In this document: one piece after another, positions 1 to 60,129 of the stretch
How positions within the stretch are numbered: position 1 is the first letter of the stretch
Layout: each line of letters begins with the position of its first letter
Virus record (IMG/VR): IMGVR_UViG_3300022752_000073
Coordinates: 1 to 60,129 of that record
Length of the DNA stretch: 60,129 nucleotides
Source of the DNA: a virus
Taxonomy: Duplodnaviria > Caudoviricetes
Reading direction: 5' to 3' (one strand)
Notes under the pieces: generated by a model
Seen by the model: only the letters and a program-made list of their open reading frames with translations
Databases searched by the model: none
What the model was told of the DNA's origin: nothing
Translations under genes and position numbers: made by a program

Positions 1-132
1 CTCAAACCCCGTTGATCAAAAATTGCACGGGGTAGGGGGCGTTTTAGTTTTTTCTTTGTGATCTTTTGAGTGAAATACAGTGCATAGCACTACACACAAC
101 AAGCCGCCAGTTAGTGGGGGGTGGGGTCTAGA

Positions 133-151
133 TTTTCCCACCGTGGGAAAA
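133..151. promoter_or_regulatory. 19-bp palindrome type A (TTTTCCCACCGTGGGAAAA)
   Basis: Perfect 9-1-9 inverted repeat; recurs at 1046, 1162, 1715, 2462 and 60094. Confidence 0.75.
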
Positions 152-184
152 GCGAAGCCCTAGGTGTCAATTTGTTGCTATGTC

Positions 185-213
185 GTGCAATCTATAACAA
201 ACTGTGGTGTAAT
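185..213 (+). promoter_or_regulatory. Sigma70-like early promoter
   Basis: GTGCAA-17bp-TGTAAT; both hexamers are conserved in the right copy while the spacer diverges. Confidence 0.55.
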
Positions 214-280
214 ACATTCATGGATCGGTGATGCGCGACTGATTCATACTTCTTAACCCTGCGCGAACGAAAGGGACATC

Positions 281-793
281 ATGTCCAAAACTCTCTCTTA
301 CGCAAACGAAGCCGCTTTGATCGCAACTGACTTGATTGAGGCAAAAAAGTATGAGGACAAGGCAACGTCATTACGTGATGGCGTCAACAAAAAAATCGTT
401 AAGTTGCACAAAGACAAAGTAGTGATCGGACGCTACAACACGTGCGCCACTGCAACATCTTTTGTTGACACATTGGTGGCGGGTGGCTTAGCTAAAAAGA
501 CTGCTCAGAACTATTTGTCACTGTTCAAGGACGCTGTCAATACTGGTAAACCAGTATTGGACTGGGGCGGCACCAAAGGCGGCAAGTCTCGCAAAGGCGC
601 GAAGGGCACCAAGGTTCAGACAAGTAAGGCATTTGCGGATCTATTTAGACCCGCATTCAACCATGACAAGGGCAAATCATTCATGGCATTGTGCGAAGCC
701 ATCGAGAATCAGTATCAAGCCGATTCGATCAAAACCATGTACGAGGGTTTTGTAGAGTACTTCAAAGCCGAAGGTGATCGGATCGAAGACTGA
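281..793 (+). CDS. First early protein, allele A; possible helix-turn-helix DNA-binding protein
   Basis: 170 aa ORF with promoter and terminator; homologous to 59242..59766; FVDTLVAGGLAKKTAQNYLSLF resembles an HTH or SAM-like helix pair. Confidence 0.8.
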   Translation: MSKTLSYANEAALIATDLIEAKKYEDKATSLRDGVNKKIVKLHKDKVVIGRYNTCATATSFVDTLVAGGLAKKTAQNYLSLFKDAVNTGKPVLDWGGTKGGKSRKGAKGTKVQTSKAFADLFRPAFNHDKGKSFMALCEAIENQYQADSIKTMYEGFVEYFKAEGDRIED

Positions 794-803
794 TCAAACC
801 ACT

Positions 804-832
804 AAAAACCCCGCTTCGGCGGGGTTTTTTTT
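804..832 (+). terminator. Rho-independent terminator
   Basis: AAAAACCCCGC-TTCG-GCGGGGTTTTTTTT. Confidence 0.9.
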
Positions 833-873
833 CGCCCAAAATTCCCCCACACCACAACATCCAGCACCATCAT

Positions 874-893
874 GCTCTTCCACGTGGAAGAGC
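874..893. repeat. Perfect 20-bp palindrome with parS-like core
   Basis: GCTCTTCCACGTGGAAGAGC; identical at 59846-59865. Confidence 0.7.
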
Positions 894-896
894 TTT

Positions 897-1106
897 GATA
901 ACTGTTCCCTCAAAGCGGGCCGCAAAGCAAGGGTTTACCGCCTGTGGATAATCATCCTACAAAGAAGTTGTCACGTGATTTAAATTATAAAGATGTTGTC
1001 ACAAGAAATCACACTACAAGATGTTGGCAACTTAAAACCTATCTTATTTCCCACAGTGGGAAATCGTACAGAAACATACTGATAACTGTTCCCTCGACGC
1101 GGGCCG
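897..1106 (+). repeat. Pair of 26-bp direct repeats
   Basis: GATAACTGTTCCCTCAAAGCGGGCCG (897-922) and GATAACTGTTCCCTCGACGCGGGCCG (1081-1106). Confidence 0.85.
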
Positions 1107-1221
1107 TATTGACGCATAGGGAATTCCCCTGCGTAGTGCTACTTCCCACTGGTTGGACAAAACTTCCCACGGTGGGAAATGTCAACTGCGTATAAGGCAG
1201 TGCTGTCTCGCGTTTTATTCA

Positions 1222-1534
1222 ATTATTCCTAAAAATTCTGTGACCACAGAATAATATGAAACCCAGCATCCATGCGGGTTTCCGCAGGGTTTTTCCCCTA
1301 TTATTCTATTATTCTGTAAAAAATATATATGAAGAGACAATTTCAAAAAACTCCAAATTCCCCAGTTTTTGCTTAAATTCGCATGCTTGCTTACGCTCTT
1401 GGCGATGTTTTGTCTCTCTCATCTCAAAACCACAGAATAATGGAAAAATACACCCAAAACCTCTCACAACCCGCATGCCTATTGGCTTTGCTTTATTCTG
1501 TGCCCACAGAATAATACAGAAAAAAAGGAATAAT
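1222..1534. other. Candidate replication origin: symmetric iteron-like element
   Basis: Nested inverted repeats of ATTATTCT/AGAATAAT and CACAGAATAA, plus CATGCGGGTT/AACCCGCATG, around an AT-rich core. Confidence 0.55.
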
Positions 1535-1571
1535 GCGGTTTTATCACCACATAACACTACCTTGTCACAAC

Positions 1572-1600
1572 TTGACATCCAAGACTCTTTGTGGTACAGT
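1572..1600 (+). promoter_or_regulatory. Sigma70 promoter
   Basis: TTGACA-17bp-TACAGT with TG extension. Confidence 0.75.
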
Positions 1601-1606
1601 AGAGGC

Positions 1607-2210
1607 TCAACACGTGAAAACATGTTGTAGCGTGAAATATCACGAAGGGGTAAATGGTGATCGTACCTAACCCAATGGGCTTGCCCATGCTCTTTAACAA
1701 CTTATCAAACCGGATTTTCCCACTGTGGGAAATCAAACTAAACCGCCGCTCGGAACTAATGTATACGAGAAGCACATAGGCAGAACGCACGAGAAGAACA
1801 CCACGCCGTGCCATGAACCCTCCCTGTGCGAATAGGCGTACCGTAGTCAGTCGGTGCATTTTGTGGTGTAGGTCAGTAGTGTGCGTCATGTGTGGCACCG
1901 AACACGACCGATAGCAAAGCGCAAGTCAATACAGATACTGCCTAAATGTGTGGGGTGCTCTGCATGGAAACGTGCAACAACCCTAACGAAGAGTATGTAT
2001 GTGAGAGTGAGTGCTGATTTTTTATTTGATAGGCGACAAACCGCTCGCCGCACGGCATGAACCGAACACATACCAACAACTTCTAGGAACACGAACCGCA
2101 AGGGATATGCGTGAACGACAAACACTATCGCAGTTACAACAGACGGGATAACAGACGGGATAACAGATTGTCCTGTTAGCCTAGTGACAGTAGGCTAACA
2201 GATGCAATCC
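1607..2210 (+). ncRNA. Candidate large structured non-coding RNA or leader
   Basis: No credible ORF; many nested helices, GNRA loops and long-range pairings downstream of a strong promoter. Confidence 0.55.
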
Positions 2211-2233
2211 GCATCGTAATTAGGAGCTTAAAA

Positions 2234-2431
2234 ATGAGATACGTAACACTGAAAAAACTTGGCACACCCCAAAATCATGGGGCGTCTATCACCATCCCCT
2301 ACAACGGGGATGAGTTTGAATTTATTGACCCCGAATGGAGGGGTCTGGCGAGGCGCGCAGCCGCCTCCGAGGGAGGGCAAGCCCGAGAGGGCAATCGGGT
2401 TGCGATAATTGATGAACCCGCAATCAGGTAA
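2234..2431 (+). CDS. Hypothetical early protein
   Basis: ORF with AGGAG RBS. Confidence 0.6.
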   Translation: MRYVTLKKLGTPQNHGASITIPYNGDEFEFIDPEWRGLARRAAASEGGQAREGNRVAIIDEPAIR

Positions 2432-2499
2432 AAAAGCCCCTGCCTGATTTTTCTGTAACCAACTTCCCACTGTGGGAAATCAACCAAAGGAGAGTAATC

Positions 2500-2847
2500 A
2501 TGACGAAAGCAAGAGTGAGTAACCATGCTTCACGTGACTACGTGAAGAAAATGAAGGAGTTCAAAGCCAACAACATTTGGTCTGAGTGGGAGCGTGACGA
2601 GAACACCGACACCGAGGATGCACGTTACGTTGTCTATTCATATGGCAAACACTGGCCGTTGTTCATATACGAGGTCAGGACTGACATGTGGTTTGAGAAC
2701 GCTAGTAAGTACAGCGTGACAACATCAAAGCATAAATCGCAGTGCCATCCATGCACAGATACAACCAAACTGCACGTAGATGACATGATCAAAGTGCGCA
2801 ACAACGGTGTAGTTGGACTGATCGCACCACTGGGAGAAATAGCATGA
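2500..2847 (+). CDS. Hypothetical early protein
   Basis: AAAGGAGAG RBS; YSYGKHWPL...YSVTTSKH motif is typical of phage early proteins. Confidence 0.8.
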   Translation: MTKARVSNHASRDYVKKMKEFKANNIWSEWERDENTDTEDARYVVYSYGKHWPLFIYEVRTDMWFENASKYSVTTSKHKSQCHPCTDTTKLHVDDMIKVRNNGVVGLIAPLGEIA

Positions 2848-3059
2848 CAAACAACACATGTGACAAGTGCGCCCACTACACACCTGACCCCAATGGGAGC
2901 AATGAGGGTAGTTGTTCCCTGATGGGTGACATCAACCAAAGAAGCAACCCGATTGACGGTTGCTCCGGTTGGGATGTGGAGGGCTATTGTGCGGGTGTAT
3001 TTGTTGGTCCCAAGTTTGGGTGTATTCACTGGATAAGGAGAGAGCATGCCAACAACTGA
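2844..3059 (+). CDS. Small Cys-rich hypothetical protein
   Basis: CDKCAHY...FGCIHW; ATGA overlap with upstream gene. Confidence 0.7.
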   Translation: MTNNTCDKCAHYTPDPNGSNEGSCSLMGDINQRSNPIDGCSGWDVEGYCAGVFVGPKFGCIHWIRREHANN

Positions 3060-3273
3060 CTGCCGCATATGCGGTGACGAGATCGACCCCCCAGCGAGGG
3101 CGCAATTAACAACCCTGTGCGTGGACTGCGGTGAGAAAGCCGCACGTCAGGAACGCAAGAGTTGGACGGTAGTGCAAGAGTACGGCAAGGGCGGGTACAT
3201 GTTCATCACACGTGACTCTGCACATCTGACCCTGAAACAAACAAACCAAAAGATATTGAGAGGTGATATATGA
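3046..3273 (+). CDS. C4 zinc-finger protein (DksA/TraR-like finger)
   Basis: CRICGDEI...R...LCVDC; strong RBS. Confidence 0.65.
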   Translation: MPTTDCRICGDEIDPPARAQLTTLCVDCGEKAARQERKSWTVVQEYGKGGYMFITRDSAHLTLKQTNQKILRGDI

Positions 3274-3437
3274 ATCAAGAACGCCAACACGCCATCATGG
3301 CGTGGACATACGTGAGGGAGTGCCTGAAGGCAGACTTCAGCGGCTCTATAAAAAACTTTGAGTTTGTAAAACTTCTGCACGACATGTCACGTGCGTATCC
3401 AAACGAGTTGAAGGAGATATTAGATGAAGCAAGCTGA
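3270..3437 (+). CDS. Hypothetical protein (55 aa, not in ORF track)
   Basis: ATGA overlap and GAGG RBS; fills the gap in the operon. Confidence 0.55.
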   Translation: MNQERQHAIMAWTYVRECLKADFSGSIKNFEFVKLLHDMSRAYPNELKEILDEAS

Positions 3438-3630
3438 GGACAACATCACCATAGATATGTGGGAAACGCCACAAGTAGCAACAAGTTATATGTTCTACGT
3501 AGAGACCGATACCGGCGAACGCATAGAGTGGGATGCGCTGACTATCACACGTGCCAAGCGTATGCATGCGGCAACGCAGACCAACACGCCGGTGAATGTA
3601 AAAACTTTTGGATGGGAGCAAGTGAAATGA
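3424..3630 (+). CDS. Hypothetical protein
   Basis: AAGGAG RBS; operon packing. Confidence 0.7.
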   Translation: MKQAEDNITIDMWETPQVATSYMFYVETDTGERIEWDALTITRAKRMHAATQTNTPVNVKTFGWEQVK

Positions 3631-3728
3631 GTAAAGCCAAAAAGATATGGATAGTCACGTACACATTGACGGCAAGCATCGCCTTGCTGGTCGTGTGCCT
3701 AGATCTGTTCATGTGGAGACCAAATTGA
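3627..3728 (+). CDS. Small membrane protein (33 aa)
   Basis: MSKAKKIWIV...LDLFMWRPN, a single hydrophobic helix. Confidence 0.6.
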   Translation: MSKAKKIWIVTYTLTASIALLVVCLDLFMWRPN

Positions 3729-3752
3729 CTCTATCTGTCAATCTGTTATAAT
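3725..3752 (+). promoter_or_regulatory. Sigma70 promoter
   Basis: TTGACT-16bp-TATAAT with TG extension. Confidence 0.75.
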
Positions 3753-3789
3753 GTAGTTCGTGTTAGTAAGTGTGTTAGTAAACGGTGTA

Positions 3790-3808
3790 ATTTCATATGA
3801 TATGAAAA
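3790..3808. promoter_or_regulatory. Palindrome type B (TTTCATATGATATGAAA)
   Basis: 8-1-8 inverted repeat between promoter and RBS; also at 59093 and 59978. Confidence 0.7.
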
Positions 3809-3833
3809 CACCACAACCTAAAGGAAAGTAATC

Positions 3834-4736
3834 ATGAGTAACTTTGCAATCGACTTGGGCAACTTCAGCGTGTCCAAACTCTCAAGTTCTGCCCTAATCG
3901 TCAACTTGTCCCTGTCTGTATGGACGGGACGCAAGCTGGACAAGCGCGTATCTGAGGAGGTGGATCAACAGAACAGCACCAAGACCCGTGCTGGTAACTA
4001 CCACAAAAATCTTTTGGCAGGTTCATCCAAGCTGACCGAGATCACCAAGATCGCCAACGCTATACGTTCATGGATGTATGGGGTGACGCAACCTTGGGGC
4101 GACAACGGCGACCGTGTGCTGAACATGGCTCACTTCATGGAGTTCAAGGATCGGCTGACTGATTACGAGCAACAGTTCGGCACTGCTGTCAACAACTTTC
4201 TGAATGATTACGACACGCTAGTGGCGGCTGCCGCTTTCCAACTCGGTGACTTGTTCAACCGTGAGGACTACCCCACACGTGAGCACATTGAATCCAAGTT
4301 CGGCATGCGCTACAGCATGACCCCACTGCCTCAAGCGGGTGACTTCAGGGTGGACATCGGTGAGGAAGGACTCAAAGAGTTGCAGTCGCAGTACGAAGCT
4401 GTGTTGCAACAACGTGTTACAGGAGCAATGACCGAGGCATGGGAGCGACTGCATGACTGCCTGACTCGCATGTCAGAGCGGCTGACTGATGACATCGACA
4501 GCAACGGTGAGAGCAAGCGCAAGATATTCAGGGACTCGCTTGTCGAGAATGCCATCGAGATCTGCGGACTATTGAAGAGTTTCAACATAACCAACGACAC
4601 ACGGTTGGATGAGATGCGCAAGCAACTGGAGGATGCGATGCGCGGTGTGGATGCTGACTCACTACGAGACAGCGACAGTCTGCGTGAGCAGACAAAGCGC
4701 AAGGTGGACAACATCTTGTCTAAGTTCGATATCTAA
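3834..4736 (+). CDS. DUF3150-like helical protein
   Basis: WTGRKLD, T-x-PW-D-G-R and FNREDYP motifs; lies before an AAA/VWA pair. Confidence 0.6.
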   Translation: MSNFAIDLGNFSVSKLSSSALIVNLSLSVWTGRKLDKRVSEEVDQQNSTKTRAGNYHKNLLAGSSKLTEITKIANAIRSWMYGVTQPWGDNGDRVLNMAHFMEFKDRLTDYEQQFGTAVNNFLNDYDTLVAAAAFQLGDLFNREDYPTREHIESKFGMRYSMTPLPQAGDFRVDIGEEGLKELQSQYEAVLQQRVTGAMTEAWERLHDCLTRMSERLTDDIDSNGESKRKIFRDSLVENAIEICGLLKSFNITNDTRLDEMRKQLEDAMRGVDADSLRDSDSLREQTKRKVDNILSKFDI

Positions 4737-4762
4737 TTTTTTAACCCAAAGGAGAAAGTAAC

Positions 4763-5845
4763 ATGTACAACGCAATCACACTCAAACAATCTGCTGACCT
4801 GATCGCCGCCGTGGGTGCTCAACAAACTGTCCTAGTGCAGGGCGAGATGGGCATCGGCAAGTCTGCGATCCTCAAGATGCTCAAGTCTTACTCGCAGTTC
4901 AAGGACGCGTACTTCTGCTACGTGGACATCACCACTAAAGATGTTGGTGACTTCATTGTTCCTAAGATCAAGGACATTGACGGTAATGAGGTCTGCTCGT
5001 TCATACCGAACGAAGAGTTCGGCTTTCACTTCAAGGGCAAGAAGGTTGTCATGATGTTGGACGAGATCGGCAAAGCGCGGGGGGGTGTACTCAATGCCTC
5101 ACTGCGGCTGATGAATGAGCGTTCGCTGGGCACCAATCAACTGAGCGAGGGGTCAGTGGTGTTTGGTACAACAAACTTGGCAGTGGAGGGTATCGGTGAC
5201 AACATTCCGCCGCATGCACGTAACCGCATCACTGTGGTGCGTGTTGCCAAGCCTAATGCCAAGACATGGATCGAGGAGTTCGCCATACCTTACGGTATCA
5301 ACCCTGTGATCATTGGTACGGTGGCTGAGTACCCCGAGATGTTTGCATCGTTCGAGGACTACGAGAAGCCCGAGCAGAATACATACATCAATGACCCCCG
5401 CACTGTGCGCAGTTCGTTTGTGACACCACGTTCTATGGAGAGGGCGGCGTATGTCTACGAGAACACTCGCATACTGGGTGATGATGTGATGTGTCATGCA
5501 TTGGCAGGAACGGTGGGTGAGAAAGCAATGCACAACATCTTGACGATGGACAAGCTCGACTCTCAACTTACCCCATGGGATGAGTTGATCAAGTCCCCCG
5601 ATACCGCGACCGTGCCAACATCTGCCGCCGCCGCATGTATGTTGGTTGCCAAAGCGGTGCATCGTATCGAGAACAGCAACATCGTTGCATGGATGAAGTT
5701 CTTGAACCGCATGCCCAAGGAGGCACAAGGTTTGTTTGCACGTAGCGTCATGTCTGACAAATGCCCCAAGCGTGACGTAGCCGCACGTAACACCGAGTTC
5801 GCTGGGTGGGCGGCTTCTAACAACTTCTTGTTCGCCAAGAAGTAA
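4763..5845 (+). CDS. MoxR-like AAA+ ATPase
   Basis: Walker A GEMGIGKS, Walker B MMLDE, sensor TTN, TPRS motif. Confidence 0.9.
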   Translation: MYNAITLKQSADLIAAVGAQQTVLVQGEMGIGKSAILKMLKSYSQFKDAYFCYVDITTKDVGDFIVPKIKDIDGNEVCSFIPNEEFGFHFKGKKVVMMLDEIGKARGGVLNASLRLMNERSLGTNQLSEGSVVFGTTNLAVEGIGDNIPPHARNRITVVRVAKPNAKTWIEEFAIPYGINPVIIGTVAEYPEMFASFEDYEKPEQNTYINDPRTVRSSFVTPRSMERAAYVYENTRILGDDVMCHALAGTVGEKAMHNILTMDKLDSQLTPWDELIKSPDTATVPTSAAAACMLVAKAVHRIENSNIVAWMKFLNRMPKEAQGLFARSVMSDKCPKRDVAARNTEFAGWAASNNFLFAKK

Positions 5846-5874
5846 TTTCATACCGTATTAAAAAGGAGAGAGAT

Positions 5875-7065
5875 ATGTCATTCTTAACACAGCTCAACAC
5901 GTTGACGCCAACGCAACGTGTACAACGTGCCCATGTGGAGTTGATGGGGCACCCCGAGACGATGACCTATGCCGGTGTGCTGATGGTCGGCAAGTACACA
6001 GTATCTGACGATGTGCCCACTGCACGTACCAACGGCATCGACTGTGAGTACGGTATCGAGTTCATCAACAAGATATCTGATTCTGATTTGCGCGGTCTCA
6101 TCATGCATGAGAATCTGCACAAGGTGTATCAACACATGTTCCTGTGGCAACATCTTTACAAGGAGGATGGGCGCACTGCCAACATGGCGTGTGACTACGT
6201 GATCAACCTTGAGATAGATGCTATCGGCAAGCGTACCAACGGGTTCATCACATTACCCAAGGGTGGACTACTTGACCACAAGTATGCAGGTATGGACTCG
6301 CAGACTGTGTACAACATGTTGCGAGAAGACAATGACGATGACGGGGCCGGGCACGGTGAAGGTGAGGGTAGTGGTCTTGATGACCACGATTGGGAATCAG
6401 GGCAAAACATGTCTCAAGAAGATATTGAGCAGGTTGCCAAAGATATCAATCAAGCCATTCGTCAGGGTCAGCTCATGGCAGGTAAGCTGGGTGGTAATCA
6501 GTCACGTGAGTTGGGTTCGCTCATCGAGCCCAAGGTTGATTGGCGTGAACAACTACGTGAGTTCGTTTCATCCACTGCTGTAGGTAAGGACATTTCTACG
6601 TGGCAACGTGTTAACCGCAGGTGGTTACAACACGACATGTACATGCCGTCAACCATCACTGAGACGGTGGGGCGTATCGTGGTTGCTGTTGACACATCGG
6701 GTTCTATCGGTGAGGCTGAGTTGTCTAAGTTCCTATCCGAGGTTCAAGGCATCTGCCTCAACGCCATGCCCGAGAGAGTTGATCTTTTGTATTGGGACAC
6801 TGAGGTGGCGTCCCATGAAATCTACACACAGGAAAAACTTTCCACGTTGTCGTCATCTACCAAACCGGCGGGCGGTGGTGGCACTGACGTATCGTGTGTT
6901 TCCAAGTATCTTAAAGACAATCAGATCAAGCCCGAGTGTGTGATCGTGCTGACTGATGGCTACATCTATGGTGATTGGGGTACATGGAATGCCCCAGTGC
7001 TGTGGACTATCGTAGGTGGTAACAAAGTCGTACCCCCCATGGGTACAACTATTCACCTTGACTAA
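5875..7065 (+). CDS. Metallopeptidase + VWA domain protein (DUF2201-like)
   Basis: HENLH (HExxH), N-A-D-IN, MIDAS DTSGS, GGGGTD and LTDGY. Confidence 0.9.
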   Translation: MSFLTQLNTLTPTQRVQRAHVELMGHPETMTYAGVLMVGKYTVSDDVPTARTNGIDCEYGIEFINKISDSDLRGLIMHENLHKVYQHMFLWQHLYKEDGRTANMACDYVINLEIDAIGKRTNGFITLPKGGLLDHKYAGMDSQTVYNMLREDNDDDGAGHGEGEGSGLDDHDWESGQNMSQEDIEQVAKDINQAIRQGQLMAGKLGGNQSRELGSLIEPKVDWREQLREFVSSTAVGKDISTWQRVNRRWLQHDMYMPSTITETVGRIVVAVDTSGSIGEAELSKFLSEVQGICLNAMPERVDLLYWDTEVASHEIYTQEKLSTLSSSTKPAGGGGTDVSCVSKYLKDNQIKPECVIVLTDGYIYGDWGTWNAPVLWTIVGGNKVVPPMGTTIHLD

Positions 7066-7097
7066 CTTAACCTTTAACCTTTAATAGAAAGTAAATC

Positions 7098-7997
7098 ATG
7101 CAAACAACTAAAGAAAACTATGTCGGTAAAGTTTCATTCGACCACTTCCAAAGCACCGTAGAGCAAGCACGTGAGAAGAATCATAAGTACTGGATCGTGG
7201 ACATCCCCGTGCGCGAGGACTTGTTTAACTTCTACAAAGTGTTGAAGAACAAACGCTACAACATCGTGCCATGCGTGGATAAAAACAGCCATCAGATTTG
7301 GGTGAAAGATGAAAACGGTGGGGATATTGCGGTGCCCATTTATCTTGAATTGGGTATCACGTACCCTGATGCAACCGACTTTCGTTCGGGCTCGATATAC
7401 GTAGAACAGGAGAACGGTATTACATCGTTTTGTGTAAGGTCTGAGAGGATCGAGAACGAGAAGTTCAACTGCACAAACAAGGGCTACCGCACCCGCCAAT
7501 CCAAGGACATAACTAAGGCGTTGAAACTTGCTACAAAGTTCTTAGCCCCGCTTGGTCATGACGATATCCAAGATATTTGTGTACCGAAGTTGCATTCAGG
7601 TATCAACAATCTACGTGAGCCAGCACGAGACAAGGTGTACAGCAAGATGGGTATTGAGCGTAGCGTCATAGCACAAGAGGTTGCTCACATGATTGCGTCA
7701 GGATACAAACCAAGCACACAAGCATTCGCAAGTGCCATGGACTTGTGGATACAGGAAGGTGCTGAGTTGAAACGCATGCAGGACTACAAACCCCGCGCAT
7801 GTTTTGTATGGGTCAAGCCCAACAGTTTGTCGTACAAGTTTACTGATGACATGCAGATAACTGAATGCACACGTATGGAGGATGTGCCTGAGTTCATACG
7901 CAACAAGTTGGCTGTGTTGCAGATAGCGAACAATGGTGATGCTATTACAGACGTTGGCATTCGTGTATCGGATATCACGTACTGGATATTCGCATGA
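7098..7997 (+). CDS. Hypothetical protein
   Basis: 299 aa ORF in operon. Confidence 0.8.
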   Translation: MQTTKENYVGKVSFDHFQSTVEQAREKNHKYWIVDIPVREDLFNFYKVLKNKRYNIVPCVDKNSHQIWVKDENGGDIAVPIYLELGITYPDATDFRSGSIYVEQENGITSFCVRSERIENEKFNCTNKGYRTRQSKDITKALKLATKFLAPLGHDDIQDICVPKLHSGINNLREPARDKVYSKMGIERSVIAQEVAHMIASGYKPSTQAFASAMDLWIQEGAELKRMQDYKPRACFVWVKPNSLSYKFTDDMQITECTRMEDVPEFIRNKLAVLQIANNGDAITDVGIRVSDITYWIFA

Positions 7998-8257
7998 CAC
8001 CTAAAGATTTAGCCATGCGTGTGGAGGTGAACGAGGATGGCACTATCAACCTATTGGATTTTTCGTTACCGAGCTTTAAAGGCAGGGAGCGTTACAACGT
8101 CCCACAAGATGATGTAGAGAAGTGGATCATGGATGCCATCTCCATGCTACGCATTACAAACAACAACGACTTGGTTCCCAACTTAGGGTTCAAGGTATCT
8201 GACACGTTGTATTACTTATCAAACGAGGAAGGAGATTGTGATGAAGAATGTATATAG
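7994..8257 (+). CDS. Hypothetical protein resembling the C-terminus of the upstream ORF
   Basis: DVEKWIMDAISMLRI...LGFKVSDTLYY versus DVPEFIRNKLAVLQI...VGIRVSDITYW. Confidence 0.7.
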   Translation: MTPKDLAMRVEVNEDGTINLLDFSLPSFKGRERYNVPQDDVEKWIMDAISMLRITNNNDLVPNLGFKVSDTLYYLSNEEGDCDEECI

Positions 8258-8432
8258 AACACGTACAGGGTTAGAGATCGGTTGCATGTATCAAAGACCC
8301 ATGCGCCAACTTAATTCTGATGAGGAGAGGATTCAACGTGTGTTGTTGAATACATCTGGCCCAGATCGTGTGTCGATGCCGCTGTACAAAATCTTTATGG
8401 TTGCAAAAACATTATTGAGGAAAAAAACATGA
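8238..8432 (+). CDS. Hypothetical protein
   Basis: AAGGAG RBS; YRTRTGLEIGCMY. Confidence 0.65.
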   Translation: MMKNVYRTRTGLEIGCMYQRPMRQLNSDEERIQRVLLNTSGPDRVSMPLYKIFMVAKTLLRKKT

Positions 8433-8641
8433 ACGAGCACGAGAGTAACTTATACGATTTGTACACAGGGTTTGCGATGATGGCATTGCTGAACAAAGCT
8501 CCTAAGTCAACAAAACCCGAGGAGATTGCATACGTTGCGCATGAACAGGCAACAGCCATGCTTGAAGAACGCACAAACAGACGCAAAGAAAAAGAAGGTG
8601 GCATTGCCGACATCATTAACAAGTGGCAGGACGAATCATGA
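8429..8641 (+). CDS. Hypothetical protein (Gp38-like small helical family)
   Basis: DLYTGFAMMALL...AY..A.AML..R pattern. Confidence 0.7.
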   Translation: MNEHESNLYDLYTGFAMMALLNKAPKSTKPEEIAYVAHEQATAMLEERTNRRKEKEGGIADIINKWQDES

Positions 8642-8940
8642 TGACACCTGAGAAGAAGGTTAAGAACGAGGTGGTCAAGGTACTGAAAACTTTTGGTGCG
8701 TACTACTTCTATCCGGTTACCGGAGGGTACGGTGCATCGGGTGTACCTGACATCGTTGGTTGCTACAAAGGCAAGTTCTTTGCCATAGAGTGCAAGGCAG
8801 GGAAAGGCACGACTACTGCACTACAGGAAAGGAACATAGCGCAGATCGTTGCACAGGGTGGCTTGGCTATCGTGGTCAATGAAAACAACATACCGGATGT
8901 TGACAAGCTGATGATTGAAATAGATATGGGAGAGAGATGA
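8638..8940 (+). CDS. VRR-NUC nuclease / Holliday junction resolvase
   Basis: TPEKKVK, GVPD, IECK and T-LQ motifs. Confidence 0.85.
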   Translation: MMTPEKKVKNEVVKVLKTFGAYYFYPVTGGYGASGVPDIVGCYKGKFFAIECKAGKGTTTALQERNIAQIVAQGGLAIVVNENNIPDVDKLMIEIDMGER

Positions 8941-9179
8941 TGAGTACTAGTCACACACCCCGCATGTTCGGGGAAGTATTTGATGACGGGCAGTTTCGTG
9001 GTGTCTACAAGATTGATGACGTGCCAAGACACGCCGTGGTGATAGGTGACTATTTGCTGTGGACGTTGGATGGTGGTGAAGAGATCGGCATAGGCTTTCG
9101 GGACACGGGTGAGATGGGTATCTTCAAGGTCGCAGACTTTGAGCCACACATCAAAGCATTCTTTGGTTTGAACTTCTGA
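8937..9179 (+). CDS. Hypothetical protein
   Basis: Overlapping start/stop with neighbours; GGAG RBS. Confidence 0.65.
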   Translation: MMSTSHTPRMFGEVFDDGQFRGVYKIDDVPRHAVVIGDYLLWTLDGGEEIGIGFRDTGEMGIFKVADFEPHIKAFFGLNF

Positions 9180-10999
9180 TGGAACTCATAACACTAGACT
9201 TTGAGACGTACTACACCAGCAAGGACTTGGGGTTCAAGACCCAAACGACCGAGGAGTATGTGCGTGATCCCCGCTTTGAAGTGATCGGGGTGGCGGTCAA
9301 GGTGGGGGGTGGTGAGACTGCATGGTGCACAGGTTCGCACGAGCAGATCAAATCATTCCTCAACACCTTTGATTGGGACAACAGCATGGTGGTTGCACAC
9401 AATGCGTTGTTCGACATGGCGATATTGAATTGGCACTTTGATATCAGACCCAAAGCTATTGCAGATACGTTGAGCATGGCACGAGCCATACATGGGATTG
9501 AGGTAGGCAACAGTCTGAAGAAGTTGTCTGAGCACTATGCGTTGGGAGTCAAGGGTACTGAGGTAGTGGATGCGATTAACTTACGCCGCCAAGACTTCTC
9601 AGAGCAACAGCTTGCACAGTATGGGGCGTACTGTATCAATGACGTCGATCTGACGTATGACTTGTTCCTGATTTTGTTGCCCATGTTTAAAAAGGTTGAG
9701 CTGAAACTTATTGATCTGACGATCCGTATGTTTACAGAGCCGATGCTCGCCCTTGATGAAGATCTCTTGCACCAACATCTTTCAGAAGTGAAGGAACGCA
9801 AGCGCAAGCTGCTGGATGAATGTGGAGCCAACATCGAAGACCTGATGAGCAATCAAAAGTTTGCTGAGTTGTTACGTGGGCTGGGCGTGGAGCCGCCTAC
9901 AAAAATCAGTGCGACTACCGGCAAGGAAGCGTTGGCGTTGGCTAAGTCTGACGAAGGGTTCAAGGCTTTGGCTGAACATCCCGATGAGCGCGTACAAACA
10001 CTTGTTGCCGCAAGACTTGGTAACAAGACTACGTTGGAGGAGACACGCACTGAGCGCCTGATTGGTATCGCGGGAAGAGGCTTGATACCTGTTCCCCTCT
10101 CTTACTACGCCGCACACACGGGGCGGTGGGGTGGGGCAGACAAGATCAATTTCCAAAACTTTCCCTCACGTGGTGAGAACGCAGGGAAGCTCAAGAAAGC
10201 CATCCTTGCACCCAAAGATCACGTGATCATTGACTGTGATTCTGCGCAGATTGAAGCGCGGGTGCTTGCATGGTTTGCACAACAAGACGATTTAGTGGAG
10301 GCATTTAGAAATGGCGAAGATGTATACAAAATCATGGCATCGGCTATCTACTGCAAGGAGCGCGAAGAGGTTACCCCGTCTGAAAGATTTGTTGGCAAAA
10401 CCACCATTCTTGGCGCGGGTTATGGTATGGGCAGTGCGAAGTTCCAAACGCAACTCAAGACTTTCGGTGTGTCGGTCAGTGCAGAGGAGTCTGCACGGAT
10501 CATCGCTACCTACCGTGACACCTATCCTAATATCCCCGCCTTATGGAAGTCCGGTTCCACGGCGATTGATGCTATGAGCAAAAAACGTACATCCAAGTGG
10601 GGCAATGGCTGTATCAGCATCGGTGCAGAAGGCATCCTCATGCCAAACGGTTTGTATCAGAGATACCCCAACTTGAGAAAGATACGAGACAAAGATGGCA
10701 AAGACCAGTATATTTATGATTCGCGCAAAGGTGTAGTGAAGCTATACGGTGGCAAATTGACAGAGAACATTTGTCAGGGATTAGCACGTTGCATCATTGG
10801 CGAACAGCTAATCAAGATCAGTAAGAGATACCGTGTTGTACTCACTGTTCATGATGCTGTGGCGTGTGTCGCACCAAAACAAGAAGCTGAAGAAGCCATG
10901 GCGTATGTGATGGAGTGCATGCGATCTGTGCCGTCATGGGCACAAGGTATTCCATTAGATTGTGAAGCGGGGATTGGAGATAGTTATGGAGATTGTTAA
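9179..10999 (+). CDS. Family A DNA polymerase with 3'-5' exonuclease
   Basis: Exo DFET, HNALFD, YCINDV; HTGR; motif A DSAQIEAR; motif B RFVGKTTILGAGYG; motif C TVHD. Confidence 0.95.
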   Translation: MELITLDFETYYTSKDLGFKTQTTEEYVRDPRFEVIGVAVKVGGGETAWCTGSHEQIKSFLNTFDWDNSMVVAHNALFDMAILNWHFDIRPKAIADTLSMARAIHGIEVGNSLKKLSEHYALGVKGTEVVDAINLRRQDFSEQQLAQYGAYCINDVDLTYDLFLILLPMFKKVELKLIDLTIRMFTEPMLALDEDLLHQHLSEVKERKRKLLDECGANIEDLMSNQKFAELLRGLGVEPPTKISATTGKEALALAKSDEGFKALAEHPDERVQTLVAARLGNKTTLEETRTERLIGIAGRGLIPVPLSYYAAHTGRWGGADKINFQNFPSRGENAGKLKKAILAPKDHVIIDCDSAQIEARVLAWFAQQDDLVEAFRNGEDVYKIMASAIYCKEREEVTPSERFVGKTTILGAGYGMGSAKFQTQLKTFGVSVSAEESARIIATYRDTYPNIPALWKSGSTAIDAMSKKRTSKWGNGCISIGAEGILMPNGLYQRYPNLRKIRDKDGKDQYIYDSRKGVVKLYGGKLTENICQGLARCIIGEQLIKISKRYRVVLTVHDAVACVAPKQEAEEAMAYVMECMRSVPSWAQGIPLDCEAGIGDSYGDC

Positions 11000-11042
11000 G
11001 TTAAATGACTAATGAAGAAGCAACTTTAAAGGAGAGACAGAG

Positions 11043-11252
11043 ATGCATAGAAATCATATCGAGAGCCATGCCACGAAACCAAACCGTGGCGACGATGGCT
11101 TTGTTGAAAAGGTTAGTAAAAAAAATAAAAAGTCCGAGCAAATCAAATGGAACGAGTGGTGGCCTTTCACACGCGCCACTGGAGACGCACTGCGACAACT
11201 GAACCGTAAACAAACTAAGCCACAACTTGATGTACCGGAGGCATTACTATGA
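11043..11252 (+). CDS. Hypothetical protein (alternative frame 11005..11202 also plausible)
   Basis: RBS; stop overlaps the next start. Confidence 0.4.
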   Translation: MHRNHIESHATKPNRGDDGFVEKVSKKNKKSEQIKWNEWWPFTRATGDALRQLNRKQTKPQLDVPEALL

Positions 11253-11455
11253 AAACACCTGAAGACGAAGCATTTGAAGAGATAGAGCGCATCCAGCGCA
11301 CCCGCACAAGGTGGGTGCCTGTGAAGAAGTCGGAGCCTGTGCAAGTATCCATAGACGAGTTTTTGATGAGGATCAAACTCAACCCCGACGAAAAGGGTGA
11401 CCCAATCATTTGGACGCAATGGCCTACCAAGGAGCAGAACAATGTTTTACCGTGA
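11249..11455 (+). CDS. Hypothetical protein
   Basis: GGAGG RBS; EDEAFEEIER start. Confidence 0.65.
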   Translation: MKTPEDEAFEEIERIQRTRTRWVPVKKSEPVQVSIDEFLMRIKLNPDEKGDPIIWTQWPTKEQNNVLP

Positions 11456-11696
11456 ATGCTACAAATGCGGAGAGAGATGGGAACTTGGAACGGCAAGTAC
11501 TTGCAAATGCGAAACCGAAGTGAAATGGGATGCTTCTGCTCCTGTTTTAATTACTTCGCACCCATATTTTTATAAACGCCCTTGGGTAGGGCTGACGGAT
11601 GAGGAGATTGGAGTGGTGTCTGAGCCGATTCAGCCGCATGAGGCGGTGATGTACGCGCGAGTAATCGAGGCGTTATTGAAGGCGAAGAACACATGA
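11442..11696 (+). CDS. Hypothetical protein
   Basis: AAGGAG RBS; CxxC and WVGLTDEEI...IEALLKAKNT motif common in proteobacterial phages. Confidence 0.7.
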   Translation: MFYRECYKCGERWELGTASTCKCETEVKWDASAPVLITSHPYFYKRPWVGLTDEEIGVVSEPIQPHEAVMYARVIEALLKAKNT

Positions 11697-11872
11697 AAAC
11701 CAAACAAGAAATCAAAGAAGAGATCATTGAACTGTATGGGGCTACTCAAGCCTTAAACGAGGCAATGAACTTACTGCATGCACAACGTATGGAGAAAAGC
11801 AAACAGATGATGGCACTGAACCACATGCTCAAAGACATGGATGATGACACCGAGGAGAAGAACAATGCTTGA
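11693..11872 (+). CDS. Hypothetical coiled-coil protein (59 aa, not in ORF track)
   Basis: ATGA overlap; open frame MKTKQEIKEEI. Confidence 0.55.
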   Translation: MKTKQEIKEEIIELYGATQALNEAMNLLHAQRMEKSKQMMALNHMLKDMDDDTEEKNNA

Positions 11873-11987
11873 AATTTTCTTACTACTGCTACTAGGTGGT
11901 GTGTGCTTGGCGTTGTGTGTTTATGTTTGTTTAAAAATTTTTATGGAGTGAGGGTAACAAATGGAAGAAACCAAAGGAGAAAAAATC

Positions 11988-12170
11988 ATGATGGTTGATG
12001 AAGACTACCAAGCTGTACGTAAAGTGTTGGTGGATACATTGCAACAGCTTGAAGATAAACGCAACGATACGTTAGAAGAAGTTGCTCAAAAGTTTGATAG
12101 GCTGATCATCGCATTCGGTGAAACTGCCGCATCGTTTGCAAAGTTTGTGAGGGACATGAAAAATGATTAA
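11988..12170 (+). CDS. Hypothetical protein
   Basis: AAAGGAGA RBS; RNDTLEEVA motif. Confidence 0.65.
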   Translation: MMVDEDYQAVRKVLVDTLQQLEDKRNDTLEEVAQKFDRLIIAFGETAASFAKFVRDMKND

Positions 12171-12396
12171 GTACGACAACTACGACGAAGCAATCATTGG
12201 CCCTGCAATGATTTGGCGTGACCAACAACGAGTCAATGTCTTAGTCTACGATGCGGAATCAATCAGAGAAATCTTGATGCGTGACGGTCTGAGCTTTGAA
12301 GAAGCCCGTGAGTTCATCGAGTACAACATCGAAGGCGGTTACTTAGGTATCGGCACACCTGTGCTGGTATGGTCTCAAGATGATTGGGACGAATAA
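12163..12396 (+). CDS. Conserved phage hypothetical protein
   Basis: DEAIIG...EEAREFIEYNIEGGYLG..TP. Confidence 0.75.
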   Translation: MIKYDNYDEAIIGPAMIWRDQQRVNVLVYDAESIREILMRDGLSFEEAREFIEYNIEGGYLGIGTPVLVWSQDDWDE

Positions 12397-12398
12397 GC

Positions 12399-13082
12399 AT
12401 GACTAAAGCACCCGCATGGAGCTATTCAAGCATCACGTTGTTTGATCAGTGCCCTAAGAAGTATTACCACTTACGAGTGGCAAAAGATATCAAAGAGCCT
12501 GAGAGTGAAGCGATGATGTATGGCACTGCGGTACATACCGCCGCCGAAGAGTACATGCGGGATGGCACACCGATCCCTGAGCAATACAAGTACATGGAAC
12601 CCATGCTTGAAAAGCTGATGAAGATTGACGGTGAAAAAATTTGTGAGTTGAAGATGGGCATCAAGAAGGTGGACGGTAAGTTCGCACCTTGTGGATTTTT
12701 TGACAAAGATGTTTGGTATAGAGGCATTGCCGACTTGCTGATCATCGACCGTAACAAGAAAGAAGCCCGAGTCATTGACTACAAGACGGGCAAGAGCAGT
12801 CGTTACGCAGACCCAAAACAACTGGCGTTGATGGCGGCATGTGTATTTGTCCATTACCCTGATATTGAGTTCGTTCGTGCAGGACTATTGTTTGTAGTTT
12901 GCAAGGACTTCATACCTGTAGATTTTCCTGTCCACAACAAGTTTGATATCTTTACCAAGCTAGACAGTGTGCTTGTTTCACGAGAAACAGCGTATGCAAC
13001 TGGAGTGTTCAATTCTAAGAAAAACTTCACTTGCAAAGCATGGTGCCCTGTATCAGAATGTAGCCATAACGGAAGGAATTGA
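12399..13082 (+). CDS. PD-(D/E)XK Cas4/RecB-like exonuclease
   Basis: WSYS...CP, GTAVH, GIADL, IDYKTG, QL and C-terminal CxWC...C. Confidence 0.9.
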   Translation: MTKAPAWSYSSITLFDQCPKKYYHLRVAKDIKEPESEAMMYGTAVHTAAEEYMRDGTPIPEQYKYMEPMLEKLMKIDGEKICELKMGIKKVDGKFAPCGFFDKDVWYRGIADLLIIDRNKKEARVIDYKTGKSSRYADPKQLALMAACVFVHYPDIEFVRAGLLFVVCKDFIPVDFPVHNKFDIFTKLDSVLVSRETAYATGVFNSKKNFTCKAWCPVSECSHNGRN

Positions 13083-13083
13083 C

Positions 13084-13404
13084 ATGCCTTATAAGAACCC
13101 CGCTGACCGCAACGTCAAGCGAGAGTACGAATTAGAGAAGCAACGTGCGGGTGCCCACGAAGCGCGGATGGAGCGACAACGTGCACGACGTAAGTTGGAC
13201 AAAGAAGGTAAAGATGCCAACGGCAATGGCAAGGCTGACATGCGTGAAGGTAAAGATGTTGCCCACATGAAAGCATTGTCCAAAGGCGGCACTAATAAAA
13301 ATGGGGTGCGTGTTGAGAGCGCATCGGCAAACAGATCATTTAAGCGCGGGTCGAACCACAAGGTGGTGTCTGAGGTAAGCACAAGAGAGCGCAAGAAGAA
13401 ATAA
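13084..13404 (+). CDS. HNH-family endonuclease
   Basis: KDVAH..ALSKGG.N....R......NRS. Confidence 0.7.
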   Translation: MPYKNPADRNVKREYELEKQRAGAHEARMERQRARRKLDKEGKDANGNGKADMREGKDVAHMKALSKGGTNKNGVRVESASANRSFKRGSNHKVVSEVSTRERKKK

Positions 13405-13594
13405 GTTTCTAAGTAGTCTGCGAGGTTAGGTATGAGTGGTAGCAGACGGGGGTTTTTGAGATTGACCCTATAACCGTACCAATTAGCACTGCACACTTTC
13501 GGCAGGGAACTAATCGGAACCCCCACGTTACGGGGGACTTATAAAAAGAACCTGACGCATACCGTGTTCAGGACGTTTGTCATTGGAGAGAAGA

Positions 13595-15145
13595 GTGCAA
13601 ATTATTGATAACCGTGCGTTATTGCTCAAGGTACGCAACCCCGACAGGATCACTACAGTGATTCCGAAGAGCAAAGTCTTGTCAGATGATGGGCAAGTTG
13701 CTGAAGTTTTGGTGAACTGGGATTTGGAAGAGTCCATTGTCTTGAAAAATCTCAAGATCAAGGACGTACCTTCGCCTATCAACGCTTCATACAAGTGGCC
13801 CGGAATCTATAAACCTTTCGCACACCAAAAAGTTACAGCGTCTTTTTTAACGATGCACCGCCGGTCGTTCTGTTTTAACGAGCAGGGCACAGGTAAAACT
13901 GGGTCGGTCATTTGGGCATCAGACTACCTACTATCAAAGGGCACCATCAAGCGGGTACTGGTTATTTGTCCACTATCCATCATGGAGTCGGCATGGCGCA
14001 ATGACTTGTTTAAGTTTGCTATGCATCGTAAAGTGGACGTTGCTTACGGCAAGCCCGAGAAGCGCAGAGACATCATTGCAAGTGATGCTGAGTACGTCAT
14101 CATCAACTATGACGGGGTAGAAATTGTTGTCAATGACATATTGAAAGGCGGTTTCGACCTCATCGTCGTTGACGAGGCTAACGCTTATAAAAATCCATCT
14201 ACAAGACGTTGGAAGGTGTTGAACAATTTAATAAAACCACACACTTGGCTGTGGATGTTGACAGGTACACCCGCATCGCAGTCCCCATTGGATGCTTACG
14301 GTATCGCCAAGTTGGTAAACCCCGAAGGGATTCCACGTTTTTATGGTGGATTCCGCGATCAAGTCATGCACAAGATCACGCAGTTCAAGTGGGTGCCCAA
14401 GTTAGATTCTGAGCAAATTGTCCATAAGGCGTTACAACCCGCCATACGTTTTACTAAAGATCAATGTTTGGATTTACCTGACATTACTTATGTAACGCGA
14501 GACGTACCACTTACTGCACAGCAAGAGAAGTACTATGAGCTACTGCGCAAACGTCTTATCGTACAAGCGGCTGGTGAAGAGATCACAACAGTAAACGCTG
14601 CTGCTAACTTAAACAAACTCCTACAACTATCCGGTGGTGCGGTGTATTCCGATACCGGTGAGGTGATTAACTTTGACGCAAGCAATCGACTTGCAGTGTT
14701 ACGTGAAGTAATCGAAGAATCTAGCCACAAAGTATTGGTTTTTGTTCCCTACAGACATGCAATCGAAGTGGTTGCAGAAGATTTACGTAAGCACGGATAC
14801 CCGACTGCCATCATTCACGGCGGTGTGTCGGCGGCGAAACGATCAGAAATTTTTGAGCGTTTCCAAACGAAGGATGACTTACAAGTACTGGTCATCCAAC
14901 CACAAGCGGCATCGCACGGGGTAACTTTGCATGCCGCCAACACCATCGTCTACTGGAGTCCAGTGATGTCAGTCGAGACTTACCTCCAAGCCAATGCACG
15001 TGTTCACCGAGCGGGACAAAAGAATCCCTCAGTGGTGGTGCACTTGCAAGGCAGCGGGGTAGAGCGTCGTATGTACAAGATGCTGGAAAACAAGGTAGAC
15101 ATCCACAACCGAATCATTGACCTATACGGAGAAATACTTACATAA
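13595..15145 (+). CDS. SNF2-family SF2 helicase
   Basis: EQGTGKT, VVDEA, LTGTP, HGVTL and QANARVHRAGQ; GTG start after GGAG. Confidence 0.92.
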   Translation: MQIIDNRALLLKVRNPDRITTVIPKSKVLSDDGQVAEVLVNWDLEESIVLKNLKIKDVPSPINASYKWPGIYKPFAHQKVTASFLTMHRRSFCFNEQGTGKTGSVIWASDYLLSKGTIKRVLVICPLSIMESAWRNDLFKFAMHRKVDVAYGKPEKRRDIIASDAEYVIINYDGVEIVVNDILKGGFDLIVVDEANAYKNPSTRRWKVLNNLIKPHTWLWMLTGTPASQSPLDAYGIAKLVNPEGIPRFYGGFRDQVMHKITQFKWVPKLDSEQIVHKALQPAIRFTKDQCLDLPDITYVTRDVPLTAQQEKYYELLRKRLIVQAAGEEITTVNAAANLNKLLQLSGGAVYSDTGEVINFDASNRLAVLREVIEESSHKVLVFVPYRHAIEVVAEDLRKHGYPTAIIHGGVSAAKRSEIFERFQTKDDLQVLVIQPQAASHGVTLHAANTIVYWSPVMSVETYLQANARVHRAGQKNPSVVVHLQGSGVERRMYKMLENKVDIHNRIIDLYGEILT

Positions 15146-15151
15146 AAAGAC

Positions 15152-15179
15152 TTGACACTGTTAATTTTTAAGATATTAT
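15152..15179 (+). promoter_or_regulatory. Sigma70 promoter
   Basis: TTGACA-16bp-TATTAT. Confidence 0.65.
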
Positions 15180-15206
15180 TCAGATACAAATGCAAAGGAG
15201 AGAGAT

Positions 15207-15614
15207 ATGACCGAGACAATATCGGTTGATAAACTCGTCGCCGCTTACATCAAGATGCGCGACAAAAGGGCTGAACTTCTACGTGACTACGAAGAAGCTG
15301 ATGGCTCTGTGAAATCACAGATGGAACTTGTGGAAGCCAAATTATTGGAACTCTGCAAGGAAATCGGTGTTGACCGTCTTGGTAGCACTCACGGTACGGT
15401 AATTCGTTCTGTGAAGACCCGCTATTGGACAAGCGACTGGGAAGCCATGCACAAGTTCATCTTGGAACACAAGATGCCCGAACTGCTTGAACGGCGTATT
15501 AGTCAAACTACCATGAAACAACTGTTAGAGGAGAACCCCGACATCATGCCTACAGGGTTAAACACTGACAGTAAATATGGTGTAACCATAAGGAGAACCC
15601 CAAGTGGATCTTGA
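15207..15614 (+). CDS. Conserved replication-module protein
   Basis: Coiled N-terminus, DW..F, LLERRI; strong RBS. Confidence 0.8.
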   Translation: MTETISVDKLVAAYIKMRDKRAELLRDYEEADGSVKSQMELVEAKLLELCKEIGVDRLGSTHGTVIRSVKTRYWTSDWEAMHKFILEHKMPELLERRISQTTMKQLLEENPDIMPTGLNTDSKYGVTIRRTPSGS

Positions 15615-15795
15615 AGCATCACTGACCGTACAAGAAGTAGCTAAGCTGTTGCGCATGTCACGACAGACTATCTATAACTTGACCCGCGAGGGAACAATCC
15701 CTCATTTCCGCATAGGCAACAAGGTGCGTTACAACCGCGCAGACATTGATGCCCTAATGCAAGCTAAAACCGTAACTACTGGAGAACCCAAATGA
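15604..15795 (+). CDS. Excisionase-like HTH_17 DNA-binding protein
   Basis: LTVQEVAKLLRMSRQTIYNL...IP..RIG..VR. Confidence 0.85.
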   Translation: MDLEASLTVQEVAKLLRMSRQTIYNLTREGTIPHFRIGNKVRYNRADIDALMQAKTVTTGEPK

Positions 15796-16697
15796 GTGAA
15801 ATGACTTTATTTTCTAAAGGTGGTAACACACTACCTGCCCACCTGAAAAACCTTGAACTTGACGCAACTACCAAAGCCCTGATGGGCGGCAGTGGGGGCA
15901 CTGGCGGTAAGCGCATCTCTATTCGAGGCAACGTATTCCGCATGATGGTCGATGGCAAAGAGATCGCCCAAAACGAAGATCGCGCAATGAACATCATTAT
16001 TGCGGCGGCTAACCCTAACGTATCAAGAACTTTTTATGCAGGAACATATCAAGAAGGTCAAGCCATGGCACCCACATGCTGGTCAAATGACGGGATCGCC
16101 CCCGACATCAAAGCTGAGCAACCACAAGCAAGCAAGTGTGCTTCATGCCAACAAAACATCAAAGGCTCAGGTCAAGGTGAATCCCGCGCATGCCGCTTCT
16201 CACAGCGCCTTGCCGTCCTCTTGGAGAACGATATTCGAGGAGACGTTTATCAACTGACCCTCCCTGCGCAATCAATCTTTGGTGCGGCTGAAAATGGGAA
16301 GATGCCCTTGCAGTCATACGCAAAATTCTTGGGAAGCCATGGTTTGCCAGTAACTGCCGTTGTCACCGAGATGCGCTTTGATACTGCAAGCGCAACACCG
16401 CGCCTGACTTTCAAGGCAGTGCGTCCTTTGGAAGCTGAGGAGTTGGAATTGGCTCAAGCAAAAGGTCAATCTTCTGAAGCTAAAGCCGCTATCGCCGCCA
16501 CTTCTGCGCAGATGGATGGTGTACGCACCATGGGTGAATTGACTAAGGAAGAGGATGCCCCTGCGTATGAAAAGATTGCTACCAAAGCAGTCAAGGTAGA
16601 GGCTGAGGCTGTTGAACAGACAGCAGAACCCACCAAGCGCACTAAAAAAGCAGCACCAAAAGATGTTGCCGATATCTTGGATGACTGGGCTGAGTAA
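15792..16697 (+). CDS. Putative ssDNA-binding/annealing protein
   Basis: PTCWSNDG..P, CASC..N..GS....ACR; acidic tail ending DDWAE. Confidence 0.65.
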   Translation: MSEMTLFSKGGNTLPAHLKNLELDATTKALMGGSGGTGGKRISIRGNVFRMMVDGKEIAQNEDRAMNIIIAAANPNVSRTFYAGTYQEGQAMAPTCWSNDGIAPDIKAEQPQASKCASCQQNIKGSGQGESRACRFSQRLAVLLENDIRGDVYQLTLPAQSIFGAAENGKMPLQSYAKFLGSHGLPVTAVVTEMRFDTASATPRLTFKAVRPLEAEELELAQAKGQSSEAKAAIAATSAQMDGVRTMGELTKEEDAPAYEKIATKAVKVEAEAVEQTAEPTKRTKKAAPKDVADILDDWAE

Positions 16698-16739
16698 GTA
16701 AACGGGGGCGGGGAAACCCGCTCCCCAAAGGGGAACCTC

Positions 16740-17102
16740 ATGGACATACTGGAACTTGCGGAAGAACACGAAGAGTTGTTTAGCAAAGAGTTTTTGAAAT
16801 GGTTACCTAACAACTTACATGTCTGGGCAGCGTTTTGCGATCAGGCGTTTAAGATCAGATCAAGCGGTTTCAAACACTACTCTGCTCGTACCATCGTGCA
16901 CTATCTGCGCCACCATTCCGCAGTTACTGAATCTGCTGGGCCTTGGAAGATCAACAACAATTTCAGTCCGTATCTTGCACGACTATTTGACAAACGATTC
17001 CCAAATCTTGCTGGTCTTTGGGAATACAGAGAAACAAAACGTGCCAAGTTAGACCATACCCCACTATTTACTAACAATGAACAACAGAGGTTATTCCCGT
17101 AA
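16740..17102 (+). CDS. Conserved phage hypothetical protein
   Basis: HYSARTI..LR...KINNN..PYLARLF. Confidence 0.75.
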   Translation: MDILELAEEHEELFSKEFLKWLPNNLHVWAAFCDQAFKIRSSGFKHYSARTIVHYLRHHSAVTESAGPWKINNNFSPYLARLFDKRFPNLAGLWEYRETKRAKLDHTPLFTNNEQQRLFP

Positions 17103-17325
17103 ATTTGTAGATGCGAACAATAAAGCAGACCCATTTCATGTTGGTGTTCAACTTGGTCGCATTTGCATTGAACGGGACATTCCAGTACAGGATGTTGCAG
17201 AACATCTTGGTGTATCACGGCAAGCCATATACATGTGGTTCTTGGGAAAAGCAATACCCCACCCGAGAAAACGCAAAGTATTATGGGAACTGCTTAGTCG
17301 TTTAACGACCAACGCCGCAACTTAA
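17077..17325 (+). CDS. XRE/Cro-like HTH regulator
   Basis: VQDVAEHLGVSRQAIYMWFLG...P. Confidence 0.8.
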   Translation: MNNRGYSRKFVDANNKADPFHVGVQLGRICIERDIPVQDVAEHLGVSRQAIYMWFLGKAIPHPRKRKVLWELLSRLTTNAAT

Positions 17326-17388
17326 TCCCCCCGCCCAAGGTTTATCGCCAGTAGACCTGAAGGCATTTTTGTCTGTAAAGAGCGAACA

Positions 17389-20232
17389 ATGACAATACGG
17401 AATACCTTTCTCAACGCTGTACTTGCCTCCGAAGGTTTGTACTGTGTGGTTGGACTGAAGAAGGGTGCGCCGAGGCAAACTTTTGTAGAAACGATTGATG
17501 AGATTGATGGAGTCGTAGATGGACTTATTTCTCAGGGATATGACGCATACTTTGGATGCGCCAAATATCTTTTGGAGACTGAAGGTCGAACAGCAAAAAA
17601 CGCAAAGTGGTTCAAGGCTTTTTGGCTTGATCTAGATTGTGGAGAAAACAAACCATACGAAACACAAGCATTCGCACTGAATGCGCTCAGACTATTTGTT
17701 AAAGCAACAGGACTACCCCGACCCACTATCGTTAATTCAGGACGTGGCATACACGTTTACTGGACACTGACGGAGACCATCGGATACAACGATTGGAAAC
17801 CAACAGCCGAAGCACTTAAAAAATTCTGTGCTTCATACAATCTGTCCGCTGACCCTGCGGTCACAGCAGATGCGGCTCGAATTCTACGTGTGCCTGACAC
17901 ACTGAGCTTTAAAGATAACCCACCAAAACAAGTAGCTGTATTGGTTGAGTCGCAGCCCGTAGAGTTCTCACGCTTCAAAACGTTGATAGGTATGGAAGAA
18001 GAGGATGACGAACCTAAAGGTTTGTTTGGCTCTGACGCTCCACCACGCCGCCCAATAGATGCAACCACCCGCGCTTTGATGGGCAACAGCGTATCCCGTT
18101 TTGCAACGATTATGCGCAAAAGCGCCGAGGGCGAGGGATGTGCGCAACTGCTACGTATCTATAAAGAACAAGAGACCGTTGAAGAACCGTTGTGGAGAGC
18201 AGGGTTGTCTATTGCAGTCAACTGCGAAGACGGTGAGAAAGCAATCCATAAGATTAGCAATCAACATCCTGAATACGATCCTCAAGAAACGTTCAACAAG
18301 GCGCATGCTTTATTAGAAAAGCCCTACAAGTGCAATACGTTCTCAAGCATTAACTCCGCGCCATGCCAAGACTGTCCGAATAAAGGCAAGATTACTTCAC
18401 CGATTCAGATTGGCTCACGCATTGCAGAGGCTAAGGCAGAAGACAACATCGTTGTTATGCACAACGCTGTGCTGGAAGAAGAAGTCACGGTTGAAATCCC
18501 CGAGTACCCATACCCATATTTTCGTGGAAAAAACGGCGGGGTCTACAAACGAGGTTGGGGCAAAGACGAGAAAGGTGAAGATGAGAAAGATGAGTTGATC
18601 TACGAGTACGACTTCTACGTCGTCAAGCGATTGAATGATCCGGACACGGGAGAATCTTTGTGGATGAGACTACATATGCCCAAAGATGGAATCCGCGAAT
18701 TCTCCGCACCGCTATCCAGCGTTTTATCAAAAGACAAGTTGCGTGAAGTCTTGGCGTATCAGGGCGTAACCGCATACAACAAAAGATTGGATTTACTTAT
18801 GGGATACATCACTAAGTGGGTGCAAGAACTTCAGCACCTGTCAGAAGCAGAAAAAGCACGTCAGCAGTTTGGTTGGCATGAGGAAGACACCAAGTTCATC
18901 GTGGGCAACCGTGAGATCACAGCATCGGGCGTGAACTACAGCCCATCATCAAACGCCACTGCGGAGACCGCTAGTTTCTATACCAAGAAAGGCTCAGTTG
19001 CTGAATGGAAAAAGGTTGCCAACATCTACGCCACTGCCGGAAATGAAGTCCGTGCGTTCACACTTTTTGCAGGGTTTGGCTCAGCGTTGTACAAGTTCAC
19101 CAAACTTAACGGCTCTATCATTCACCTGACCAACAACGGCTCCGGTGTAGGTAAGACAACTATTCAGTTGTTGGTCAACAGCATTTGGGGTAGGCCAGTT
19201 GAACCCTTGATGAATCAAGAAGACAAGTACTTGGCACGTATGCACCGTATCTCAGTGCTGGGCAATATACCCCCTACTATTGATGAGTTGACCAACATGG
19301 CTGACGAGGAAGTCAGTGCGATGGCTTACGCTATCACGCACGGGCGCGGTCGTAACCGTATGCAGTCACAGTCAAATGCGGAACGTAGCAATTCATTGCG
19401 CTGGTATTTGATTGCGATTACATCAGGCAACAAAAGTTTGTACGATCAGTTGTACAACCTCAAAGATTTTCCGGAGGGCGAACTGATGCGGGTACTGGAG
19501 TTTGCGGTTGCCAAAAACGACAACTTGAGCAAAGCTGAATCTGACGCGATGTTCAACCCCATGTACGAGAACTACGGTGTAGCTGGCGAGATCTTCATTC
19601 GATATGTGATTGCCAATCTACCGGAAGTTCAACGTCTGCTGAATGCAATTCAGCGCAAGTTTGACAAAGCCGCAGGGTTTACCCAACGTGAACGGTTTTG
19701 GTCAGCAACAGCGGCATGTGCTCTTACATCCGGCATCATCGCCAAGAAGTTAGGCTTACATGATATTGACGTATCGGCAGTCTATAAATGGGCGGTTGAA
19801 ACTTTAAGCCGTATGCGGGTTGAAGTGCGCTCTGATGGCATGACTCCTTTGAGCCGTATCGGTATGTTCTTGAACGAAAAGAACAACAACATGTTGATCA
19901 TCAACAGCACAGTGGATAAGCGTTCAGGATTACACGAAGCGCCAATACGTGAACCCCGTGGGGAGCTGATGACGCGCTTTGAACCTGACAAGAAGCTGCT
20001 CTTTATATCTACCAAAGCCCTGCGGGAGTGGTGTAGTGAGAACCAAATTTCTTACAAAATGTTGTGTGAAGACTTGCAGAAGAACCGAATTACTACGGGT
20101 GTGATTAAAAAGAGTCTGTCCAAAGGCTCGGACATTACGACCCCCTCAGTGTTTTCACTGGTGATTGACTGCTCTGTTGCTACTGAACTTGATCCGGAAG
20201 TAGAGATTACTACCGATGACAATAACGGCTGA
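17389..20232 (+). CDS. Primase-helicase (AEP/RepB-like primase + DUF927 + P-loop)
   Basis: WLDLD, SGRGIHVYW, ARILRVP, Cys cluster, Walker A GSGVGKTT, IDE and G.GR.R. Confidence 0.88.
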   Translation: MTIRNTFLNAVLASEGLYCVVGLKKGAPRQTFVETIDEIDGVVDGLISQGYDAYFGCAKYLLETEGRTAKNAKWFKAFWLDLDCGENKPYETQAFALNALRLFVKATGLPRPTIVNSGRGIHVYWTLTETIGYNDWKPTAEALKKFCASYNLSADPAVTADAARILRVPDTLSFKDNPPKQVAVLVESQPVEFSRFKTLIGMEEEDDEPKGLFGSDAPPRRPIDATTRALMGNSVSRFATIMRKSAEGEGCAQLLRIYKEQETVEEPLWRAGLSIAVNCEDGEKAIHKISNQHPEYDPQETFNKAHALLEKPYKCNTFSSINSAPCQDCPNKGKITSPIQIGSRIAEAKAEDNIVVMHNAVLEEEVTVEIPEYPYPYFRGKNGGVYKRGWGKDEKGEDEKDELIYEYDFYVVKRLNDPDTGESLWMRLHMPKDGIREFSAPLSSVLSKDKLREVLAYQGVTAYNKRLDLLMGYITKWVQELQHLSEAEKARQQFGWHEEDTKFIVGNREITASGVNYSPSSNATAETASFYTKKGSVAEWKKVANIYATAGNEVRAFTLFAGFGSALYKFTKLNGSIIHLTNNGSGVGKTTIQLLVNSIWGRPVEPLMNQEDKYLARMHRISVLGNIPPTIDELTNMADEEVSAMAYAITHGRGRNRMQSQSNAERSNSLRWYLIAITSGNKSLYDQLYNLKDFPEGELMRVLEFAVAKNDNLSKAESDAMFNPMYENYGVAGEIFIRYVIANLPEVQRLLNAIQRKFDKAAGFTQRERFWSATAACALTSGIIAKKLGLHDIDVSAVYKWAVETLSRMRVEVRSDGMTPLSRIGMFLNEKNNNMLIINSTVDKRSGLHEAPIREPRGELMTRFEPDKKLLFISTKALREWCSENQISYKMLCEDLQKNRITTGVIKKSLSKGSDITTPSVFSLVIDCSVATELDPEVEITTDDNNG

Positions 20233-20419
20233 TACTGTACCAGTTGCTATAGAATGGCACAAATTTGTAGTGGGTAGTTCCTTCTATATACCGTGCTTGG
20301 ATCGTCAAGGTATTTCTAATCAAGTTGTTGCCTACGCTAAAGATCGAGGCATGAAAATTAAATTCCGTTTTGTTTTGGAAAGAGGCACCCAAGGAGTGAG
20401 ATTCTGGCGGATCACTTAA
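20216..20419 (+). CDS. Small putative DNA-binding protein
   Basis: VGSSFYIPC...GVRFWRI. Confidence 0.7.
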   Translation: MTITADTVPVAIEWHKFVVGSSFYIPCLDRQGISNQVVAYAKDRGMKIKFRFVLERGTQGVRFWRIT

Positions 20420-20439
20420 CATTGTGCTAGAGTTCGCCC

Positions 20440-20511
20440 TAGCAACTTTGTTACTCTCTCCTTTGGGTTGCTATCTCCTTGAACCCCGACTTCGGTCGGG
20501 GTCTTTTTTTT
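20440..20511 (+). ncRNA. Candidate anti-RBS small RNA ending in a terminator
   Basis: Hairpin TAGCAACTT/GGGTTGCTA with a CU-rich loop complementary to early RBSs; extended -10 TGCTAGAGT upstream. Confidence 0.65.
20483..20511 (+). terminator. Rho-independent terminator at the convergence of the two arms
   Basis: ACCCCGAC-TTCG-GTCGGGGT followed by CTTTTTTTT. Confidence 0.9.
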
Positions 20512-23500
20512 AATCACCGTATGCTTCAGCGGCAGCTTGCTTCAAGTAAGGTGCCAGTTTGCGGTCAAGCTGTACACCATGGTGCATCTCATTCGTAATA
20601 CGATCTCTCGCTTTTACTGACTGAGTGATTGTGTTTTCACTGATCTTCAGTTCAGGATACTTAGCACCAAGCTCAAACAACTTCTCACGTGCCTCCATCA
20701 TGCCGTCGATGTCACCTTCACGCATCGCCGCATAGTATTTCTTCAGTGCGTTCTTCTCGATAGACTTGATCGCTTTACCTTTCTCGGTCATGTACGCATT
20801 TTCTTCGTACTGTTTCATCAGGTCAGCAGGAGCAAAGCCAAGCACTTGCATCGCGGCGTTGTAGCCGTTCACATCCCCAACCGTATCACCACGTAGAGTG
20901 TTAGCGCCTTCAACTGCATAACGACCACCCTTCAAGATGTTGCGCAACCCCACGGGTAGCATGGCTTCGATGCCACGTTCCATCTGACCTTCGGCAATCA
21001 GATCTTTTGCACGGAACAAGCTGTCAACAATTGAGTATGGAGCACCCAGTGCGCTTTCAAGAATTTGAGCTAAAGCACTAGCATCAGCCTTACTACCTTT
21101 TTGCTCACGCCACAACAAGTCAGTCCAGCCCACACGATCCGCTATGCTCAGATTGGTGAAGTAGTTGACTGGGCCTTTGTAAAAGAAATCCCCAAGGAAT
21201 TCACGCATGACAGTATCAAAGTCATCGTCGTCTTTATCTTGGAACATGTTGTATGCCAACTCAGCAATCCAATACAAGGGCAAACCCTTAGCGCCAGCAA
21301 AGAGCGCAGACATGCCGTATATGCCAACAAGTTGTCTACGTGCCGCTTTGATTGCTTCAAGCTGTTCACCCGTTGCACCTTTGACGGGAAGTGAGCGCAT
21401 CATGGTGTCAAACAACATGTAGTACATGCTGAATGCGAAACGCTTAAACACCATCAAAACTTTTCCTATGTCACTCTGTCCAAGGCTTGGCCCGGCGAGC
21501 GTACTACCTGCACCGTGTGCGTACTCTACAAGAGAAAGGGCTTTTTCAATCGCTTTGGTTTGCTTTTCAGCTTCGCTCATCTTGGAGTTTTTGAGCTTAG
21601 TCATTTCCAAATCGTAAGCGGCAACGGCGGTGATTTCACGGTTCATGCGCTCAGCATGATGGAACATGAAAGAGCCTACCAAAGTTGTGTAACGCACTAG
21701 CTTGTTTGTACTGCCGTAGCCTGATGAATCGTTATTTTCAGAACGTAGCGCATCCCGTGCAGTAGAAGTTTGCAAAAGCCCACGAGCTTTCATAGTCTCA
21801 ATAAGTTCTTTGTACTGAGGAGCTTTTCCGCTGTTGACCAAGTTCTCAATAGAAGTCATGGCTTTCTGATCGCTAGACTCACCTGTCAGCTCGGCAACTT
21901 TACGAGAGAACCCGCTACCCATATAGAGCTTACGGGCGTTGTTCAGTGCTACACCCGCATTTTTAAACCCATACTCACCACCCAGTTGCGGAAAGACAAC
22001 CAACGGAGTTTGCAATACGTTAATTGCCGCAGAAGATACGTTACCTGCGAGGTTGTAGTAGAACGCGCCGGAGCTTGCGTACTGTGACCAGCTTGACAGC
22101 GTAGGTTTCATCGCAAAGTTGCGACGACCTTCAAATTCCTCTATGAGCTCACTACCATAAGTATTGACATCCCCCCGTGAGGAGTTAACTGTCTTTTCCA
22201 TCTCCCCCACAATACGTTGCAGTTCAGGGCCATACTGCATGCGTGCCAACTGACGTGCGGTGTTACTGCTCACACGGTCGAACACATAAGCGGCGTTGTC
22301 TATGTAACCACCGATACCGGTACGTTTTTGACGGCTCTTCAAAATGCTGGCTTCAGGCATAGCCTTGACAACAAGTTGTATCAAGTCGTTAATAGCGTCC
22401 TCTCCTGCACCGTTGTCCTTCATGATTTTCATGATGTCGGCAAGCATGGTGCCTGACGGTACGGTCTTGGTAGTTAGTTGGTCAGCACGAGAGTAGACAT
22501 CAATGTTTTTAGCACCATTGGCTTCCAGTTGTTTACGTGCAAAGTCACGTTCAGCCTCGGAGTCAAAAGTCTGTTTATTAGTTTCGCCATTGAGGTCGTA
22601 CTGCAACCAGAACTGGCCTTCGCGGAACAAAGGCGCATAGTGGTCAATACGTACATCAGCGAGTTCTCGCAAAATCTTTTGGTATGCAGATGCGGCTTTA
22701 TCCTTGCCATCCACCGTAGCCTCGATGTTGCGCTCCAGCGACTTCAAGAACTCCGCATCAAGAGCTTTGTAGGTGGCAAATAGATCGTGGTACAACTTCT
22801 GGCCAGTTGGTGTAAGTTTCTTAAACCGCGCATTGAGCTGTCTCCACTCGGCTTCTTTCTCAGGACTGCCTTTGTATTTGCTTAAGTCTGCTTCAGGGTT
22901 TACATCTACACGGGTAGAGTCATTCACCAAAGTAGACCATGTTTGATATTCCTCAGATTGACGGAACTTGGTCAAACGGTCGTGCAGCGGGTGCATAGCC
23001 TCAAGAAGTTTTTCTTGGTAACCCGCCATTTCTTCTACGGTATTTGCAAATCGTTTCGCACTTTCACCTAAATATCTGCTACCAACATCGCCCAAAGCAG
23101 ACAAATTCAACGACTTGTACATCAATTGGCGACCAGTCGTGCCAATTTTTTCTGCGGCTTTCCAAAACCCAACAGCACGTTCAGTGTTCATGACGGGCTG
23201 CTTGCGTATTATTTTGTTCATCTTTGTGAACATCTCTTGCACCACGTTGGGGTTGTGTAAGGATTGCGCGTACAAAGTTTCACCCGTGCGTTCGGCGGGA
23301 GGTGGGCTGATGATGTCATTGAGCATGCGGTCAATCGCATCTAATGCAGTCTCATGTTTGGGAGGCAAACGAAGCAACTGACGCACGGCGTTGACTAAAC
23401 GCTCCCAACCAGTCAGCTTCTCACCAGTAGGCTTGAACTCTTTCAAGCGGTTGCGGAACGCATCATTGCTCCACGCCTCGGCAGCGAACTCTTGTATATC

Positions 23501-26500
23501 TTGCGCACCATAAGTTCCTTCAGTGCCTTTCTTCATTTGATTGAAGAGGGTTGTGACCTGACGGGTTACGGGGTGTGACGGGTTGTCCAAAGTGTGGGAC
23601 ATGGTTGCATGTGAAGACTCATGCAGAATTTCGTACTCGGTAGCACCGTCACGCAAATAGATTGTGTTGGTTGCAGGGTCGTACCTAGAAACATCAGCGC
23701 CATACACAAGGTTCACATTGCCAACCAACTTGGACAACTGCTGTGCAAAAAGTTCTGCTGTTTTAGACGAGCCACTGTCCGCCAGTGCTTGTAACGCACC
23801 TACCAAGTTATTGTTCTCTAACTGATTTAAGGCTACCGGGTGCGCTTGCGTATGTAATGCGGCGAGGTCTGCATCGGCAAACAAGTCCGTGGTGTCAGTG
23901 TCAGCTATGTCATCCAGATCGCCCAGATCGGATTCCAACTCACGTGCAAGACGTTGTAGGTCTTTCTTACGTTTGCCTGCCAAAGTCTTCGTACCTTTGG
24001 CTTCTGCAATTTCTTCCAGTGTGGGTGCGTATTCGCCCTCTGCCTCGGCAGCGGCAGCTTCTTCAGCAACCTGCACCTTAGTAGCTTTACGCACACTTGT
24101 TTGTGCTTCTTGGCGGCGTCGAACAGCGTCAGACCTTTGCTTTTCCTTTTGGTACTGGGCAACCTTCTGATCCATAAATGCAACTGCTTCGGGGGACAAG
24201 TTGGCACGTGCCCATGCTTCGGCGTTCTTAGCGTGAATACCGCCTTGACCTTTAAAAAATGCGGCTTCTTCTTTGGTGCCAAACATTGGCTCGTTCAAAG
24301 ACTTCATCACCGAATTACGATACGCCTCGGGTTGATACACCAAGTCGTTTGCAATTGAATCAAGCGCAAGCTCAGGGACTACCTTGCCAAAGTAGGCTTT
24401 TGCATCTTTAGCTTGTTGGTCGAGCTTGACCCCACGCTGGCCTAACTTTTGATTTATAACAGGCAGTTCTGCGGACAGATTAGGACGGCTCGATGTGCCA
24501 CGGGTGGGGGTTACTGCTTTGGCTGCTGTCGTTTGTCTTTGCGTTTTTGCTTGCTTGGTTTGTGTTTCTTTGATCCCGTTTTTAGCAAGCCGTTCCATTA
24601 CCCGAGAACGGATTTCCGCATCGGTACCCACGAGCATTTCTGCGTCAATAGGCGCACCCTTTGAAAACACCATACCAGCTTCATTGGTAGCCGCATATTT
24701 CACATACCAATTACCGCTGTACGGGTTTATAGGCTCCAGCGTGAACCCACCAATTTCTTTTGGTAAAATCCGTTCCAGTATGGCCTGTTGTTCAGCAATT
24801 TCAGGGCGCACTTCAGTTTTCGCGGTAAGCGCCGGAGCTTTTTTGGTTTGCTTGGTTTTAGAGGTCGTAGTGCCACTTGGAGTTCCTTGTTGACGTTTAG
24901 CTAATTCTGCCTGTACGAGCGCATACTCGGGATCGTTGAGGTAGATATTGTTGAGTTCAACATTTAGCTGCTCATCAGACAGTTTGCTAACTGCTTCCGG
25001 TGTAACCGCTCCGCGAGTCAACTTAAATGGACTGGGCTGTTCGGTTTGTTTTTGTCCTTGCGTTTCTGTTTGGACGGTTTCAAGGGTCGTAGTGCCACTT
25101 GGGGTTCCTTTGTCAAATTGAGTATCAATAGAGCCCATAGACGGGGCCGCACGAACTACAGCGTCACGTAATCTTGCAATTGTTTCTTCAGGTTTTGCTG
25201 ACTTCTTAACTTCAAGACCAAGATCTCTAGCAATTGCGTTAATTTTGCTTGGATTTAATGGAATGCCACCTTTATCTATTGCGTCTAATAAATCTTTGGC
25301 TGACTGTACTTCTGGGGGCAATGTCAGTGCACTGGGCTGTTGTCCTTCTCCTCCAGTAGCACTTCCAGCATCCTGCTCAGTAAGAACATCTCCATCTCGT
25401 TGAGTTGTTTTAGAGGTTGTGGCAGTTCCAGCGGCAGTGGACTCGCTAACCACGCCAGTGCTTCCTCCACTTGGGGTGGTGTCAGATCTTGTAACATCAG
25501 GGGCTCCAAATGCAAAGTTTCGTGTTTGCTCTTGCTGTTTCTGTTTGGTAGGGGAAAGCGTTTCAGCTTGCATTTCAGCACGTGCAGCTTTGACTTCTTG
25601 CGGATCAAAGGTACTGATCAAATCATCGTAGGCAGCTTCATCAATCGTGCCCTTGAAGCTGGGGTTCTCTAAAGTCTGGATGAGCTTGCGGCGACCATCA
25701 ACCGTATCAAGATCAACGCCAAGCAAACTCCGGCCAAGTTCGGATCGGTGAGACACCTTAAGATTTTTTAAGGTGTCAACTGTAACTAAATCTCCGAGAG
25801 TGTTTGTAGCTACAGGGCCAAACGCAAAGTCACGTGTGGCTTGTTGCTGAGCAGCACGCTGTTGCTCCAACTCAGGTTTGAACATATCACCAGTAGTAGG
25901 CGGCACGATACTAAACGGGGCACCACGTTCACCATACCGCGCTTCGATCTTTTTGGCATCTTCGGCAGCTTGTGCGGCTTGAGCAGCGGCTACTTCCTCT
26001 TGCGCTTTGATAACTTGTTCTTGCAGGTCAGCGTAAGCAGGGGAGTCAGGACGCATCTGATCCATCCGTGCTTGGAGAGCTTTGAGGTTTTCTGCACGCT
26101 GGGTGTAGTCGGGTAGCCCTGCGAATGTTTCGCCAAGTTCAGCTTCACGTTGTTTACGTGCGTTTTCAAACGCGATGTCGTACTCAGCTTTTTTCTCTGG
26201 TGTCAGAGTGCCCGCTTTTCTTTCAGCTTCATACTGAGCCTTGAGGGCCGCTTCGGCTTCTTTGGTATCTTTAAACTCTTTACGGGCAGTCAAGCCTTGG
26301 CTTGTACCGCTGACAGTGCCAAACGCACCACCACCGATTGCACCTTTGACAAACGACTCTTTGAAACGCTGGATGTTCTCTGGGCCAAACATGTCTTTAG
26401 TGCTACCTGCAACTTGTTCTGCGGCGGCATTGATAGACTCTTGTGCGGCTTCAGTCAAACCTTCAGCCCCTGCGGTTTTAGCGGCTTCTTTGCCAATATA

Positions 26501-27280
26501 CTTCCACACTTTAGGTGCAGCACCGGAATCTTTAGCCATCTTCTCGATGACTTTTAGTTTGCCGTAACCACCCAACTCACCCAGCAGTTTGCCGGGAACA
26601 ATAGATTCCAATACAGAAGATAGACCACCGGCGAGTGCAGAAATCCCCGGCTCCATCTTGTCAGTTTCTTGATAGATGCTTTCAAATACTTCAGGTGCGT
26701 TTTGTGCAAACGAGCCAAGGTACACACCACCATACATTGCACGTTTACCAGCAGCTTCAGCGGTTTTTTCAACGGCAGCTAGACCTGCGCGGGAAACTGG
26801 GCCAGCAGCTTGAGCGGCGCGAAGGGCGCTTTGTCCGGCAAGCCTACTACCCACGGCTCCAGCACCCACACCGGGGATAAGTGCAGTCAGCGCAGTGGGG
26901 CCAAGTTCACCCAAAGTTTCTGCACCGTATTGCAGGGCTTCGTAAGGGCTTTCAATTTCAGTGTACGACTTGAACTGTGTGGGGTACTTGGCTTCTAACG
27001 CTTGACGTGAAGCAGCGGCTTCATCCATTTGGCGTTGGGCATACTCATCAAAGCCAAGCGCAGAACCAATCATAGCGGGGAGCGTGTCCCCTAAAGCGAT
27101 ACCTGTTTCCCCTAAGCCACGCATGAAACCGCGCTTGAGGAGGGTGCCAATCCCTACTTCAGGTTTTGGCAGTTTAAAATCGTACTTTTGTTGAAGCGCA
27201 GCAAGTTGCGCTTGAAACTGCTCAGGTGTTAGATCATCCCGAAAATTGACGGGGCCAAGTTTGGGCAGATTGAGGATCAT
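20510..27280 (-). CDS. Large internal virion/ejection (polyvalent) protein with zincin metallopeptidase motif
   Basis: 2256 aa, last gene of late arm; hydrophobic G/A-rich N-region; LHESSH...QEFAAEAWSN. Confidence 0.8.
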   Translation of the reverse strand: MILNLPKLGPVNFRDDLTPEQFQAQLAALQQKYDFKLPKPEVGIGTLLKRGFMRGLGETGIALGDTLPAMIGSALGFDEYAQRQMDEAAASRQALEAKYPTQFKSYTEIESPYEALQYGAETLGELGPTALTALIPGVGAGAVGSRLAGQSALRAAQAAGPVSRAGLAAVEKTAEAAGKRAMYGGVYLGSFAQNAPEVFESIYQETDKMEPGISALAGGLSSVLESIVPGKLLGELGGYGKLKVIEKMAKDSGAAPKVWKYIGKEAAKTAGAEGLTEAAQESINAAAEQVAGSTKDMFGPENIQRFKESFVKGAIGGGAFGTVSGTSQGLTARKEFKDTKEAEAALKAQYEAERKAGTLTPEKKAEYDIAFENARKQREAELGETFAGLPDYTQRAENLKALQARMDQMRPDSPAYADLQEQVIKAQEEVAAAQAAQAAEDAKKIEARYGERGAPFSIVPPTTGDMFKPELEQQRAAQQQATRDFAFGPVATNTLGDLVTVDTLKNLKVSHRSELGRSLLGVDLDTVDGRRKLIQTLENPSFKGTIDEAAYDDLISTFDPQEVKAARAEMQAETLSPTKQKQQEQTRNFAFGAPDVTRSDTTPSGGSTGVVSESTAAGTATTSKTTQRDGDVLTEQDAGSATGGEGQQPSALTLPPEVQSAKDLLDAIDKGGIPLNPSKINAIARDLGLEVKKSAKPEETIARLRDAVVRAAPSMGSIDTQFDKGTPSGTTTLETVQTETQGQKQTEQPSPFKLTRGAVTPEAVSKLSDEQLNVELNNIYLNDPEYALVQAELAKRQQGTPSGTTTSKTKQTKKAPALTAKTEVRPEIAEQQAILERILPKEIGGFTLEPINPYSGNWYVKYAATNEAGMVFSKGAPIDAEMLVGTDAEIRSRVMERLAKNGIKETQTKQAKTQRQTTAAKAVTPTRGTSSRPNLSAELPVINQKLGQRGVKLDQQAKDAKAYFGKVVPELALDSIANDLVYQPEAYRNSVMKSLNEPMFGTKEEAAFFKGQGGIHAKNAEAWARANLSPEAVAFMDQKVAQYQKEKQRSDAVRRRQEAQTSVRKATKVQVAEEAAAAEAEGEYAPTLEEIAEAKGTKTLAGKRKKDLQRLARELESDLGDLDDIADTDTTDLFADADLAALHTQAHPVALNQLENNNLVGALQALADSGSSKTAELFAQQLSKLVGNVNLVYGADVSRYDPATNTIYLRDGATEYEILHESSHATMSHTLDNPSHPVTRQVTTLFNQMKKGTEGTYGAQDIQEFAAEAWSNDAFRNRLKEFKPTGEKLTGWERLVNAVRQLLRLPPKHETALDAIDRMLNDIISPPPAERTGETLYAQSLHNPNVVQEMFTKMNKIIRKQPVMNTERAVGFWKAAEKIGTTGRQLMYKSLNLSALGDVGSRYLGESAKRFANTVEEMAGYQEKLLEAMHPLHDRLTKFRQSEEYQTWSTLVNDSTRVDVNPEADLSKYKGSPEKEAEWRQLNARFKKLTPTGQKLYHDLFATYKALDAEFLKSLERNIEATVDGKDKAASAYQKILRELADVRIDHYAPLFREGQFWLQYDLNGETNKQTFDSEAERDFARKQLEANGAKNIDVYSRADQLTTKTVPSGTMLADIMKIMKDNGAGEDAINDLIQLVVKAMPEASILKSRQKRTGIGGYIDNAAYVFDRVSSNTARQLARMQYGPELQRIVGEMEKTVNSSRGDVNTYGSELIEEFEGRRNFAMKPTLSSWSQYASSGAFYYNLAGNVSSAAINVLQTPLVVFPQLGGEYGFKNAGVALNNARKLYMGSGFSRKVAELTGESSDQKAMTSIENLVNSGKAPQYKELIETMKARGLLQTSTARDALRSENNDSSGYGSTNKLVRYTTLVGSFMFHHAERMNREITAVAAYDLEMTKLKNSKMSEAEKQTKAIEKALSLVEYAHGAGSTLAGPSLGQSDIGKVLMVFKRFAFSMYYMLFDTMMRSLPVKGATGEQLEAIKAARRQLVGIYGMSALFAGAKGLPLYWIAELAYNMFQDKDDDDFDTVMREFLGDFFYKGPVNYFTNLSIADRVGWTDLLWREQKGSKADASALAQILESALGAPYSIVDSLFRAKDLIAEGQMERGIEAMLPVGLRNILKGGRYAVEGANTLRGDTVGDVNGYNAAMQVLGFAPADLMKQYEENAYMTEKGKAIKSIEKNALKKYYAAMREGDIDGMMEAREKLFELGAKYPELKISENTITQSVKARDRITNEMHHGVQLDRKLAPYLKQAAAEAYGD

Positions 27281-27282
27281 AT

Positions 27283-29202
27283 TTATTGGCTCAAAAGAAG
27301 ATCATCTGCTTGACGTGCATCTTTCATGGTTTCATATTGACCAAGAGCATCCATTATGTAAGCATTCTGCGCTTGTTTAAATTTCATTTGGGCTTCAAGA
27401 CTGCGTGGATCTCCGCCAGTACGCCAATTAGGGCCGTACTCTTTAATAAACTGGGCATTTAGTTGAGGGGCTGTATTCTCCATAAACTTAGCCATAGCCC
27501 CCGCACGGACTTGCAAGATACGGGCTCTAGACGCATTGTCCATAGCAGCATAACGTTTCTCCATGTTTTCAAGCTGTTTGTTTTGGAACGCACTAGTCTG
27601 AGCAAGTTGTTGCTGTTGCAAATTTAAACCTGCGAGACCCAGCGCACTACGGTTGGCTGAATCAATAGCCGCTGCTCGTAGATTTTCACCCTGATTTGCT
27701 ACATTTGCAGCACCAATGTCCCTTTGGCTAAGGGCACTAAACATGTTGATAGCCTGAGCGTTACCCGCTTGAGCACCTTGCAACGAAAGTGAAGTAGCAG
27801 CCCGCAAATCGTTGGCTGCATCTCTACCCGCCACTTGAGCAGCTTGGTAGTTGCCTTTCTTGGCCGCAATTTTTTGCTGTTCAAAGTTATCACGTGCGTC
27901 TTCCAGCCTATCCTTGGCAGCGCGGTTTGCAGCTTCACCTCTAATTAAGTCAGCAATACCTTGACGACCTTCATTTCCCAAAGCACCTGCAAGAGTACGC
28001 TCTTTGCTACCCGCAATACCAAAACCAAGACTCATTAAGTTTAAAGCGCGACCGATTGCTGAGTCTTTCTCTTGAGCCAATTCACGTTGTTTCAAACGAC
28101 CTTCACGGGTCTCAAAACCGGGGCTGTCCATTGCTTCCAGATCTGTTTTAGTGGCAGTAACAGCGTTTTCAAATGCTGTTTTGGTTTTTGCGGGCATATC
28201 CTTAGTGATTGCATCGAGATCAACTAAGTCTCCCATGGTGCGTTCTGGCAAAGTCGCAACCTTTGGCGTGTACGTCTGCAAAATAGGCATTTTTATATCG
28301 GGAATTACGGGAGCGGCGGGGGACGCAGGTGCCGTAGAGGGTTGTGTTTGCTCCGGATACATCGAACGGCGCGTTGCTGTCGTTGGATCGTAAGGAGTTT
28401 TAATTGTGGGGGCTGCGGCTGGTGTGCTATCGGAATTTAGTAGGCGAGTAAGGCCATAACCTTTAGGAGAATCTGCATCTCCCGTGGCACCAATTACTGA
28501 TTTGGGGAAAAACGAAAGAGCTTTAAAAATTTGGTCTCCGGAACCCATTGTGGGTTTTTCCATGTTAGGCGCATTTTGAATTGCAGCGGCTATGCCTGTA
28601 TCTCCAGACATTGCGCTAAGCATTGGGTTAGAGTACATACCCCTTCGTTGTTCAGGTGACATTGCTCCGGTAATTCCAGCGGCAAACTCAGAAGCAGCAG
28701 CTCCACCTCCGCCTACAGTCGCTGGCACAGCACCAACACGTGCGGCAGCCTCAATCCCCGCTAAAATACGCTGCCCTACAGGCCCAGCACGCAAAGCGGC
28801 TTCTTTTGCTAATTGGGGGTCGGTTGCGTAAAGTCTTGAAAGTTGTTCATAACTCAATGGGGGCACGGAGCTTGTCAAACTAGGCCCGACACCGGCATAC
28901 CGTTTAACTTCACCGCCTTCATCAAACGCGATGATGCCGCCACCCGCATATTCTTGTGGCAAGTTACTAGAAAGAGCTGGTACACCCGCAGACTGGGCTT
29001 CTTGCATGATCTGCTCTGCAACGGGGCGTTGCTGCTGTTGCCCCATGGCCATAACCTGAGCTTCTTTCTGCTCTTTTATTTTTTCTTGGATCAAGGGGAT
29101 GCCAACATATGCGGGGATGACACCGTTCTGCACGCCTTGTGTAAGCTGCTCTATTGAGTATTTGGCTGGGTTGGCCAAGATCTTTTGTGCAATGCCTTGC
29201 AT
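27283..29202 (-). CDS. Internal virion/ejection protein
   Basis: 639 aa, A/Q/G-rich; position in ejection module; YAGGGIIAFDEGGEV. Confidence 0.7.
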   Translation of the reverse strand: MQGIAQKILANPAKYSIEQLTQGVQNGVIPAYVGIPLIQEKIKEQKEAQVMAMGQQQQRPVAEQIMQEAQSAGVPALSSNLPQEYAGGGIIAFDEGGEVKRYAGVGPSLTSSVPPLSYEQLSRLYATDPQLAKEAALRAGPVGQRILAGIEAAARVGAVPATVGGGGAAASEFAAGITGAMSPEQRRGMYSNPMLSAMSGDTGIAAAIQNAPNMEKPTMGSGDQIFKALSFFPKSVIGATGDADSPKGYGLTRLLNSDSTPAAAPTIKTPYDPTTATRRSMYPEQTQPSTAPASPAAPVIPDIKMPILQTYTPKVATLPERTMGDLVDLDAITKDMPAKTKTAFENAVTATKTDLEAMDSPGFETREGRLKQRELAQEKDSAIGRALNLMSLGFGIAGSKERTLAGALGNEGRQGIADLIRGEAANRAAKDRLEDARDNFEQQKIAAKKGNYQAAQVAGRDAANDLRAATSLSLQGAQAGNAQAINMFSALSQRDIGAANVANQGENLRAAAIDSANRSALGLAGLNLQQQQLAQTSAFQNKQLENMEKRYAAMDNASRARILQVRAGAMAKFMENTAPQLNAQFIKEYGPNWRTGGDPRSLEAQMKFKQAQNAYIMDALGQYETMKDARQADDLLLSQ

Positions 29203-29215
29203 AGTCTGTCCTCTA

Positions 29216-31129
29216 TTATTTCATTGCGTTGTATAAACCCAATCCTGCAATACCTGCTGTTCCTAAACCAGCAATTTGATTAATTGTGGTAGGTGGTGCT
29301 TGATAAATCGCAGAGGTGGACTGCTGGCCCAAAGGCAAACCACGAATCATGTCGGACATAAATCCAAGTTGTTTGTATGGGTAGTTCTGTTGATTCAAGA
29401 AGTTTTGGTAAGCAAGGTCGTTTGCTTGTTGCTGTTGAGCTTGCTGCTGCGCTCCGTACTGAGCCTGCAACTGATTAATACCCAATTGTTGGCCGAATTG
29501 AGTCTGACCGAGTTGCCCTAACTGACCCGCAGCTTGCAGACCCGTTTGAAGACCCTGCATGCCCAAATTAGCGCCAAATTGATTGGACTGCTCGCCAAGT
29601 TGTTGAGCAGCCTGACCGTATTGAGCACCGAGACTTGCAGCTTGTAATCCTTGACCTGCGCCAAACTGACGGGATTGTTCCCCTGCTGTTTGAGCTTGTT
29701 GGAATGCCTGTTGATTAGCCAACTGCGCTTGGAGGTTTTGTCCTGCGCCCAATTGCTGAATGCCCAATGCAGCCTGAAGGTTCTGCCCGCCAACTTGTAA
29801 ACCAGCTTGTTGGTTAGCTAATGCTGCTTGCATGGCTTGTTGGGCATTCATGCCCTGAGTTTGCAACTGCGCGGCTTGATTCTGTACATTGGCCTGCTGG
29901 GCAGAACTGAGGTTTGCCAGACTTGTTTGCAAACCGGTTTGTGTTCCAAGTTGCTGAGCAGCCTGTTGAGCAGCCAGATTTTGCTGTCCGACTTGTAACC
30001 CAGCTTGCTGGTTGGCCAACGCAGCTTGCATTGCTTGTTGGGCATTTAAGCCCTGAGCTTGAAGCTGAGCAGCCTGATTTTGTACGTTCGCTTGTTGAGC
30101 AGAACTGAGGTTTGCCAGACTTGTTTGCAAACCAGTTTGTGTACCCAACTGCTGAACTCCGAGGGCAGCTTGTAAGTTTTGACCGCCAACCTGAAGGCCA
30201 GCCTGTTGATTTGCAAGCTGTGCCTGCAACCTAGCTTGTTGTTCGGCATTAAATTGCTGTTGTGCTTGCTGGAATGCAGATTGCAGCCCCGCAGCTTGGA
30301 TGTCACCTTTCTGTGTAGCCAGATTACGCGCAGCTTCTGCGTTCTCAATAGCCTGTCTAGAACCCCCAAATGCACCAGATTGTGTCGCCCGTGCAGCTCT
30401 TTGAGTACCCGCAATGTCTGCTTGGCGCTGAGCTTCACGTTGCTGAGCCTCCACCACATTCTGCATGTACGGGGACATATACGCGCTTGCGGAATATGGA
30501 TTAGCAAAAGACTGAGTCCTGACTCGCTCGGCAGGCCCCATTTGGAATGTCTGTAAATCTGGACGATACGCAGTCTGAGCCGCATCCATTAAGGGCGTTC
30601 CAACTTGCTGGGCGGATATTCTTTCCGCAGGCCCCATCTGGAACGCTTGTATATTGGGGTTGTAATTAGTCTGCGCCGCAGACATGGTGGGCGCGCCCTG
30701 TTGTTGGGCAAAAACTCTCTCGGCTGGCCCCATCTGATAGGACTGCAAATTAGGGGCTTGTGCACTCAACATGCCAAACTGACTTGGCTGATAAGCTTGC
30801 GGAGCTTGGAATTGATTGGTAAATTGACCCGGTTGGTACTGCGCAGTTAGCGCACCAAGCCCTGCCTGTGCCGCAAGATTAGTCCCCATACCCAGTTGGG
30901 CAGAAGGCTGCATGTTTTGGGCTTGTTGTTGAGCCTGTTGTTGCATGGGGGTGAACCCAGCAATCCGATCAGCACCGTATGTTTGATACGGATTTTTGTT
31001 GATGTCGGTTAAAGCGGCACCTTTAGCAAGAGTTTCCTTGGCATACGGACGTGCCCACTCTGGCAGCTCTGCCGTTTGAGTTTGGGAAGTTACCGGGGAA
31101 GGGGCCGGTGGGGGAGATGGTGAGCACAT
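29216..31129 (-). CDS. Q-rich DNA ejection/pilot protein with internal repeats
   Basis: YMSPYMQNVV...GAFGGSRQ core; 32-aa and 66-aa repeats. Confidence 0.75.
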   Translation of the reverse strand: MCSPSPPPAPSPVTSQTQTAELPEWARPYAKETLAKGAALTDINKNPYQTYGADRIAGFTPMQQQAQQQAQNMQPSAQLGMGTNLAAQAGLGALTAQYQPGQFTNQFQAPQAYQPSQFGMLSAQAPNLQSYQMGPAERVFAQQQGAPTMSAAQTNYNPNIQAFQMGPAERISAQQVGTPLMDAAQTAYRPDLQTFQMGPAERVRTQSFANPYSASAYMSPYMQNVVEAQQREAQRQADIAGTQRAARATQSGAFGGSRQAIENAEAARNLATQKGDIQAAGLQSAFQQAQQQFNAEQQARLQAQLANQQAGLQVGGQNLQAALGVQQLGTQTGLQTSLANLSSAQQANVQNQAAQLQAQGLNAQQAMQAALANQQAGLQVGQQNLAAQQAAQQLGTQTGLQTSLANLSSAQQANVQNQAAQLQTQGMNAQQAMQAALANQQAGLQVGGQNLQAALGIQQLGAGQNLQAQLANQQAFQQAQTAGEQSRQFGAGQGLQAASLGAQYGQAAQQLGEQSNQFGANLGMQGLQTGLQAAGQLGQLGQTQFGQQLGINQLQAQYGAQQQAQQQQANDLAYQNFLNQQNYPYKQLGFMSDMIRGLPLGQQSTSAIYQAPPTTINQIAGLGTAGIAGLGLYNAMK

Positions 31130-31139
31130 AATTTACCTC

Positions 31140-31601
31140 TCAGAATTCATATATCATTTGTGTTGCAGCTTCTCTGAAGCCCATTCGCCCCCAAAGTTTA
31201 GCTACACGCAAGTCGGTCATTGCTGAAACAAGAAGCCGTTTAACGTCACGGCGTTTTAACTCCTCAAGAGCAAATCGAACTAACTTCTTACCCACACCGT
31301 TACGGTGTGCTTTTTGCACAAAAATTGTGTCCTCTTGTGCTATCAAATCTTGATTGTGCATGTCCTTCACAACATACATATTAACGTACCCACATGCAAC
31401 CCCTTCTTGTCTAAGCACGATGGTGATTAAACTTCCGTTTTCGCAAGCTGCTCCATACTCATGCAGCCTAGGGTTGTACGGAGAATACGTAAAACCTTGA
31501 CCCTCTAATCTTTCAACCATTTCGGCATAGTGTTCACGGTATAGAGGCTCAAGCTCTAAATACGTATCCGTAAACTTTTCTATGGTCATCACATAACTCA
31601 T
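31140..31601 (-). CDS. GNAT-family acetyltransferase
   Basis: IFVQKAHRNGVGKKLV acyl-CoA motif A; LWGRMGF. Confidence 0.85.
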   Translation of the reverse strand: MSYVMTIEKFTDTYLELEPLYREHYAEMVERLEGQGFTYSPYNPRLHEYGAACENGSLITIVLRQEGVACGYVNMYVVKDMHNQDLIAQEDTIFVQKAHRNGVGKKLVRFALEELKRRDVKRLLVSAMTDLRVAKLWGRMGFREAATQMIYEF

Positions 31602-33091
31602 GCTGGCAAATACTTAGCGGCGTTAGAGTTCTTAGCAACTTTTCCTTCTCCAACGGTTTTGCTTCTAGCCTTCTGTACTCTGTCCATCATGGCGTACAAC
31701 TTACGGGCACCAGCTTCAGTTGAGCCATTACCCAACTCAGACACGATACGGGCGGGCACCACAAACTCGCCATCGGCCAAACGAGCAGGTTGCTTATTTG
31801 CTATGGTTGCAGGAATAGAGTCGGATACCCCATCACCGGGGCCACGAAGCAGTTGGCCACCATCAGAGTAACCGCCTAGGTTGTAACGAAGATCGGAGAT
31901 TCCGCCCGACGCCATTGGGGTAGTTGTGGCGGTAGCCGGTGGTACTTGCGCAGTAAACTGTTGGCTCTGGGTGTCGTAGTTGTAACTGCGCGGGGCCTCT
32001 GACGGCGTACCCATACCGTTTTCAAGGTATCTTTGATTCTGTTGGTCGTATATGTATTTCTTTAGCGGGGCATTAGCATCAAGCCCCATAAGCTGTCGGA
32101 ATCTCGGGTCTTGTTGCAACATATTATTTACTGCATCGACGACAAATCCGCCCATATCGTATTTAGGCTCGCCACCACCCGCCATTTTTATGACAGACTC
32201 ACCTGCGGGCCAACCCATCATGCCACCACCAGCGGCAGTAGTAGTTCTTGGTCTGAAATAGCCCGAATAATAGGTTTTCTCTCTGCCATACGGGTCAGCA
32301 GAGGGAGTCGGCAAAGCTATACCGGGATAATAGTCATACTGTTGGCCGGGGTCTCTATCTACGGGCACGGTTGGAACTTCGGGGGATGTTTGTGAAGCCA
32401 ATAAAGGCCCAGCCACCATACCAGCAGACATAATCTTGTTTTCATTGGCAAAGTTAGCCAAGTTCTTCCCGGTAAAGCCTTCCGCCATAGCACCAGCACG
32501 CCCCGCCGAACTCATGTTGGAAAGAGTTTCTCTAGCCATATCGTTTGTCATGCCAGTCGGCGTACCAAGTGGGGTTGCACCTTTAGGTAATTGATTAAAC
32601 AAAGAAAGCCCTTCGTTGGCGGGCAAACCACCCCTAACTGCTTCAAAAGGCTGGTTCATTATGGATGCGGATGGAGTTGCTGCGGCTCCTGTTTTTGCGG
32701 CTTCGGCTGCTGCGGCACTTGATTTAACGCCCTCCATAGCCAAAGATTGGCCAAGAGTTGCCCCGCCATATGCGCTAAGTCCAGTCATCAGGCCCTTACC
32801 CAAGCTTTGGTTGGGATTAAGCACCATACTTCCACCACCCACAATAGCTGCTGCCAGAAGGGGGTTGGGAACACCCATAGCCATTAACCCAGCGCCAGCC
32901 ACCATAGGGAGGATAGACGACAAAAATCCCGCTTCGGGCATTCCAGTTTGGGGGTTGATGGTCAACGATCCGCCATGCGCTTTAGCAATATCTTGCAGGC
33001 TTTTAACTTCCCCTTCAGTCATGTGGACGAGGGTAGTGTCTGGGCCTCGACCTTTGGCGGCCAAGTGACGGGCGATATCGTGTAGGCTCAT
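31598..33091 (-). CDS. Internal virion protein
   Basis: GRGPDTTLVHM...TINPQTGMPEA; GPGDGVSDSIPA...LADGEFVVP. Confidence 0.75.
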   Translation of the reverse strand: MSLHDIARHLAAKGRGPDTTLVHMTEGEVKSLQDIAKAHGGSLTINPQTGMPEAGFLSSILPMVAGAGLMAMGVPNPLLAAAIVGGGSMVLNPNQSLGKGLMTGLSAYGGATLGQSLAMEGVKSSAAAAEAAKTGAAATPSASIMNQPFEAVRGGLPANEGLSLFNQLPKGATPLGTPTGMTNDMARETLSNMSSAGRAGAMAEGFTGKNLANFANENKIMSAGMVAGPLLASQTSPEVPTVPVDRDPGQQYDYYPGIALPTPSADPYGREKTYYSGYFRPRTTTAAGGGMMGWPAGESVIKMAGGGEPKYDMGGFVVDAVNNMLQQDPRFRQLMGLDANAPLKKYIYDQQNQRYLENGMGTPSEAPRSYNYDTQSQQFTAQVPPATATTTPMASGGISDLRYNLGGYSDGGQLLRGPGDGVSDSIPATIANKQPARLADGEFVVPARIVSELGNGSTEAGARKLYAMMDRVQKARSKTVGEGKVAKNSNAAKYLPA

Positions 33092-33140
33092 TTTTACCTC
33101 TTGAAATAGGGGTTAATAGATGTTATCAGTTTAAGTTCAA

Positions 33141-33485
33141 TTAACCAACTTTCCAATTGGTTCCGTCTGAATACACGGGTACTTTAACTGCTCCGCCGCC
33201 CACCACTGCTGAACCAAACGTAGGGCCACTTGCATCAGACACAAACGCTAACGTTCCCGCACCCGAAGTTACTGCGCTAGGAAGAGTACTTACCGTATAA
33301 ACATTGAGTTTTATGTTGGACGCCGCTTGTAGCTGCCGAAGGGTATTGTCAAGTTGGTTGAAGTAAAAACGCAAAATATTGTTTAAACTGTCCAAGTACC
33401 TTTGTTCGTACTCCGTTGGGGCGTTGGGTAAACGTGGGGCGGCAATAGGATTTATAAGGTTTTCTGATGTGATTACGTATGTCAT
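33141..33485 (-). CDS. Putative tail protein
   Basis: APRLP.AP.EY...LRFYFNQLD plus YTVSTLP...VPVYSDGTNW. Confidence 0.65.
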   Translation of the reverse strand: MTYVITSENLINPIAAPRLPNAPTEYEQRYLDSLNNILRFYFNQLDNTLRQLQAASNIKLNVYTVSTLPSAVTSGAGTLAFVSDASGPTFGSAVVGGGAVKVPVYSDGTNWKVG

Positions 33486-35587
33486 TAACTACCTCGTCTG
33501 CCGTCTGGTCGAATGTCAATCCTAGGTGCGCCCAACTGCCAAGCTGTACCTATCTGGTCAGACTCTACTTTAAAAGACATTTGTCTGCCCCGAACTCGGG
33601 TATTGATCTGCCCGGTAAATTGTTCAACGGTGTATGTTCCAATCCTAGCCACAGTGCCGTAGTCCACGCCGCCCACAGAAGGGGGCACGTTGTACCCTGA
33701 ACCTGAGTTTTGCAGTGGCAGCAGCGTCATAGTGACCTGCGGAGTTGGAGAAGTCTCCGAACCCCTGAATGTGATGTCGGGCAGCATCCTCCACACAAAC
33801 CCAAAGTTGTGCCCGTCCCCAATATCAAACTCGGATGATGTGATGTAGGCGTTGATAGGCAGCTCTGTGCCCGTTTCGTTGTCGTTTACACCAGACTCCT
33901 GATTGACTATGTTGTACGTATAAGTAGCGGCAATTGGATATTGCCTCAGTCCAGAGTCCAGCCAAGCCGTTCTAGCCATGGTGCCGTAGTACCAAGCATC
34001 TTCTAAATAGTTATAAATCACGTATTTATCTATGGTGTTAGAGTCGGCTGAACAATAAAACCACCAGACTTCGTTAAAGCCTTCATTGGTGCTGGCAAAT
34101 ATTTGGTCAGATTGGGCTACGTTAATGTTTTGGAAAATGTACTGCCTCAAATCACAGCGCAGGGTGTTGGTGCGTCCGTCGTATTTGTAGAACTTGTCAA
34201 TACCCATCCAGTACACCACGCCAGAAGCAATCGCGGAAGCATTAGGCCCTGCTATTGACACGTTATCCGCCAAAAGCTGATGACCCCATACATAGGGTGG
34301 GCCCAAATACTGCAACGAATAAAGGGATGAATCTGTCCAAATCAAAATCTCTTGACGAGACTGCATGGCCGTCACAATTTTGGAACCGTGAGAAAGCCGG
34401 AGGCTACCCGCCTGATTGGTCACTGCGGGTGTCCAGTTGGTTACGGATTCTTGGTCTGACCAGCGCACCAACATGGGGTCAAAAGTGGTTGATAAATAGT
34501 CGTTCGTACCAAAACAAATCGTAAATCGGCTGGCGTCTGACACCAAGAAGTAGTTTTGCGAAAGCGGTACATCTGATGCCCCGGTCAAACTCGATACGGG
34601 AACACCTCTAGGAGAAATGCTGTGGGTTGGTGATTGTGTTCCGGTGGTATTGATCAACGCACCCGATGGTGTTGCCGATAAATTGAACGTCGTGCCCGAT
34701 ACGTTACGAGCGTAGTACACAGTACCTACAACCAAGCCCGTAGGCAAGGCTCCTGTGGTGGTAAATGTAAACGCATCGCCTTCCGACAGATTGATTGTGG
34801 CTGTTACAACCGCAGGAGTTGCAATTGTTACGGTAAACGTGGAGCCGGTAAGACCTATATTGGCATTCCAGTAATAGAGAGGGCCACCGCGTGGGCCGTA
34901 GATCAGGTCTTCACCAAAGTTGTTTTGGTTCCATATCCGCAAAGCATCTGTAGAAGTGGAGCCAATACCCCAAGTTCCAGAACTCCAAGCACCTGCGCCC
35001 CAGCCAGTTAATGGTTGTGCGATTGCCGGGCCATTATTGACTTGATACACTGCATAAACAGTGCCGCCGCCCGTCGTGCTGGAAGAAGCAGTGCCCGATA
35101 CAAGGATGGTATAGGTTGTACCACTGACATAAGTAAGTTGGTATTCACCATTAACCGTAACGCCACCAACAGCCGACGCCCCATAAAAAGTAACGTAGGC
35201 TCCGTTTGTGTACCCGCCCGCTGCGTCGGTTACTGTGACGGTAGTAAAGCCGCCAGAATTGGTAGTAGTATCGGTTGCGAATGGATTGGTTAATGTAACT
35301 TCCGCTCTAACGGGCGTGATATCGTAATAAACCCCACCGTTTTCAATATAAAACTTTTGATTAGTCCCAACCCCGAGCAAATTTTGAAACCCTAACGTGA
35401 CCCAATTCCACAAAGATCGGCATACCCCGATAAAAGTAGAAGAAGAAATACGTTGCCACCCACCAATTTTTTCTGGTGTGCCTTGTCTAAACCGCACCTT
35501 GTCGCAGTCATACCACCCACCCTCGGTGGTATAGCGGGTGTTTTCTCTATTGACCCCCGGTTTGAACAGGATTTTTTGTAACGGCAT
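33485..35587 (-). CDS. Tail tubular/nozzle (P22 gp10-like stabilisation) protein
   Basis: 700 aa beta-rich; VRWSDQE, AGSLRL, EVWWFY, RGRQ. Confidence 0.75.
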   Translation of the reverse strand: MPLQKILFKPGVNRENTRYTTEGGWYDCDKVRFRQGTPEKIGGWQRISSSTFIGVCRSLWNWVTLGFQNLLGVGTNQKFYIENGGVYYDITPVRAEVTLTNPFATDTTTNSGGFTTVTVTDAAGGYTNGAYVTFYGASAVGGVTVNGEYQLTYVSGTTYTILVSGTASSSTTGGGTVYAVYQVNNGPAIAQPLTGWGAGAWSSGTWGIGSTSTDALRIWNQNNFGEDLIYGPRGGPLYYWNANIGLTGSTFTVTIATPAVVTATINLSEGDAFTFTTTGALPTGLVVGTVYYARNVSGTTFNLSATPSGALINTTGTQSPTHSISPRGVPVSSLTGASDVPLSQNYFLVSDASRFTICFGTNDYLSTTFDPMLVRWSDQESVTNWTPAVTNQAGSLRLSHGSKIVTAMQSRQEILIWTDSSLYSLQYLGPPYVWGHQLLADNVSIAGPNASAIASGVVYWMGIDKFYKYDGRTNTLRCDLRQYIFQNINVAQSDQIFASTNEGFNEVWWFYCSADSNTIDKYVIYNYLEDAWYYGTMARTAWLDSGLRQYPIAATYTYNIVNQESGVNDNETGTELPINAYITSSEFDIGDGHNFGFVWRMLPDITFRGSETSPTPQVTMTLLPLQNSGSGYNVPPSVGGVDYGTVARIGTYTVEQFTGQINTRVRGRQMSFKVESDQIGTAWQLGAPRIDIRPDGRRGS

Positions 35588-35595
35588 GGCGCATC

Positions 35596-36072
35596 CTAAG
35601 ACAAAAACAAGGCACGCTCGTCTATTCTGCGATTTTGTAGCCCTTTAAGGATTTTGCCACCTGCTAGGCAATACTTCAAGAACTCTTCCGCAGCGCCTTC
35701 CATATCGCCCCTAAGAGCCTTTTGACGGAGGGTGCTTCGCTGTAGTGTGCCCAGACCAACATTAAAGCTAAAGCTAACAAGAGCATCGAACTGCCCTTGG
35801 GTAAGGACAACGGGGACAAACTTTGCAACACCCCGTTCAAAGCGATCCAAGTCTGCACGTAGTATTCCATCTACCTCTTCCATCGTAAATTTGCGATCAT
35901 CCTCTGGGCGCAGGGGGAAGCCATCGCGGTCGTCTATCTTGAGCTTGCCCTGCTCAGGGTACAAAACGTGGCCCACACCAATCGTCCAAAGCCGCGCCGG
36001 GCAGCGGTATGGCTTCTGTCTTACACCTTCATGGTGTTTGATCATGCCTATGGCTTTGGGGCTGACGTTCAT
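35596..36072 (-). CDS. Endolysin (GH24 lysozyme)
   Basis: HEG....Y.CPA..WTIGVGH, QFDALVSFSFNVG, GL..RR..E..LF. Confidence 0.92.
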   Translation of the reverse strand: MNVSPKAIGMIKHHEGVRQKPYRCPARLWTIGVGHVLYPEQGKLKIDDRDGFPLRPEDDRKFTMEEVDGILRADLDRFERGVAKFVPVVLTQGQFDALVSFSFNVGLGTLQRSTLRQKALRGDMEGAAEEFLKYCLAGGKILKGLQNRRIDERALFLS

Positions 36073-36584
36073 TTACCAAAAGCCCGACCACCAAAATGAA
36101 ACGCTATTATTGAAGCAAACAGGGTTTGGGTTTCATTGTCCCAAAGTTGATCAGCTAACTTCTCAAAAGACACGCCAGAAGCAATACCATGCCATGCGAG
36201 GGTCAGGTCGATTACTACAAGCAGAAAAAAGAAGCCGTAGGTAATAACGGGCCTTACTGAAGCGCGTAAGTTGTGCATCCATTGGCTAGTCCCTTCGTTC
36301 AGGCTCATGTCATGAGCGTAGATAGCTTGCATCTCTGCTTGCTGCGCCCCAATTAGAGCTACCTTTTCTGACGATTTTGTTTCAATTTCAAGCTGTTCAG
36401 ACTTAATGTGTTCTATACGTTCTTGCGCCTCAAAACCCAATTTGCGTAATTCCATCTCCCTTTGAATTTGCATCTGCGCCAAAGCAAGCTCATGCTTTTT
36501 GTCGGCACGATCCTGAAAGAAGTCCAACAATTTGGGCAAGCCGCCCATTAGGAATGACACAATAGTTGAAAGTAGAGTAATCAT
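36069..36584 (-). CDS. Putative holin (3TM/GTA-type)
   Basis: LRASVRPVITY, hydrophobic helices, FHFGGR; adjacent to lysozyme. Confidence 0.7.
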   Translation of the reverse strand: MITLLSTIVSFLMGGLPKLLDFFQDRADKKHELALAQMQIQREMELRKLGFEAQERIEHIKSEQLEIETKSSEKVALIGAQQAEMQAIYAHDMSLNEGTSQWMHNLRASVRPVITYGFFFLLVVIDLTLAWHGIASGVSFEKLADQLWDNETQTLFASIIAFHFGGRAFGK

Positions 36585-37033
36585 TTTTTGACCTCAAAAT
36601 TAAGATTTGGATGCCGTGGGTACTGCACAATTCGTTCACCTTCGGGGCATTTGTATTTGATTTGCGCAAGAAGTGTGGCTTGACCTGCTGCTATTTTTTC
36701 TTTTTTGGAAATGGTTAGCTCATAAGTAAAAGTGTCAATCTCAGGGCCAGCGGGGCCGCTGAACTTGCTTGCGGTAGTGCTTACCTCATGGATCATGCCC
36801 AATGCATCTCGTATGTTGGGCGTAAAACTTTCAACAGAACAATCATCCCGTTTTTTGACTCTTGCTACTGTGACGCTGATCGGCTGATTGTGTTCAGCCA
36901 CAATCTTAAAATGTTCAGGGTGCCATTCAATTATGGCGCGGTCAAAAAAGCCGAACTTGTCGGCTAAGGTATAGCTTCCACCAAGCGCAGCAACGCTTGC
37001 TGCAACTGCGCTAATGGTTTTGGCTACGTCCAC
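36581..37033 (-). CDS. Membrane-anchored hypothetical protein
   Basis: GTG start; N-terminal hydrophobic segment; lysis region. Confidence 0.6.
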   Translation of the reverse strand: MDVAKTISAVAASVAALGGSYTLADKFGFFDRAIIEWHPEHFKIVAEHNQPISVTVARVKKRDDCSVESFTPNIRDALGMIHEVSTTASKFSGPAGPEIDTFTYELTISKKEKIAAGQATLLAQIKYKCPEGERIVQYPRHPNLNFEVKK

Positions 37034-37034
37034 T

Positions 37035-37250
37035 TTATATTCCAAGCAGCTTCTTGACAAACTCCGCAGCCACGCCGGGGCCGAGCAGCACCACAGCAAT
37101 CACTACATAAAGCAGGTACTCAATCTTGGCCATGCGCTTAGAGCCTTGGGCAAAGCTCTCTTGTATGCCTTGGTATCTTTGGGCGCAGACGGCCTCATGG
37201 ATAGACAGTCGTTTGTCGGTTTCAGTGGCAAGTTCGTGTATCGTTTCCAT
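37035..37250 (-). CDS. Small membrane protein (XhlA/holin-like)
   Basis: HEAVCAQRY coiled coil plus C-terminal TM helix. Confidence 0.7.
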   Translation of the reverse strand: METIHELATETDKRLSIHEAVCAQRYQGIQESFAQGSKRMAKIEYLLYVVIAVVLLGPGVAAEFVKKLLGI

Positions 37251-37262
37251 GAGGCTGTTTCT

Positions 37263-37493
37263 TTAGTTTGCTTTTACTGCGGCTTCAGCAGGTTGGTCTT
37301 TCAATGCTTCTTTCAGCATCTTTAAAAACGCATCCTTACCTACCACCAATTGATGAAGTTGAAATTGGGTTGAACCAATCTTTCGGTCTAAATCTACACA
37401 ATGGTTGAATAGTGCAACTTGATTCTCCGTGAAGTTGTTTGCATCGTATTCAACGTCATCTATTGTCACGATTTGGGGTTGTTTGTTTGCCAT
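37263..37493 (-). CDS. Hypothetical protein, possible tail-fibre chaperone
   Basis: VTIDDVEY plus coiled coil. Confidence 0.7.
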   Translation of the reverse strand: MANKQPQIVTIDDVEYDANNFTENQVALFNHCVDLDRKIGSTQFQLHQLVVGKDAFLKMLKEALKDQPAEAAVKAN

Positions 37494-37541
37494 ATCGTAT
37501 TTCCTTTCAATGTGCCGCCAAGAACGGGTGGCGGCTTCCCG

Positions 37542-37856
37542 TTATGCTGCCCAAGGAAGGGGCGTATTTTCTGGGCTGACAGGAGGTGTTATCTGACTGT
37601 CAATCTGACCCTGCACACACTGCTGTGCGCTGGTGATTTGTGATTCAGGAATCCAGCCAATCACAATAGCTTCTGTCAGTTGGTCATAGGGAATGAACGT
37701 GCTTGACTGGTTGCTGTCAAACATGGTGTTGCCGTCTATAGAACCTGTGTATTGTCCGTCTGCGCCTGTGACCGTCCACAACACGTTGACCACGTAATCG
37801 GGGTCAGGTGTCTGCAAGGTATACATCGCATTGATGGTGGTGGTGAATGTGGTCAT
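37542..37856 (-). CDS. Tail-fibre associated protein
   Basis: FIPYDQLTEAIVIGW...PLPW. Confidence 0.75.
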   Translation of the reverse strand: MTTFTTTINAMYTLQTPDPDYVVNVLWTVTGADGQYTGSIDGNTMFDSNQSSTFIPYDQLTEAIVIGWIPESQITSAQQCVQGQIDSQITPPVSPENTPLPWAA

Positions 37857-37858
37857 GA

Positions 37859-38098
37859 TTAAGCTCCTTGTTGTGCTTGATAAGCCGCAATGATTTCAGG
37901 TGTCCAAGCCACATTGCAGATAGCCACGACATTTTCAGGTTGACTTGTGAGGTCTTGACCCGGTGTCAGGCTTGTGCGGTGGTAGGTTTGGCTCAGTTGC
38001 TGACCGTCTTCCATGATGCGAGTTGCCTCACGATAGAGAACGATGCCGTTCTCAGTCACGGTGATTTGGTCGATTACTTTTTCTTTCGTGATTGCCAT
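37859..38098 (-). CDS. Tail-fibre associated protein
   Basis: DQI.V...G....R...YHR...PG...V.AIC..AWT. Confidence 0.75.
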   Translation of the reverse strand: MAITKEKVIDQITVTENGIVLYREATRIMEDGQQLSQTYHRTSLTPGQDLTSQPENVVAICNVAWTPEIIAAYQAQQGA

Positions 38099-38167
38099 TT
38101 TGGTTTCTCCTTAAAGTTGGCGTTGTGTCCAGCCTGACAAATCCAATCAGGCTAATGAACTTCGTGG

Positions 38168-41100
38168 TTATACAAAATATGTGCCCGAGCAAGCAATCGT
38201 TCCAGCGTTAGCTAGGCTACCACTACTTATATCGCCTGATTGCTGTGCCAAATTTAAAATTGATTGATTTGCGTCTAAGTTGTAAAACAAAGCAGATGTA
38301 GTTGTTATAGTTCCAGCAGAACAAGTTGCCAGCAATCCCACAGTTCCACCACCTTCTTTTACAAAAGGTAATCCTGTAATATAAACACGTCCACTACCTG
38401 ATTTTGACCCCCATGTAATGCTCATGTTGATACTTACTGACCTGCCAATTTTTACATAAGTAGCATTGGATAGCGTAAGTGTTTGCGTGTTTGCATCAAA
38501 TTGTAAAACAGGTGTCCAAGTACCCTCCTCATAATCGTCTAGCGTATTTGCGTTTGACGCTGCGGATTGTGTTGCGGGAAAAGTGATGCCTGTTCCAGTT
38601 TGTGGGACTGCACCATTAAGCGCAACAGACCTTGTGCTGTTAGTTGAAATAAGTGGATTCCCATCCCCATCAGACAGCACGATGTAGTTACTTGCAGTGC
38701 GAATGTCTAAGCCGCCTTGGTTGCCGTTGAAGCCGCCAAGGATGGTGTTCTTGGAACCTGTGGTAATTAATTCGCCAGCAGACCCACTTGCACCCGAACC
38801 AACAAAGGTGTTTGACCCACCAGTAGTCAACACATTACCAGCGCCATAACCCACAATTGTGTTGAAGCCACCAGTTGTAACAGCGTTACCAGCAGATTTG
38901 CCAATAAACGTATTCTGTGTACCCGTAGTATTACTATACCCAGCCTGATAACCAACAGCAGTGTTGTTGCTTGCTGTGGTGTTGTTGAACAAAGCAGAAT
39001 CGCCAATAGCGGTGTTGTAATTGCCCGTGGTGGTATAGTACAAAGCAAAATTACCAACAGCCGAGTTGCTTGTGCCAGTTGTATTATTTCCGGCAGAGTT
39101 CGTACCAATTGCAGTATTGTTTGTTCCTGTAGTGGTTAAGAACAGAGAATATGAACCAACACCTGTATTTCCAGCGCCAGTAGAAACAGACAAAGCATTT
39201 GCGCCAAACGCAGTGCTATCTGACGCAGTTGTGTTGGCTCTAAGGGCGTTTATGCCTGTTGCCGTATTGCGAGTACCAGTCGTGTTGCTGTACATCGCCT
39301 GATACCCAACAGCAGTGTTGTTAGATGCTGTGGTGTTAAAGTTTAGGGCTTGCGTCCCTATTGCTGTGTTGTTTGAGCCAGTGGTGTTTAAAACATTAGC
39401 GTTAAAACCATATGCAGAGTTATTTGACCCAGACGATAAGTACGCCAAAGTGCCTTGACCAAAAGCACAGTTATAGCTACCAGTTGATGTGGTAGCGGTA
39501 TTTGAACCAAGATTAGTATCGCCAACGGCTGTATTAAAAGTACCTGTGTTAGTTCTACCCGAATTGTACCCAACTAGTGTGTTGTAATCTCCTGTGGAGG
39601 CATATCCTGCACCAGCGCCAATAGCGGTTAAACGAACACCAGTAGTATTACTATACCCCGCCTGATAACCGACAGCAGTGTTGTTAGAGGCGGTGGTGTT
39701 AAGAGCCAATGCGCCAACCCCCAACCCTGTGTTGTACGACCCTGTGGTGTTGGAGTACAAAGGCCCAGTAGCAGTACCGGGATAATCAGAACCAATCGCA
39801 GTGTTTGCCGAGCCTGTGGTGTTGCTGTACAAAGCCAAGCGACCCATAGCAACTAGTGCTGTACCAGTCGTGTTTGTGTATGCGGCTTGATAACCCACAG
39901 CAGTATTGTTAGATGCTGTGGTGTTGGAGGCAAGTGCTTGACGACCGACGGCTACATTTTTTATGCCAGTTGTATTTGCGGCAAGCGGAGCATAACTACC
40001 AACAGCAGTGTTGTCGTCTCCTGTTGTGTTTGCTACAAGTGCATTTGAACCAACAGCCAAATTAGAGCCGGTAGTAGCGACAAGCAAAGCGTTATATCCA
40101 AACGCAGTTGTATTGTTATTTGATGCAGTACCAGCCGCCAAAGCACTAGCACCCACCGCAGTATTGGTAGACACAGCACCTGCACCACGTCCTACTGTGA
40201 TGCCGTAAATGAGAGCATCTGAGTTTGCTACTTCTAGTTTCTTGGAAGGCGAAGTAGTACCAATACCCAGCCCTGTGCTGGTAAACCTTGCAAACTCAGG
40301 GGCGCCATACTGACCAAACGCCATGTTGTTGCCGTAACTAGCAATATATGGGGCAGTAGTTGTAGTTGGGTCGGAAATTAGAATTAACGCATTAGAGCCA
40401 CCGCTTCTTGCAAAACGAGAAACTACTTCAGCGGATGAAGAGACATCAAGTTTGTAAGAAGGCGAAGTAGTCCCAATACCCAGCCCTGTGCTGTTTAGGC
40501 GCATTTGTTCTGCATTAGATGTGTAAAAAGTTAGCGCATTAGATGATGCGTTATTTAAACGAACCTCTGAAGCACTAGCCAAAACGCCTCCATATTCAGT
40601 TGCGCCATCGTTAGATAAAAAAGCAATCTTTGAAATGTTGTCTGTAGAACGACCTTTAACTAACAAACCATTCGCGGTGGCAGTTGCAGAAACAAAAGTT
40701 CCTGTTCCAGTTGTGGCAAAGTTAGTCCCATCAAACGTCAGCGCAGACCCGCTGGTAACGACTTTAGAGCCGTTGAGGTAGGTCACGCCGTTGGCTGTGC
40801 CGCCTGAGAGGGTGACAGAGCCTGCAACCACTTCGTTTCCCGCAAGATACAGGTTGCGAGGACGAGTTGCGCCAGAAGCACCAATGTCGTAGGTGTTGTC
40901 CGTAAAAATCAGGTTGCTGGTGATTGTGCCGTTGACGGTCACGGTATCGGCAGAGGCGTCTCCAAGGATGGTGTTTCCTGTGACTGTCAGGTTGGTAAAT
41001 GTGCCTGAACCGCTGGTATTACTGACTTTGATGAAGTCTGAGCCGTTCCACGCGCAAACTGCTGATTCACCCTTAACAATCGTCACGCCCGTGGTTGGGC

Positions 41101-41422
41101 CTACCCCACGAAGCACAATGGACTGAGTGCCGCCCGAAGCGTTGATAACGGTGTAGACCTTAGATTGAGCAGGGGCAGTGATGTTGCGGGTTGTGGTGCC
41201 CGAGGCCGGGTTCCAAAGAATGATGGCCTGCCGTGCTTGGTTGGACGCGCCGGTGGTGGTTGTCAGCGTGATATCTGCATCGGTTGTGATGCTGGTCGTG
41301 CCCGCTACCGCTGTATCGAGCAATGATGTGATAGCGTTGTTGACCGTATCACCCCAACTACCTGATAGCTCTCCAGTAACTGGAAGTGCCAGACCAAGGA
41401 GGGATGTATATGCTGTTGTCAT
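38168..41422 (-). CDS. Tail fibre with beta-roll (NTAVGY/NTTG) repeats
   Basis: 1084 aa; GIGTTSP motifs, ~14-aa repeats, LDDYEEGTWTP. Confidence 0.85.
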   Translation of the reverse strand: MTTAYTSLLGLALPVTGELSGSWGDTVNNAITSLLDTAVAGTTSITTDADITLTTTTGASNQARQAIILWNPASGTTTRNITAPAQSKVYTVINASGGTQSIVLRGVGPTTGVTIVKGESAVCAWNGSDFIKVSNTSGSGTFTNLTVTGNTILGDASADTVTVNGTITSNLIFTDNTYDIGASGATRPRNLYLAGNEVVAGSVTLSGGTANGVTYLNGSKVVTSGSALTFDGTNFATTGTGTFVSATATANGLLVKGRSTDNISKIAFLSNDGATEYGGVLASASEVRLNNASSNALTFYTSNAEQMRLNSTGLGIGTTSPSYKLDVSSSAEVVSRFARSGGSNALILISDPTTTTAPYIASYGNNMAFGQYGAPEFARFTSTGLGIGTTSPSKKLEVANSDALIYGITVGRGAGAVSTNTAVGASALAAGTASNNNTTAFGYNALLVATTGSNLAVGSNALVANTTGDDNTAVGSYAPLAANTTGIKNVAVGRQALASNTTASNNTAVGYQAAYTNTTGTALVAMGRLALYSNTTGSANTAIGSDYPGTATGPLYSNTTGSYNTGLGVGALALNTTASNNTAVGYQAGYSNTTGVRLTAIGAGAGYASTGDYNTLVGYNSGRTNTGTFNTAVGDTNLGSNTATTSTGSYNCAFGQGTLAYLSSGSNNSAYGFNANVLNTTGSNNTAIGTQALNFNTTASNNTAVGYQAMYSNTTGTRNTATGINALRANTTASDSTAFGANALSVSTGAGNTGVGSYSLFLTTTGTNNTAIGTNSAGNNTTGTSNSAVGNFALYYTTTGNYNTAIGDSALFNNTTASNNTAVGYQAGYSNTTGTQNTFIGKSAGNAVTTGGFNTIVGYGAGNVLTTGGSNTFVGSGASGSAGELITTGSKNTILGGFNGNQGGLDIRTASNYIVLSDGDGNPLISTNSTRSVALNGAVPQTGTGITFPATQSAASNANTLDDYEEGTWTPVLQFDANTQTLTLSNATYVKIGRSVSINMSITWGSKSGSGRVYITGLPFVKEGGGTVGLLATCSAGTITTTSALFYNLDANQSILNLAQQSGDISSGSLANAGTIACSGTYFV

Positions 41423-41432
41423 GTGTTTGACC

Positions 41433-42380
41433 TCATGTTACGACTTCTTGCCAGTTGGCGGTTTCATCTGTATCTACAAGTGCCCAAGCAGGAGTTTGCC
41501 CATTGTTTAGATTTTGCCACGAAGCAGTTTGGCTGTCATCAATCAACTGCCAATATACTGCAATTACTTCACCCGTAAAACCGCTTGCCAAGTTGCCCGT
41601 TAAAGAAAGAGAACGAGGGGCCACGGCAACCGTCCCCACACTGCCCGCCGCGCTTACGCCTGTAAGAGCTATATTTTTTCCAGCGGTTACGGTTCCTACT
41701 TCACCTGTTGCCGTAAGCGGACTTAAGGGGACAATAACTTGAGAAACGTCGCCTTGTGCATAAACGCCCGCTAAAGTTACAGACGCCGACTGAACTACGG
41801 TTCCTACAAAACCTTCCGCTGAAACACCTGTTAAGGCTTTGTTTTTGTCAGGGCTTACTGTCCCAACTTCTCCACTGGCAACGTTTCCAGTCAAAGCCAA
41901 AGAACGTGCGCCTAGTGCTACGTTACCTACTTCGCCCGCAGCTTGATTACCCGTTAAAGCAGCTTCTTTGCTGTGCGTTACGGTTCCTGCAAAGCCTTCA
42001 CCAGCCACGCCCGTGAGGGCAACGGTAAGCGCAACCCCCAAATCACCAACGTAACCGTAGGCTACATCTCCGTCTTCAGCTTCAGAAGTGCTGGGTGTTA
42101 CTGTGCCAACTTCGCCCGCAGCGGATACGCCCGTAAGCGCAAGAGATGTAGCCCCACGGGAAACTGTACCAACCGCCCCATCAGCGGATACACCAGTAAG
42201 GGCAACCGTAATAGTGGGCGTAACGGTTCCCACGGCTCCTGAAGCCGAGTTTCCCGTGATGGCAATGGATATAGACGGGGTTACGGTTCCTACGGAACCT
42301 GCTGCCGCATCTCCGGTGAGGATGGTTTCGCCATTGCCCCAAGTGCCGTAGCCCCAAGCGCCAACGCCCCACCCTGCCAT
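41433..42380 (-). CDS. Repeat-rich tail/virion protein
   Basis: ALTGVSAxGxVGTV repeats; GWGxGAWG N-terminus. Confidence 0.7.
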   Translation of the reverse strand: MAGWGVGAWGYGTWGNGETILTGDAAAGSVGTVTPSISIAITGNSASGAVGTVTPTITVALTGVSADGAVGTVSRGATSLALTGVSAAGEVGTVTPSTSEAEDGDVAYGYVGDLGVALTVALTGVAGEGFAGTVTHSKEAALTGNQAAGEVGNVALGARSLALTGNVASGEVGTVSPDKNKALTGVSAEGFVGTVVQSASVTLAGVYAQGDVSQVIVPLSPLTATGEVGTVTAGKNIALTGVSAAGSVGTVAVAPRSLSLTGNLASGFTGEVIAVYWQLIDDSQTASWQNLNNGQTPAWALVDTDETANWQEVVT

Positions 42381-42391
42381 GATCTACCCCT

Positions 42392-42868
42392 TTATGTGGT
42401 AGCTAAGCGCAGCAGAGCAGTTGACGTGGTATTGGAAGGCATAGTCAGTGTGAACGTACCAGCAGTAATGGTTTGAGAACCAAAGGTATGAACAGAAACA
42501 GCCTTATTACTCTGAGTAGAGTTATAAATTAACACGCAGTCAAACGCTGTAGAAAGCGTCACAGTGGTGTAAGTGATGGAAGCAGAGGGCGTCCAGTACC
42601 CCACGCCAGCCGTTGCCGAAGTGTTGGTAGAAGCTGGAGCACTTGCGTTCGTCACAGTTACCCCGCCAGCGGTGTACCCTGTACCCGATACTTCATTGGT
42701 TGCACTGTAGGCAGTAGTGGCTGCATTGACTGTTGCAGTTGTAACGTACAGCGCGGCTTTGAACGTATCGGCTGTAGAAGCCGCACGAATAGGCGAAGTT
42801 CCGAAATTGTGCGTGGCAGTCATCAGTTCACCGAGGAACGAGGTACACATGCTTTGAGTATTGGCCAT
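42392..42868 (-). CDS. Virion structural protein
   Basis: DTFKAALY...EVSGTGYTAGG; paralog of 43080..43505. Confidence 0.7.
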   Translation of the reverse strand: MANTQSMCTSFLGELMTATHNFGTSPIRAASTADTFKAALYVTTATVNAATTAYSATNEVSGTGYTAGGVTVTNASAPASTNTSATAGVGYWTPSASITYTTVTLSTAFDCVLIYNSTQSNKAVSVHTFGSQTITAGTFTLTMPSNTTSTALLRLATT

Positions 42869-42877
42869 GATATTTCC

Positions 42878-43069
42878 TTAAAAAGAAGCGGCTTCACCGC
42901 CACAAAAAACAGGCATTTTCTTCAAGGTAACGTGTGCAGAACGGTGAACCAATTCGCCATCCAACCAGTACTCCACCCATGAAGTTGATTCGTTGTCATT
43001 GTCGATGGAACCTTCGCGTTTTTCAAGCAAAGAATCGTCCATTTCACCTTTTGTAGTGGTTACGATCAA
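42878..43069 (-). CDS. Hypothetical protein
   Basis: TTG start after GGAG; WVEYWLDGELVHRS. Confidence 0.65.
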   Translation of the reverse strand: MIVTTTKGEMDDSLLEKREGSIDNDNESTSWVEYWLDGELVHRSAHVTLKKMPVFCGGEAASF

Positions 43070-43079
43070 TTTGAACTCC

Positions 43080-43505
43080 TTATGCGATACGTATAATTGC
43101 TGAAGTATTGGTAACAGCGGGAAACTGCACCGTGAAGGTAGTGGTAGAGGTTTTGTCGTTACCAAAGTCTAAAACACAAACCGTTGGGTTGCCGCCGCCG
43201 CTCTTATAAATCAAAGCCCCGCGAGCGGTTAAAGCAGCCGACCATACTGCATTAGCAAACGACAAATAAGCAATATCCCCGGAACTTCCCGTTGTAGGGG
43301 TTTGGCTTACCGTAAGAGTGTATCCCCCAGCGGTGTACCCAGTAGCTACAACCTCCCCAACGGATGTGTAAACATTCGTTGTCTGATCCAATGTAGCTGC
43401 ATTGGTATACAAAGCTATCTTGAATGTGTCAGACGTAAAGTTGTATTGACCATTTGCAAGACCTGTTTTAAAAACATTACACGTCCAATTTCCAGTAAAC
43501 GCCAT
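43080..43505 (-). CDS. Virion structural protein
   Basis: DTFKIALY...EV..TGYTAGG...VLDFG. Confidence 0.7.
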   Translation of the reverse strand: MAFTGNWTCNVFKTGLANGQYNFTSDTFKIALYTNAATLDQTTNVYTSVGEVVATGYTAGGYTLTVSQTPTTGSSGDIAYLSFANAVWSAALTARGALIYKSGGGNPTVCVLDFGNDKTSTTTFTVQFPAVTNTSAIIRIA

Positions 43506-44161
43506 TACGTCACCGCCTGTCTAAACTGACCAGAACGATAAGCATCTTGACGCTCCATGCCGTCGCCAAGGCGTTTTGCAAGGGCAAGGGCTTCATTGTA
43601 TTTTGTGTTGTACAAAGTAACCATATCAGCCTCACCCTTCATGTAAGTGATGGCCTCTACCAAAGTACCGTACAACAAAACACTGTCGAAATTGTCGCCA
43701 AGCCACGTAGTGCTTGCAGTGACTATGGATTCTGGATAATAGTAATAATGAAGTTCTACGGTATAGGTTGCGTCAGGAGTTGGGCCTAGGATAAACGAAA
43801 GTTCGTTTGTTATTACATTGGACACCACTGTCGGGCCAAACAAGGCGTAGTACTTTGGTATGGCTGTGTCTGTCGGGCTTGGATAAGACTGGCGTATAAA
43901 ATTAACGTCCTTGTTCAACAAATACTCATATTCACCACCACTGATTACAGCCAATGAATAAACCGCCAAGAAATCATTTGGGGCTGATAGGTATTTGTTA
44001 CCTGATGTAATTGTCCCCGTCATATTTTTACGTATAGACGGAAACTGAACGGAGTTGTAAATGCGCTGCTCCGCCTGCTCAATGAACGTATTCATATCCG
44101 CAGTGGGGAACGTGTTCTCTGTGTAATCAGAGACGGCAGTTACAAGAGCCGTATAGTTCAC
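43505..44161 (-). CDS. Head-tail adaptor / tail tubular A-like protein
   Basis: FIEQAEQRI, PKYYA, GPTPD..Y.VELHY, LLYG.L.EA. Confidence 0.75.
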   Translation of the reverse strand: MNYTALVTAVSDYTENTFPTADMNTFIEQAEQRIYNSVQFPSIRKNMTGTITSGNKYLSAPNDFLAVYSLAVISGGEYEYLLNKDVNFIRQSYPSPTDTAIPKYYALFGPTVVSNVITNELSFILGPTPDATYTVELHYYYYPESIVTASTTWLGDNFDSVLLYGTLVEAITYMKGEADMVTLYNTKYNEALALAKRLGDGMERQDAYRSGQFRQAVT

Positions 44162-44424
44162 GCCATCGGCCCCCGAGCCATCACGCCTTTAGTGGCTGCA
44201 CCAGTACCACGGATTTTGATCCCAGAAGTTTTAGGCTCCTTGTAAGGATCGCGGCTGATATTGCCAACAGACATGTTGACATCATTAGCAGTCATTCGGT
44301 TGCCACCTTGATACCCACTGTTCTTGATGTCCACACCAGACTTACCGTCCATGGTATGGGGTTCAGCATAGACTTCAGCTTGGCCGACTTCTTTGCCGCC
44401 AACCTTGTTGCTAAATTTAGCCAT
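44158..44424 (-). CDS. Small basic late protein
   Basis: C-terminal RGTGAATKG...GPMA. Confidence 0.7.
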   Translation of the reverse strand: MAKFSNKVGGKEVGQAEVYAEPHTMDGKSGVDIKNSGYQGGNRMTANDVNMSVGNISRDPYKEPKTSGIKIRGTGAATKGVMARGPMA

Positions 44425-44425
44425 A

Positions 44426-44629
44426 TTAGCCTCCGCGCTTGTAAGTGAAGGACGACTTTTTCTGATTGGCCACTTTGGCCAAACCACGACCCAACTGCTT
44501 CATTTGCAAATTGGTCTTGCCGCCTTTAGCCAGCTTAGTCATAGGCTTGCCGGGATGCATGTGTTTTTCGTGCTTATGCACGGCACCAGCAATCATTTTC
44601 TTGTCTTGCTTTAAATCTTTTTTGTCCAT
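44426..44629 (-). CDS. Small basic late protein
   Basis: HKHEKHMHPGK; LAKGG. Confidence 0.7.
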   Translation of the reverse strand: MDKKDLKQDKKMIAGAVHKHEKHMHPGKPMTKLAKGGKTNLQMKQLGRGLAKVANQKKSSFTYKRGG

Positions 44630-44638
44630 ATTAGACTC

Positions 44639-45067
44639 CTAAGTTACGCTTACCGTTACTGTACCAAGTTCTACAGCCAACACCAAGTTATTTGGCGTAA
44701 GAGCAGCATCAAAATTTCGGGCCCCCCCTACTGGGTTCCAACCCCACTGAAACACTCGACTACCTGCTTCTGGGTAACCAAACCCGTCTACGGCTACACT
44801 GTTTGTCAACAAAATCTGCAATCCGTTTTGTCCTGAAACTTTATAGCTCACATCCGGACGCGGTTCACGCACTGCTTGCGGATCATCAACTGGATACATA
44901 CCAAGTTGTAATTGCGGATGGTCAGGATCCCAGCATTCGTGGCACACCTTAATTTTGAACGGCCTTGTCTTGACCGTCTGGGTACGCAACTCTTTAAGCA
45001 TATACCTCTGCGCACAACGATCACACTCCGCAATCGCATATTTGCCTGAAGCAAACCGATTAGGCAT
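44639..45067 (-). CDS. Zn-finger late protein
   Basis: CDRC...CHECWD.DHPQL...DPQAVREPRPD. Confidence 0.75.
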   Translation of the reverse strand: MPNRFASGKYAIAECDRCAQRYMLKELRTQTVKTRPFKIKVCHECWDPDHPQLQLGMYPVDDPQAVREPRPDVSYKVSGQNGLQILLTNSVAVDGFGYPEAGSRVFQWGWNPVGGARNFDAALTPNNLVLAVELGTVTVSVT

Positions 45068-45992
45068 AGAACATGTTCCTTGGCACAAACCGCAAAGGAG
45101 ATGTATCTCGGTCTTCCGCAGCGGCCAAATCCCACTGCTGCTCATATTCCATCTTCAACCCAATAACTCGCTGTTGGTCTACTCCGGGCAACTTTGTGCT
45201 CAACTGATAAGCCAGCCCAGCCACCATACAAGGGATAAAGCGGAATGGGATGTCTTGAACCTTCACGCCGGAACCAGCATCCTGAATACGCCGCATACGG
45301 TAGTACACAAACATGTACTGATCACCCGGTGCATTTGGCGTTGGCCAAACGTTAATTGCCGGAAGGTTTTGAACTGTGATAGCCGCACCAGAAGTGTGCG
45401 CTGCTGCCGTCGTGTTATTTTGCCCGCGAGCGCAGTTAAGCAACTGGTTGTTTACAGGGTCTACGTTAGGGTAGCTGATGGTTTCGCTACCAATTTTGAT
45501 AAAACCGGCAGTTGTCAGATTGGCCACCGACGACACTGTAATTGTGGTGTCAGTACTGGTAATGGTTGCAGCCAATGTGGCTGTGCTTAGATTTTCTTGT
45601 CCAGATTGGCGATTGAACCAAACCTGAATAGGACGGCCTTGCGCTAATTTGTTTGGCAAGCTCATGTAGGTGGGTTCTGAAATCCGACTGATGTTGATAT
45701 CAATCTGATTGCTTGTAGCATTGTTCTGACGGATCACAGTGTCCAACAGATCAATCGTATCTACGGGTACTGGATAGATGGCTTGCCCAGTCACCATGGG
45801 GATCTGACCTTGCTCAACCGTCCAGAAATTAATGCCTCGGTTGGCCCACTCGATGGTCAAGATGTTTAAAGACCTGCGGGCCGTGCGAAAGTTATAGCCT
45901 GTACGCAATTCCTGACCGCAACGCTCAAACGCCTCCTCAATGAGGTCGTTCATGTCGAGATTAAAGACTGAGGTTCCGGTAGTCGTGGCCAT
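45060..45992 (-). CDS. Head-tail adaptor / tail tubular protein
   Basis: IEEAFERCG, EWANRG, PNK...GRP, WPTP, PFRF. Confidence 0.75.
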   Translation of the reverse strand: MATTTGTSVFNLDMNDLIEEAFERCGQELRTGYNFRTARRSLNILTIEWANRGINFWTVEQGQIPMVTGQAIYPVPVDTIDLLDTVIRQNNATSNQIDINISRISEPTYMSLPNKLAQGRPIQVWFNRQSGQENLSTATLAATITSTDTTITVSSVANLTTAGFIKIGSETISYPNVDPVNNQLLNCARGQNNTTAAAHTSGAAITVQNLPAINVWPTPNAPGDQYMFVYYRMRRIQDAGSGVKVQDIPFRFIPCMVAGLAYQLSTKLPGVDQQRVIGLKMEYEQQWDLAAAEDRDTSPLRFVPRNMFYA

Positions 45993-45994
45993 GA

Positions 45995-46261
45995 TTACTT
46001 CATTTTCTTAAGTGTTTGCGCCAGACGAGCACGTTGTCCTACTTTACCGGACTTTTTTGCAGCCGCAGCAAGTTTTTTTGCGGGGATCTTTTCACCAGCT
46101 TTAACACCCAATTCTTTTTTTAAAGCACCGGGTTTTTTAATAGCACTGGCAATCCAATTCTTAGCAGAGCCGCCTTTTTTCATGGTTTCTACGCCACGAC
46201 CTTTAAGGATGTCCGCTTGGGTAACTTTGCCATCACCCGTTAAATCAGGAAACTTTGCCAT
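45995..46261 (-). CDS. Small basic late protein with EF-hand-like loop
   Basis: DLTGDGKVTQAD + MKKGG + NWI..AIKKPGAL. Confidence 0.7.
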   Translation of the reverse strand: MAKFPDLTGDGKVTQADILKGRGVETMKKGGSAKNWIASAIKKPGALKKELGVKAGEKIPAKKLAAAAKKSGKVGQRARLAQTLKKMK

Positions 46262-46599
46262 TATCGGAACCTCGCTGTTTTCTGAGCTATGCTCTTGGGT
46301 TGCGCTACAAATTGTTTGCCGGTTTTCTTACCAGCCCGCTTTGCCCGTGTGGTAGCAGCGTACTCAGAAGGACTGAGACTTTTGATCGCAGCTTCCGGCA
46401 AGTAACGTTCGCCTGTTTTGCTAGACGGTTTTCCACTTTTGGTACGCCATTTCTGATCGCCCCAATCTTTGAGAGATTTTTGAGGGGCTGCTAATCCACC
46501 ACCAGCTTTTTTCTTTACGCTTGCACAATGGGCTTTTTGTGAAAACCCTTTCGGATGTTCACAGTCAATAGAGTCCTTGTACTTTTTTGACCAAGTCAT
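46261..46599 (-). CDS. Small basic late protein (DUF5872-like C-half)
   Basis: QKSLKDW..QKWRTKSGK...ERYLP. Confidence 0.65.
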   Translation of the reverse strand: MTWSKKYKDSIDCEHPKGFSQKAHCASVKKKAGGGLAAPQKSLKDWGDQKWRTKSGKPSSKTGERYLPEAAIKSLSPSEYAATTRAKRAGKKTGKQFVAQPKSIAQKTARFR

Positions 46600-46868
46600 T
46601 TGTACCCACCGCCAGCCGCCTTGTACCTCTTGGCAACAAGTTGCGCTTTTCTGGCCGACCATTGACCTGCACCGGTGCCTTGAGTCGCCGCTGCTTTTAC
46701 TTGAGCAACGATGCGTTTGCGCAGACTGGGTTTGGTGTAGTTACCAGCAGCATTTACCTCGCCGCCCTCTTTGTACTGGGTGAAATCAGTGTCATCCCGA
46801 CGAGGCTTCTTAGCCCCGCTCGGCATTTTGCTGGCGCGGATTGCGCCCATACCACGGGATGCCATCAT
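46596..46868 (-). CDS. Small basic late protein (DUF5872-like N-half)
   Basis: YTKPSLRKRI...GQWSARKAQL. Confidence 0.65.
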   Translation of the reverse strand: MMASRGMGAIRASKMPSGAKKPRRDDTDFTQYKEGGEVNAAGNYTKPSLRKRIVAQVKAAATQGTGAGQWSARKAQLVAKRYKAAGGGYK

Positions 46869-46871
46869 AAT

Positions 46872-47378
46872 TTAACGGGCGTAACCGCCGCCTTTCATGG
46901 TAATCATAGTACCTTTAGTCTTGCCTTTGGTGGCGCAACCGTCAGCACGTTTGGAAGCGGAAGAAACGGAGCCGCCCTTTTTGTAACCCTCGTCTTTTAA
47001 CCCCTGCCTTACACCTTTTTTAAAGTTAGCGCGGTCGGTCATACCCATTTTTTCTGATAAGTAAGCATCAGCATCGTCAAACTTATCTCCGATGTATTGA
47101 CCTGCCCTTTCAAGATACGCCGCAGGGGTGCCCAATACGCCACTGCGAGTTGCGGCTTTTTGTTGGCGGTTATAACCTTCTTGCCTTCCTTGATCCCGCG
47201 CTGCTTTCGCCATATCTGCCCGATCAGCGCGTCTTTGCTCTAAATACTTTTCCTCGTTAGTAGGCCCAAACTTGGGGGCAAACTCAGTATTCGTTAAAGA
47301 CTGGTTGTAGGCTTTTTCCGCCTTCATGCGTTCTTTTTCATCCCGCGCTTCTTGAAGCATTTGTTCTTTAGTAGCCAT
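46872..47378 (-). CDS. Basic late protein
   Basis: YKKGGSVSSASKRADGCATKGKTKG. Confidence 0.7.
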   Translation of the reverse strand: MATKEQMLQEARDEKERMKAEKAYNQSLTNTEFAPKFGPTNEEKYLEQRRADRADMAKAARDQGRQEGYNRQQKAATRSGVLGTPAAYLERAGQYIGDKFDDADAYLSEKMGMTDRANFKKGVRQGLKDEGYKKGGSVSSASKRADGCATKGKTKGTMITMKGGGYAR

Positions 47379-47393
47379 GATGGACTCCTTAAA

Positions 47394-47897
47394 TTAGCAC
47401 TTGCCGCCGTAGTTCATCTTTTTGGCCATTCCGCCTTTTTTCATCACACGGGAACCGATGCCGTTAGGCACACCGGATCCGGCCATCTTGACTTGCATAC
47501 CTTTGGTTTTACCCTTGGTTGCAACGCCATCACGGCTAGGAGCTGCTGTCTTGACTTTGCCCATTGAAGAAGCCGCCATGCCGCCAGAAGCCATTTTCTT
47601 GGACATGCCGCCTTTGTTCATTGTCAATTCGCCAATAACACGTTTCTTTTCCGCCATCAAATTGCGTTTGCCTTTAGCGGTCGATGCTTTTTCAGCATTA
47701 ACACGGCCAAGCTCTTCGAGACGATTCATGCGAGATGTATTTGCCATAGTATCACCACCTTTTGAAAATTTGCGGCCTTTGTCCGCGTTAGAAAACTCTT
47801 TGCCCACGGACTGTGGGACGCCTACTTTCTTCGCAAAAGCTGGACTATGTGCCACAGCCTCCATGAAATTATGTTGCTTTTTACTTGTGCTGGGCAT
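47394..47897 (-). CDS. Basic late protein with five xxGG motifs
   Basis: MPSTSKKQHNFM.AVAH...; RDGVATKGKTKG. Confidence 0.7.
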   Translation of the reverse strand: MPSTSKKQHNFMEAVAHSPAFAKKVGVPQSVGKEFSNADKGRKFSKGGDTMANTSRMNRLEELGRVNAEKASTAKGKRNLMAEKKRVIGELTMNKGGMSKKMASGGMAASSMGKVKTAAPSRDGVATKGKTKGMQVKMAGSGVPNGIGSRVMKKGGMAKKMNYGGKC

Positions 47898-47905
47898 GAT
47901 CTACC

Positions 47906-48160
47906 TCAACAGTTCCAAGCTCTAAGACTTTTATTGATCCGTGAATTGGGATCGTTTGCGGTTTTGGCGCTGGTCAACTTTTTCTTCATACCAGTCATCC
48001 TTGCACAGAAAGAGTCGCGCCGTGAGCCGCCTTCGGGTTGAGGACGTTTTAACCCCGGCTTCCCCGGATTCGCTGCATTGTAGGACGCACGTCCCTTGGC
48101 GTTCAAGCCGCCTTTGGGGTTCTTGCCTTCTTTGCGCGTCCATGCGGGCGTCTTAGCCAT
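47906..48160 (-). CDS. Small basic late protein
   Basis: KNPKGGLNAKGR...RRDSFCARM...LRAWNC. Confidence 0.75.
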   Translation of the reverse strand: MAKTPAWTRKEGKNPKGGLNAKGRASYNAANPGKPGLKRPQPEGGSRRDSFCARMTGMKKKLTSAKTANDPNSRINKSLRAWNC

Positions 48161-48446
48161 AAAAGATCGTGATTCCAGTAACAGAACCAACGCTAAGAGT
48201 TAAATACAATCCAGAACTTGCCAAAATACCTTCGCCGGGAACTTGAATATAAAAAGTATTTGGTGTACCCAAACTTGCTATATCCATGGTGTATAAAACA
48301 TCGGCAGTAGCACTGCCATTACGAATTTCAAAAGTTGCGGCAGTGCTGGCTTTTGGGGATACAACTAACCCCTTTAGCCTTGAACGACTGCCATAATAAG
48401 AACCAGCCGCACTAAGGTGCGCTGATAAAACATCGGTTTGCATCAT
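48153..48446 (-). CDS. Virion protein
   Basis: MQTDV...PGEGIL...TIFYG. Confidence 0.7.
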   Translation of the reverse strand: MMQTDVLSAHLSAAGSYYGSRSRLKGLVVSPKASTAATFEIRNGSATADVLYTMDIASLGTPNTFYIQVPGEGILASSGLYLTLSVGSVTGITIFYG

Positions 48447-48461
48447 GATGCGATGCTCCTA

Positions 48462-48998
48462 TTAAGCGATACGGCTAAATACGTATGCAGTTGCGCTGGA
48501 GAACATGATTCTGAAACAAGCCAGACCGGTTACACCGGAGGGCACGGTCAACAGACCTGCGCCTGCACCAGAGCCAGCAGCGGCGGCGGCAGACAAAATA
48601 CCGTTAGTTGCCACAGCAATAGTCACAGTGTTTGCGCCAGCGGTGTTGTCAATATACAAGTCCATCACAGTACCAGCAGTTGCACCAAGTGCGGCACCAA
48701 GCAAAGTGCCGGTAGGCAAAGTAATGGTAGTAGCTGCGGCTGAGGTAGAAGTGATATAGCCTGTAGCAACTTGTGCTGCGGTGGCTGTAGCCGTTGCATT
48801 GATAGCAGCGGTGCTTGGGTGATTCTGGTCAGTAAAAACCAGATTGGTAGCCGTTACTGTAGTAGCGGCCAAAGTGGTCACACTAGTGGCTGTGCCAAGA
48901 GTGGAGGTTGTAGTAACTGCGCCGGTGTTGGCGTCAATAGAAATAGTTTGAAAGCCGTTCTGCGAGCGAACTGGGCCGTTGAATGTGGTATTTGCCAT
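48462..48998 (-). CDS. Virion/capsid-associated protein
   Basis: MANTTFNGPVRSQNGF N-terminus; T/A-rich. Confidence 0.7.
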   Translation of the reverse strand: MANTTFNGPVRSQNGFQTISIDANTGAVTTTSTLGTATSVTTLAATTVTATNLVFTDQNHPSTAAINATATATAAQVATGYITSTSAAATTITLPTGTLLGAALGATAGTVMDLYIDNTAGANTVTIAVATNGILSAAAAAGSGAGAGLLTVPSGVTGLACFRIMFSSATAYVFSRIA

Positions 48999-49004
48999 GA
49001 TGAT

Positions 49005-49078
49005 TCCTTACATACAAGTTAGGCGCATCAATCTGTATGTCGTCAGCCGGGGCTGTTTGATGCACCGGAAAGCCCGGA
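49005..49078 (-). ncRNA. Pseudoknotted cis-element abutting RBS
   Basis: GGTGCATCAA/TTGATGCGCC stem, inner CAGC/GCTG hairpin, crossing ACATACA/TGTATGT stem, then AAGGA. Confidence 0.6.
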
Positions 49079-49101
49079 TTAGCGTAGTTGTATCACGGTT
49101 C

Positions 49102-49695
49102 TTAAGTAGGGTCAACGAGTTTGTTAGATTTTGCTAAGTTTTCTTCTTGAGTAATAACCCGTAAGTTCCATGGAACGTGCAGGCCACATACCTCGTCAGA
49201 GCGTAGTGGAACGATATGGTCAACCACGTATTGCTCTCCAGTTGTCTTGGTCATTGTGATGGCAATTTGGTAAAGCTGTCGAATCTCGGACTTTTGTTTG
49301 CGTGTTAGCCACGGCGGTGTAGCATCCCGATGCTTCCGCCTGCGAACTTTGTTGTCTGCCAACACCTGTACTTTATTGTTGGTTTTCCACGTATTACGGT
49401 ACTCCCGCAATACATGCGCAGGACGTGTAGAAGCAGCGGCTATAACCTTTTCTCTATTATTCTCGTACCACTTATTCTTACGGTCTTTTACATCTTCACG
49501 CTTGTTGTACTGACGGAAGTAATTAACCCGAGTCTCTGCGGCGTGCTGCCACTCAACTCTAAGACATTCAACGCAAGCACCTTTGGTTTTGCGCGGCGCA
49601 ATGTGGCCGTGCTTGCAAGGCTCTCCAGTGAAGTAGTACTTAGCACCCGATGCCTTAGCTTCTGCTCGGGTTTTTGGTAAGTTTGTGGTGTCCAT
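49102..49695 (-). CDS. HNH homing endonuclease
   Basis: YFTGEPCKHGH...CVEC; TPPWL; VDHIVPL...VCGLHVPWNL...N..K.N. Confidence 0.88.
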   Translation of the reverse strand: MDTTNLPKTRAEAKASGAKYYFTGEPCKHGHIAPRKTKGACVECLRVEWQHAAETRVNYFRQYNKREDVKDRKNKWYENNREKVIAAASTRPAHVLREYRNTWKTNNKVQVLADNKVRRRKHRDATPPWLTRKQKSEIRQLYQIAITMTKTTGEQYVVDHIVPLRSDEVCGLHVPWNLRVITQEENLAKSNKLVDPT

Positions 49696-49722
49696 AAATG
49701 CTCCTGCGACTTAGTTACAGGT

Positions 49723-49750
49723 AATGTACACGCTCTAAAATAAAAGTCAA
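49723..49750 (-). promoter_or_regulatory. Sigma70 promoter upstream of HNH
   Basis: TTGACT-16bp-TACATT. Confidence 0.6.
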
Positions 49751-49759
49751 ATGGGCAAT

Positions 49760-49783
49760 AAAAAAGGCCCCGAAGGGCCTTTT
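49760..49783 (-). terminator. Terminator after major capsid gene
   Basis: AAAAGGCCC-TTCG-GGGCCTTTTTT on the minus strand. Confidence 0.85.
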
Positions 49784-49798
49784 CTAGATACCAAAGTA

Positions 49799-50707
49799 TC
49801 AAGCTCCAGCGGAACCGTACATGCCCAGAGGGTCAGACCAGCCGAAGCTGTAACGCTCACGAGACTTGTAACGGACGTTGCCGGTATCGAAATCACCGTC
49901 CATTGACTGTTGCAACGGTGTACGCACGAAATGCTTCATGCCGTTTGGAACGTCTGTGGTCAGGAACCAAGCGTTTGTATCGGTCAAGAAGTGATTAATG
50001 GTGTAACCATCAGGGATGGAACCATTGTTCTTCAATGCGTTGATGTCGTTGTCAGCAGTAGACACACGCAATTCAGTTTCCAGCAAACGAGTTGCCGTGA
50101 ACTGCAAAGCGGGAGGAACCACCAGCTTTTTAGGCTTAGCAGCGATCAACAGGCCACGCTCGTCTGTCCACAAGCTGATTTGAATCACAGCGTTTTCCAA
50201 CGATGTTTCATTCAAGTCGGCAGGGGTAGATGGAATGTTGCTGTTGGTGCCACCAGAGATCAAAGGATGTGCTGACGAGAACAACGGTACGCCGTCACCA
50301 CCAACGTAACCGCTGTTGAAACCGTTGTTCAAAACGGAAGCAGCTTTTACTTGCTTGGTGTATGCCATAGCGCGAGCCAAAGCTTTGGTGTAACGAGCGG
50401 ACAACGAGTCATACAAGTTGTCTTCGATAGCCTCTTCAGTCAAGCTGAAGCCCAAAGCAATGGTTTCGTGGTTGTATCGAGCAGTCCATGCTTCCTGCGC
50501 ATTGTCATAAGCAATCGCAGAGCCCTCGTTCTTCACCGGAGCGGCGGAGAATCCAGACAGCTTGGTTTCCTCTTCAAAACTACGCTCCGAAGTTTCGGTT
50601 TCGTAGATCTCTTTGTGCTCTTCGCCGTACTTAGCGTATTCCAGACCAAACAAAGCGTTCAGGCCGGGGAGCAGCTCTTTCAATAGTTGTGCGCGTGAAA
50701 TTGCCAT
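49799..50707 (-). CDS. Major capsid protein (Mu gpT-like, HK97 fold)
   Basis: MAISRAQLLKELLPGLN..., DGVPLFS.AHP, LVVPPAL, RERYSFGWSD; followed by terminator. Confidence 0.85.
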   Translation of the reverse strand: MAISRAQLLKELLPGLNALFGLEYAKYGEEHKEIYETETSERSFEEETKLSGFSAAPVKNEGSAIAYDNAQEAWTARYNHETIALGFSLTEEAIEDNLYDSLSARYTKALARAMAYTKQVKAASVLNNGFNSGYVGGDGVPLFSSAHPLISGGTNSNIPSTPADLNETSLENAVIQISLWTDERGLLIAAKPKKLVVPPALQFTATRLLETELRVSTADNDINALKNNGSIPDGYTINHFLTDTNAWFLTTDVPNGMKHFVRTPLQQSMDGDFDTGNVRYKSRERYSFGWSDPLGMYGSAGA

Positions 50708-50718
50708 GATTTAGCTCC

Positions 50719-51600
50719 TTATACGCCGGTTGTGTTGTTATAGCTATGGAAGTTTCCATTCCAAGCCACCAAGACTTCTGGAAAGCCTACAAACGATAAA
50801 GCTGAACCGGCTGCCAGAGTAACTGCGGCATCCAAGGTCAGTGTGGTGGTAGCCACATTAATAACGGTTGCATATTGGCCAGCCAAAGTGCCAGTACCAG
50901 TAGGGCAAATAAGTTGCATACCGGGAACCAAGCCAGTTACAGCAGCGGTCAAAGTCACAGTTGCGCTGGAACCAGAGGTGCTACCAGTACCGGTCAAGGT
51001 AACAGCAGTCTCAGGAACAACGCCAACCATGCGCCATGGCAGAGCAGTAGTAGCACGATCACCAGCACCAGAAGTGCCAGAAGTAACGACAGCACCGGAA
51101 ACCGACTGAGCGGAATTACCGGTAGTTGTGCTGCCAGAAACACCACCAGCACCACCAATCATGTACAGATTGGAGCCGACATAGTAGGGATTCAGATAGC
51201 CAACAGTGGTGCTGGTATTAGCCAAAGAAGTACCTTGGACGGTAACCACGGCTTTAAACAAAGCGCGAGGATCGTCAACAACAATAGCTTCGATGTCGTT
51301 AGCAGCGGTACTAGCGGGGTAGTACTGAGCAAACAATTTTTGGCCAGTTGTGGGGCTAGTGTAAGAACAGCCCATGAAAATGCCGAGCGTACCAGCAACG
51401 GGGGTGCCGGGAGACGAAGCGGCGCTCATAGCTGAGCGAACAATAGTTCCACCAGAGATTTGAACTACGTCGCCGTAGAACAAGTTTTGAGCATAAGCAT
51501 ACTCAATCGGTACTTTACGGGTAGCGCCGGCATAGGGCAGTCCGTCCAGACGGTTGAGCGGCTTAAACCCATAGGGTGCCGATACAGTTGGATAAGCCAT
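50719..51600 (-). CDS. Capsid decoration/cement protein
   Basis: APYGFKP...FYGD.V...G.FMGC.Y...VDDP; precedes capsid gene. Confidence 0.65.
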   Translation of the reverse strand: MAYPTVSAPYGFKPLNRLDGLPYAGATRKVPIEYAYAQNLFYGDVVQISGGTIVRSAMSAASSPGTPVAGTLGIFMGCSYTSPTTGQKLFAQYYPASTAANDIEAIVVDDPRALFKAVVTVQGTSLANTSTTVGYLNPYYVGSNLYMIGGAGGVSGSTTTGNSAQSVSGAVVTSGTSGAGDRATTALPWRMVGVVPETAVTLTGTGSTSGSSATVTLTAAVTGLVPGMQLICPTGTGTLAGQYATVINVATTTLTLDAAVTLAAGSALSFVGFPEVLVAWNGNFHSYNNTTGV

Positions 51601-51620
51601 TTAAGACTCCTTAAAAAAGA

Positions 51621-52070
51621 TTAAGTACCTTTGCCAAAGCTACTTGAAGATTTACGCTCTCTAAAGAGCGGCATCCGCGCATCGCTTTGACGCATGAAAC
51701 TATTATCTACAGCGTCCGTCTGAGCTTGGGTTTGTTTAGCGAAATAATCGTTTCGCTGATCCACAAAATCAGAAGGTGTCTTGCAAAGTAATAGCCCGCC
51801 AATCTCAATGTTGTCTTTATAACGACTATTGGGATCAGCTAACAGTCGGAATTTGGGTTGTTCTTCGACGGAAACGGGCTCCCAACCTTCACGGAGTTTG
51901 GCCGATAGGTTACGGGGATCTGCCATGTTATTCGTCGAAACACGAATCCAGCGATATCTATACCCAGCCTGTTTGTCTGGCTCAGGTAACAATTCAGGTT
52001 GCATCCACTGCTTAGGACGCTCCACTATCGCACGTGTTTCAAGTTCTCTTGCGAGTCTATTTTCAGCCAT
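51621..52070 (-). CDS. Conserved head-module protein
   Basis: YRWIR...EGWEPV...IGGLLLCK. Confidence 0.75.
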   Translation of the reverse strand: MAENRLARELETRAIVERPKQWMQPELLPEPDKQAGYRYRWIRVSTNNMADPRNLSAKLREGWEPVSVEEQPKFRLLADPNSRYKDNIEIGGLLLCKTPSDFVDQRNDYFAKQTQAQTDAVDNSFMRQSDARMPLFRERKSSSSFGKGT

Positions 52071-53025
52071 TTTGGGCCTCCACTTTAAGGAATTCCTTCA
52101 CATACTGCTCAGGAGTAATTCCAAGTTTTTTGATCGTATTCATCTGACTTTGCTTTAGTCTGACTTTGTTGGAAGCCGTACTGCGCGTTGCCGGAGCCAC
52201 AACAGTCGCGGGTTTTGCCCGTGGCTGTTCACGACCTTGTTCCACTTCCTCAATGCCAAAAGCATCAGGGAACCGTTTGCGCATCGTTTTGTCCAGTGCG
52301 CCGTAATACTCATCAGAACCAATTAAAACCCCATTTTCTTTAAGTTCTTCGTGTAAACCTAAAGCAAAAGCGGTCATTCCTTTATTTCTACCAAACCAAC
52401 TGTTACGTTCTTGCCACGCTTCAGCTTTAGCATCTGGTTTAGGAACGGATTGATACTGCTGTTGTTGCGGTTGTACTTCATATCGTTCCTCCTGTAAAGG
52501 GGTCAATTTAAAGTTTTTTGCCTGAATAAGTCTTAAATTGGCTTCCTGCATCGCCTGCTGGGCTTCAACCAACTTATCTGAATCCCCGGCATCATAGGCT
52601 TCTTTATAGGCCCGCTTAGCCATATCCAATTCCATGGACGCATTACTTTGCACCGTGCTGGCAAATTCTTTTTCACCATTGGTCAGAATCTGTTTAATGC
52701 GTTGATTTTCTTGGAGTAGCCTTTGCGCTACAGAAATAGCTTCTTGGTGTTCCCGTAAAGCCGCTTCTTTCTCGCGCCGTTCATCGTGCCAAACCTTACG
52801 CATCTGTTTAAGTTTGTTCTTAACATTGTCGTCGTATTGGTCTAGCTCGTCTTTTTCCAAGTCCTCAACCAAAGGTTTTGGTAATGGCTGACGGCCACGA
52901 TCCTCTGGAGGCGTGTCATCTTCAATCTCTATTTCAATTTCGGGATCCGTTTTTTCTACGGGTTTTCCCTTACTTTCCTGCTCTACTTCGTCAGGAAATT
53001 TAAATTCGTCTTGTTCTAAAGGCAT
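52063..53025 (-). CDS. Scaffolding protein
   Basis: Acidic coiled coil; W...NSWFG; LGITPEQY C-terminus. Confidence 0.75.
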   Translation of the reverse strand: MPLEQDEFKFPDEVEQESKGKPVEKTDPEIEIEIEDDTPPEDRGRQPLPKPLVEDLEKDELDQYDDNVKNKLKQMRKVWHDERREKEAALREHQEAISVAQRLLQENQRIKQILTNGEKEFASTVQSNASMELDMAKRAYKEAYDAGDSDKLVEAQQAMQEANLRLIQAKNFKLTPLQEERYEVQPQQQQYQSVPKPDAKAEAWQERNSWFGRNKGMTAFALGLHEELKENGVLIGSDEYYGALDKTMRKRFPDAFGIEEVEQGREQPRAKPATVVAPATRSTASNKVRLKQSQMNTIKKLGITPEQYVKEFLKVEAQNG

Positions 53026-53036
53026 TTTGTGCTCCT

Positions 53037-53465
53037 CTATTTACGTTTAATACCACGGGGATCATCCACTACTGCCTCAACAGAATCGTCATTGATGATT
53101 CTGAATTCGCGGCCATGAATAACCAGACGCGAACCCGCATGGGGGCGCACAAGGACAAAATCACCCTTTTTGCACCACGGCCCTGTTGGGAACCGTTTCT
53201 CGTCTTTGTAGCAATCTGGCCCCATATCTACAACAAACAAGACTGTTGTAAGAGTCTCTTCGTTGCGCATAGTTTCGTCTGCTTTAACCAATCCAACTTC
53301 ACTATCTTCAAATTGCTTTTCCGCTTCCGGAATAGCACAAAGAATGCGATAGCCTGACGGTTTGGGTAGTTGTTTGCCTTTTTCCTCTGCGGTGGCAGTG
53401 AAGTTGTAGGCTCCCACAACTTGGGGGTTGTTGGCGTCTGTAGCCAACAAAATGGATTCAGTCAT
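53037..53465 (-). CDS. groES: Co-chaperonin GroES-like (Cpn10)
   Basis: P.GYRIL...V..MGPDCY...CKKGDFVL....G.......FRIINDD.V.AVV. Confidence 0.8.
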   Translation of the reverse strand: MTESILLATDANNPQVVGAYNFTATAEEKGKQLPKPSGYRILCAIPEAEKQFEDSEVGLVKADETMRNEETLTTVLFVVDMGPDCYKDEKRFPTGPWCKKGDFVLVRPHAGSRLVIHGREFRIINDDSVEAVVDDPRGIKRK

Positions 53466-53646
53466 CCGAGTTCTCCATGGTTTGTTTCAGGTCTAGTATG
53501 TAACCCCGCATAATGAGTAGACCGCGAACCTCACCACACAGTTTCTTGTACTCTTCAAAAGAATCCGCTTTGCCGTCTGCCAGCCAATCCTTTATCTGAG
53601 TTACTTTTTCATCCGCTTGTTGAACTAGAACATCAAGTGCGTTCAT
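53458..53646 (-). CDS. Conserved small head-module protein
   Basis: G.A.SFEEYK...GEVRGL. Confidence 0.7.
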   Translation of the reverse strand: MNALDVLVQQADEKVTQIKDWLADGKADSFEEYKKLCGEVRGLLIMRGYILDLKQTMENSDD

Positions 53647-56101
53647 TATTGATCCTCAAATTTTTAAGAGCATCCGCTCTAAGATCTATTATTTGCTTCT
53701 CGCGGTCTTCTTCCATTTGAGCAGCGACTTTTAATGCATCAATTGAAATTCGCTTGAATTCGGTTTCCTGCTGTTTAGCAATCCGCTCACGTTCAATCTC
53801 TAACTGGTCGGCTTTAGCAAAGGCATCAATCTGCTGTTTCTGTTGTTTCAACTGGACTTCTTGCGCCTTAAGTTGCAGCTCTTGTTGTTGCATTTGGATC
53901 AATGGATCCTGAGCCTGTTGCTGGGCTTGCTGTTGCGCCACTTGCTGCTGGTTGTTTTGCAGTAGTTGCTGAGCCGCTTGAGCCAACAATGGAGACAGAC
54001 GCGCTTCGATCTCTGGACTCATGTGCATCTCTTCGCCAGCTTCATCTTTCTGTGGTGGTAAGGGCATGCCAAGCTGCATCTCAATTTGACGTCTGTACTC
54101 AAATCCCAAGTGCTCATTGATGTGCGCCATCATGGCCTGCTGCATAGCCTGCGCCATCGGGTTGTTTTGGAGCAACTGAATAATCTTTGGATCTTTCATT
54201 GCTGCCATATGAACCGTGATGTGTGCCTGATGATCTTGATACAAGAAGGCTTTGACAGGTTTGCCCATCAGCACGTTCTGGTTCTCGGTCACCGGATCGG
54301 TAGGTTTCTGATCATCTTCCATCGGAACCAACTTGTTTGCGTCCTTGATTCCCAACACGCTTAGCATTTGACGATGCAGGAGTGGTAAGTTGTATAACTG
54401 AGGGGATGCCTGAGCCAACTGCATGACCGCCTGATACTGAACAATCTTTTGCGCCATGGTGGACGCATTAGGATCGCTGACGGGAATCACATCCACGTCG
54501 TCATAGTCAGATTTCTTGGCCTTGCGACTTCCTTCAACGGGCTGGTAGTCGTAATCTTCTGGGGTGTAGTCCGCAATAATCTTCTTAAGAAGACCCAGCT
54601 CCTGCTTCATGCTGTAGTGGACACGCGCCTGAATAGCAGACATGTTCTTCAGTGTGCGCTCAAGGATTGCCAGTGTGGTGCCCACGGGTGAGTTAGCACT
54701 CATGTCGCTGATCTGCATATCCGCAGTGTTGGCAAAGCGACGGCCTTCCTCAACAACCTTGTCCATCAACATAGCAAGAACTTGTGAGGGCTCTTTATAT
54801 GGCAGTGGTAACAAGTTATCTCTTAGCGTACCGCTGGCAACGTCCGCATCGCGCCACTCACCGGGGGCAATCGGCGTGTCGTCACCCTTGACGCGCATAC
54901 CGCGAGTCTTGAAACCACCGGGCAAGTTGCTCAGCGTACCCGCATCAATAAGCTGACGCATGGTGCTTGTGGCAGATTTGGCAAATGCACCAATCAGGTG
55001 AATCAAACCAAAACAGTAAAAGCCAAAGCCCGGTACATAGCCGTAATGCACAAAGTGCTGACGCTTGGCGTATGTCTCGTCGTCGGGCTCCCAGTTACGG
55101 CGAATTGCCAAAACACTGCCAGAGCCTTTTTCTATAGTCACCACATAAGGTAGGGCAATTCCAGTCTCTTCCCCGTTCTTGTCTTTGTGCTCGTAGCCTT
55201 CAAGATCAAGATCAACGTTCATTTCCAAGACTTTAAAGCGATCATCGGCGGTAGCTCTAAAGCCCATCTTCTCCGCGATCTTCTTCTCGACTTCATCAAG
55301 CACGTTCTCTGGAGTGCCTAGATCAACGTCCCTATAGAACCCGGCAACTTGCAACTTACGCAACTCGTTCTCGGTCTTACGCATGACGTGAGTCACCCGT
55401 GGAGAAGAGTCCAAATTAGACGCGCCATACGGCACTACAATATCTTCCGCAGGTACAAAGTACGACACTTGCCTGTCAATTGACGGGTCAAAATACACTT
55501 TCTTGAACGCATTTCCTGCCAGACCCAAACCCCACAGCATGCGCTCATGCTCGGGACGGTACTCTTTCATTACATCCGTCAACTGATAATTCATGTCGTC
55601 TGCGACACGCTGAGCGGATTCTTTTTTGGCCGGTGTTTCTCTGCCAATAATCTGAGTCTTCACAGGGCCAGAGGCCGGAAACGTTGCCATCATGGTTTCA
55701 GACTGGAACTTCACCAAAGCTTCAGACAGCATCGGGTGATATACACCACACGCGCCTTCCCAAGGTTCGGTGCGATCTTCAAGTTTCATACCCAGCAATT
55801 CCAAGCCGTCTACATAAGTCTGCATCCAATCCTTGCGGCTGGCCACATCTTCGTCGTAGTCACTGATCAGTTCAGAGGCAAGGTTCTGTAAAACCTCTTC
55901 GCTAATGTGCTCAGCCAGATTGGCGCTGAAGTCTTCATCCGATTCTTCACCGGGCTCCATATGGATACTTAGATCACCTATATTTATATCCACAGATTCA
56001 GGATTTTCAATCTCAATCTCTATCTGAGGAGACGCTGCATCCTGTGCTATTAGCTCCTCAATCCCTTGAGGCGCTGCGTAAAGTGACTTCTCGATTGCCA
56101 T
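53633..56101 (-). CDS. Portal protein
   Basis: 822 aa after terminase; G.AFKKVYFD, DAGTLSN, C-terminal Q-rich barrel (P22-like). Confidence 0.88.
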   Translation of the reverse strand: MAIEKSLYAAPQGIEELIAQDAASPQIEIEIENPESVDINIGDLSIHMEPGEESDEDFSANLAEHISEEVLQNLASELISDYDEDVASRKDWMQTYVDGLELLGMKLEDRTEPWEGACGVYHPMLSEALVKFQSETMMATFPASGPVKTQIIGRETPAKKESAQRVADDMNYQLTDVMKEYRPEHERMLWGLGLAGNAFKKVYFDPSIDRQVSYFVPAEDIVVPYGASNLDSSPRVTHVMRKTENELRKLQVAGFYRDVDLGTPENVLDEVEKKIAEKMGFRATADDRFKVLEMNVDLDLEGYEHKDKNGEETGIALPYVVTIEKGSGSVLAIRRNWEPDDETYAKRQHFVHYGYVPGFGFYCFGLIHLIGAFAKSATSTMRQLIDAGTLSNLPGGFKTRGMRVKGDDTPIAPGEWRDADVASGTLRDNLLPLPYKEPSQVLAMLMDKVVEEGRRFANTADMQISDMSANSPVGTTLAILERTLKNMSAIQARVHYSMKQELGLLKKIIADYTPEDYDYQPVEGSRKAKKSDYDDVDVIPVSDPNASTMAQKIVQYQAVMQLAQASPQLYNLPLLHRQMLSVLGIKDANKLVPMEDDQKPTDPVTENQNVLMGKPVKAFLYQDHQAHITVHMAAMKDPKIIQLLQNNPMAQAMQQAMMAHINEHLGFEYRRQIEMQLGMPLPPQKDEAGEEMHMSPEIEARLSPLLAQAAQQLLQNNQQQVAQQQAQQQAQDPLIQMQQQELQLKAQEVQLKQQKQQIDAFAKADQLEIERERIAKQQETEFKRISIDALKVAAQMEEDREKQIIDLRADALKNLRINNERT

Positions 56102-56109
56102 GTTGTGTC

Positions 56110-56658
56110 CTATCTAAATGCTGGGCCAAGTGCCCAAGTGACCGCCGAATACCTTACGCCCTTAGTGACAGGTGTAACCCTATGCTCCATAAAAGAAGGA
56201 AACACAACAATACTGCCACGCTTAGTCAGTGTGTTATTACTGTCCACATATTTAAGCTGCAACTCGCCACCCTCGAACTCCGATGGATCGTTTAGTAAAA
56301 TACTAACAGACAGCTTGCGCTGCATGCCGTTTTCTGGTTCTGCGCCATCTAGATGCCAACCATAATGGCCACCATCTTCTGCGGCATACCTACCTATCTG
56401 TACTTGTTCTAGCGTGCTAAGCAAAAAATTCCACTCCGCTTTTACATTAGACTCCGCAATGTAAGTTTGTGCCACGCAGCCAATTGGAGTGCTTGGCTCC
56501 TGCCACACCACATCGGTGATTCTTTTCTCAAAGTTTTTCAACTTATTTGGAGTCACCAACCCAGTTTCCGCATGGCTCCAGTCTACGCTGTTTAAAACGT
56601 AATCACAAAAGCCATTAGACAGCACTGATTCATACAAAAAAAGTTTGTTCTTAACCAT
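56110..56658 (-). CDS. 2OG-Fe(II) oxygenase (prolyl-4-hydroxylase/PKHD type)
   Basis: WHLD, RKLS, FEGGEL, FPSFMEHRVTPV..G.RYS. Confidence 0.9.
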   Translation of the reverse strand: MVKNKLFLYESVLSNGFCDYVLNSVDWSHAETGLVTPNKLKNFEKRITDVVWQEPSTPIGCVAQTYIAESNVKAEWNFLLSTLEQVQIGRYAAEDGGHYGWHLDGAEPENGMQRKLSVSILLNDPSEFEGGELQLKYVDSNNTLTKRGSIVVFPSFMEHRVTPVTKGVRYSAVTWALGPAFR

Positions 56659-56674
56659 GTTTACACCGTATAAC

Positions 56675-58237
56675 TTAGTAGTACGGCTCTTTCCTGCGGA
56701 AAGCCCGTGGTTCATCTTCTTCGTCAGACGCCAGTTGAATAAAGCCGCCACGTCTGTAACGTAGCAATGCCTGACTCATCGAGTCCACCATGTCGTCATG
56801 CTCGCCTGACGGGAAACTTGCAACTTCTTCAATCAATTCTTCTGCCCAATGTGTATTAGGCACCCAAACATGGCCGGATGCAAACATATCAGCCACGGCA
56901 TTCAGACGGGCTATTTTGTCATTTCCTTTGCTTGGTGTGAACTCTTGCACGGGGATTCCCATCGCCCGAAGCTCAAAAATCAGTGGGCTACCCGCTGCTT
57001 TTGCTTCCACAATCAACGAGTCAACTTCCCACTCTTTAAATTCTTGGTACGCCCGTGCCTTTAATTCAGGAAACTCCATCCGCTTTTTAAACGCATTCAG
57101 CAAAATGATATTAGCCCGTGGAATGCCCCGGTCGTCGTCCTGATAAAACACCCCCCACGTCGTGCATGCCGAGTAGTCCGCCCGCTCGGTTTTAAGAAAC
57201 GCCGTGTCCCAAGACTGAATGATAAATTCGCATGCGGGGGGACTGTCCTGCTCCCAAATTTGCCACCACTCCCGCTTGATGATGGCTGACACGTCAGAAG
57301 TTGGCTGCTGCATGTACTGCGCCTGCCATTTGGCATTGGGCAGTTCTTCTTTTAAGGCTTGCAGCTCGCCAAGTGACCAAAACTCAGGCCATAGGGGTTT
57401 ACCCGAAGGCAGGATTGCCGGAAACTCAATGACTTCCCACTCTTCACCCGATCTTTGCGCTGCCGCTTTCAACACTTGGCCGGTCAAATCTCTCTTAGAC
57501 CAGCGTGTCATCACTATAACAATAGAGCCGCCCGGCTGGAGACGCTGACGTGGGCCGGATGTGTACCACTCGTATGTTTTGTCGTAAATTTCTGGGTTAG
57601 TCTGCGCCATCGCAGCCTCTTGTTCCGAGTGCGGGTCGTCAATAATCAGGATATCCGCGCCTTTACCGGTCACGGCACCCCCAATACCGATAGCAAAATA
57701 CTCCCCGCCGAAGTTTGTGTTCCATCGACCCGCCGCTTTTGAGTCAGATTGCAGGTCTAAGGCCGGAAATATCCGCTTATAGTTAGGTGAATCCACCAAA
57801 TTACGCACTTTTCGACCAAAACCTACCGCTAATTCAGCAGTGTGGCTGGTTTGAATGACTTTTTTGCCCGGAAATTTGCCAAAAAACCAAGCTGGCAGCA
57901 GGTAAGACGCAAATTCTGACTTGGTATGCCGTGGCGGCATGTTGATGATGAGCCTTTTACACTCGCCTCGTGCTACCCGCTCAAACGCCTGAGCCATTTT
58001 GGCATGGTGCCGACCGTGGATGAAGTTAGGCCACATCTCCTGCACAAACACCATGAAATCATCAGCCGCTTTTTCCCTAAGTTTTCTTGTATTGAGCTCA
58101 TCCAGAATTTCTGCGATGGCTTCTTGCTCATCCTTGGGGAACTTTTTGATCAGCATCTGCTGCTGACTGTACGGCAGCGTCTGGAGTTTTTCCAGCACCA
58201 GCTCAAGTTTTGTCTTCTCAACGACTTCAGTCATCAA
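56675..58237 (-). CDS. terL: Terminase large subunit
   Basis: NMPPRHTKSE, IIDDP, MTRW, SWDTA, VEAKAAG, HDDMVD. Confidence 0.93.
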   Translation of the reverse strand: MMTEVVEKTKLELVLEKLQTLPYSQQQMLIKKFPKDEQEAIAEILDELNTRKLREKAADDFMVFVQEMWPNFIHGRHHAKMAQAFERVARGECKRLIINMPPRHTKSEFASYLLPAWFFGKFPGKKVIQTSHTAELAVGFGRKVRNLVDSPNYKRIFPALDLQSDSKAAGRWNTNFGGEYFAIGIGGAVTGKGADILIIDDPHSEQEAAMAQTNPEIYDKTYEWYTSGPRQRLQPGGSIVIVMTRWSKRDLTGQVLKAAAQRSGEEWEVIEFPAILPSGKPLWPEFWSLGELQALKEELPNAKWQAQYMQQPTSDVSAIIKREWWQIWEQDSPPACEFIIQSWDTAFLKTERADYSACTTWGVFYQDDDRGIPRANIILLNAFKKRMEFPELKARAYQEFKEWEVDSLIVEAKAAGSPLIFELRAMGIPVQEFTPSKGNDKIARLNAVADMFASGHVWVPNTHWAEELIEEVASFPSGEHDDMVDSMSQALLRYRRGGFIQLASDEEDEPRAFRRKEPYY

Positions 58238-58847
58238 GTTCTTCCAACTCTTTGCCAGTGAGCCCTAACTCCTCGTCCAAATCAATCACTTGCACAGCAG
58301 GTGCGTCGTTCAAATATCTTTCTTGCGGAATTTCAATAGCCTTAGCCTCTACATCAATGATGCCCTCCATATAAGAAGACAACTTGTTGGCCAACTCTGC
58401 TTGCAATTCTTCAGTAGTACGGTGCGTGACATTGATCTCCATGCGTTCCGTGAACGCACCCACGTCACTCATCTTGCCCAGAAGTTCTAGCGCCTTCAAC
58501 TGGGTTGACTCTTTATTAGAGCCTGTCAACATCATGAGACGCATCTTGACGTAATTTCTAACTTGCGCCGCATTACGCACGACTTCAACGTCGTACTCAT
58601 TCAGCATAGCCTTGAGCATTATGGCAGTTGCCGAACTGATCTCTTTGTTTGCAGTGGGTGTCTCAAAGAATTGCTCACGCGCTTCTTTTTTATCTGCATC
58701 AGTCACTGCGGGGAGTTGCATCCCGTTGGCCGTTAAGAACTCAACCGTATTGAACGCAGCTTGTGCACGGGCGTGCAAATCTTTAGCTTCTTGCGGTGTA
58801 AGCGAAAAAGGTACGGGTACGTCTAATTCAGGTGTAACGAGAATCAT
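58227..58847 (-). CDS. Putative terminase small subunit
   Basis: Directly upstream of terL; LKALELLGK...F.ER.EI; GGAG RBS before ATG at 58847. Confidence 0.7.
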   Translation of the reverse strand: MILVTPELDVPVPFSLTPQEAKDLHARAQAAFNTVEFLTANGMQLPAVTDADKKEAREQFFETPTANKEISSATAIMLKAMLNEYDVEVVRNAAQVRNYVKMRLMMLTGSNKESTQLKALELLGKMSDVGAFTERMEINVTHRTTEELQAELANKLSSYMEGIIDVEAKAIEIPQERYLNDAPAVQVIDLDEELGLTGKELEELDD

Positions 58848-59241
58848 GGTGCGGTTTGTAGCTCCAATTTGTGCGAAGTGTACACGCTTTTTTAAAAAAT
58901 TATATAGGGGGGTGGGGTATTTCACATAGAAACATCTTGGGGGGTGTTATCTATAGGTAGCTCAAACCCCGTTGATCAAAAATTGCACGGGGTAGGGGGC
59001 GTTTTAGTTTTTTCTTTGTGATCTTTTGAGTGAAATACAGTGCATAGCACTACACACAACAAGCCGCCAGTTAGTGGGGGGTGGGGTGTCGATTTTCATA
59101 TGATATGAAATTCAAAGCCCTAGGTGTCAACTTGTTGCTATCCCGTGCAATCTATGACGTTTTGAGGTGTAATACATTCATGGATCGGCGAGGTGCGGTC
59201 GATTCATAACACTCTTAACCATCTGCACATTAGGAGGTCAT

Positions 59242-59766
59242 ATGACCAAAACTCTCTCTTACACTGCCATTGCGGCAGCGGTGGCAACTTCTTTGGTATC
59301 TGCAAAGTCTTATGAGGACAAAGCAGTTTCTCTAAAAGAAGATGCAAACAAGCAAATCCTTGTTTTGCACAAAGCAAAAGTTGTTATAGGGCGCAAGGGT
59401 AAATGCTCTGTTGCAACAGCGTTTTATGATGGGCTCATTTCAGGCGGTTGGGCATCGGGCACGGCGTCAAACTACCTTTCAACCTTTCGGGAAGCAGTGG
59501 CTACCGGTAAACCGGTGCGGGAATGGAATCCCGCACAATCAAAAAACAAAGGTGCAAGCCCATCGGGGGCAAGGGCGGGTAGCACTGCTACCGGTAGCAA
59601 GCCCTTTGCAGATTTGTTGAGACCCGCATTCAACCATGACAAGGGAAAATCATTCATGGCATTGTGCGAAGCCATCGAGAATCAGTATCAAGCCGATTCG
59701 ATCAAAACCATGTACGAAGGTTTTGTAGAGTACTTTAAATCTGAAGGGGATGAAATAGAAGAGTAA
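59242..59766 (+). CDS. First early protein, allele B
   Basis: 56/95 identical to 281..793 in the N-domain (manual count), C-domain nearly identical; AGGAGG RBS. Confidence 0.8.
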   Translation: MTKTLSYTAIAAAVATSLVSAKSYEDKAVSLKEDANKQILVLHKAKVVIGRKGKCSVATAFYDGLISGGWASGTASNYLSTFREAVATGKPVREWNPAQSKNKGASPSGARAGSTATGSKPFADLLRPAFNHDKGKSFMALCEAIENQYQADSIKTMYEGFVEYFKSEGDEIEE

Positions 59767-59774
59767 ACCCCTAC

Positions 59775-59804
59775 AACCCCCCGAGAAATCGGGGGGTTTT
59801 TTTT
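59775..59804 (+). terminator. Rho-independent terminator
   Basis: AACCCCCCGA-GAAA-TCGGGGGGTTTTTTTT. Confidence 0.9.
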
Positions 59805-60129
59805 CGCCCAAAATTCCCCCACACCACAACATCCAGCACCGTCATGCTCTTCCACGTGGAAGAGCTTTGATAACTGTTCCCTCAAAGCGGGCCGCAAGAC
59901 ATCGAAAAGAATCATCCTACAAAGAAGTTGTAGTGTGTTATCACGTGACAAGATGTTGGCAACTTAAAATCTAAGTAATTTCATATCATATGAAATCACA
60001 ACAACTTATACCGATAACTGTTCCCTCGATGCGGGCCGTATTGACGCATAGGGAATTCCCCTGCGTAGTGCTACTTCCCACTGGTTGGACAAAACTTCCC
60101 ACGGTGGGAAATGTCAACTGCGTATAAGG

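What the first reader, a model, noticed from the sequence alone, without database searches (positions are those of the whole stretch)
1607..2210. Candidate ~600 nt large structured ncRNA next to the origin-like element
Seen: a strong sigma70 promoter (1572-1600) is followed by ~630 nt without a credible gene in an otherwise densely packed genome. Nested helices: CACATAGGCAG 1773/CTGCCTAAATGTG 1938, ACGCAC 1785/GTGCGT 1881, ACACCAC 1798/GTGGTGT 1863, GTATGTG 1997/CACATAC 2067, GGCGA 2032/TCGCC 2045, plus TGCATG-GAAA-CGTGCA 1961 and a CC-GCAA-GG tetraloop. Crossing pairs: GCCGTGC 1805/GCACGGC 2050, CGATAG 1909/CTATCG 2125, CGGTGC 1852/GCACCG 1895. Established: large phage-borne RNAs such as GOLLD and ROOL exist in this size range. 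I cannot assign a family, so it may be new.
Basis: partly seen in the sequence, partly recalled or inferred. Interest (0 to 1): 0.75.

Follow-up and report, generated by a model that had tools for sequence, protein, structure and literature searches.

The report
New large structured phage RNA
The gene-free stretch behind this phage's early promoter encodes a large, intricately folded RNA of a family found in no catalogue, carried by about half of its closest relatives, and its function is still unknown.

Summary
The finding holds. Window 1607-2218 (+) is an untranslated, promoter-proximal stretch. It contains a conserved multi-domain structured RNA (core 1740-2139) with no Rfam 15 match.

I recovered 64 distinct copies from uncultivated phage and metagenome contigs. 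Pairwise identity goes down to 55%.

- **Structure.** On plain MAFFT alignments, 92-97% of cells in 82 non-redundant proposed pairs are paired, against 79-86% in shuffles. A structure derived from 10 sequences holds in 42 independent ones: 82.9% paired against 29-38% when slid.
- **Not coding, plus strand.** No ORF is conserved, and G-U pairs outnumber A-C 317 to 64.
- **Expression signals.** A sigma70-type promoter precedes 57 of 58 copies. An exact rrn-type boxA (GYTCTTTAANA; window 1689-1699) precedes 55 of 61.
- **Optional module.** boxA and the RNA travel together. Of 20 contigs sharing the leader, 8 have both, 10 have neither and 2 are too short.

Its long-range and crossing helices are not conserved.

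Function is undetermined. My best guess is an accessory early RNA made by a Nus-modified, Rho-resistant polymerase. No transcript evidence was obtained.

The parts
1572..1600 (+). Sigma70-type early promoter (TTGACA, 17 bp, TACAGT with upstream TG).
   Evidence: Conserved in the aligned relatives, including those that lack the RNA. The motif is present upstream of 57 of 58 cores.
1608..1627 (+). 5' leader hairpin (CAACA...UGUUG). Nearly invariant, and shared by relatives with and without the RNA module.
   Evidence: The 25-nt leader pattern was found in 20 further viral contigs.
1631..1688 (+). Variable leader hairpins at 1631-1644, 1648-1673 and 1675-1688. The last is a boxB-like hairpin directly before boxA, present only in the window's closest relatives.
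   Evidence: Fold. Presence and absence in the alignments.
1689..1699 (+). rrn-type boxA, GCTCTTTAACA, an exact match to the consensus GYTCTTTAANA.
   Evidence: Consensus taken from passages of PMC5725501. It is the only match in the window. An exact match lies 45-83 nt upstream of the core in 55 of 61 homologs. It is present in 8 of 8 leader-sharing contigs with the RNA and in 0 of 12 others.
1717..1731 (.). Palindrome TTCCCACTGTGGGAA, 17 nt after boxA. It is one of 6 copies in the window and is either a regulator binding site or an RNA hairpin.
   Evidence: 6 matches against 0.01 expected. A perfect palindrome lies between boxA and the core in 25 of the 61 homologs examined.
1740..1838 (+). 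Core 5' domain. P1 is 1744-1747/1835-1838, P2 is 1749-1752/1766-1769, P3 is 1772-1776/1825-1829 with a variable tip.
   Evidence: For example, pair 1746-1836 is CG in 42 and UA in 10 distinct sequences, and pair 1751-1767 shows five pair types.
1839..1856 (+). P5 hairpin with a conserved 8-nt loop, UAGUCAGU.
   Evidence: Pair 1840-1855 is GC 20, AU 16, CG 15, UA 1, with none unpaired.
1857..1921 (+). P6 domain. The outer helix is 1857-1869/1911-1921 and the inner hairpin is 1879-1884/1895-1899. The tip is replaced or missing in some clades.
1922..1936 (+). Conserved linker with no supported pairing.
   Evidence: Alignment A2.
1937..2134 (+). Core 3' domain.
- Closing helices 1937-1941/2130-2134 and 1948-1951/2122-2125 are invariant.
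- P10 is 1952-1957/1978-1983, with a GAAA-capped hairpin at 1961-1976.
- The long arm P11-P13 is 1988-2009/2060-2083, with its tip hairpin at 2032-2049.
- P14 is 2087-2093/2110-2116, with a GCAA-capped tip at 2096-2103.
   Evidence: In this domain 24 of 48 pairs show changes on both sides.
2138..2218 (+). 3' extension: a tandem AACAGACGGGAT x2, then hairpin 2173-2201, then hairpin 2201-2215. Homologs have a GAUAACA-type motif followed by a covarying hairpin at the same place.
   Evidence: repeats D20 and I25. Alignments.
2234..2431 (+). Variable 65-aa ORF after the RNA. Other members carry different ORFs here or none, so it is not part of the RNA.
   Evidence: No family match.
2464..2478 (.). 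Second copy of the palindrome, directly before the ribosome-binding site of the conserved 115-aa early gene (2500-2847). It marks the downstream edge of the optional module.

Best explanation
Window 1607-2218 (+) is the untranslated first part of the phage's early transcript. It carries a previously uncatalogued, multi-domain structured RNA with a core at 1740-2139 (about 400 nt here, 357-586 nt across the family).

Proposed working:
1. Host sigma70 RNA polymerase starts at about 1607.
2. The nascent boxA (1689-1699) recruits NusB/NusE and the other Nus factors. The elongation complex then resists Rho, although it is transcribing several hundred untranslated bases. The RNA is completed, and the early genes behind it are still reached.
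3. The RNA folds into a conserved architecture: a three-helix 5' domain, the P5 hairpin, the P6 arm and a large 3' domain closed by invariant helices. Helix tips are variable.
4. boxA plus the RNA forms an optional cassette inserted between the early promoter and the first conserved early gene.

It most likely acts as a folded RNA in the first minutes of infection, as a protein-binding scaffold or decoy or possibly as a catalyst. I rank an accessory host-takeover or counter-defence role first, at about 0.4. That last step is inference only.

What is shown by computation: conservation, covariation, the strand, the absence of coding, the promoter and boxA motifs, and the optional distribution. 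What is inferred: transcription, Nus binding, processing and function.
For: - **Family.** There are 64 distinct cores from 88 loci that hold both end anchors. Identity goes down to 0.55, median 0.68.
- **Covariation on MAFFT alignments not fitted to any structure.**
  - A1: 18 pairs, 97.5% of cells paired against 85.5% shuffled, score 0.400 against 0.159 (0 of 500 shuffles reach it), slid controls at most 0.076.
  - A2: 21 pairs, 92.1% against 79.1%, score 0.334 against 0.147 (0 of 500), slid at most 0.091.
  - A3: 48 pairs, 92.8% against 82.5%, 24 pairs changed on both sides against 17.3 (0 of 500), score 0.308 against 0.139, slid at most 0.068.
- **Held-out test.** 103 pairs were predicted from 10 sequences and scored on 42 distinct sequences less than 85% identical to any of them. 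82.9% of cells are paired against 29-38% when slid. 483 cells changed on both sides yet stay paired, against 82-151.
- **Strand.** 317 G-U cells against 64 A-C cells.
- **Not coding.** Window ORFs are intact in 1-9 of 47-55 distinct homologs. Insertions sit at helix tips.
- **Promoter** in 57 of 58.
- **boxA** exact in 55 of 61, at a fixed distance of 45-83 nt. It is linked to the RNA: 8 of 8 with, 0 of 12 without.
- **boxA in other systems.** It marks rRNA and other Nus targets (PMC5725501, passages). It stands before untranslated CRISPR arrays, where blocking Rho-dependent termination is one proposed way it counters polarity (PMC7862264, passage citing Stringer et al. 2020).
- **Optional.** Present in 5 of 10 close relatives.
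Against: - No transcript evidence was obtained.
- Folding energy of the single sequence is ordinary (z = -1.49). The consensus-constrained fold of the window's core is 22 kcal/mol weaker than its unconstrained fold.
- In the shuffle controls, 'pairs with a change on both sides' is not exceptional for A1 (80 of 500) or A2 (25 of 500). 'Further pair types' is not exceptional in any of the three alignments.
- Sequences are related, and many changes are shared by clades. The number of independent events is therefore much smaller than the cell counts.
- The outer closing helices of the 3' domain never vary and so are unproven.
- In some members no terminator or ORF separates the RNA from the next gene. 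A purely cis-acting leader is therefore not excluded.
- The host is unknown, so binding of its Nus factors to this boxA is assumed.
- All copies come from one phage lineage in one genomic position.
Confidence: 0.7

Rival explanations
1. It is a cis-acting leader. The folded RNA stays part of the early mRNA and controls how much transcription or translation reaches the early genes. It could act as a processive antiterminator that rides with the polymerase, as an attenuator, or as a very large sensor of a ligand or protein.
For: - It lies directly behind the early promoter and before the early genes, on the same strand.
- In L008 and L013 nothing but two hairpins and the palindrome separates it from the 115-aa gene.
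- boxA, an antitermination signal, always accompanies it.
- Regulator-type palindromes sit next to it and inside it.
Against: - What follows the RNA differs between members: different small ORFs or none. No conserved expression platform is visible.
- Relatives express the same early genes from the same promoter without it.
- 400 or more conserved bases with swappable peripheral domains is far more than the known leaders of this kind, as I recall them, need.
Confidence: 0.2
2. It is a replication primer or origin-activating RNA. A structured transcript next to the repeat-rich, origin-like region (about 840-1560) would prime or open the origin for the phage's family-A DNA polymerase, in the manner of ColE1 RNA II.
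For: - It is adjacent to a region with several repeat families.
- Its size class resembles that of RNA II (recalled).
- The phage encodes a family-A polymerase and a DUF927-domain protein.
Against: - Transcription runs away from the repeats.
- The module is absent at this site in 5 of 10 close relatives, which keep the repeat region, and in at least 10 of 20 leader-sharing contigs.
Confidence: 0.04
3. It is a DNA-level element, such as single-strand initiation hairpins, a packaging signal or an array of protein binding sites, and not an RNA.
For: - Palindromic protein-site-like sequences lie beside it and, in 31 of 61 members, inside it.
- It is next to the origin-like region.
Against: - The helices tolerate G-T but not A-C (317 against 64 cells). 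That points to one strand read as RNA.
- GNRA-type loops cap conserved hairpins.
- A promoter and boxA precede it at fixed distances.
- Double-stranded binding sites would not produce compensatory changes between distant arms.
Confidence: 0.03
4. It is a cluster of small protein-coding genes, or a chance set of hairpins in a spacer.
For: - Short ORFs exist on both strands: up to 59 aa on +, and 79 and 113 aa on -.
- The folding z-score is weak.
Against: - None of the ORFs is kept in the family.
- Indels are not multiples of three, and they sit at helix tips.
- Long invariant blocks and compensatory changes are seen across sequences only 55-70% identical.
Confidence: 0.01

Closest known systems
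GOLLD and ROOL RNAs (large 'ornate' bacterial and phage RNAs)
   Same: - Several hundred nucleotides long and non-coding.
- Many helices, with conserved junctions and variable tips.
- Function unknown.
- The abstract of PMC12286853 (search listing) describes these RNAs as large ornate bacterial RNAs that form homo-oligomeric complexes.
- That they are often carried on phage or prophage DNA is my recollection.
   Different: - No match to their Rfam models or to any other.
- The consensus is different.
- It sits at a fixed place directly behind the early promoter and is coupled to boxA.
- It was found in one lineage of uncultivated phages only.
- Oligomerisation was not tested.
rrn leader and lambdoid nut sites (boxA with a neighbouring hairpin)
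   Same: - Exact boxA consensus close to the promoter.
- It is followed by long untranslated RNA, as in rRNA operons.
- A hairpin-forming palindrome lies 17 nt after boxA, as boxB follows boxA in nut sites (recalled).
   Different: - Here boxA introduces a roughly 400-nt conserved fold that is neither rRNA nor a short nut element.
- No N-like protein was identified.
- The hairpin after boxA is a perfect palindrome in only 25 of the 61 homologs examined.
boxA-preceded CRISPR arrays
   Same: A long untranslated transcript preceded by boxA, proposed to counter polarity, possibly by blocking Rho-dependent termination (PMC7862264, passage).
   Different: - This is not a repeat-spacer array.
- It is a single folded RNA of a phage.
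HK022 put RNA (cis-acting antiterminator RNA behind phage early promoters; recalled)
   Same: A folded RNA that is the first thing transcribed from a phage early promoter.
   Different: - put is, as I recall, about 70 nt with two stem-loops and needs no boxA.
- This RNA is at least five times larger, is coupled to boxA, and is optional among close relatives.
ColE1 RNA II
   Same: A structured RNA of about 550 nt next to replication sequences (recalled).
   Different: - Transcription is oriented away from the repeats.
- It is dispensable in relatives.

Membership tests
Any Rfam 15 family (including GOLLD, ROOL, OLE, HEARO, raiA, RNase P, tmRNA, group I and II introns) | Match to the family's covariance model at its gathering score. 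| tested here: not met
   - 0 matches in the whole window.
- At E up to 10, nothing lies within 1711-2600.
- At E up to 1 in 20 homologous loci (50,079 bases), 7 weak matches, none overlapping the element.
Structured non-coding RNA (generic) | Base pairs kept through compensatory changes in homologs. | tested here: met
   plus the held-out test: 82.9% paired against 29-38% when slid, and 42 pairs with double changes against 20-28.
Structured non-coding RNA (generic) | No conserved reading frame. | tested here: met
   ORFs are intact in 1-9 of 47-55 distinct homologs.
Structured non-coding RNA (generic) | It is transcribed, with defined ends. | not testable with these tools
   Only the promoter and boxA motifs speak for transcription. 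No RNA data were obtained (see Tried and rejected).
boxA / Nus-factor antitermination element | The sequence GYTCTTTAANA in the nascent RNA near the promoter. | tested here: met
   Window 1689-1699 and 55 of 61 homologs. The consensus is from PMC5725501. Its supplementary tables of boxA sequences could not be seen.
boxA / Nus-factor antitermination element | It binds NusB/NusE and suppresses Rho-dependent termination. | not testable with these tools
   The host is unknown. This is inference from the motif and from its strict linkage to the untranslated RNA.
Lambdoid nut site | boxA followed by a boxB hairpin that is recognised by a phage N-type protein. | tested here: inconclusive
   - A palindrome able to form a hairpin follows boxA by 17 nt in the window, and a perfect one lies between boxA and the core in 25 of the 61 homologs examined.
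- No N-like protein was found.
- The same palindromes flank a 170-aa gene family as if they were DNA sites.
ColE1-type primer RNA | The transcript runs into the origin and is essential for replication. | tested here: not met
   It runs away from the repeat region. It is absent in half of the close relatives.

The most novel reading that the evidence does not exclude
This is a new class of large RNA with an activity of its own, either a ribozyme or a self-assembling RNA or RNA-protein particle. The phage would have the host's rRNA-type (Nus/boxA) transcription machinery build it within the first minutes of infection, in order to disarm a host defence or reprogramme the cell. Three features would fit such an RNA: long invariant unpaired stretches, GNRA loops with a receptor-like UGUGG/CCUAA motif (the resemblance is recalled), and swappable peripheral domains that often carry the phage regulator's own palindrome.
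Probability: 0.2. Interest if true: 0.92.

Novelty: new variant of a known kind. Interest (0 to 1): 0.74.

Why it matters
Bacterial and phage RNAs larger than about 400 nt with conserved, intricate folds are few. As I recall, each class described so far has proved to be either a ribozyme or an unsolved puzzle.

This one has several features that make it tractable:
- It comes with an unusually clear expression context: an early sigma70 promoter and an exact boxA.
- It has natural presence/absence variants among near-identical phages.
- About 60 diverse sequences are available for modelling.

It is therefore directly testable by expression in a laboratory proteobacterium, by probing and by cryo-EM.

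It is also, to my knowledge, an unreported case of a phage using the rRNA-type antitermination signal to make a non-coding RNA. My three literature searches found no description of it.

Tried and rejected
- **Rfam.** Gathering and permissive searches of the window and of 20 homologous loci found nothing in the element.
- **tRNA/tmRNA scan.** None in the window.
- **Isolated phage genomes.** blastn of 1200-2600 against 50,697 records gave no match.
- **Prokaryote species genomes.**
  - An exact 19-mer gave 0 hits.
  - A gapped 20-base pattern gave 4 hits, none with further similarity, so these are chance.
  - Two metagenome loci, L053 and L067, that matched only the 19-mer are also chance.
- **Expression.**
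  - No RNA holder was listed.
  - Laying four runs (contigs only) placed pieces of relatives from one run that is probably DNA, and nothing from three metatranscriptome runs.
  - This says nothing for or against expression, and I draw no habitat from it.
- **Antisense targets.** Exact complementarity of 11-13-mers of the core to + strand sequence elsewhere in the window is not above shuffled controls. Minus-strand transcripts and G-U pairing were not tested.
- **Tertiary pairs.** An all-against-all search for covarying columns mostly returned clade-level correlations. No pseudoknot could be called.
- **170-aa neighbour protein.**
  - No Pfam or PHROG match.
  - The Atlas gave only a weak lead, DUF3102 at 0.86.
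  - The AlphaFold model has mean pLDDT 75.5 and is all-helical.
  - It has no PDB fold match with E below 3.
- **Relatives without the module.** The element was not found elsewhere on five such contigs, but those are only 15-43% complete.
- **Covariance model.** I did not build one. All pair counts are on MAFFT alignments.
- **Closed or failed calls.**
  - One viral-contig scan did not complete.
  - One paper search had a malformed term and was re-sent.

Full report
**What the window is.**
- It is a 60,129-base virus record, estimated 95% complete.
- It is densely packed with genes.
- It encodes a family-A DNA polymerase, an SNF2-type helicase, a DUF927-domain protein and a large terminase.
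- The terminase is only 52-57% identical to the four nearest isolated phages: phage 023Pt_psg01, DSL-LC04 and Pelagibacter phages HTVC027P and HTVC023P.
- The stretch 794-2233 has no credible gene. Its first half (about 840-1560) is full of repeats. The finding concerns the second half.

**The observation.**
- The promoter-like site at 1572-1600 is real as a motif: TTGACA, 17 bp, TACAGT with TG.
- On its own the scan is unremarkable, with 3 sites in 5 kb against 5.9 in shuffles.
- Folding energy is unremarkable as well. The + strand gives z = -1.49 and the - strand -0.08.
- Rfam gives nothing, at gathering scores for the whole window or at E up to 10 for 800-2600. There the only hits are at the terminator near 800-864, at 965-1033, and a 19-bit hit at 1627-1710.
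- No tRNA or tmRNA was found.

**Relatives.**
- The conserved 115-aa early gene (2500-2847) brought in 13 related viral loci.
- blastn showed that window 1640-2144 is kept at 73-85% identity in 5 of the 10 close ones. It is cleanly missing in the other 5, where the promoter and a short leader run straight into the palindrome and the 115-aa gene.
- The first alignment already showed compensatory changes and insertions confined to hairpin tips.
- Conserved blocks used as exact patterns found 7, 21 and 28 viral loci and 72 metagenome loci.
- Of 107 loci examined for the 3' anchor, 88 also held a 5' anchor, giving 64 distinct cores.
- Core lengths are 357-586 nt, median 423. Pairwise identity goes down to 0.55, median 0.68.
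- L045 is a still more divergent member.
- No copy was found in isolated phage genomes or in species-representative prokaryote genomes.
- In all loci with enough flank, the element sits in the same neighbourhood, downstream of a 170-aa gene family. It therefore belongs to one phage lineage.

**Structure: alignments and counts.**
- I split the core into three overlapping pieces and aligned them with MAFFT only: A1 with 58 sequences, A2 with 63 and A3 with 63. For A1 I left out 5 of 63 sequences that carry very long insertions, and one core that lacked an anchor was dropped throughout.
- The helices are given in window coordinates under 'parts'. The coordinates printed are 2 too low.
- A1: 18 pairs, 97.5% of cells paired against 85.5% in shuffles, covariation 0.400 against 0.159 (0 of 500).
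- A2: 21 pairs, 92.1% against 79.1%, covariation 0.334 against 0.147 (0 of 500).
- A3: 48 pairs, 92.8% against 82.5%, with 24 pairs changed on both sides against 17.3 (0 of 500), covariation 0.308 against 0.139.
- Sliding the 3' partners by 1-3 columns drops pairing to 23-56% and the score to 0.015-0.091.

**Structure: weaker points and the held-out test.**
- 'Pairs with a change on both sides' is not exceptional in A1 (80 of 500) or A2 (25 of 500). 'Further pair types' is not exceptional anywhere.
- Many changes are shared by clades.
- The two closing helices of the 3' domain never vary.
- Because the structures were derived from these same sequences, I ran a held-out test.
  - The RNAalifold structure of 10 sequences (103 pairs) was scored on 42 distinct sequences less than 85% identical to any of the ten.
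  - 82.9% of cells are paired against 29-38% when slid.
  - 483 doubly changed yet paired cells, against 82-151.
  - 42 pairs with such changes, against 20-28.
- Individual pairs are striking:
  - 1840-1855 is GC 20, AU 16, CG 15, UA 1 with none unpaired.
  - 2002-2068 is CG 21, UA 17, GC 15.
  - 1746-1836 is CG 42, UA 10.

- The local hairpins it named coincide with supported helices.
- Its long-range and crossing helices are not kept. They show 37-77% paired with no compensation.
- CGATAG/CTATCG is possible but invariant, and it conflicts with supported pairs.
- The conserved fold is also not the window's own minimum-energy fold: -87.0 kcal/mol constrained against -108.9 free, for 1740-2140.

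**RNA, plus strand, not protein.**
- G-U cells outnumber A-C cells 317 to 64 in the proposed pairs.
- Conserved hairpins often end in GNRA-type loops.
- The six longest ORFs overlapping the core are intact in only 1-9 of 47-55 distinct homologous segments.

**Expression context.**
- A TTGAC[AT]-N16-18-TANNNT motif lies within 260 nt upstream of 57 of 58 cores, ending 90-148 nt before the core.
- Window 1689-1699 reads GCTCTTTAACA. This is an exact match to the boxA consensus GYTCTTTAANA that Baniulyte et al. derived for gamma-proteobacteria (PMC5725501, passages read).
- It is the only match in the window (0.36 expected, so its conservation is what counts).
- An exact match lies 45-83 nt upstream of the core in 55 of 61 homologs with enough flank.
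- Among 20 further viral contigs sharing the 25-nt leader behind the promoter, 8 have the core within 1,100 nt, 10 do not and 2 are too short to tell. In one of those two, the 115-aa gene starts 56 nt after the leader.
- boxA is present in 8 of 8 with the core and 0 of 12 others.
- boxA therefore belongs to the RNA module, not to the early operon as such.
- boxA is the NusB/NusE site of rRNA operons. It also stands before untranslated CRISPR arrays, where blocking Rho-dependent termination is one proposed way it counters polarity (PMC7862264, passage).
- The simplest reading follows. A long untranslated insert between promoter and early genes would invite Rho-dependent termination, and boxA prevents it.

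**The palindromes.**
- TTCCCACNGTGGGAA occurs 6 times in the window against 0.01 expected. All copies lie in the control region, including 1717 (17 nt after boxA) and 2464 (before the 115-aa gene).
- Relatives use other half-sites: CATAC, CATAT, CGTAC, CCTAC.
- In 31 of 61 cores, one or two perfect palindromes sit inside the RNA, at helix tips.
- In 31 of 33 loci with palindromes both inside and outside the core, the type is the same.
- Whether these act as DNA sites or as RNA hairpins is open.
- Candidate binder: a 170-aa protein family (window 281-793, and a paralog at 59242-59766).
  - 28 of 30 gene copies have a perfect palindrome 110-156 nt upstream of the start.
  - Most also have palindromes within about 400 nt on the other side of the gene.
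  - In the window, each paralog is flanked mainly by its own type.
  - The protein has no family or fold match.

**What it does.**
- Nothing here shows a function.
- The module is optional, it is the first thing transcribed, and variable small ORFs follow it. Together these suggest an accessory early role, such as host takeover or counter-defence.
- Long invariant unpaired stretches and exchangeable peripheral domains suggest a demanding three-dimensional fold of the ROOL/GOLLD or ribozyme kind.
- A cis-acting leader remains a serious rival.
- A primer-RNA or DNA-level role is unlikely, for the reasons given under Rival explanations.

**Novelty.**
- There is no Rfam match.
- Three full-text searches found no description. 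The last two returned only listings, which I read as titles and abstracts.
The boxA tables of PMC5725501 were not seen.

Noticed in passing
window 135, 1048, 1164, 1717, 2464, 60096; also 3791, 59094, 59979; also 1236, 1496: There are three families of perfect palindromes of the form TTC-N4-(N1-2)-N4-GAA: CCCAC x6, CATAT x3 and CTGTG x2. All lie in control regions. Several sit between a promoter and the next start codon, for example promoter 3725-3752, palindrome 3792 and gene 3834.
   Followed up: partly
window 281-793 and 59242-59766: Two paralogous genes of 170 and 174 aa with no known family. Each has mainly its own palindrome type about 146 nt upstream and 217-374 nt downstream. In relatives with a single copy, the palindrome type appears to follow the protein's nearer paralog. 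This makes the family a candidate sequence-specific regulator with swappable specificity.
   Followed up: partly
window 840-1560: A repeat-rich, origin-like region. It holds a 27-nt direct repeat x2 (896, 1080), a 12-nt repeat x3 at 28-bp spacing (962-1029), ATTCTGTG-N-CACAGAATAATA palindromes (1235, 1495) and an A+T-rich stretch. It is conserved in relatives with and without the RNA.
   Followed up: no
window 805-830: A strong intrinsic-terminator-like hairpin with a T run directly after the 170-aa gene. It accounts for all the weak sRNA-tail hits in the permissive Rfam search.
   Followed up: no
window 2422-2455: A hairpin (AATCAGG...CCTGATT) followed by TTTTCT after the 65-aa ORF. It looks like a weak terminator at the end of the optional module. 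The terminator scan did not flag it because the loop is too long.
   Followed up: no
loci L025, L026, L029, L033, L041, L042, L044 and others (5' domain); L025, L056-L058, L069, L073, L093, L114, L117 (middle domain): A recurring inserted sub-motif appears at two different helix tips in different members: GGAUGGAUUGCGAAGCCCAC in one place and GGAUAGGCGUGCGUCAACCCC in the other. It looks like a transplantable tertiary module.
   Followed up: no
L045 (IMG/VR contig of 64 kb), about 620 nt upstream of its 3' anchor: A divergent, shorter member of the RNA family. It has its own promoter and a boxA variant, GCTCCTTAACA. This shows that the family reaches beyond what the exact-pattern searches could collect.
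   Followed up: partly
window 3834-7065: The early operon carries a DUF3150 protein, a MoxR-like AAA+ protein (weak Sigma54_activat hit) and a DUF2201 metallopeptidase/VWA protein in a row.
   Followed up: no
window 3046-3273: A 75-aa early protein with a DksA-like zinc-finger match (phrog_54, E = 9.5e-5). It may act on the host RNA polymerase.
   Followed up: no

Follow-up and report, generated by a model that had tools for sequence, protein, structure and literature searches.

To our knowledge, the temporal control of phage genes is explained almost wholly by transcription, that is, by sigma factors, phage RNA polymerases and antiterminators. DapZ and MicL are bacterial 3'-end sRNAs that are made from an internal promoter, use the terminator of the parent mRNA and act in trans through seeds directed at unrelated target mRNAs. 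The c4 antisense RNA of P1/P7 is excised from a transcript in which it precedes its only target (icd/ant). It is phage-encoded, pairs around a phage ribosome-binding site (RBS) through complementary stretches in loops, and has its target in its own transcription unit (RF01695; PMC12197685). The Cuckoo/CcsR (alpha-r14) RNAs of Alphaproteobacteria are hairpin sRNAs whose loops display a pyrimidine anti-SD motif; Cuckoo RNAs consist of 2-4 adjacent hairpins, each with CCUCCUCCC in the loop (PMC4615179). Abundant intergenic small RNAs of lytic phages were detected by RNA-seq in PAK_P3 (sRNA1/2) and LUZ7 (sRNA1-3), with proposed translational roles (PMC4933390, PMC9163698), and a conserved stretch of PAK_P3 sRNA2 matches tRNA T-psi-C loops (PMC4933390). 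In the papers surveyed, whose supplementary tables may list more, phage sRNAs are aimed at host genes, CRISPR or lysogeny control, or have roles given as unknown, and no phage sRNA is aimed at the SD class of the phage's own early genes.

The window, i.e. the whole stretch of DNA analysed, is an IMG/VR sequence of 60,129 bp with an estimated completeness of 95%. The source phage is uncultured and from freshwater. Genes are laid out in two arms, on the + strand from 281 to 20419 and on the - strand from 20510 onward. The + arm contains replication/early genes (DUF3150-like protein, AAA-type ATPase, VWA/metallopeptidase-like protein, DNA polymerase A, SNF2 helicase and DUF927 primase-helicase) and the - arm structural genes (large terminase subunit, portal, major head and virion proteins). 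The arms converge on a gap of ~90 bp (20420-20512), and sequence comparison supports the presence there of a + strand sRNA gene with its own extended -10 box and a terminator common to the replication operon. The coordinates of the element, of its surroundings and of the predicted targets are given in Table 1.

Table 1. Features of the gap element, its surroundings and the predicted target sites (positions in the window).
Feature	Position	Strand	Basis or remark
AAA-gene RBS	4743-4763	+	20/21 complementary to 20449-20469; ddG -23.4; specific to the window
RBS AAGGAGAGAG of 75-aa DksA/TraR-like zinc-finger gene (3046-3273)	3035-3044	+	10-nt match
RBS AAAGGAGAGAG of VWA/metallopeptidase-like gene (5875-7065)	5862-5872	+	11-nt match
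Leader of predicted 69-aa ORF (11043-11252)	11018-11039	+	top cofold, ddG -23.7; pairs with loop and 3' side of stem
Sigma-70 type promoter TTGACA-16-TATTAT of operon 15207-20419	15152-15179	+	11/12 consensus
Predicted target RBS CAAAGGAGAGAG of 135-aa gene (15207-15614)	15193-15204	+	12-nt match; cofold ddG -21.3
Last + strand ORF, 67 aa	20216-20419	+	stop borders the gap
Extended -10 box TGTGCTAGAGT	20423-20433 (hexamer TAGAGT 20428-20433)	+	conservation; -35 weak, 3/6
Palindrome GCTAG-N8-CTAGC over -10 box and start	20426-20443		only copy within the window
Predicted sRNA, ~70 nt	20441-20510	+	fold and covariance model; predicted start 7 nt past the -10 box (+/-2); 3' end within the U run
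5' hairpin	stem 20441-20448/20465-20472 (8 pairs); 16-nt loop 20449-20464 UGUUACUCUCUCCUUU	+	fold
Anti-SD seed 1 CUCUCUCCUUUG, in loop	20454-20465	+	exact complement of 15193-15204
Open linker AUCUCCUUGA, 10 nt	20473-20482	+	fold
Anti-SD seed 2 AUCUCCUU, single-stranded linker	20473-20480	+	complement of AAGGAGAU at RBSs of 8238 and 3424
Intrinsic terminator	20483-20511 (stem and UUCG loop 20483-20502; U8 20504-20511)	+ only	8-bp stem, 6 GC pairs
Late ORF, 2256 aa	20510-27280	-	stop borders the gap

Relatives were collected from IMG/VR. A blastn search of the named-phage collection with 19800-21200 gave no match, and the nearest named DNA polymerase matches (Rhizobium phage RHph_TM3_14A and Pseudomonas phage KPP25) are too distant for a comparison of the gap because they are only ~35% identical. 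With the primase-helicase as query, 74 IMG/VR loci of 54-99% protein identity were obtained, 42 of which have sequence downstream of the gene. A preliminary description of the element had allowed that relatives might lack the loop; the same element was found in 36 of these 42 loci, i.e. in all 36 close relatives with sequence there, and a diverged form in 4 (L045, L049-L051), which supports the + strand small RNA unit proposed in that description. The element was not recognised in the other two loci with downstream sequence, L044 and L054. Five complete relatives (G001-G005) and the window made up the six-genome set for RBS counts. A host search of the genome-contig collection gave 0 matches to the element pattern and no relative of the primase. 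Contigs of three metatranscriptomes gave no match over 20150-20750 at 82% likeness, a result that is neutral as to expression. A covariance model of the RNA (R1) found exactly one copy per genome in 8/8 genomes or contigs holding the region, scoring 87.8 bits in the window, and no paralogous RNA copies elsewhere in the genomes. Seven weak matches to the same model were recorded at E 0.13-0.39.

The RNA 20441-20511 was predicted to fold at -23.0 kcal/mol (z = -4.2), and equally good folds were obtained in 0/200 shuffles. When folded from 20441, the gap contains all the parts first reported for it: the hairpin, the CU-rich loop, the second UCUCC anti-SD and the UUCG terminator. A GC-rich stem-loop with a U run at once after it, the definition of an intrinsic terminator, is located at 20483-20511, and the U tail ranges from U5 to U8 across relatives. 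In 8 lineages both seeds stay unpaired in minimum-energy as well as centroid folds, which together with the long U tail is a pattern expected of Hfq-type sRNAs (single-stranded conserved seed, long U tail). The distant forms L045 and L049 have another hairpin in the position of the 5' hairpin, followed by an open CU-rich stretch and a terminator, the CU-rich linker being the sole seed position common to these forms and the window.

Rfam 15 gave no family at the gathering threshold over the whole window. The best scores in the gap, all on the + strand, were those of RF02278 (Betaproteobacteria toxic small RNA; 21.9 bits, gathering 50) and RF00519 (mmgR; 19.3 bits, gathering 41). The element resembles both in being a short sRNA in which a U(G/A)UCUCC or CU-rich motif is followed by a GC-rich terminator; the alignment to the toxic small RNA (tsRNA) spans UAUCUCC and the terminator only, jumping over the 23-nt hairpin. 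The function of the Burkholderia tsRNA is stated to be unknown (PMC4603805). C4 was absent from the 19 matches at E up to 10 in an Rfam scan of 20380-20560. The element resembles c4 in the properties given above (phage origin, pairing around phage RBSs, complementarity in loops, a target in its own transcription unit), but differs from it in its place at the 3' end of an operon, its own promoter box, its generic anti-SD seeds and its many predicted targets. With the Cuckoo/CcsR RNAs, which are bacterial, it shares a loop that displays a pyrimidine anti-SD motif, but it lacks CCUCCUCCC and has one non-terminator hairpin with CUCUCUCCUUU plus the linker seed. The layout is that of a 3'-end sRNA with an internal promoter, the box standing just after a gene and the terminator being common to the operon, with the promoter predicted from conservation; this is the arrangement of DapZ and MicL, from which the element differs in being of phage origin and in having the first gene of its parent operon as best target. 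The PAK_P3 and LUZ7 sRNAs, which come from RNA-seq data, lack a defined anti-SD logic, whereas this logic is clear in the element, an RNA predicted from sequence. By analogy, it would work like the bacterial pyrimidine-loop anti-SD sRNAs and like c4, and is a member of neither.

Complementarity to RBSs was counted in windows from -25 to +3 around starts taken from arm-aware heuristic gene calls; a window was scored when 8 or more consecutive nt could form Watson-Crick pairs with the cognate seed region. Over the six genomes, 44/248 early-arm and 4/279 late-arm RBSs matched (Fisher 1.9e-11). The early versus late counts were 11/38 vs 0/47 in the window, 13/47 vs 0/44 in G001, 4/33 vs 2/51 in G002, 8/39 vs 1/50 in G003, 4/47 vs 1/60 in G004 and 4/44 vs 0/27 in G005. 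Composition-preserving shuffles of the seeds gave ~1 match, and the observed early-arm count was reached in 0/300 shuffles in the window, G001 and G003, and in 4-14/300 in G002, G004 and G005. The arm bias is weak in these last three genomes, with energy tests at p = 0.076, 0.21 and 0.36, respectively; the same test gave 0.0002 in the window, 0.039 in G001 and 0.058 in G003, so p was below 0.05 in the window and G001 only.

Cofolding of the window agreed with these counts. The best 14 targets by ddG are all in the early arm, the medians are -8.8 (early) and -4.0 (late), and a ddG of -8 kcal/mol or lower was obtained for 20/38 early and 3/47 late starts. The direction was the same when the gene list was drawn up by hand, with medians of -16.2 for 34 early and -12.5 for 39 late genes (p = 0.0066). 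The string AGGAGAGA occurs five times in 60 kb, at four + strand RBSs (3046, 5875, 11043 and 15207) and in the element, and five occurrences were reached in 1/100 shuffles. Seeds and targets are of low complexity, being CU and GA runs. Generic SD strength, measured against ACCUCCUUA as a generic tail that may not be the host's own, is equal between the arms in 5/6 genomes, the exception being G001 (p = 0.005). Because generic 16S-tail pairing is equal between the arms, the early-arm excess sits in the SD flanks, typically in the AGAGAG spacer. Non-cognate seeds match about as many early RBSs as cognate seeds do, since the seed core is shared. By these comparisons, the conclusion that the predicted RNA is selectively complementary to early-arm RBSs holds. 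The proposal of early-gene RBS targeting in the preliminary description is supported to that extent, and the matches that it listed at 2500, 3046, 3834, 5875 and 15207, as well as those of the second motif at 3424 and 8238, are present; its emphasis on the DUF3150/AAA/VWA triad was not borne out.

When orthologues were ranked, the RBS of the 135-aa gene was the most consistent site, with a match in 6/6 genomes and a mean length of 9.5 nt. This gene is the first cistron of the operon (15207-20419, 5.3-kb mRNA) at whose end the element is located. Because the near-consensus promoter directly precedes the gene, its leader would be only ~20 nt long; relatives show TATTAT, TAAAAT or TATAAT at the promoter position. 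The 135-aa protein matches phrog_13900, labelled "minor head protein", and gave no Pfam match at cut-off.

Pairs of RNA and 135-aa gene RBS were compared among 23 distinct loci. Cognate pairs had means of 9.65 nt and -21.9 kcal/mol and non-cognate pairs 8.62 nt and -19.0 kcal/mol. The cognate values were reached in 0/5000 permutations, a procedure that ignores kinship, and perhaps 5-7 independent events are represented. Non-cognate pairs are already at 8.6 nt because purine and pyrimidine runs pair easily, and 7 of the 23 cognate pairs (L014, L020, L022, L023, L027, L035 and L041) are not above the non-cognate mean. Matched differences were found in several lineages. RNA CCUGU faces RBS ACAGG in L013 and L043, RNA UCCUCUCCUUC faces RBS GAAGGAGAGGA in L019, and the matched difference of L015 is at the 3' GC. 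GUCAC stands with GUGAC in L011, where the duplex can be laid out as GAGAGUGAC with GUCACUCUC. L045 has GGAA as the SD itself, opposite UUCC in the RNA (UUUCCUUUGU with ACAAAGGAAA), a 10-nt match that is the sole one so long within the 14.7-kb locus. The diverged form in L049/50 pairs RNA CACUCUCCU with RBS AGGAGAGUG. The RBS of the 135-aa gene and the RNA thus appear to differ together between lineages, relatives of 54-57% primase identity included.

The AAA gene had first been taken as the principal target, with a co-evolved extended RBS. Its match in the window was confirmed: a 360-aa AAA-type ORF starts at 4763 with the A of its ATG, and 4743-4763 is the sole other match to the reverse complement of 20449-20469 at 3 mismatches or fewer, two such matches being found in 0/100 shuffles. 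The match is kept only in a 99% twin. The RBS is weak or different in 10/11 relatives, which have no match, and the element stays in them, so co-evolution with this RBS was rejected. Covariation of loop and target, predicted for relatives in the preliminary description, is absent at the AAA gene (10/11); at the 135-aa gene the matched differences suggest it, yet 7/23 loci show no advantage and the sequences are related.

Other sites gave weaker patterns. At the leader of the 69-aa ORF, for which no protein family was found, seed 1 has 10 contiguous nt complementary to 11028-11037. The RBS match of the VWA-like gene is 10 nt in G003, 9 nt in G001 and 5 nt in G004. That of the DksA-like gene, whose product has a PHROG family match, is 10 nt in G001 and 9 nt in G004. 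The RBSs of these last two genes (5875 and 3046) are recurring but weaker candidates.

The same complementarity could be read as directed at the host. The sRNA would then be real but have host mRNAs as its main targets, mimicking the 16S tail and titrating strong host SDs for shut-off or reprogramming, with the fit to phage RBSs as a by-product. In favour of such a role, the seeds are inherently complementary to SDs, the weak Rfam likenesses are best for two bacterial anti-SD sRNAs (the Betaproteobacteria toxic sRNA and mmgR, at the 21.9 and 19.3 bits given above), and non-cognate seeds gave near-equal counts. However, the pairing runs beyond the SD into the AGAGAG spacer, which a generic 16S tail leaves unpaired, and the arm bias exists although generic SD strength is equal in 5/6 genomes. 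The lineage-specific matches at the 135-aa gene, including the change of the SD core in L045, also argue against it, and mainly host targets are judged unlikely.

The predicted -10 box of the RNA begins 4 nt downstream of the 20419 stop. Its presence just upstream of the element had been noted at the outset, and the pattern is conserved in relatives. TGTGC-TAGAGT has TGn and a TAnnnT hexamer, the extended -10 sigma-70 pattern with which a -35 is dispensable, conserved at exactly the consensus positions. Over 28 distinct relatives, each fixed position of TGTGnTAnAGT is either invariant or conserved to at least 90%, with changes confined to n positions, and the distant L045 and L049 forms (54-57% primase identity) retain the box as TGTGATACATT and TGTGGTAGATT. 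The -10 pattern alone is unremarkable, with 2 in the window against 2.4 expected; TGTGCTAGAGT carries weight because it is conserved, not because it is rare. The box has one further copy in the window, as the -10 of a promoter at 1572-1600 with a perfect TTGACA at 17 bp spacing, which is also present in the G003 homologue. The predicted promoter and terminator are of ordinary host type.

An RNA with no promoter of its own was weighed against this. The element would be the 3' UTR and terminator of the operon, with the anti-SD acting in cis, either by pairing the 5' and 3' ends of the 5.3-kb mRNA or by stabilising its 3' end, and TGTGCTAGAGT would be kept as half of a hairpin or as a protein site. 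No terminator-like site was found between the 20419 stop and the element, and because nothing terminates there, read-through transcripts of the operon must carry the element. When 20 upstream bases are added, the fold of lowest energy has a competing hairpin instead, GCUAG-N8-CUAGC, which is 95.8% paired among relatives, and the -35 box is poor. But 0 pairs of this hairpin show a double-sided change. The pattern T-G-T-G-n-T-A-n-A-n-T persists in L045 and L049, both without the GCUAG/CUAGC hairpin; L017, L020 and L025 lose pairs of the hairpin yet keep the -10 pattern; and the same box is combined with a perfect -35 elsewhere in the window. A purely cis-acting 3' UTR is accordingly held to be quite unlikely. 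The palindrome at 20426-20443 may be an operator or the competing hairpin of the read-through RNA.

Selection and strand were assessed from the relatives. Across the 36 loci, the element has on average 75% identity to the window. The corresponding means are 72% in the 67-aa gene next to it, 56% over the last part (3' end) of the late ORF and 52.6% at third codon positions. Since the identity of the element is at least that of the neighbouring gene and far above that of third positions, the gap is under selection. Double-sided changes occur in 5/8 pairs of the terminator, in which 95.5% of cells are paired; this was reached in 0/500 shuffles, slid controls gave 28-50%, and the T run follows the stem on the + strand only. 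In the 5' stem 90.4% of cells are paired, the core GCAAC/GUUGC is near-invariant and double-sided changes are limited to 2/8 pairs, in 1 sequence each. As this core hardly varies, it gives no argument for or against RNA pairing there.

On the - strand, AAGGAGA and AAAGGAGAGAG could be a relic or decoy RBS, the leader of a mini-ORF, or CsrA/RsmA-type GGA sites in the 3' UTR of the 2256-aa gene. GGA is found in one hairpin loop and in one open stretch, and a TTG lies 8 nt after the second SD. Late transcripts probably enter the gap, because the terminator is without a U run on that strand. A conserved - strand ORF or peptide was nevertheless rejected. In relatives, TTG or CTG replaces the ATG at 20422, or the codon is missing, and among the 18 distinct - strand rows compared, the mini-ORF behind the SD-like run is 9 aa, 5 aa, 3 aa or a different 9 aa, so neither frame nor length is kept. 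CsrA sites have short loops, whereas the loop here is 16-21 nt. The - strand is without a promoter or terminator, and its use would leave the conserved + strand -10 pattern and the U run unexplained, which makes a - strand function very improbable. A DNA-level element (operator, replication/packaging signal or module recombination boundary) with RBS likeness by chance or as a fossil duplication would suit the two inverted repeats GCTAG/CTAGC and GCAAC/GTTGC, which are invariant and show hardly any compensatory change, and the site at the junction of both genome arms, but is likewise highly improbable, as the CU-rich stretches between the repeats are also conserved and vary together with an RBS at a distance of 5 kb, the terminator covaries in the manner of RNA, and an inverted match of 9-12 nt would be too short for upkeep by recombination.

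It is quite probable that some functional + strand RNA is encoded in the gap. The more specific and preferred reading, to which a probability of roughly 0.55 is assigned, is a gene for a ~70-nt anti-SD RNA at the end of the replication operon that would pair with phage early RBSs, that of the 135-aa gene foremost, and lower their translation. Comparison provides the conservation, the promoter pattern, the covariation of the terminator, the arm-selective complementarity and the lineage-specific matches at the 135-aa gene; transcription, start point, repression and timing are what we infer from them. Host RNA polymerase would start near 20441 from the extended -10 promoter, just past the last replication gene, and stop at the intrinsic terminator that belongs to the replication operon. 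Transcripts reading through from the operon would contain the same sequence as a 3' UTR. The seeds CUCUCUCCUUUG and AUCUCCUU are similar to the 16S rRNA 3' tail but extended to fit the AAGGAGAGAG-type RBS, which in these phages is on early/replication genes and not on structural genes. Loop and linker seeds would pair over the SD of such leaders, so that 30S binding is blocked and translation, and perhaps mRNA stability too, goes down. Because the RNA gene ends the operon that has the best-matching RBS on its first cistron, the most economical circuit would be a delayed negative feedback on the replication module via that cistron, and other early genes would be damped more broadly. Transcripts of the late arm running past the one-way terminator would be perfectly antisense to the RNA.

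A wider reading is put forward tentatively and is itself doubtful. The phages would have two classes of RBS, with the extended AAGGAGAGAG tag on early/replication genes and absent from structural genes. One RNA would read the tag and shut the first gene of the operon and the other tagged genes, acting as a timer that hands ribosomes to late mRNAs. With its gene at the 3' end of the replication operon, the RNA would build up as the operon is expressed, and late read-through antisense could reset it. If true, a private RBS class read by a conserved phage RNA would be a translational off-switch added to temporal control, and the RNA would be one of very few trans-acting sRNAs with assignable targets outside model temperate phages.

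Pairing between the predicted sRNA (about 70 nt, + strand, 20441-20510) and gene leaders was computed by cofolding over the gene starts in the window. The top predicted target was the leader at 11018-11042 (ddG -23.7 kcal/mol), which in the cofold pairs both with the loop of the sRNA and with the 3' side of its stem. The 69-aa ORF that follows this leader gave no family match. Coordinates of this and the other features are collected in the table.

Features of the window and of loci retrieved from IMG/VR by primase-helicase
Feature	Position	Strand	Context
Strong promoter, TTGACA-17 bp-TGTGGTACAGT	1572-1600	+	Sequence match; predicted
TTCCCACTGTGGGAAATCAA, two copies, each palindromic	1717-1741 and 2464-2488		Same region as 1572-1600 promoter
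Tandem AACAGACGGGAT x2 with GGATAACAGA(C/T) repeats	2138-2161		
14-nt inverted repeat, CTGTTAGCCTAGTG/CAGTAGGCTAACAG	2173-2201		
Triad: DUF3150-like, AAA-type ATPase, DUF2201 (VWA-like + metallopeptidase-like)	3834-7065	+	Early arm
Leader AGCAACUUUAAAGGAGAGA	11018-11042	+	Upstream of ORF 11043-11252
Small HTH protein, HTH_17	15604-15795		Gene of replication operon
Small HTH protein, HTH_3/Cro-like	17077-17325		Gene of replication operon
Palindrome GCTAG-N8-CTAGC	20426-20443		Over -10 box and start of predicted sRNA
Gene of 2256-aa protein	20510-27280	-	Last of structural arm; sole Pfam match LPD39 (large polyvalent protein domain)
AGGAGAGA run	~6028 in L022, L024, L029, L031, L059, L061, L062	-	
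AGGAGAGA run	1223 in L028; 2703 in L023; 4363 in L076	-	

A homologue of the predicted early-arm promoter was kept in one of the complete relatives (G003). Downstream of this promoter, about 600 bp (1607-2233) contained no + strand ORF of at least 60 aa. This stretch may be an extended leader, may encode small ORFs, or may specify a further non-coding RNA. The palindromic, tandem and inverted repeats of the region resemble operator sites or the iterons of an origin.

Among the retrieved loci, the AGGAGAGA run lies antisense within the first primase codons and was kept in one clade; it is probably merely the reverse reading of coding sequence.

At the junction of the two arms, the + strand terminator has a T run that contains the stop codon of the last structural-arm gene; beyond this stop, no terminator was found for the - strand. 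The palindrome at the predicted sRNA promoter was present as a single copy in the window, and may be a binding site for one of the small HTH proteins of the operon.
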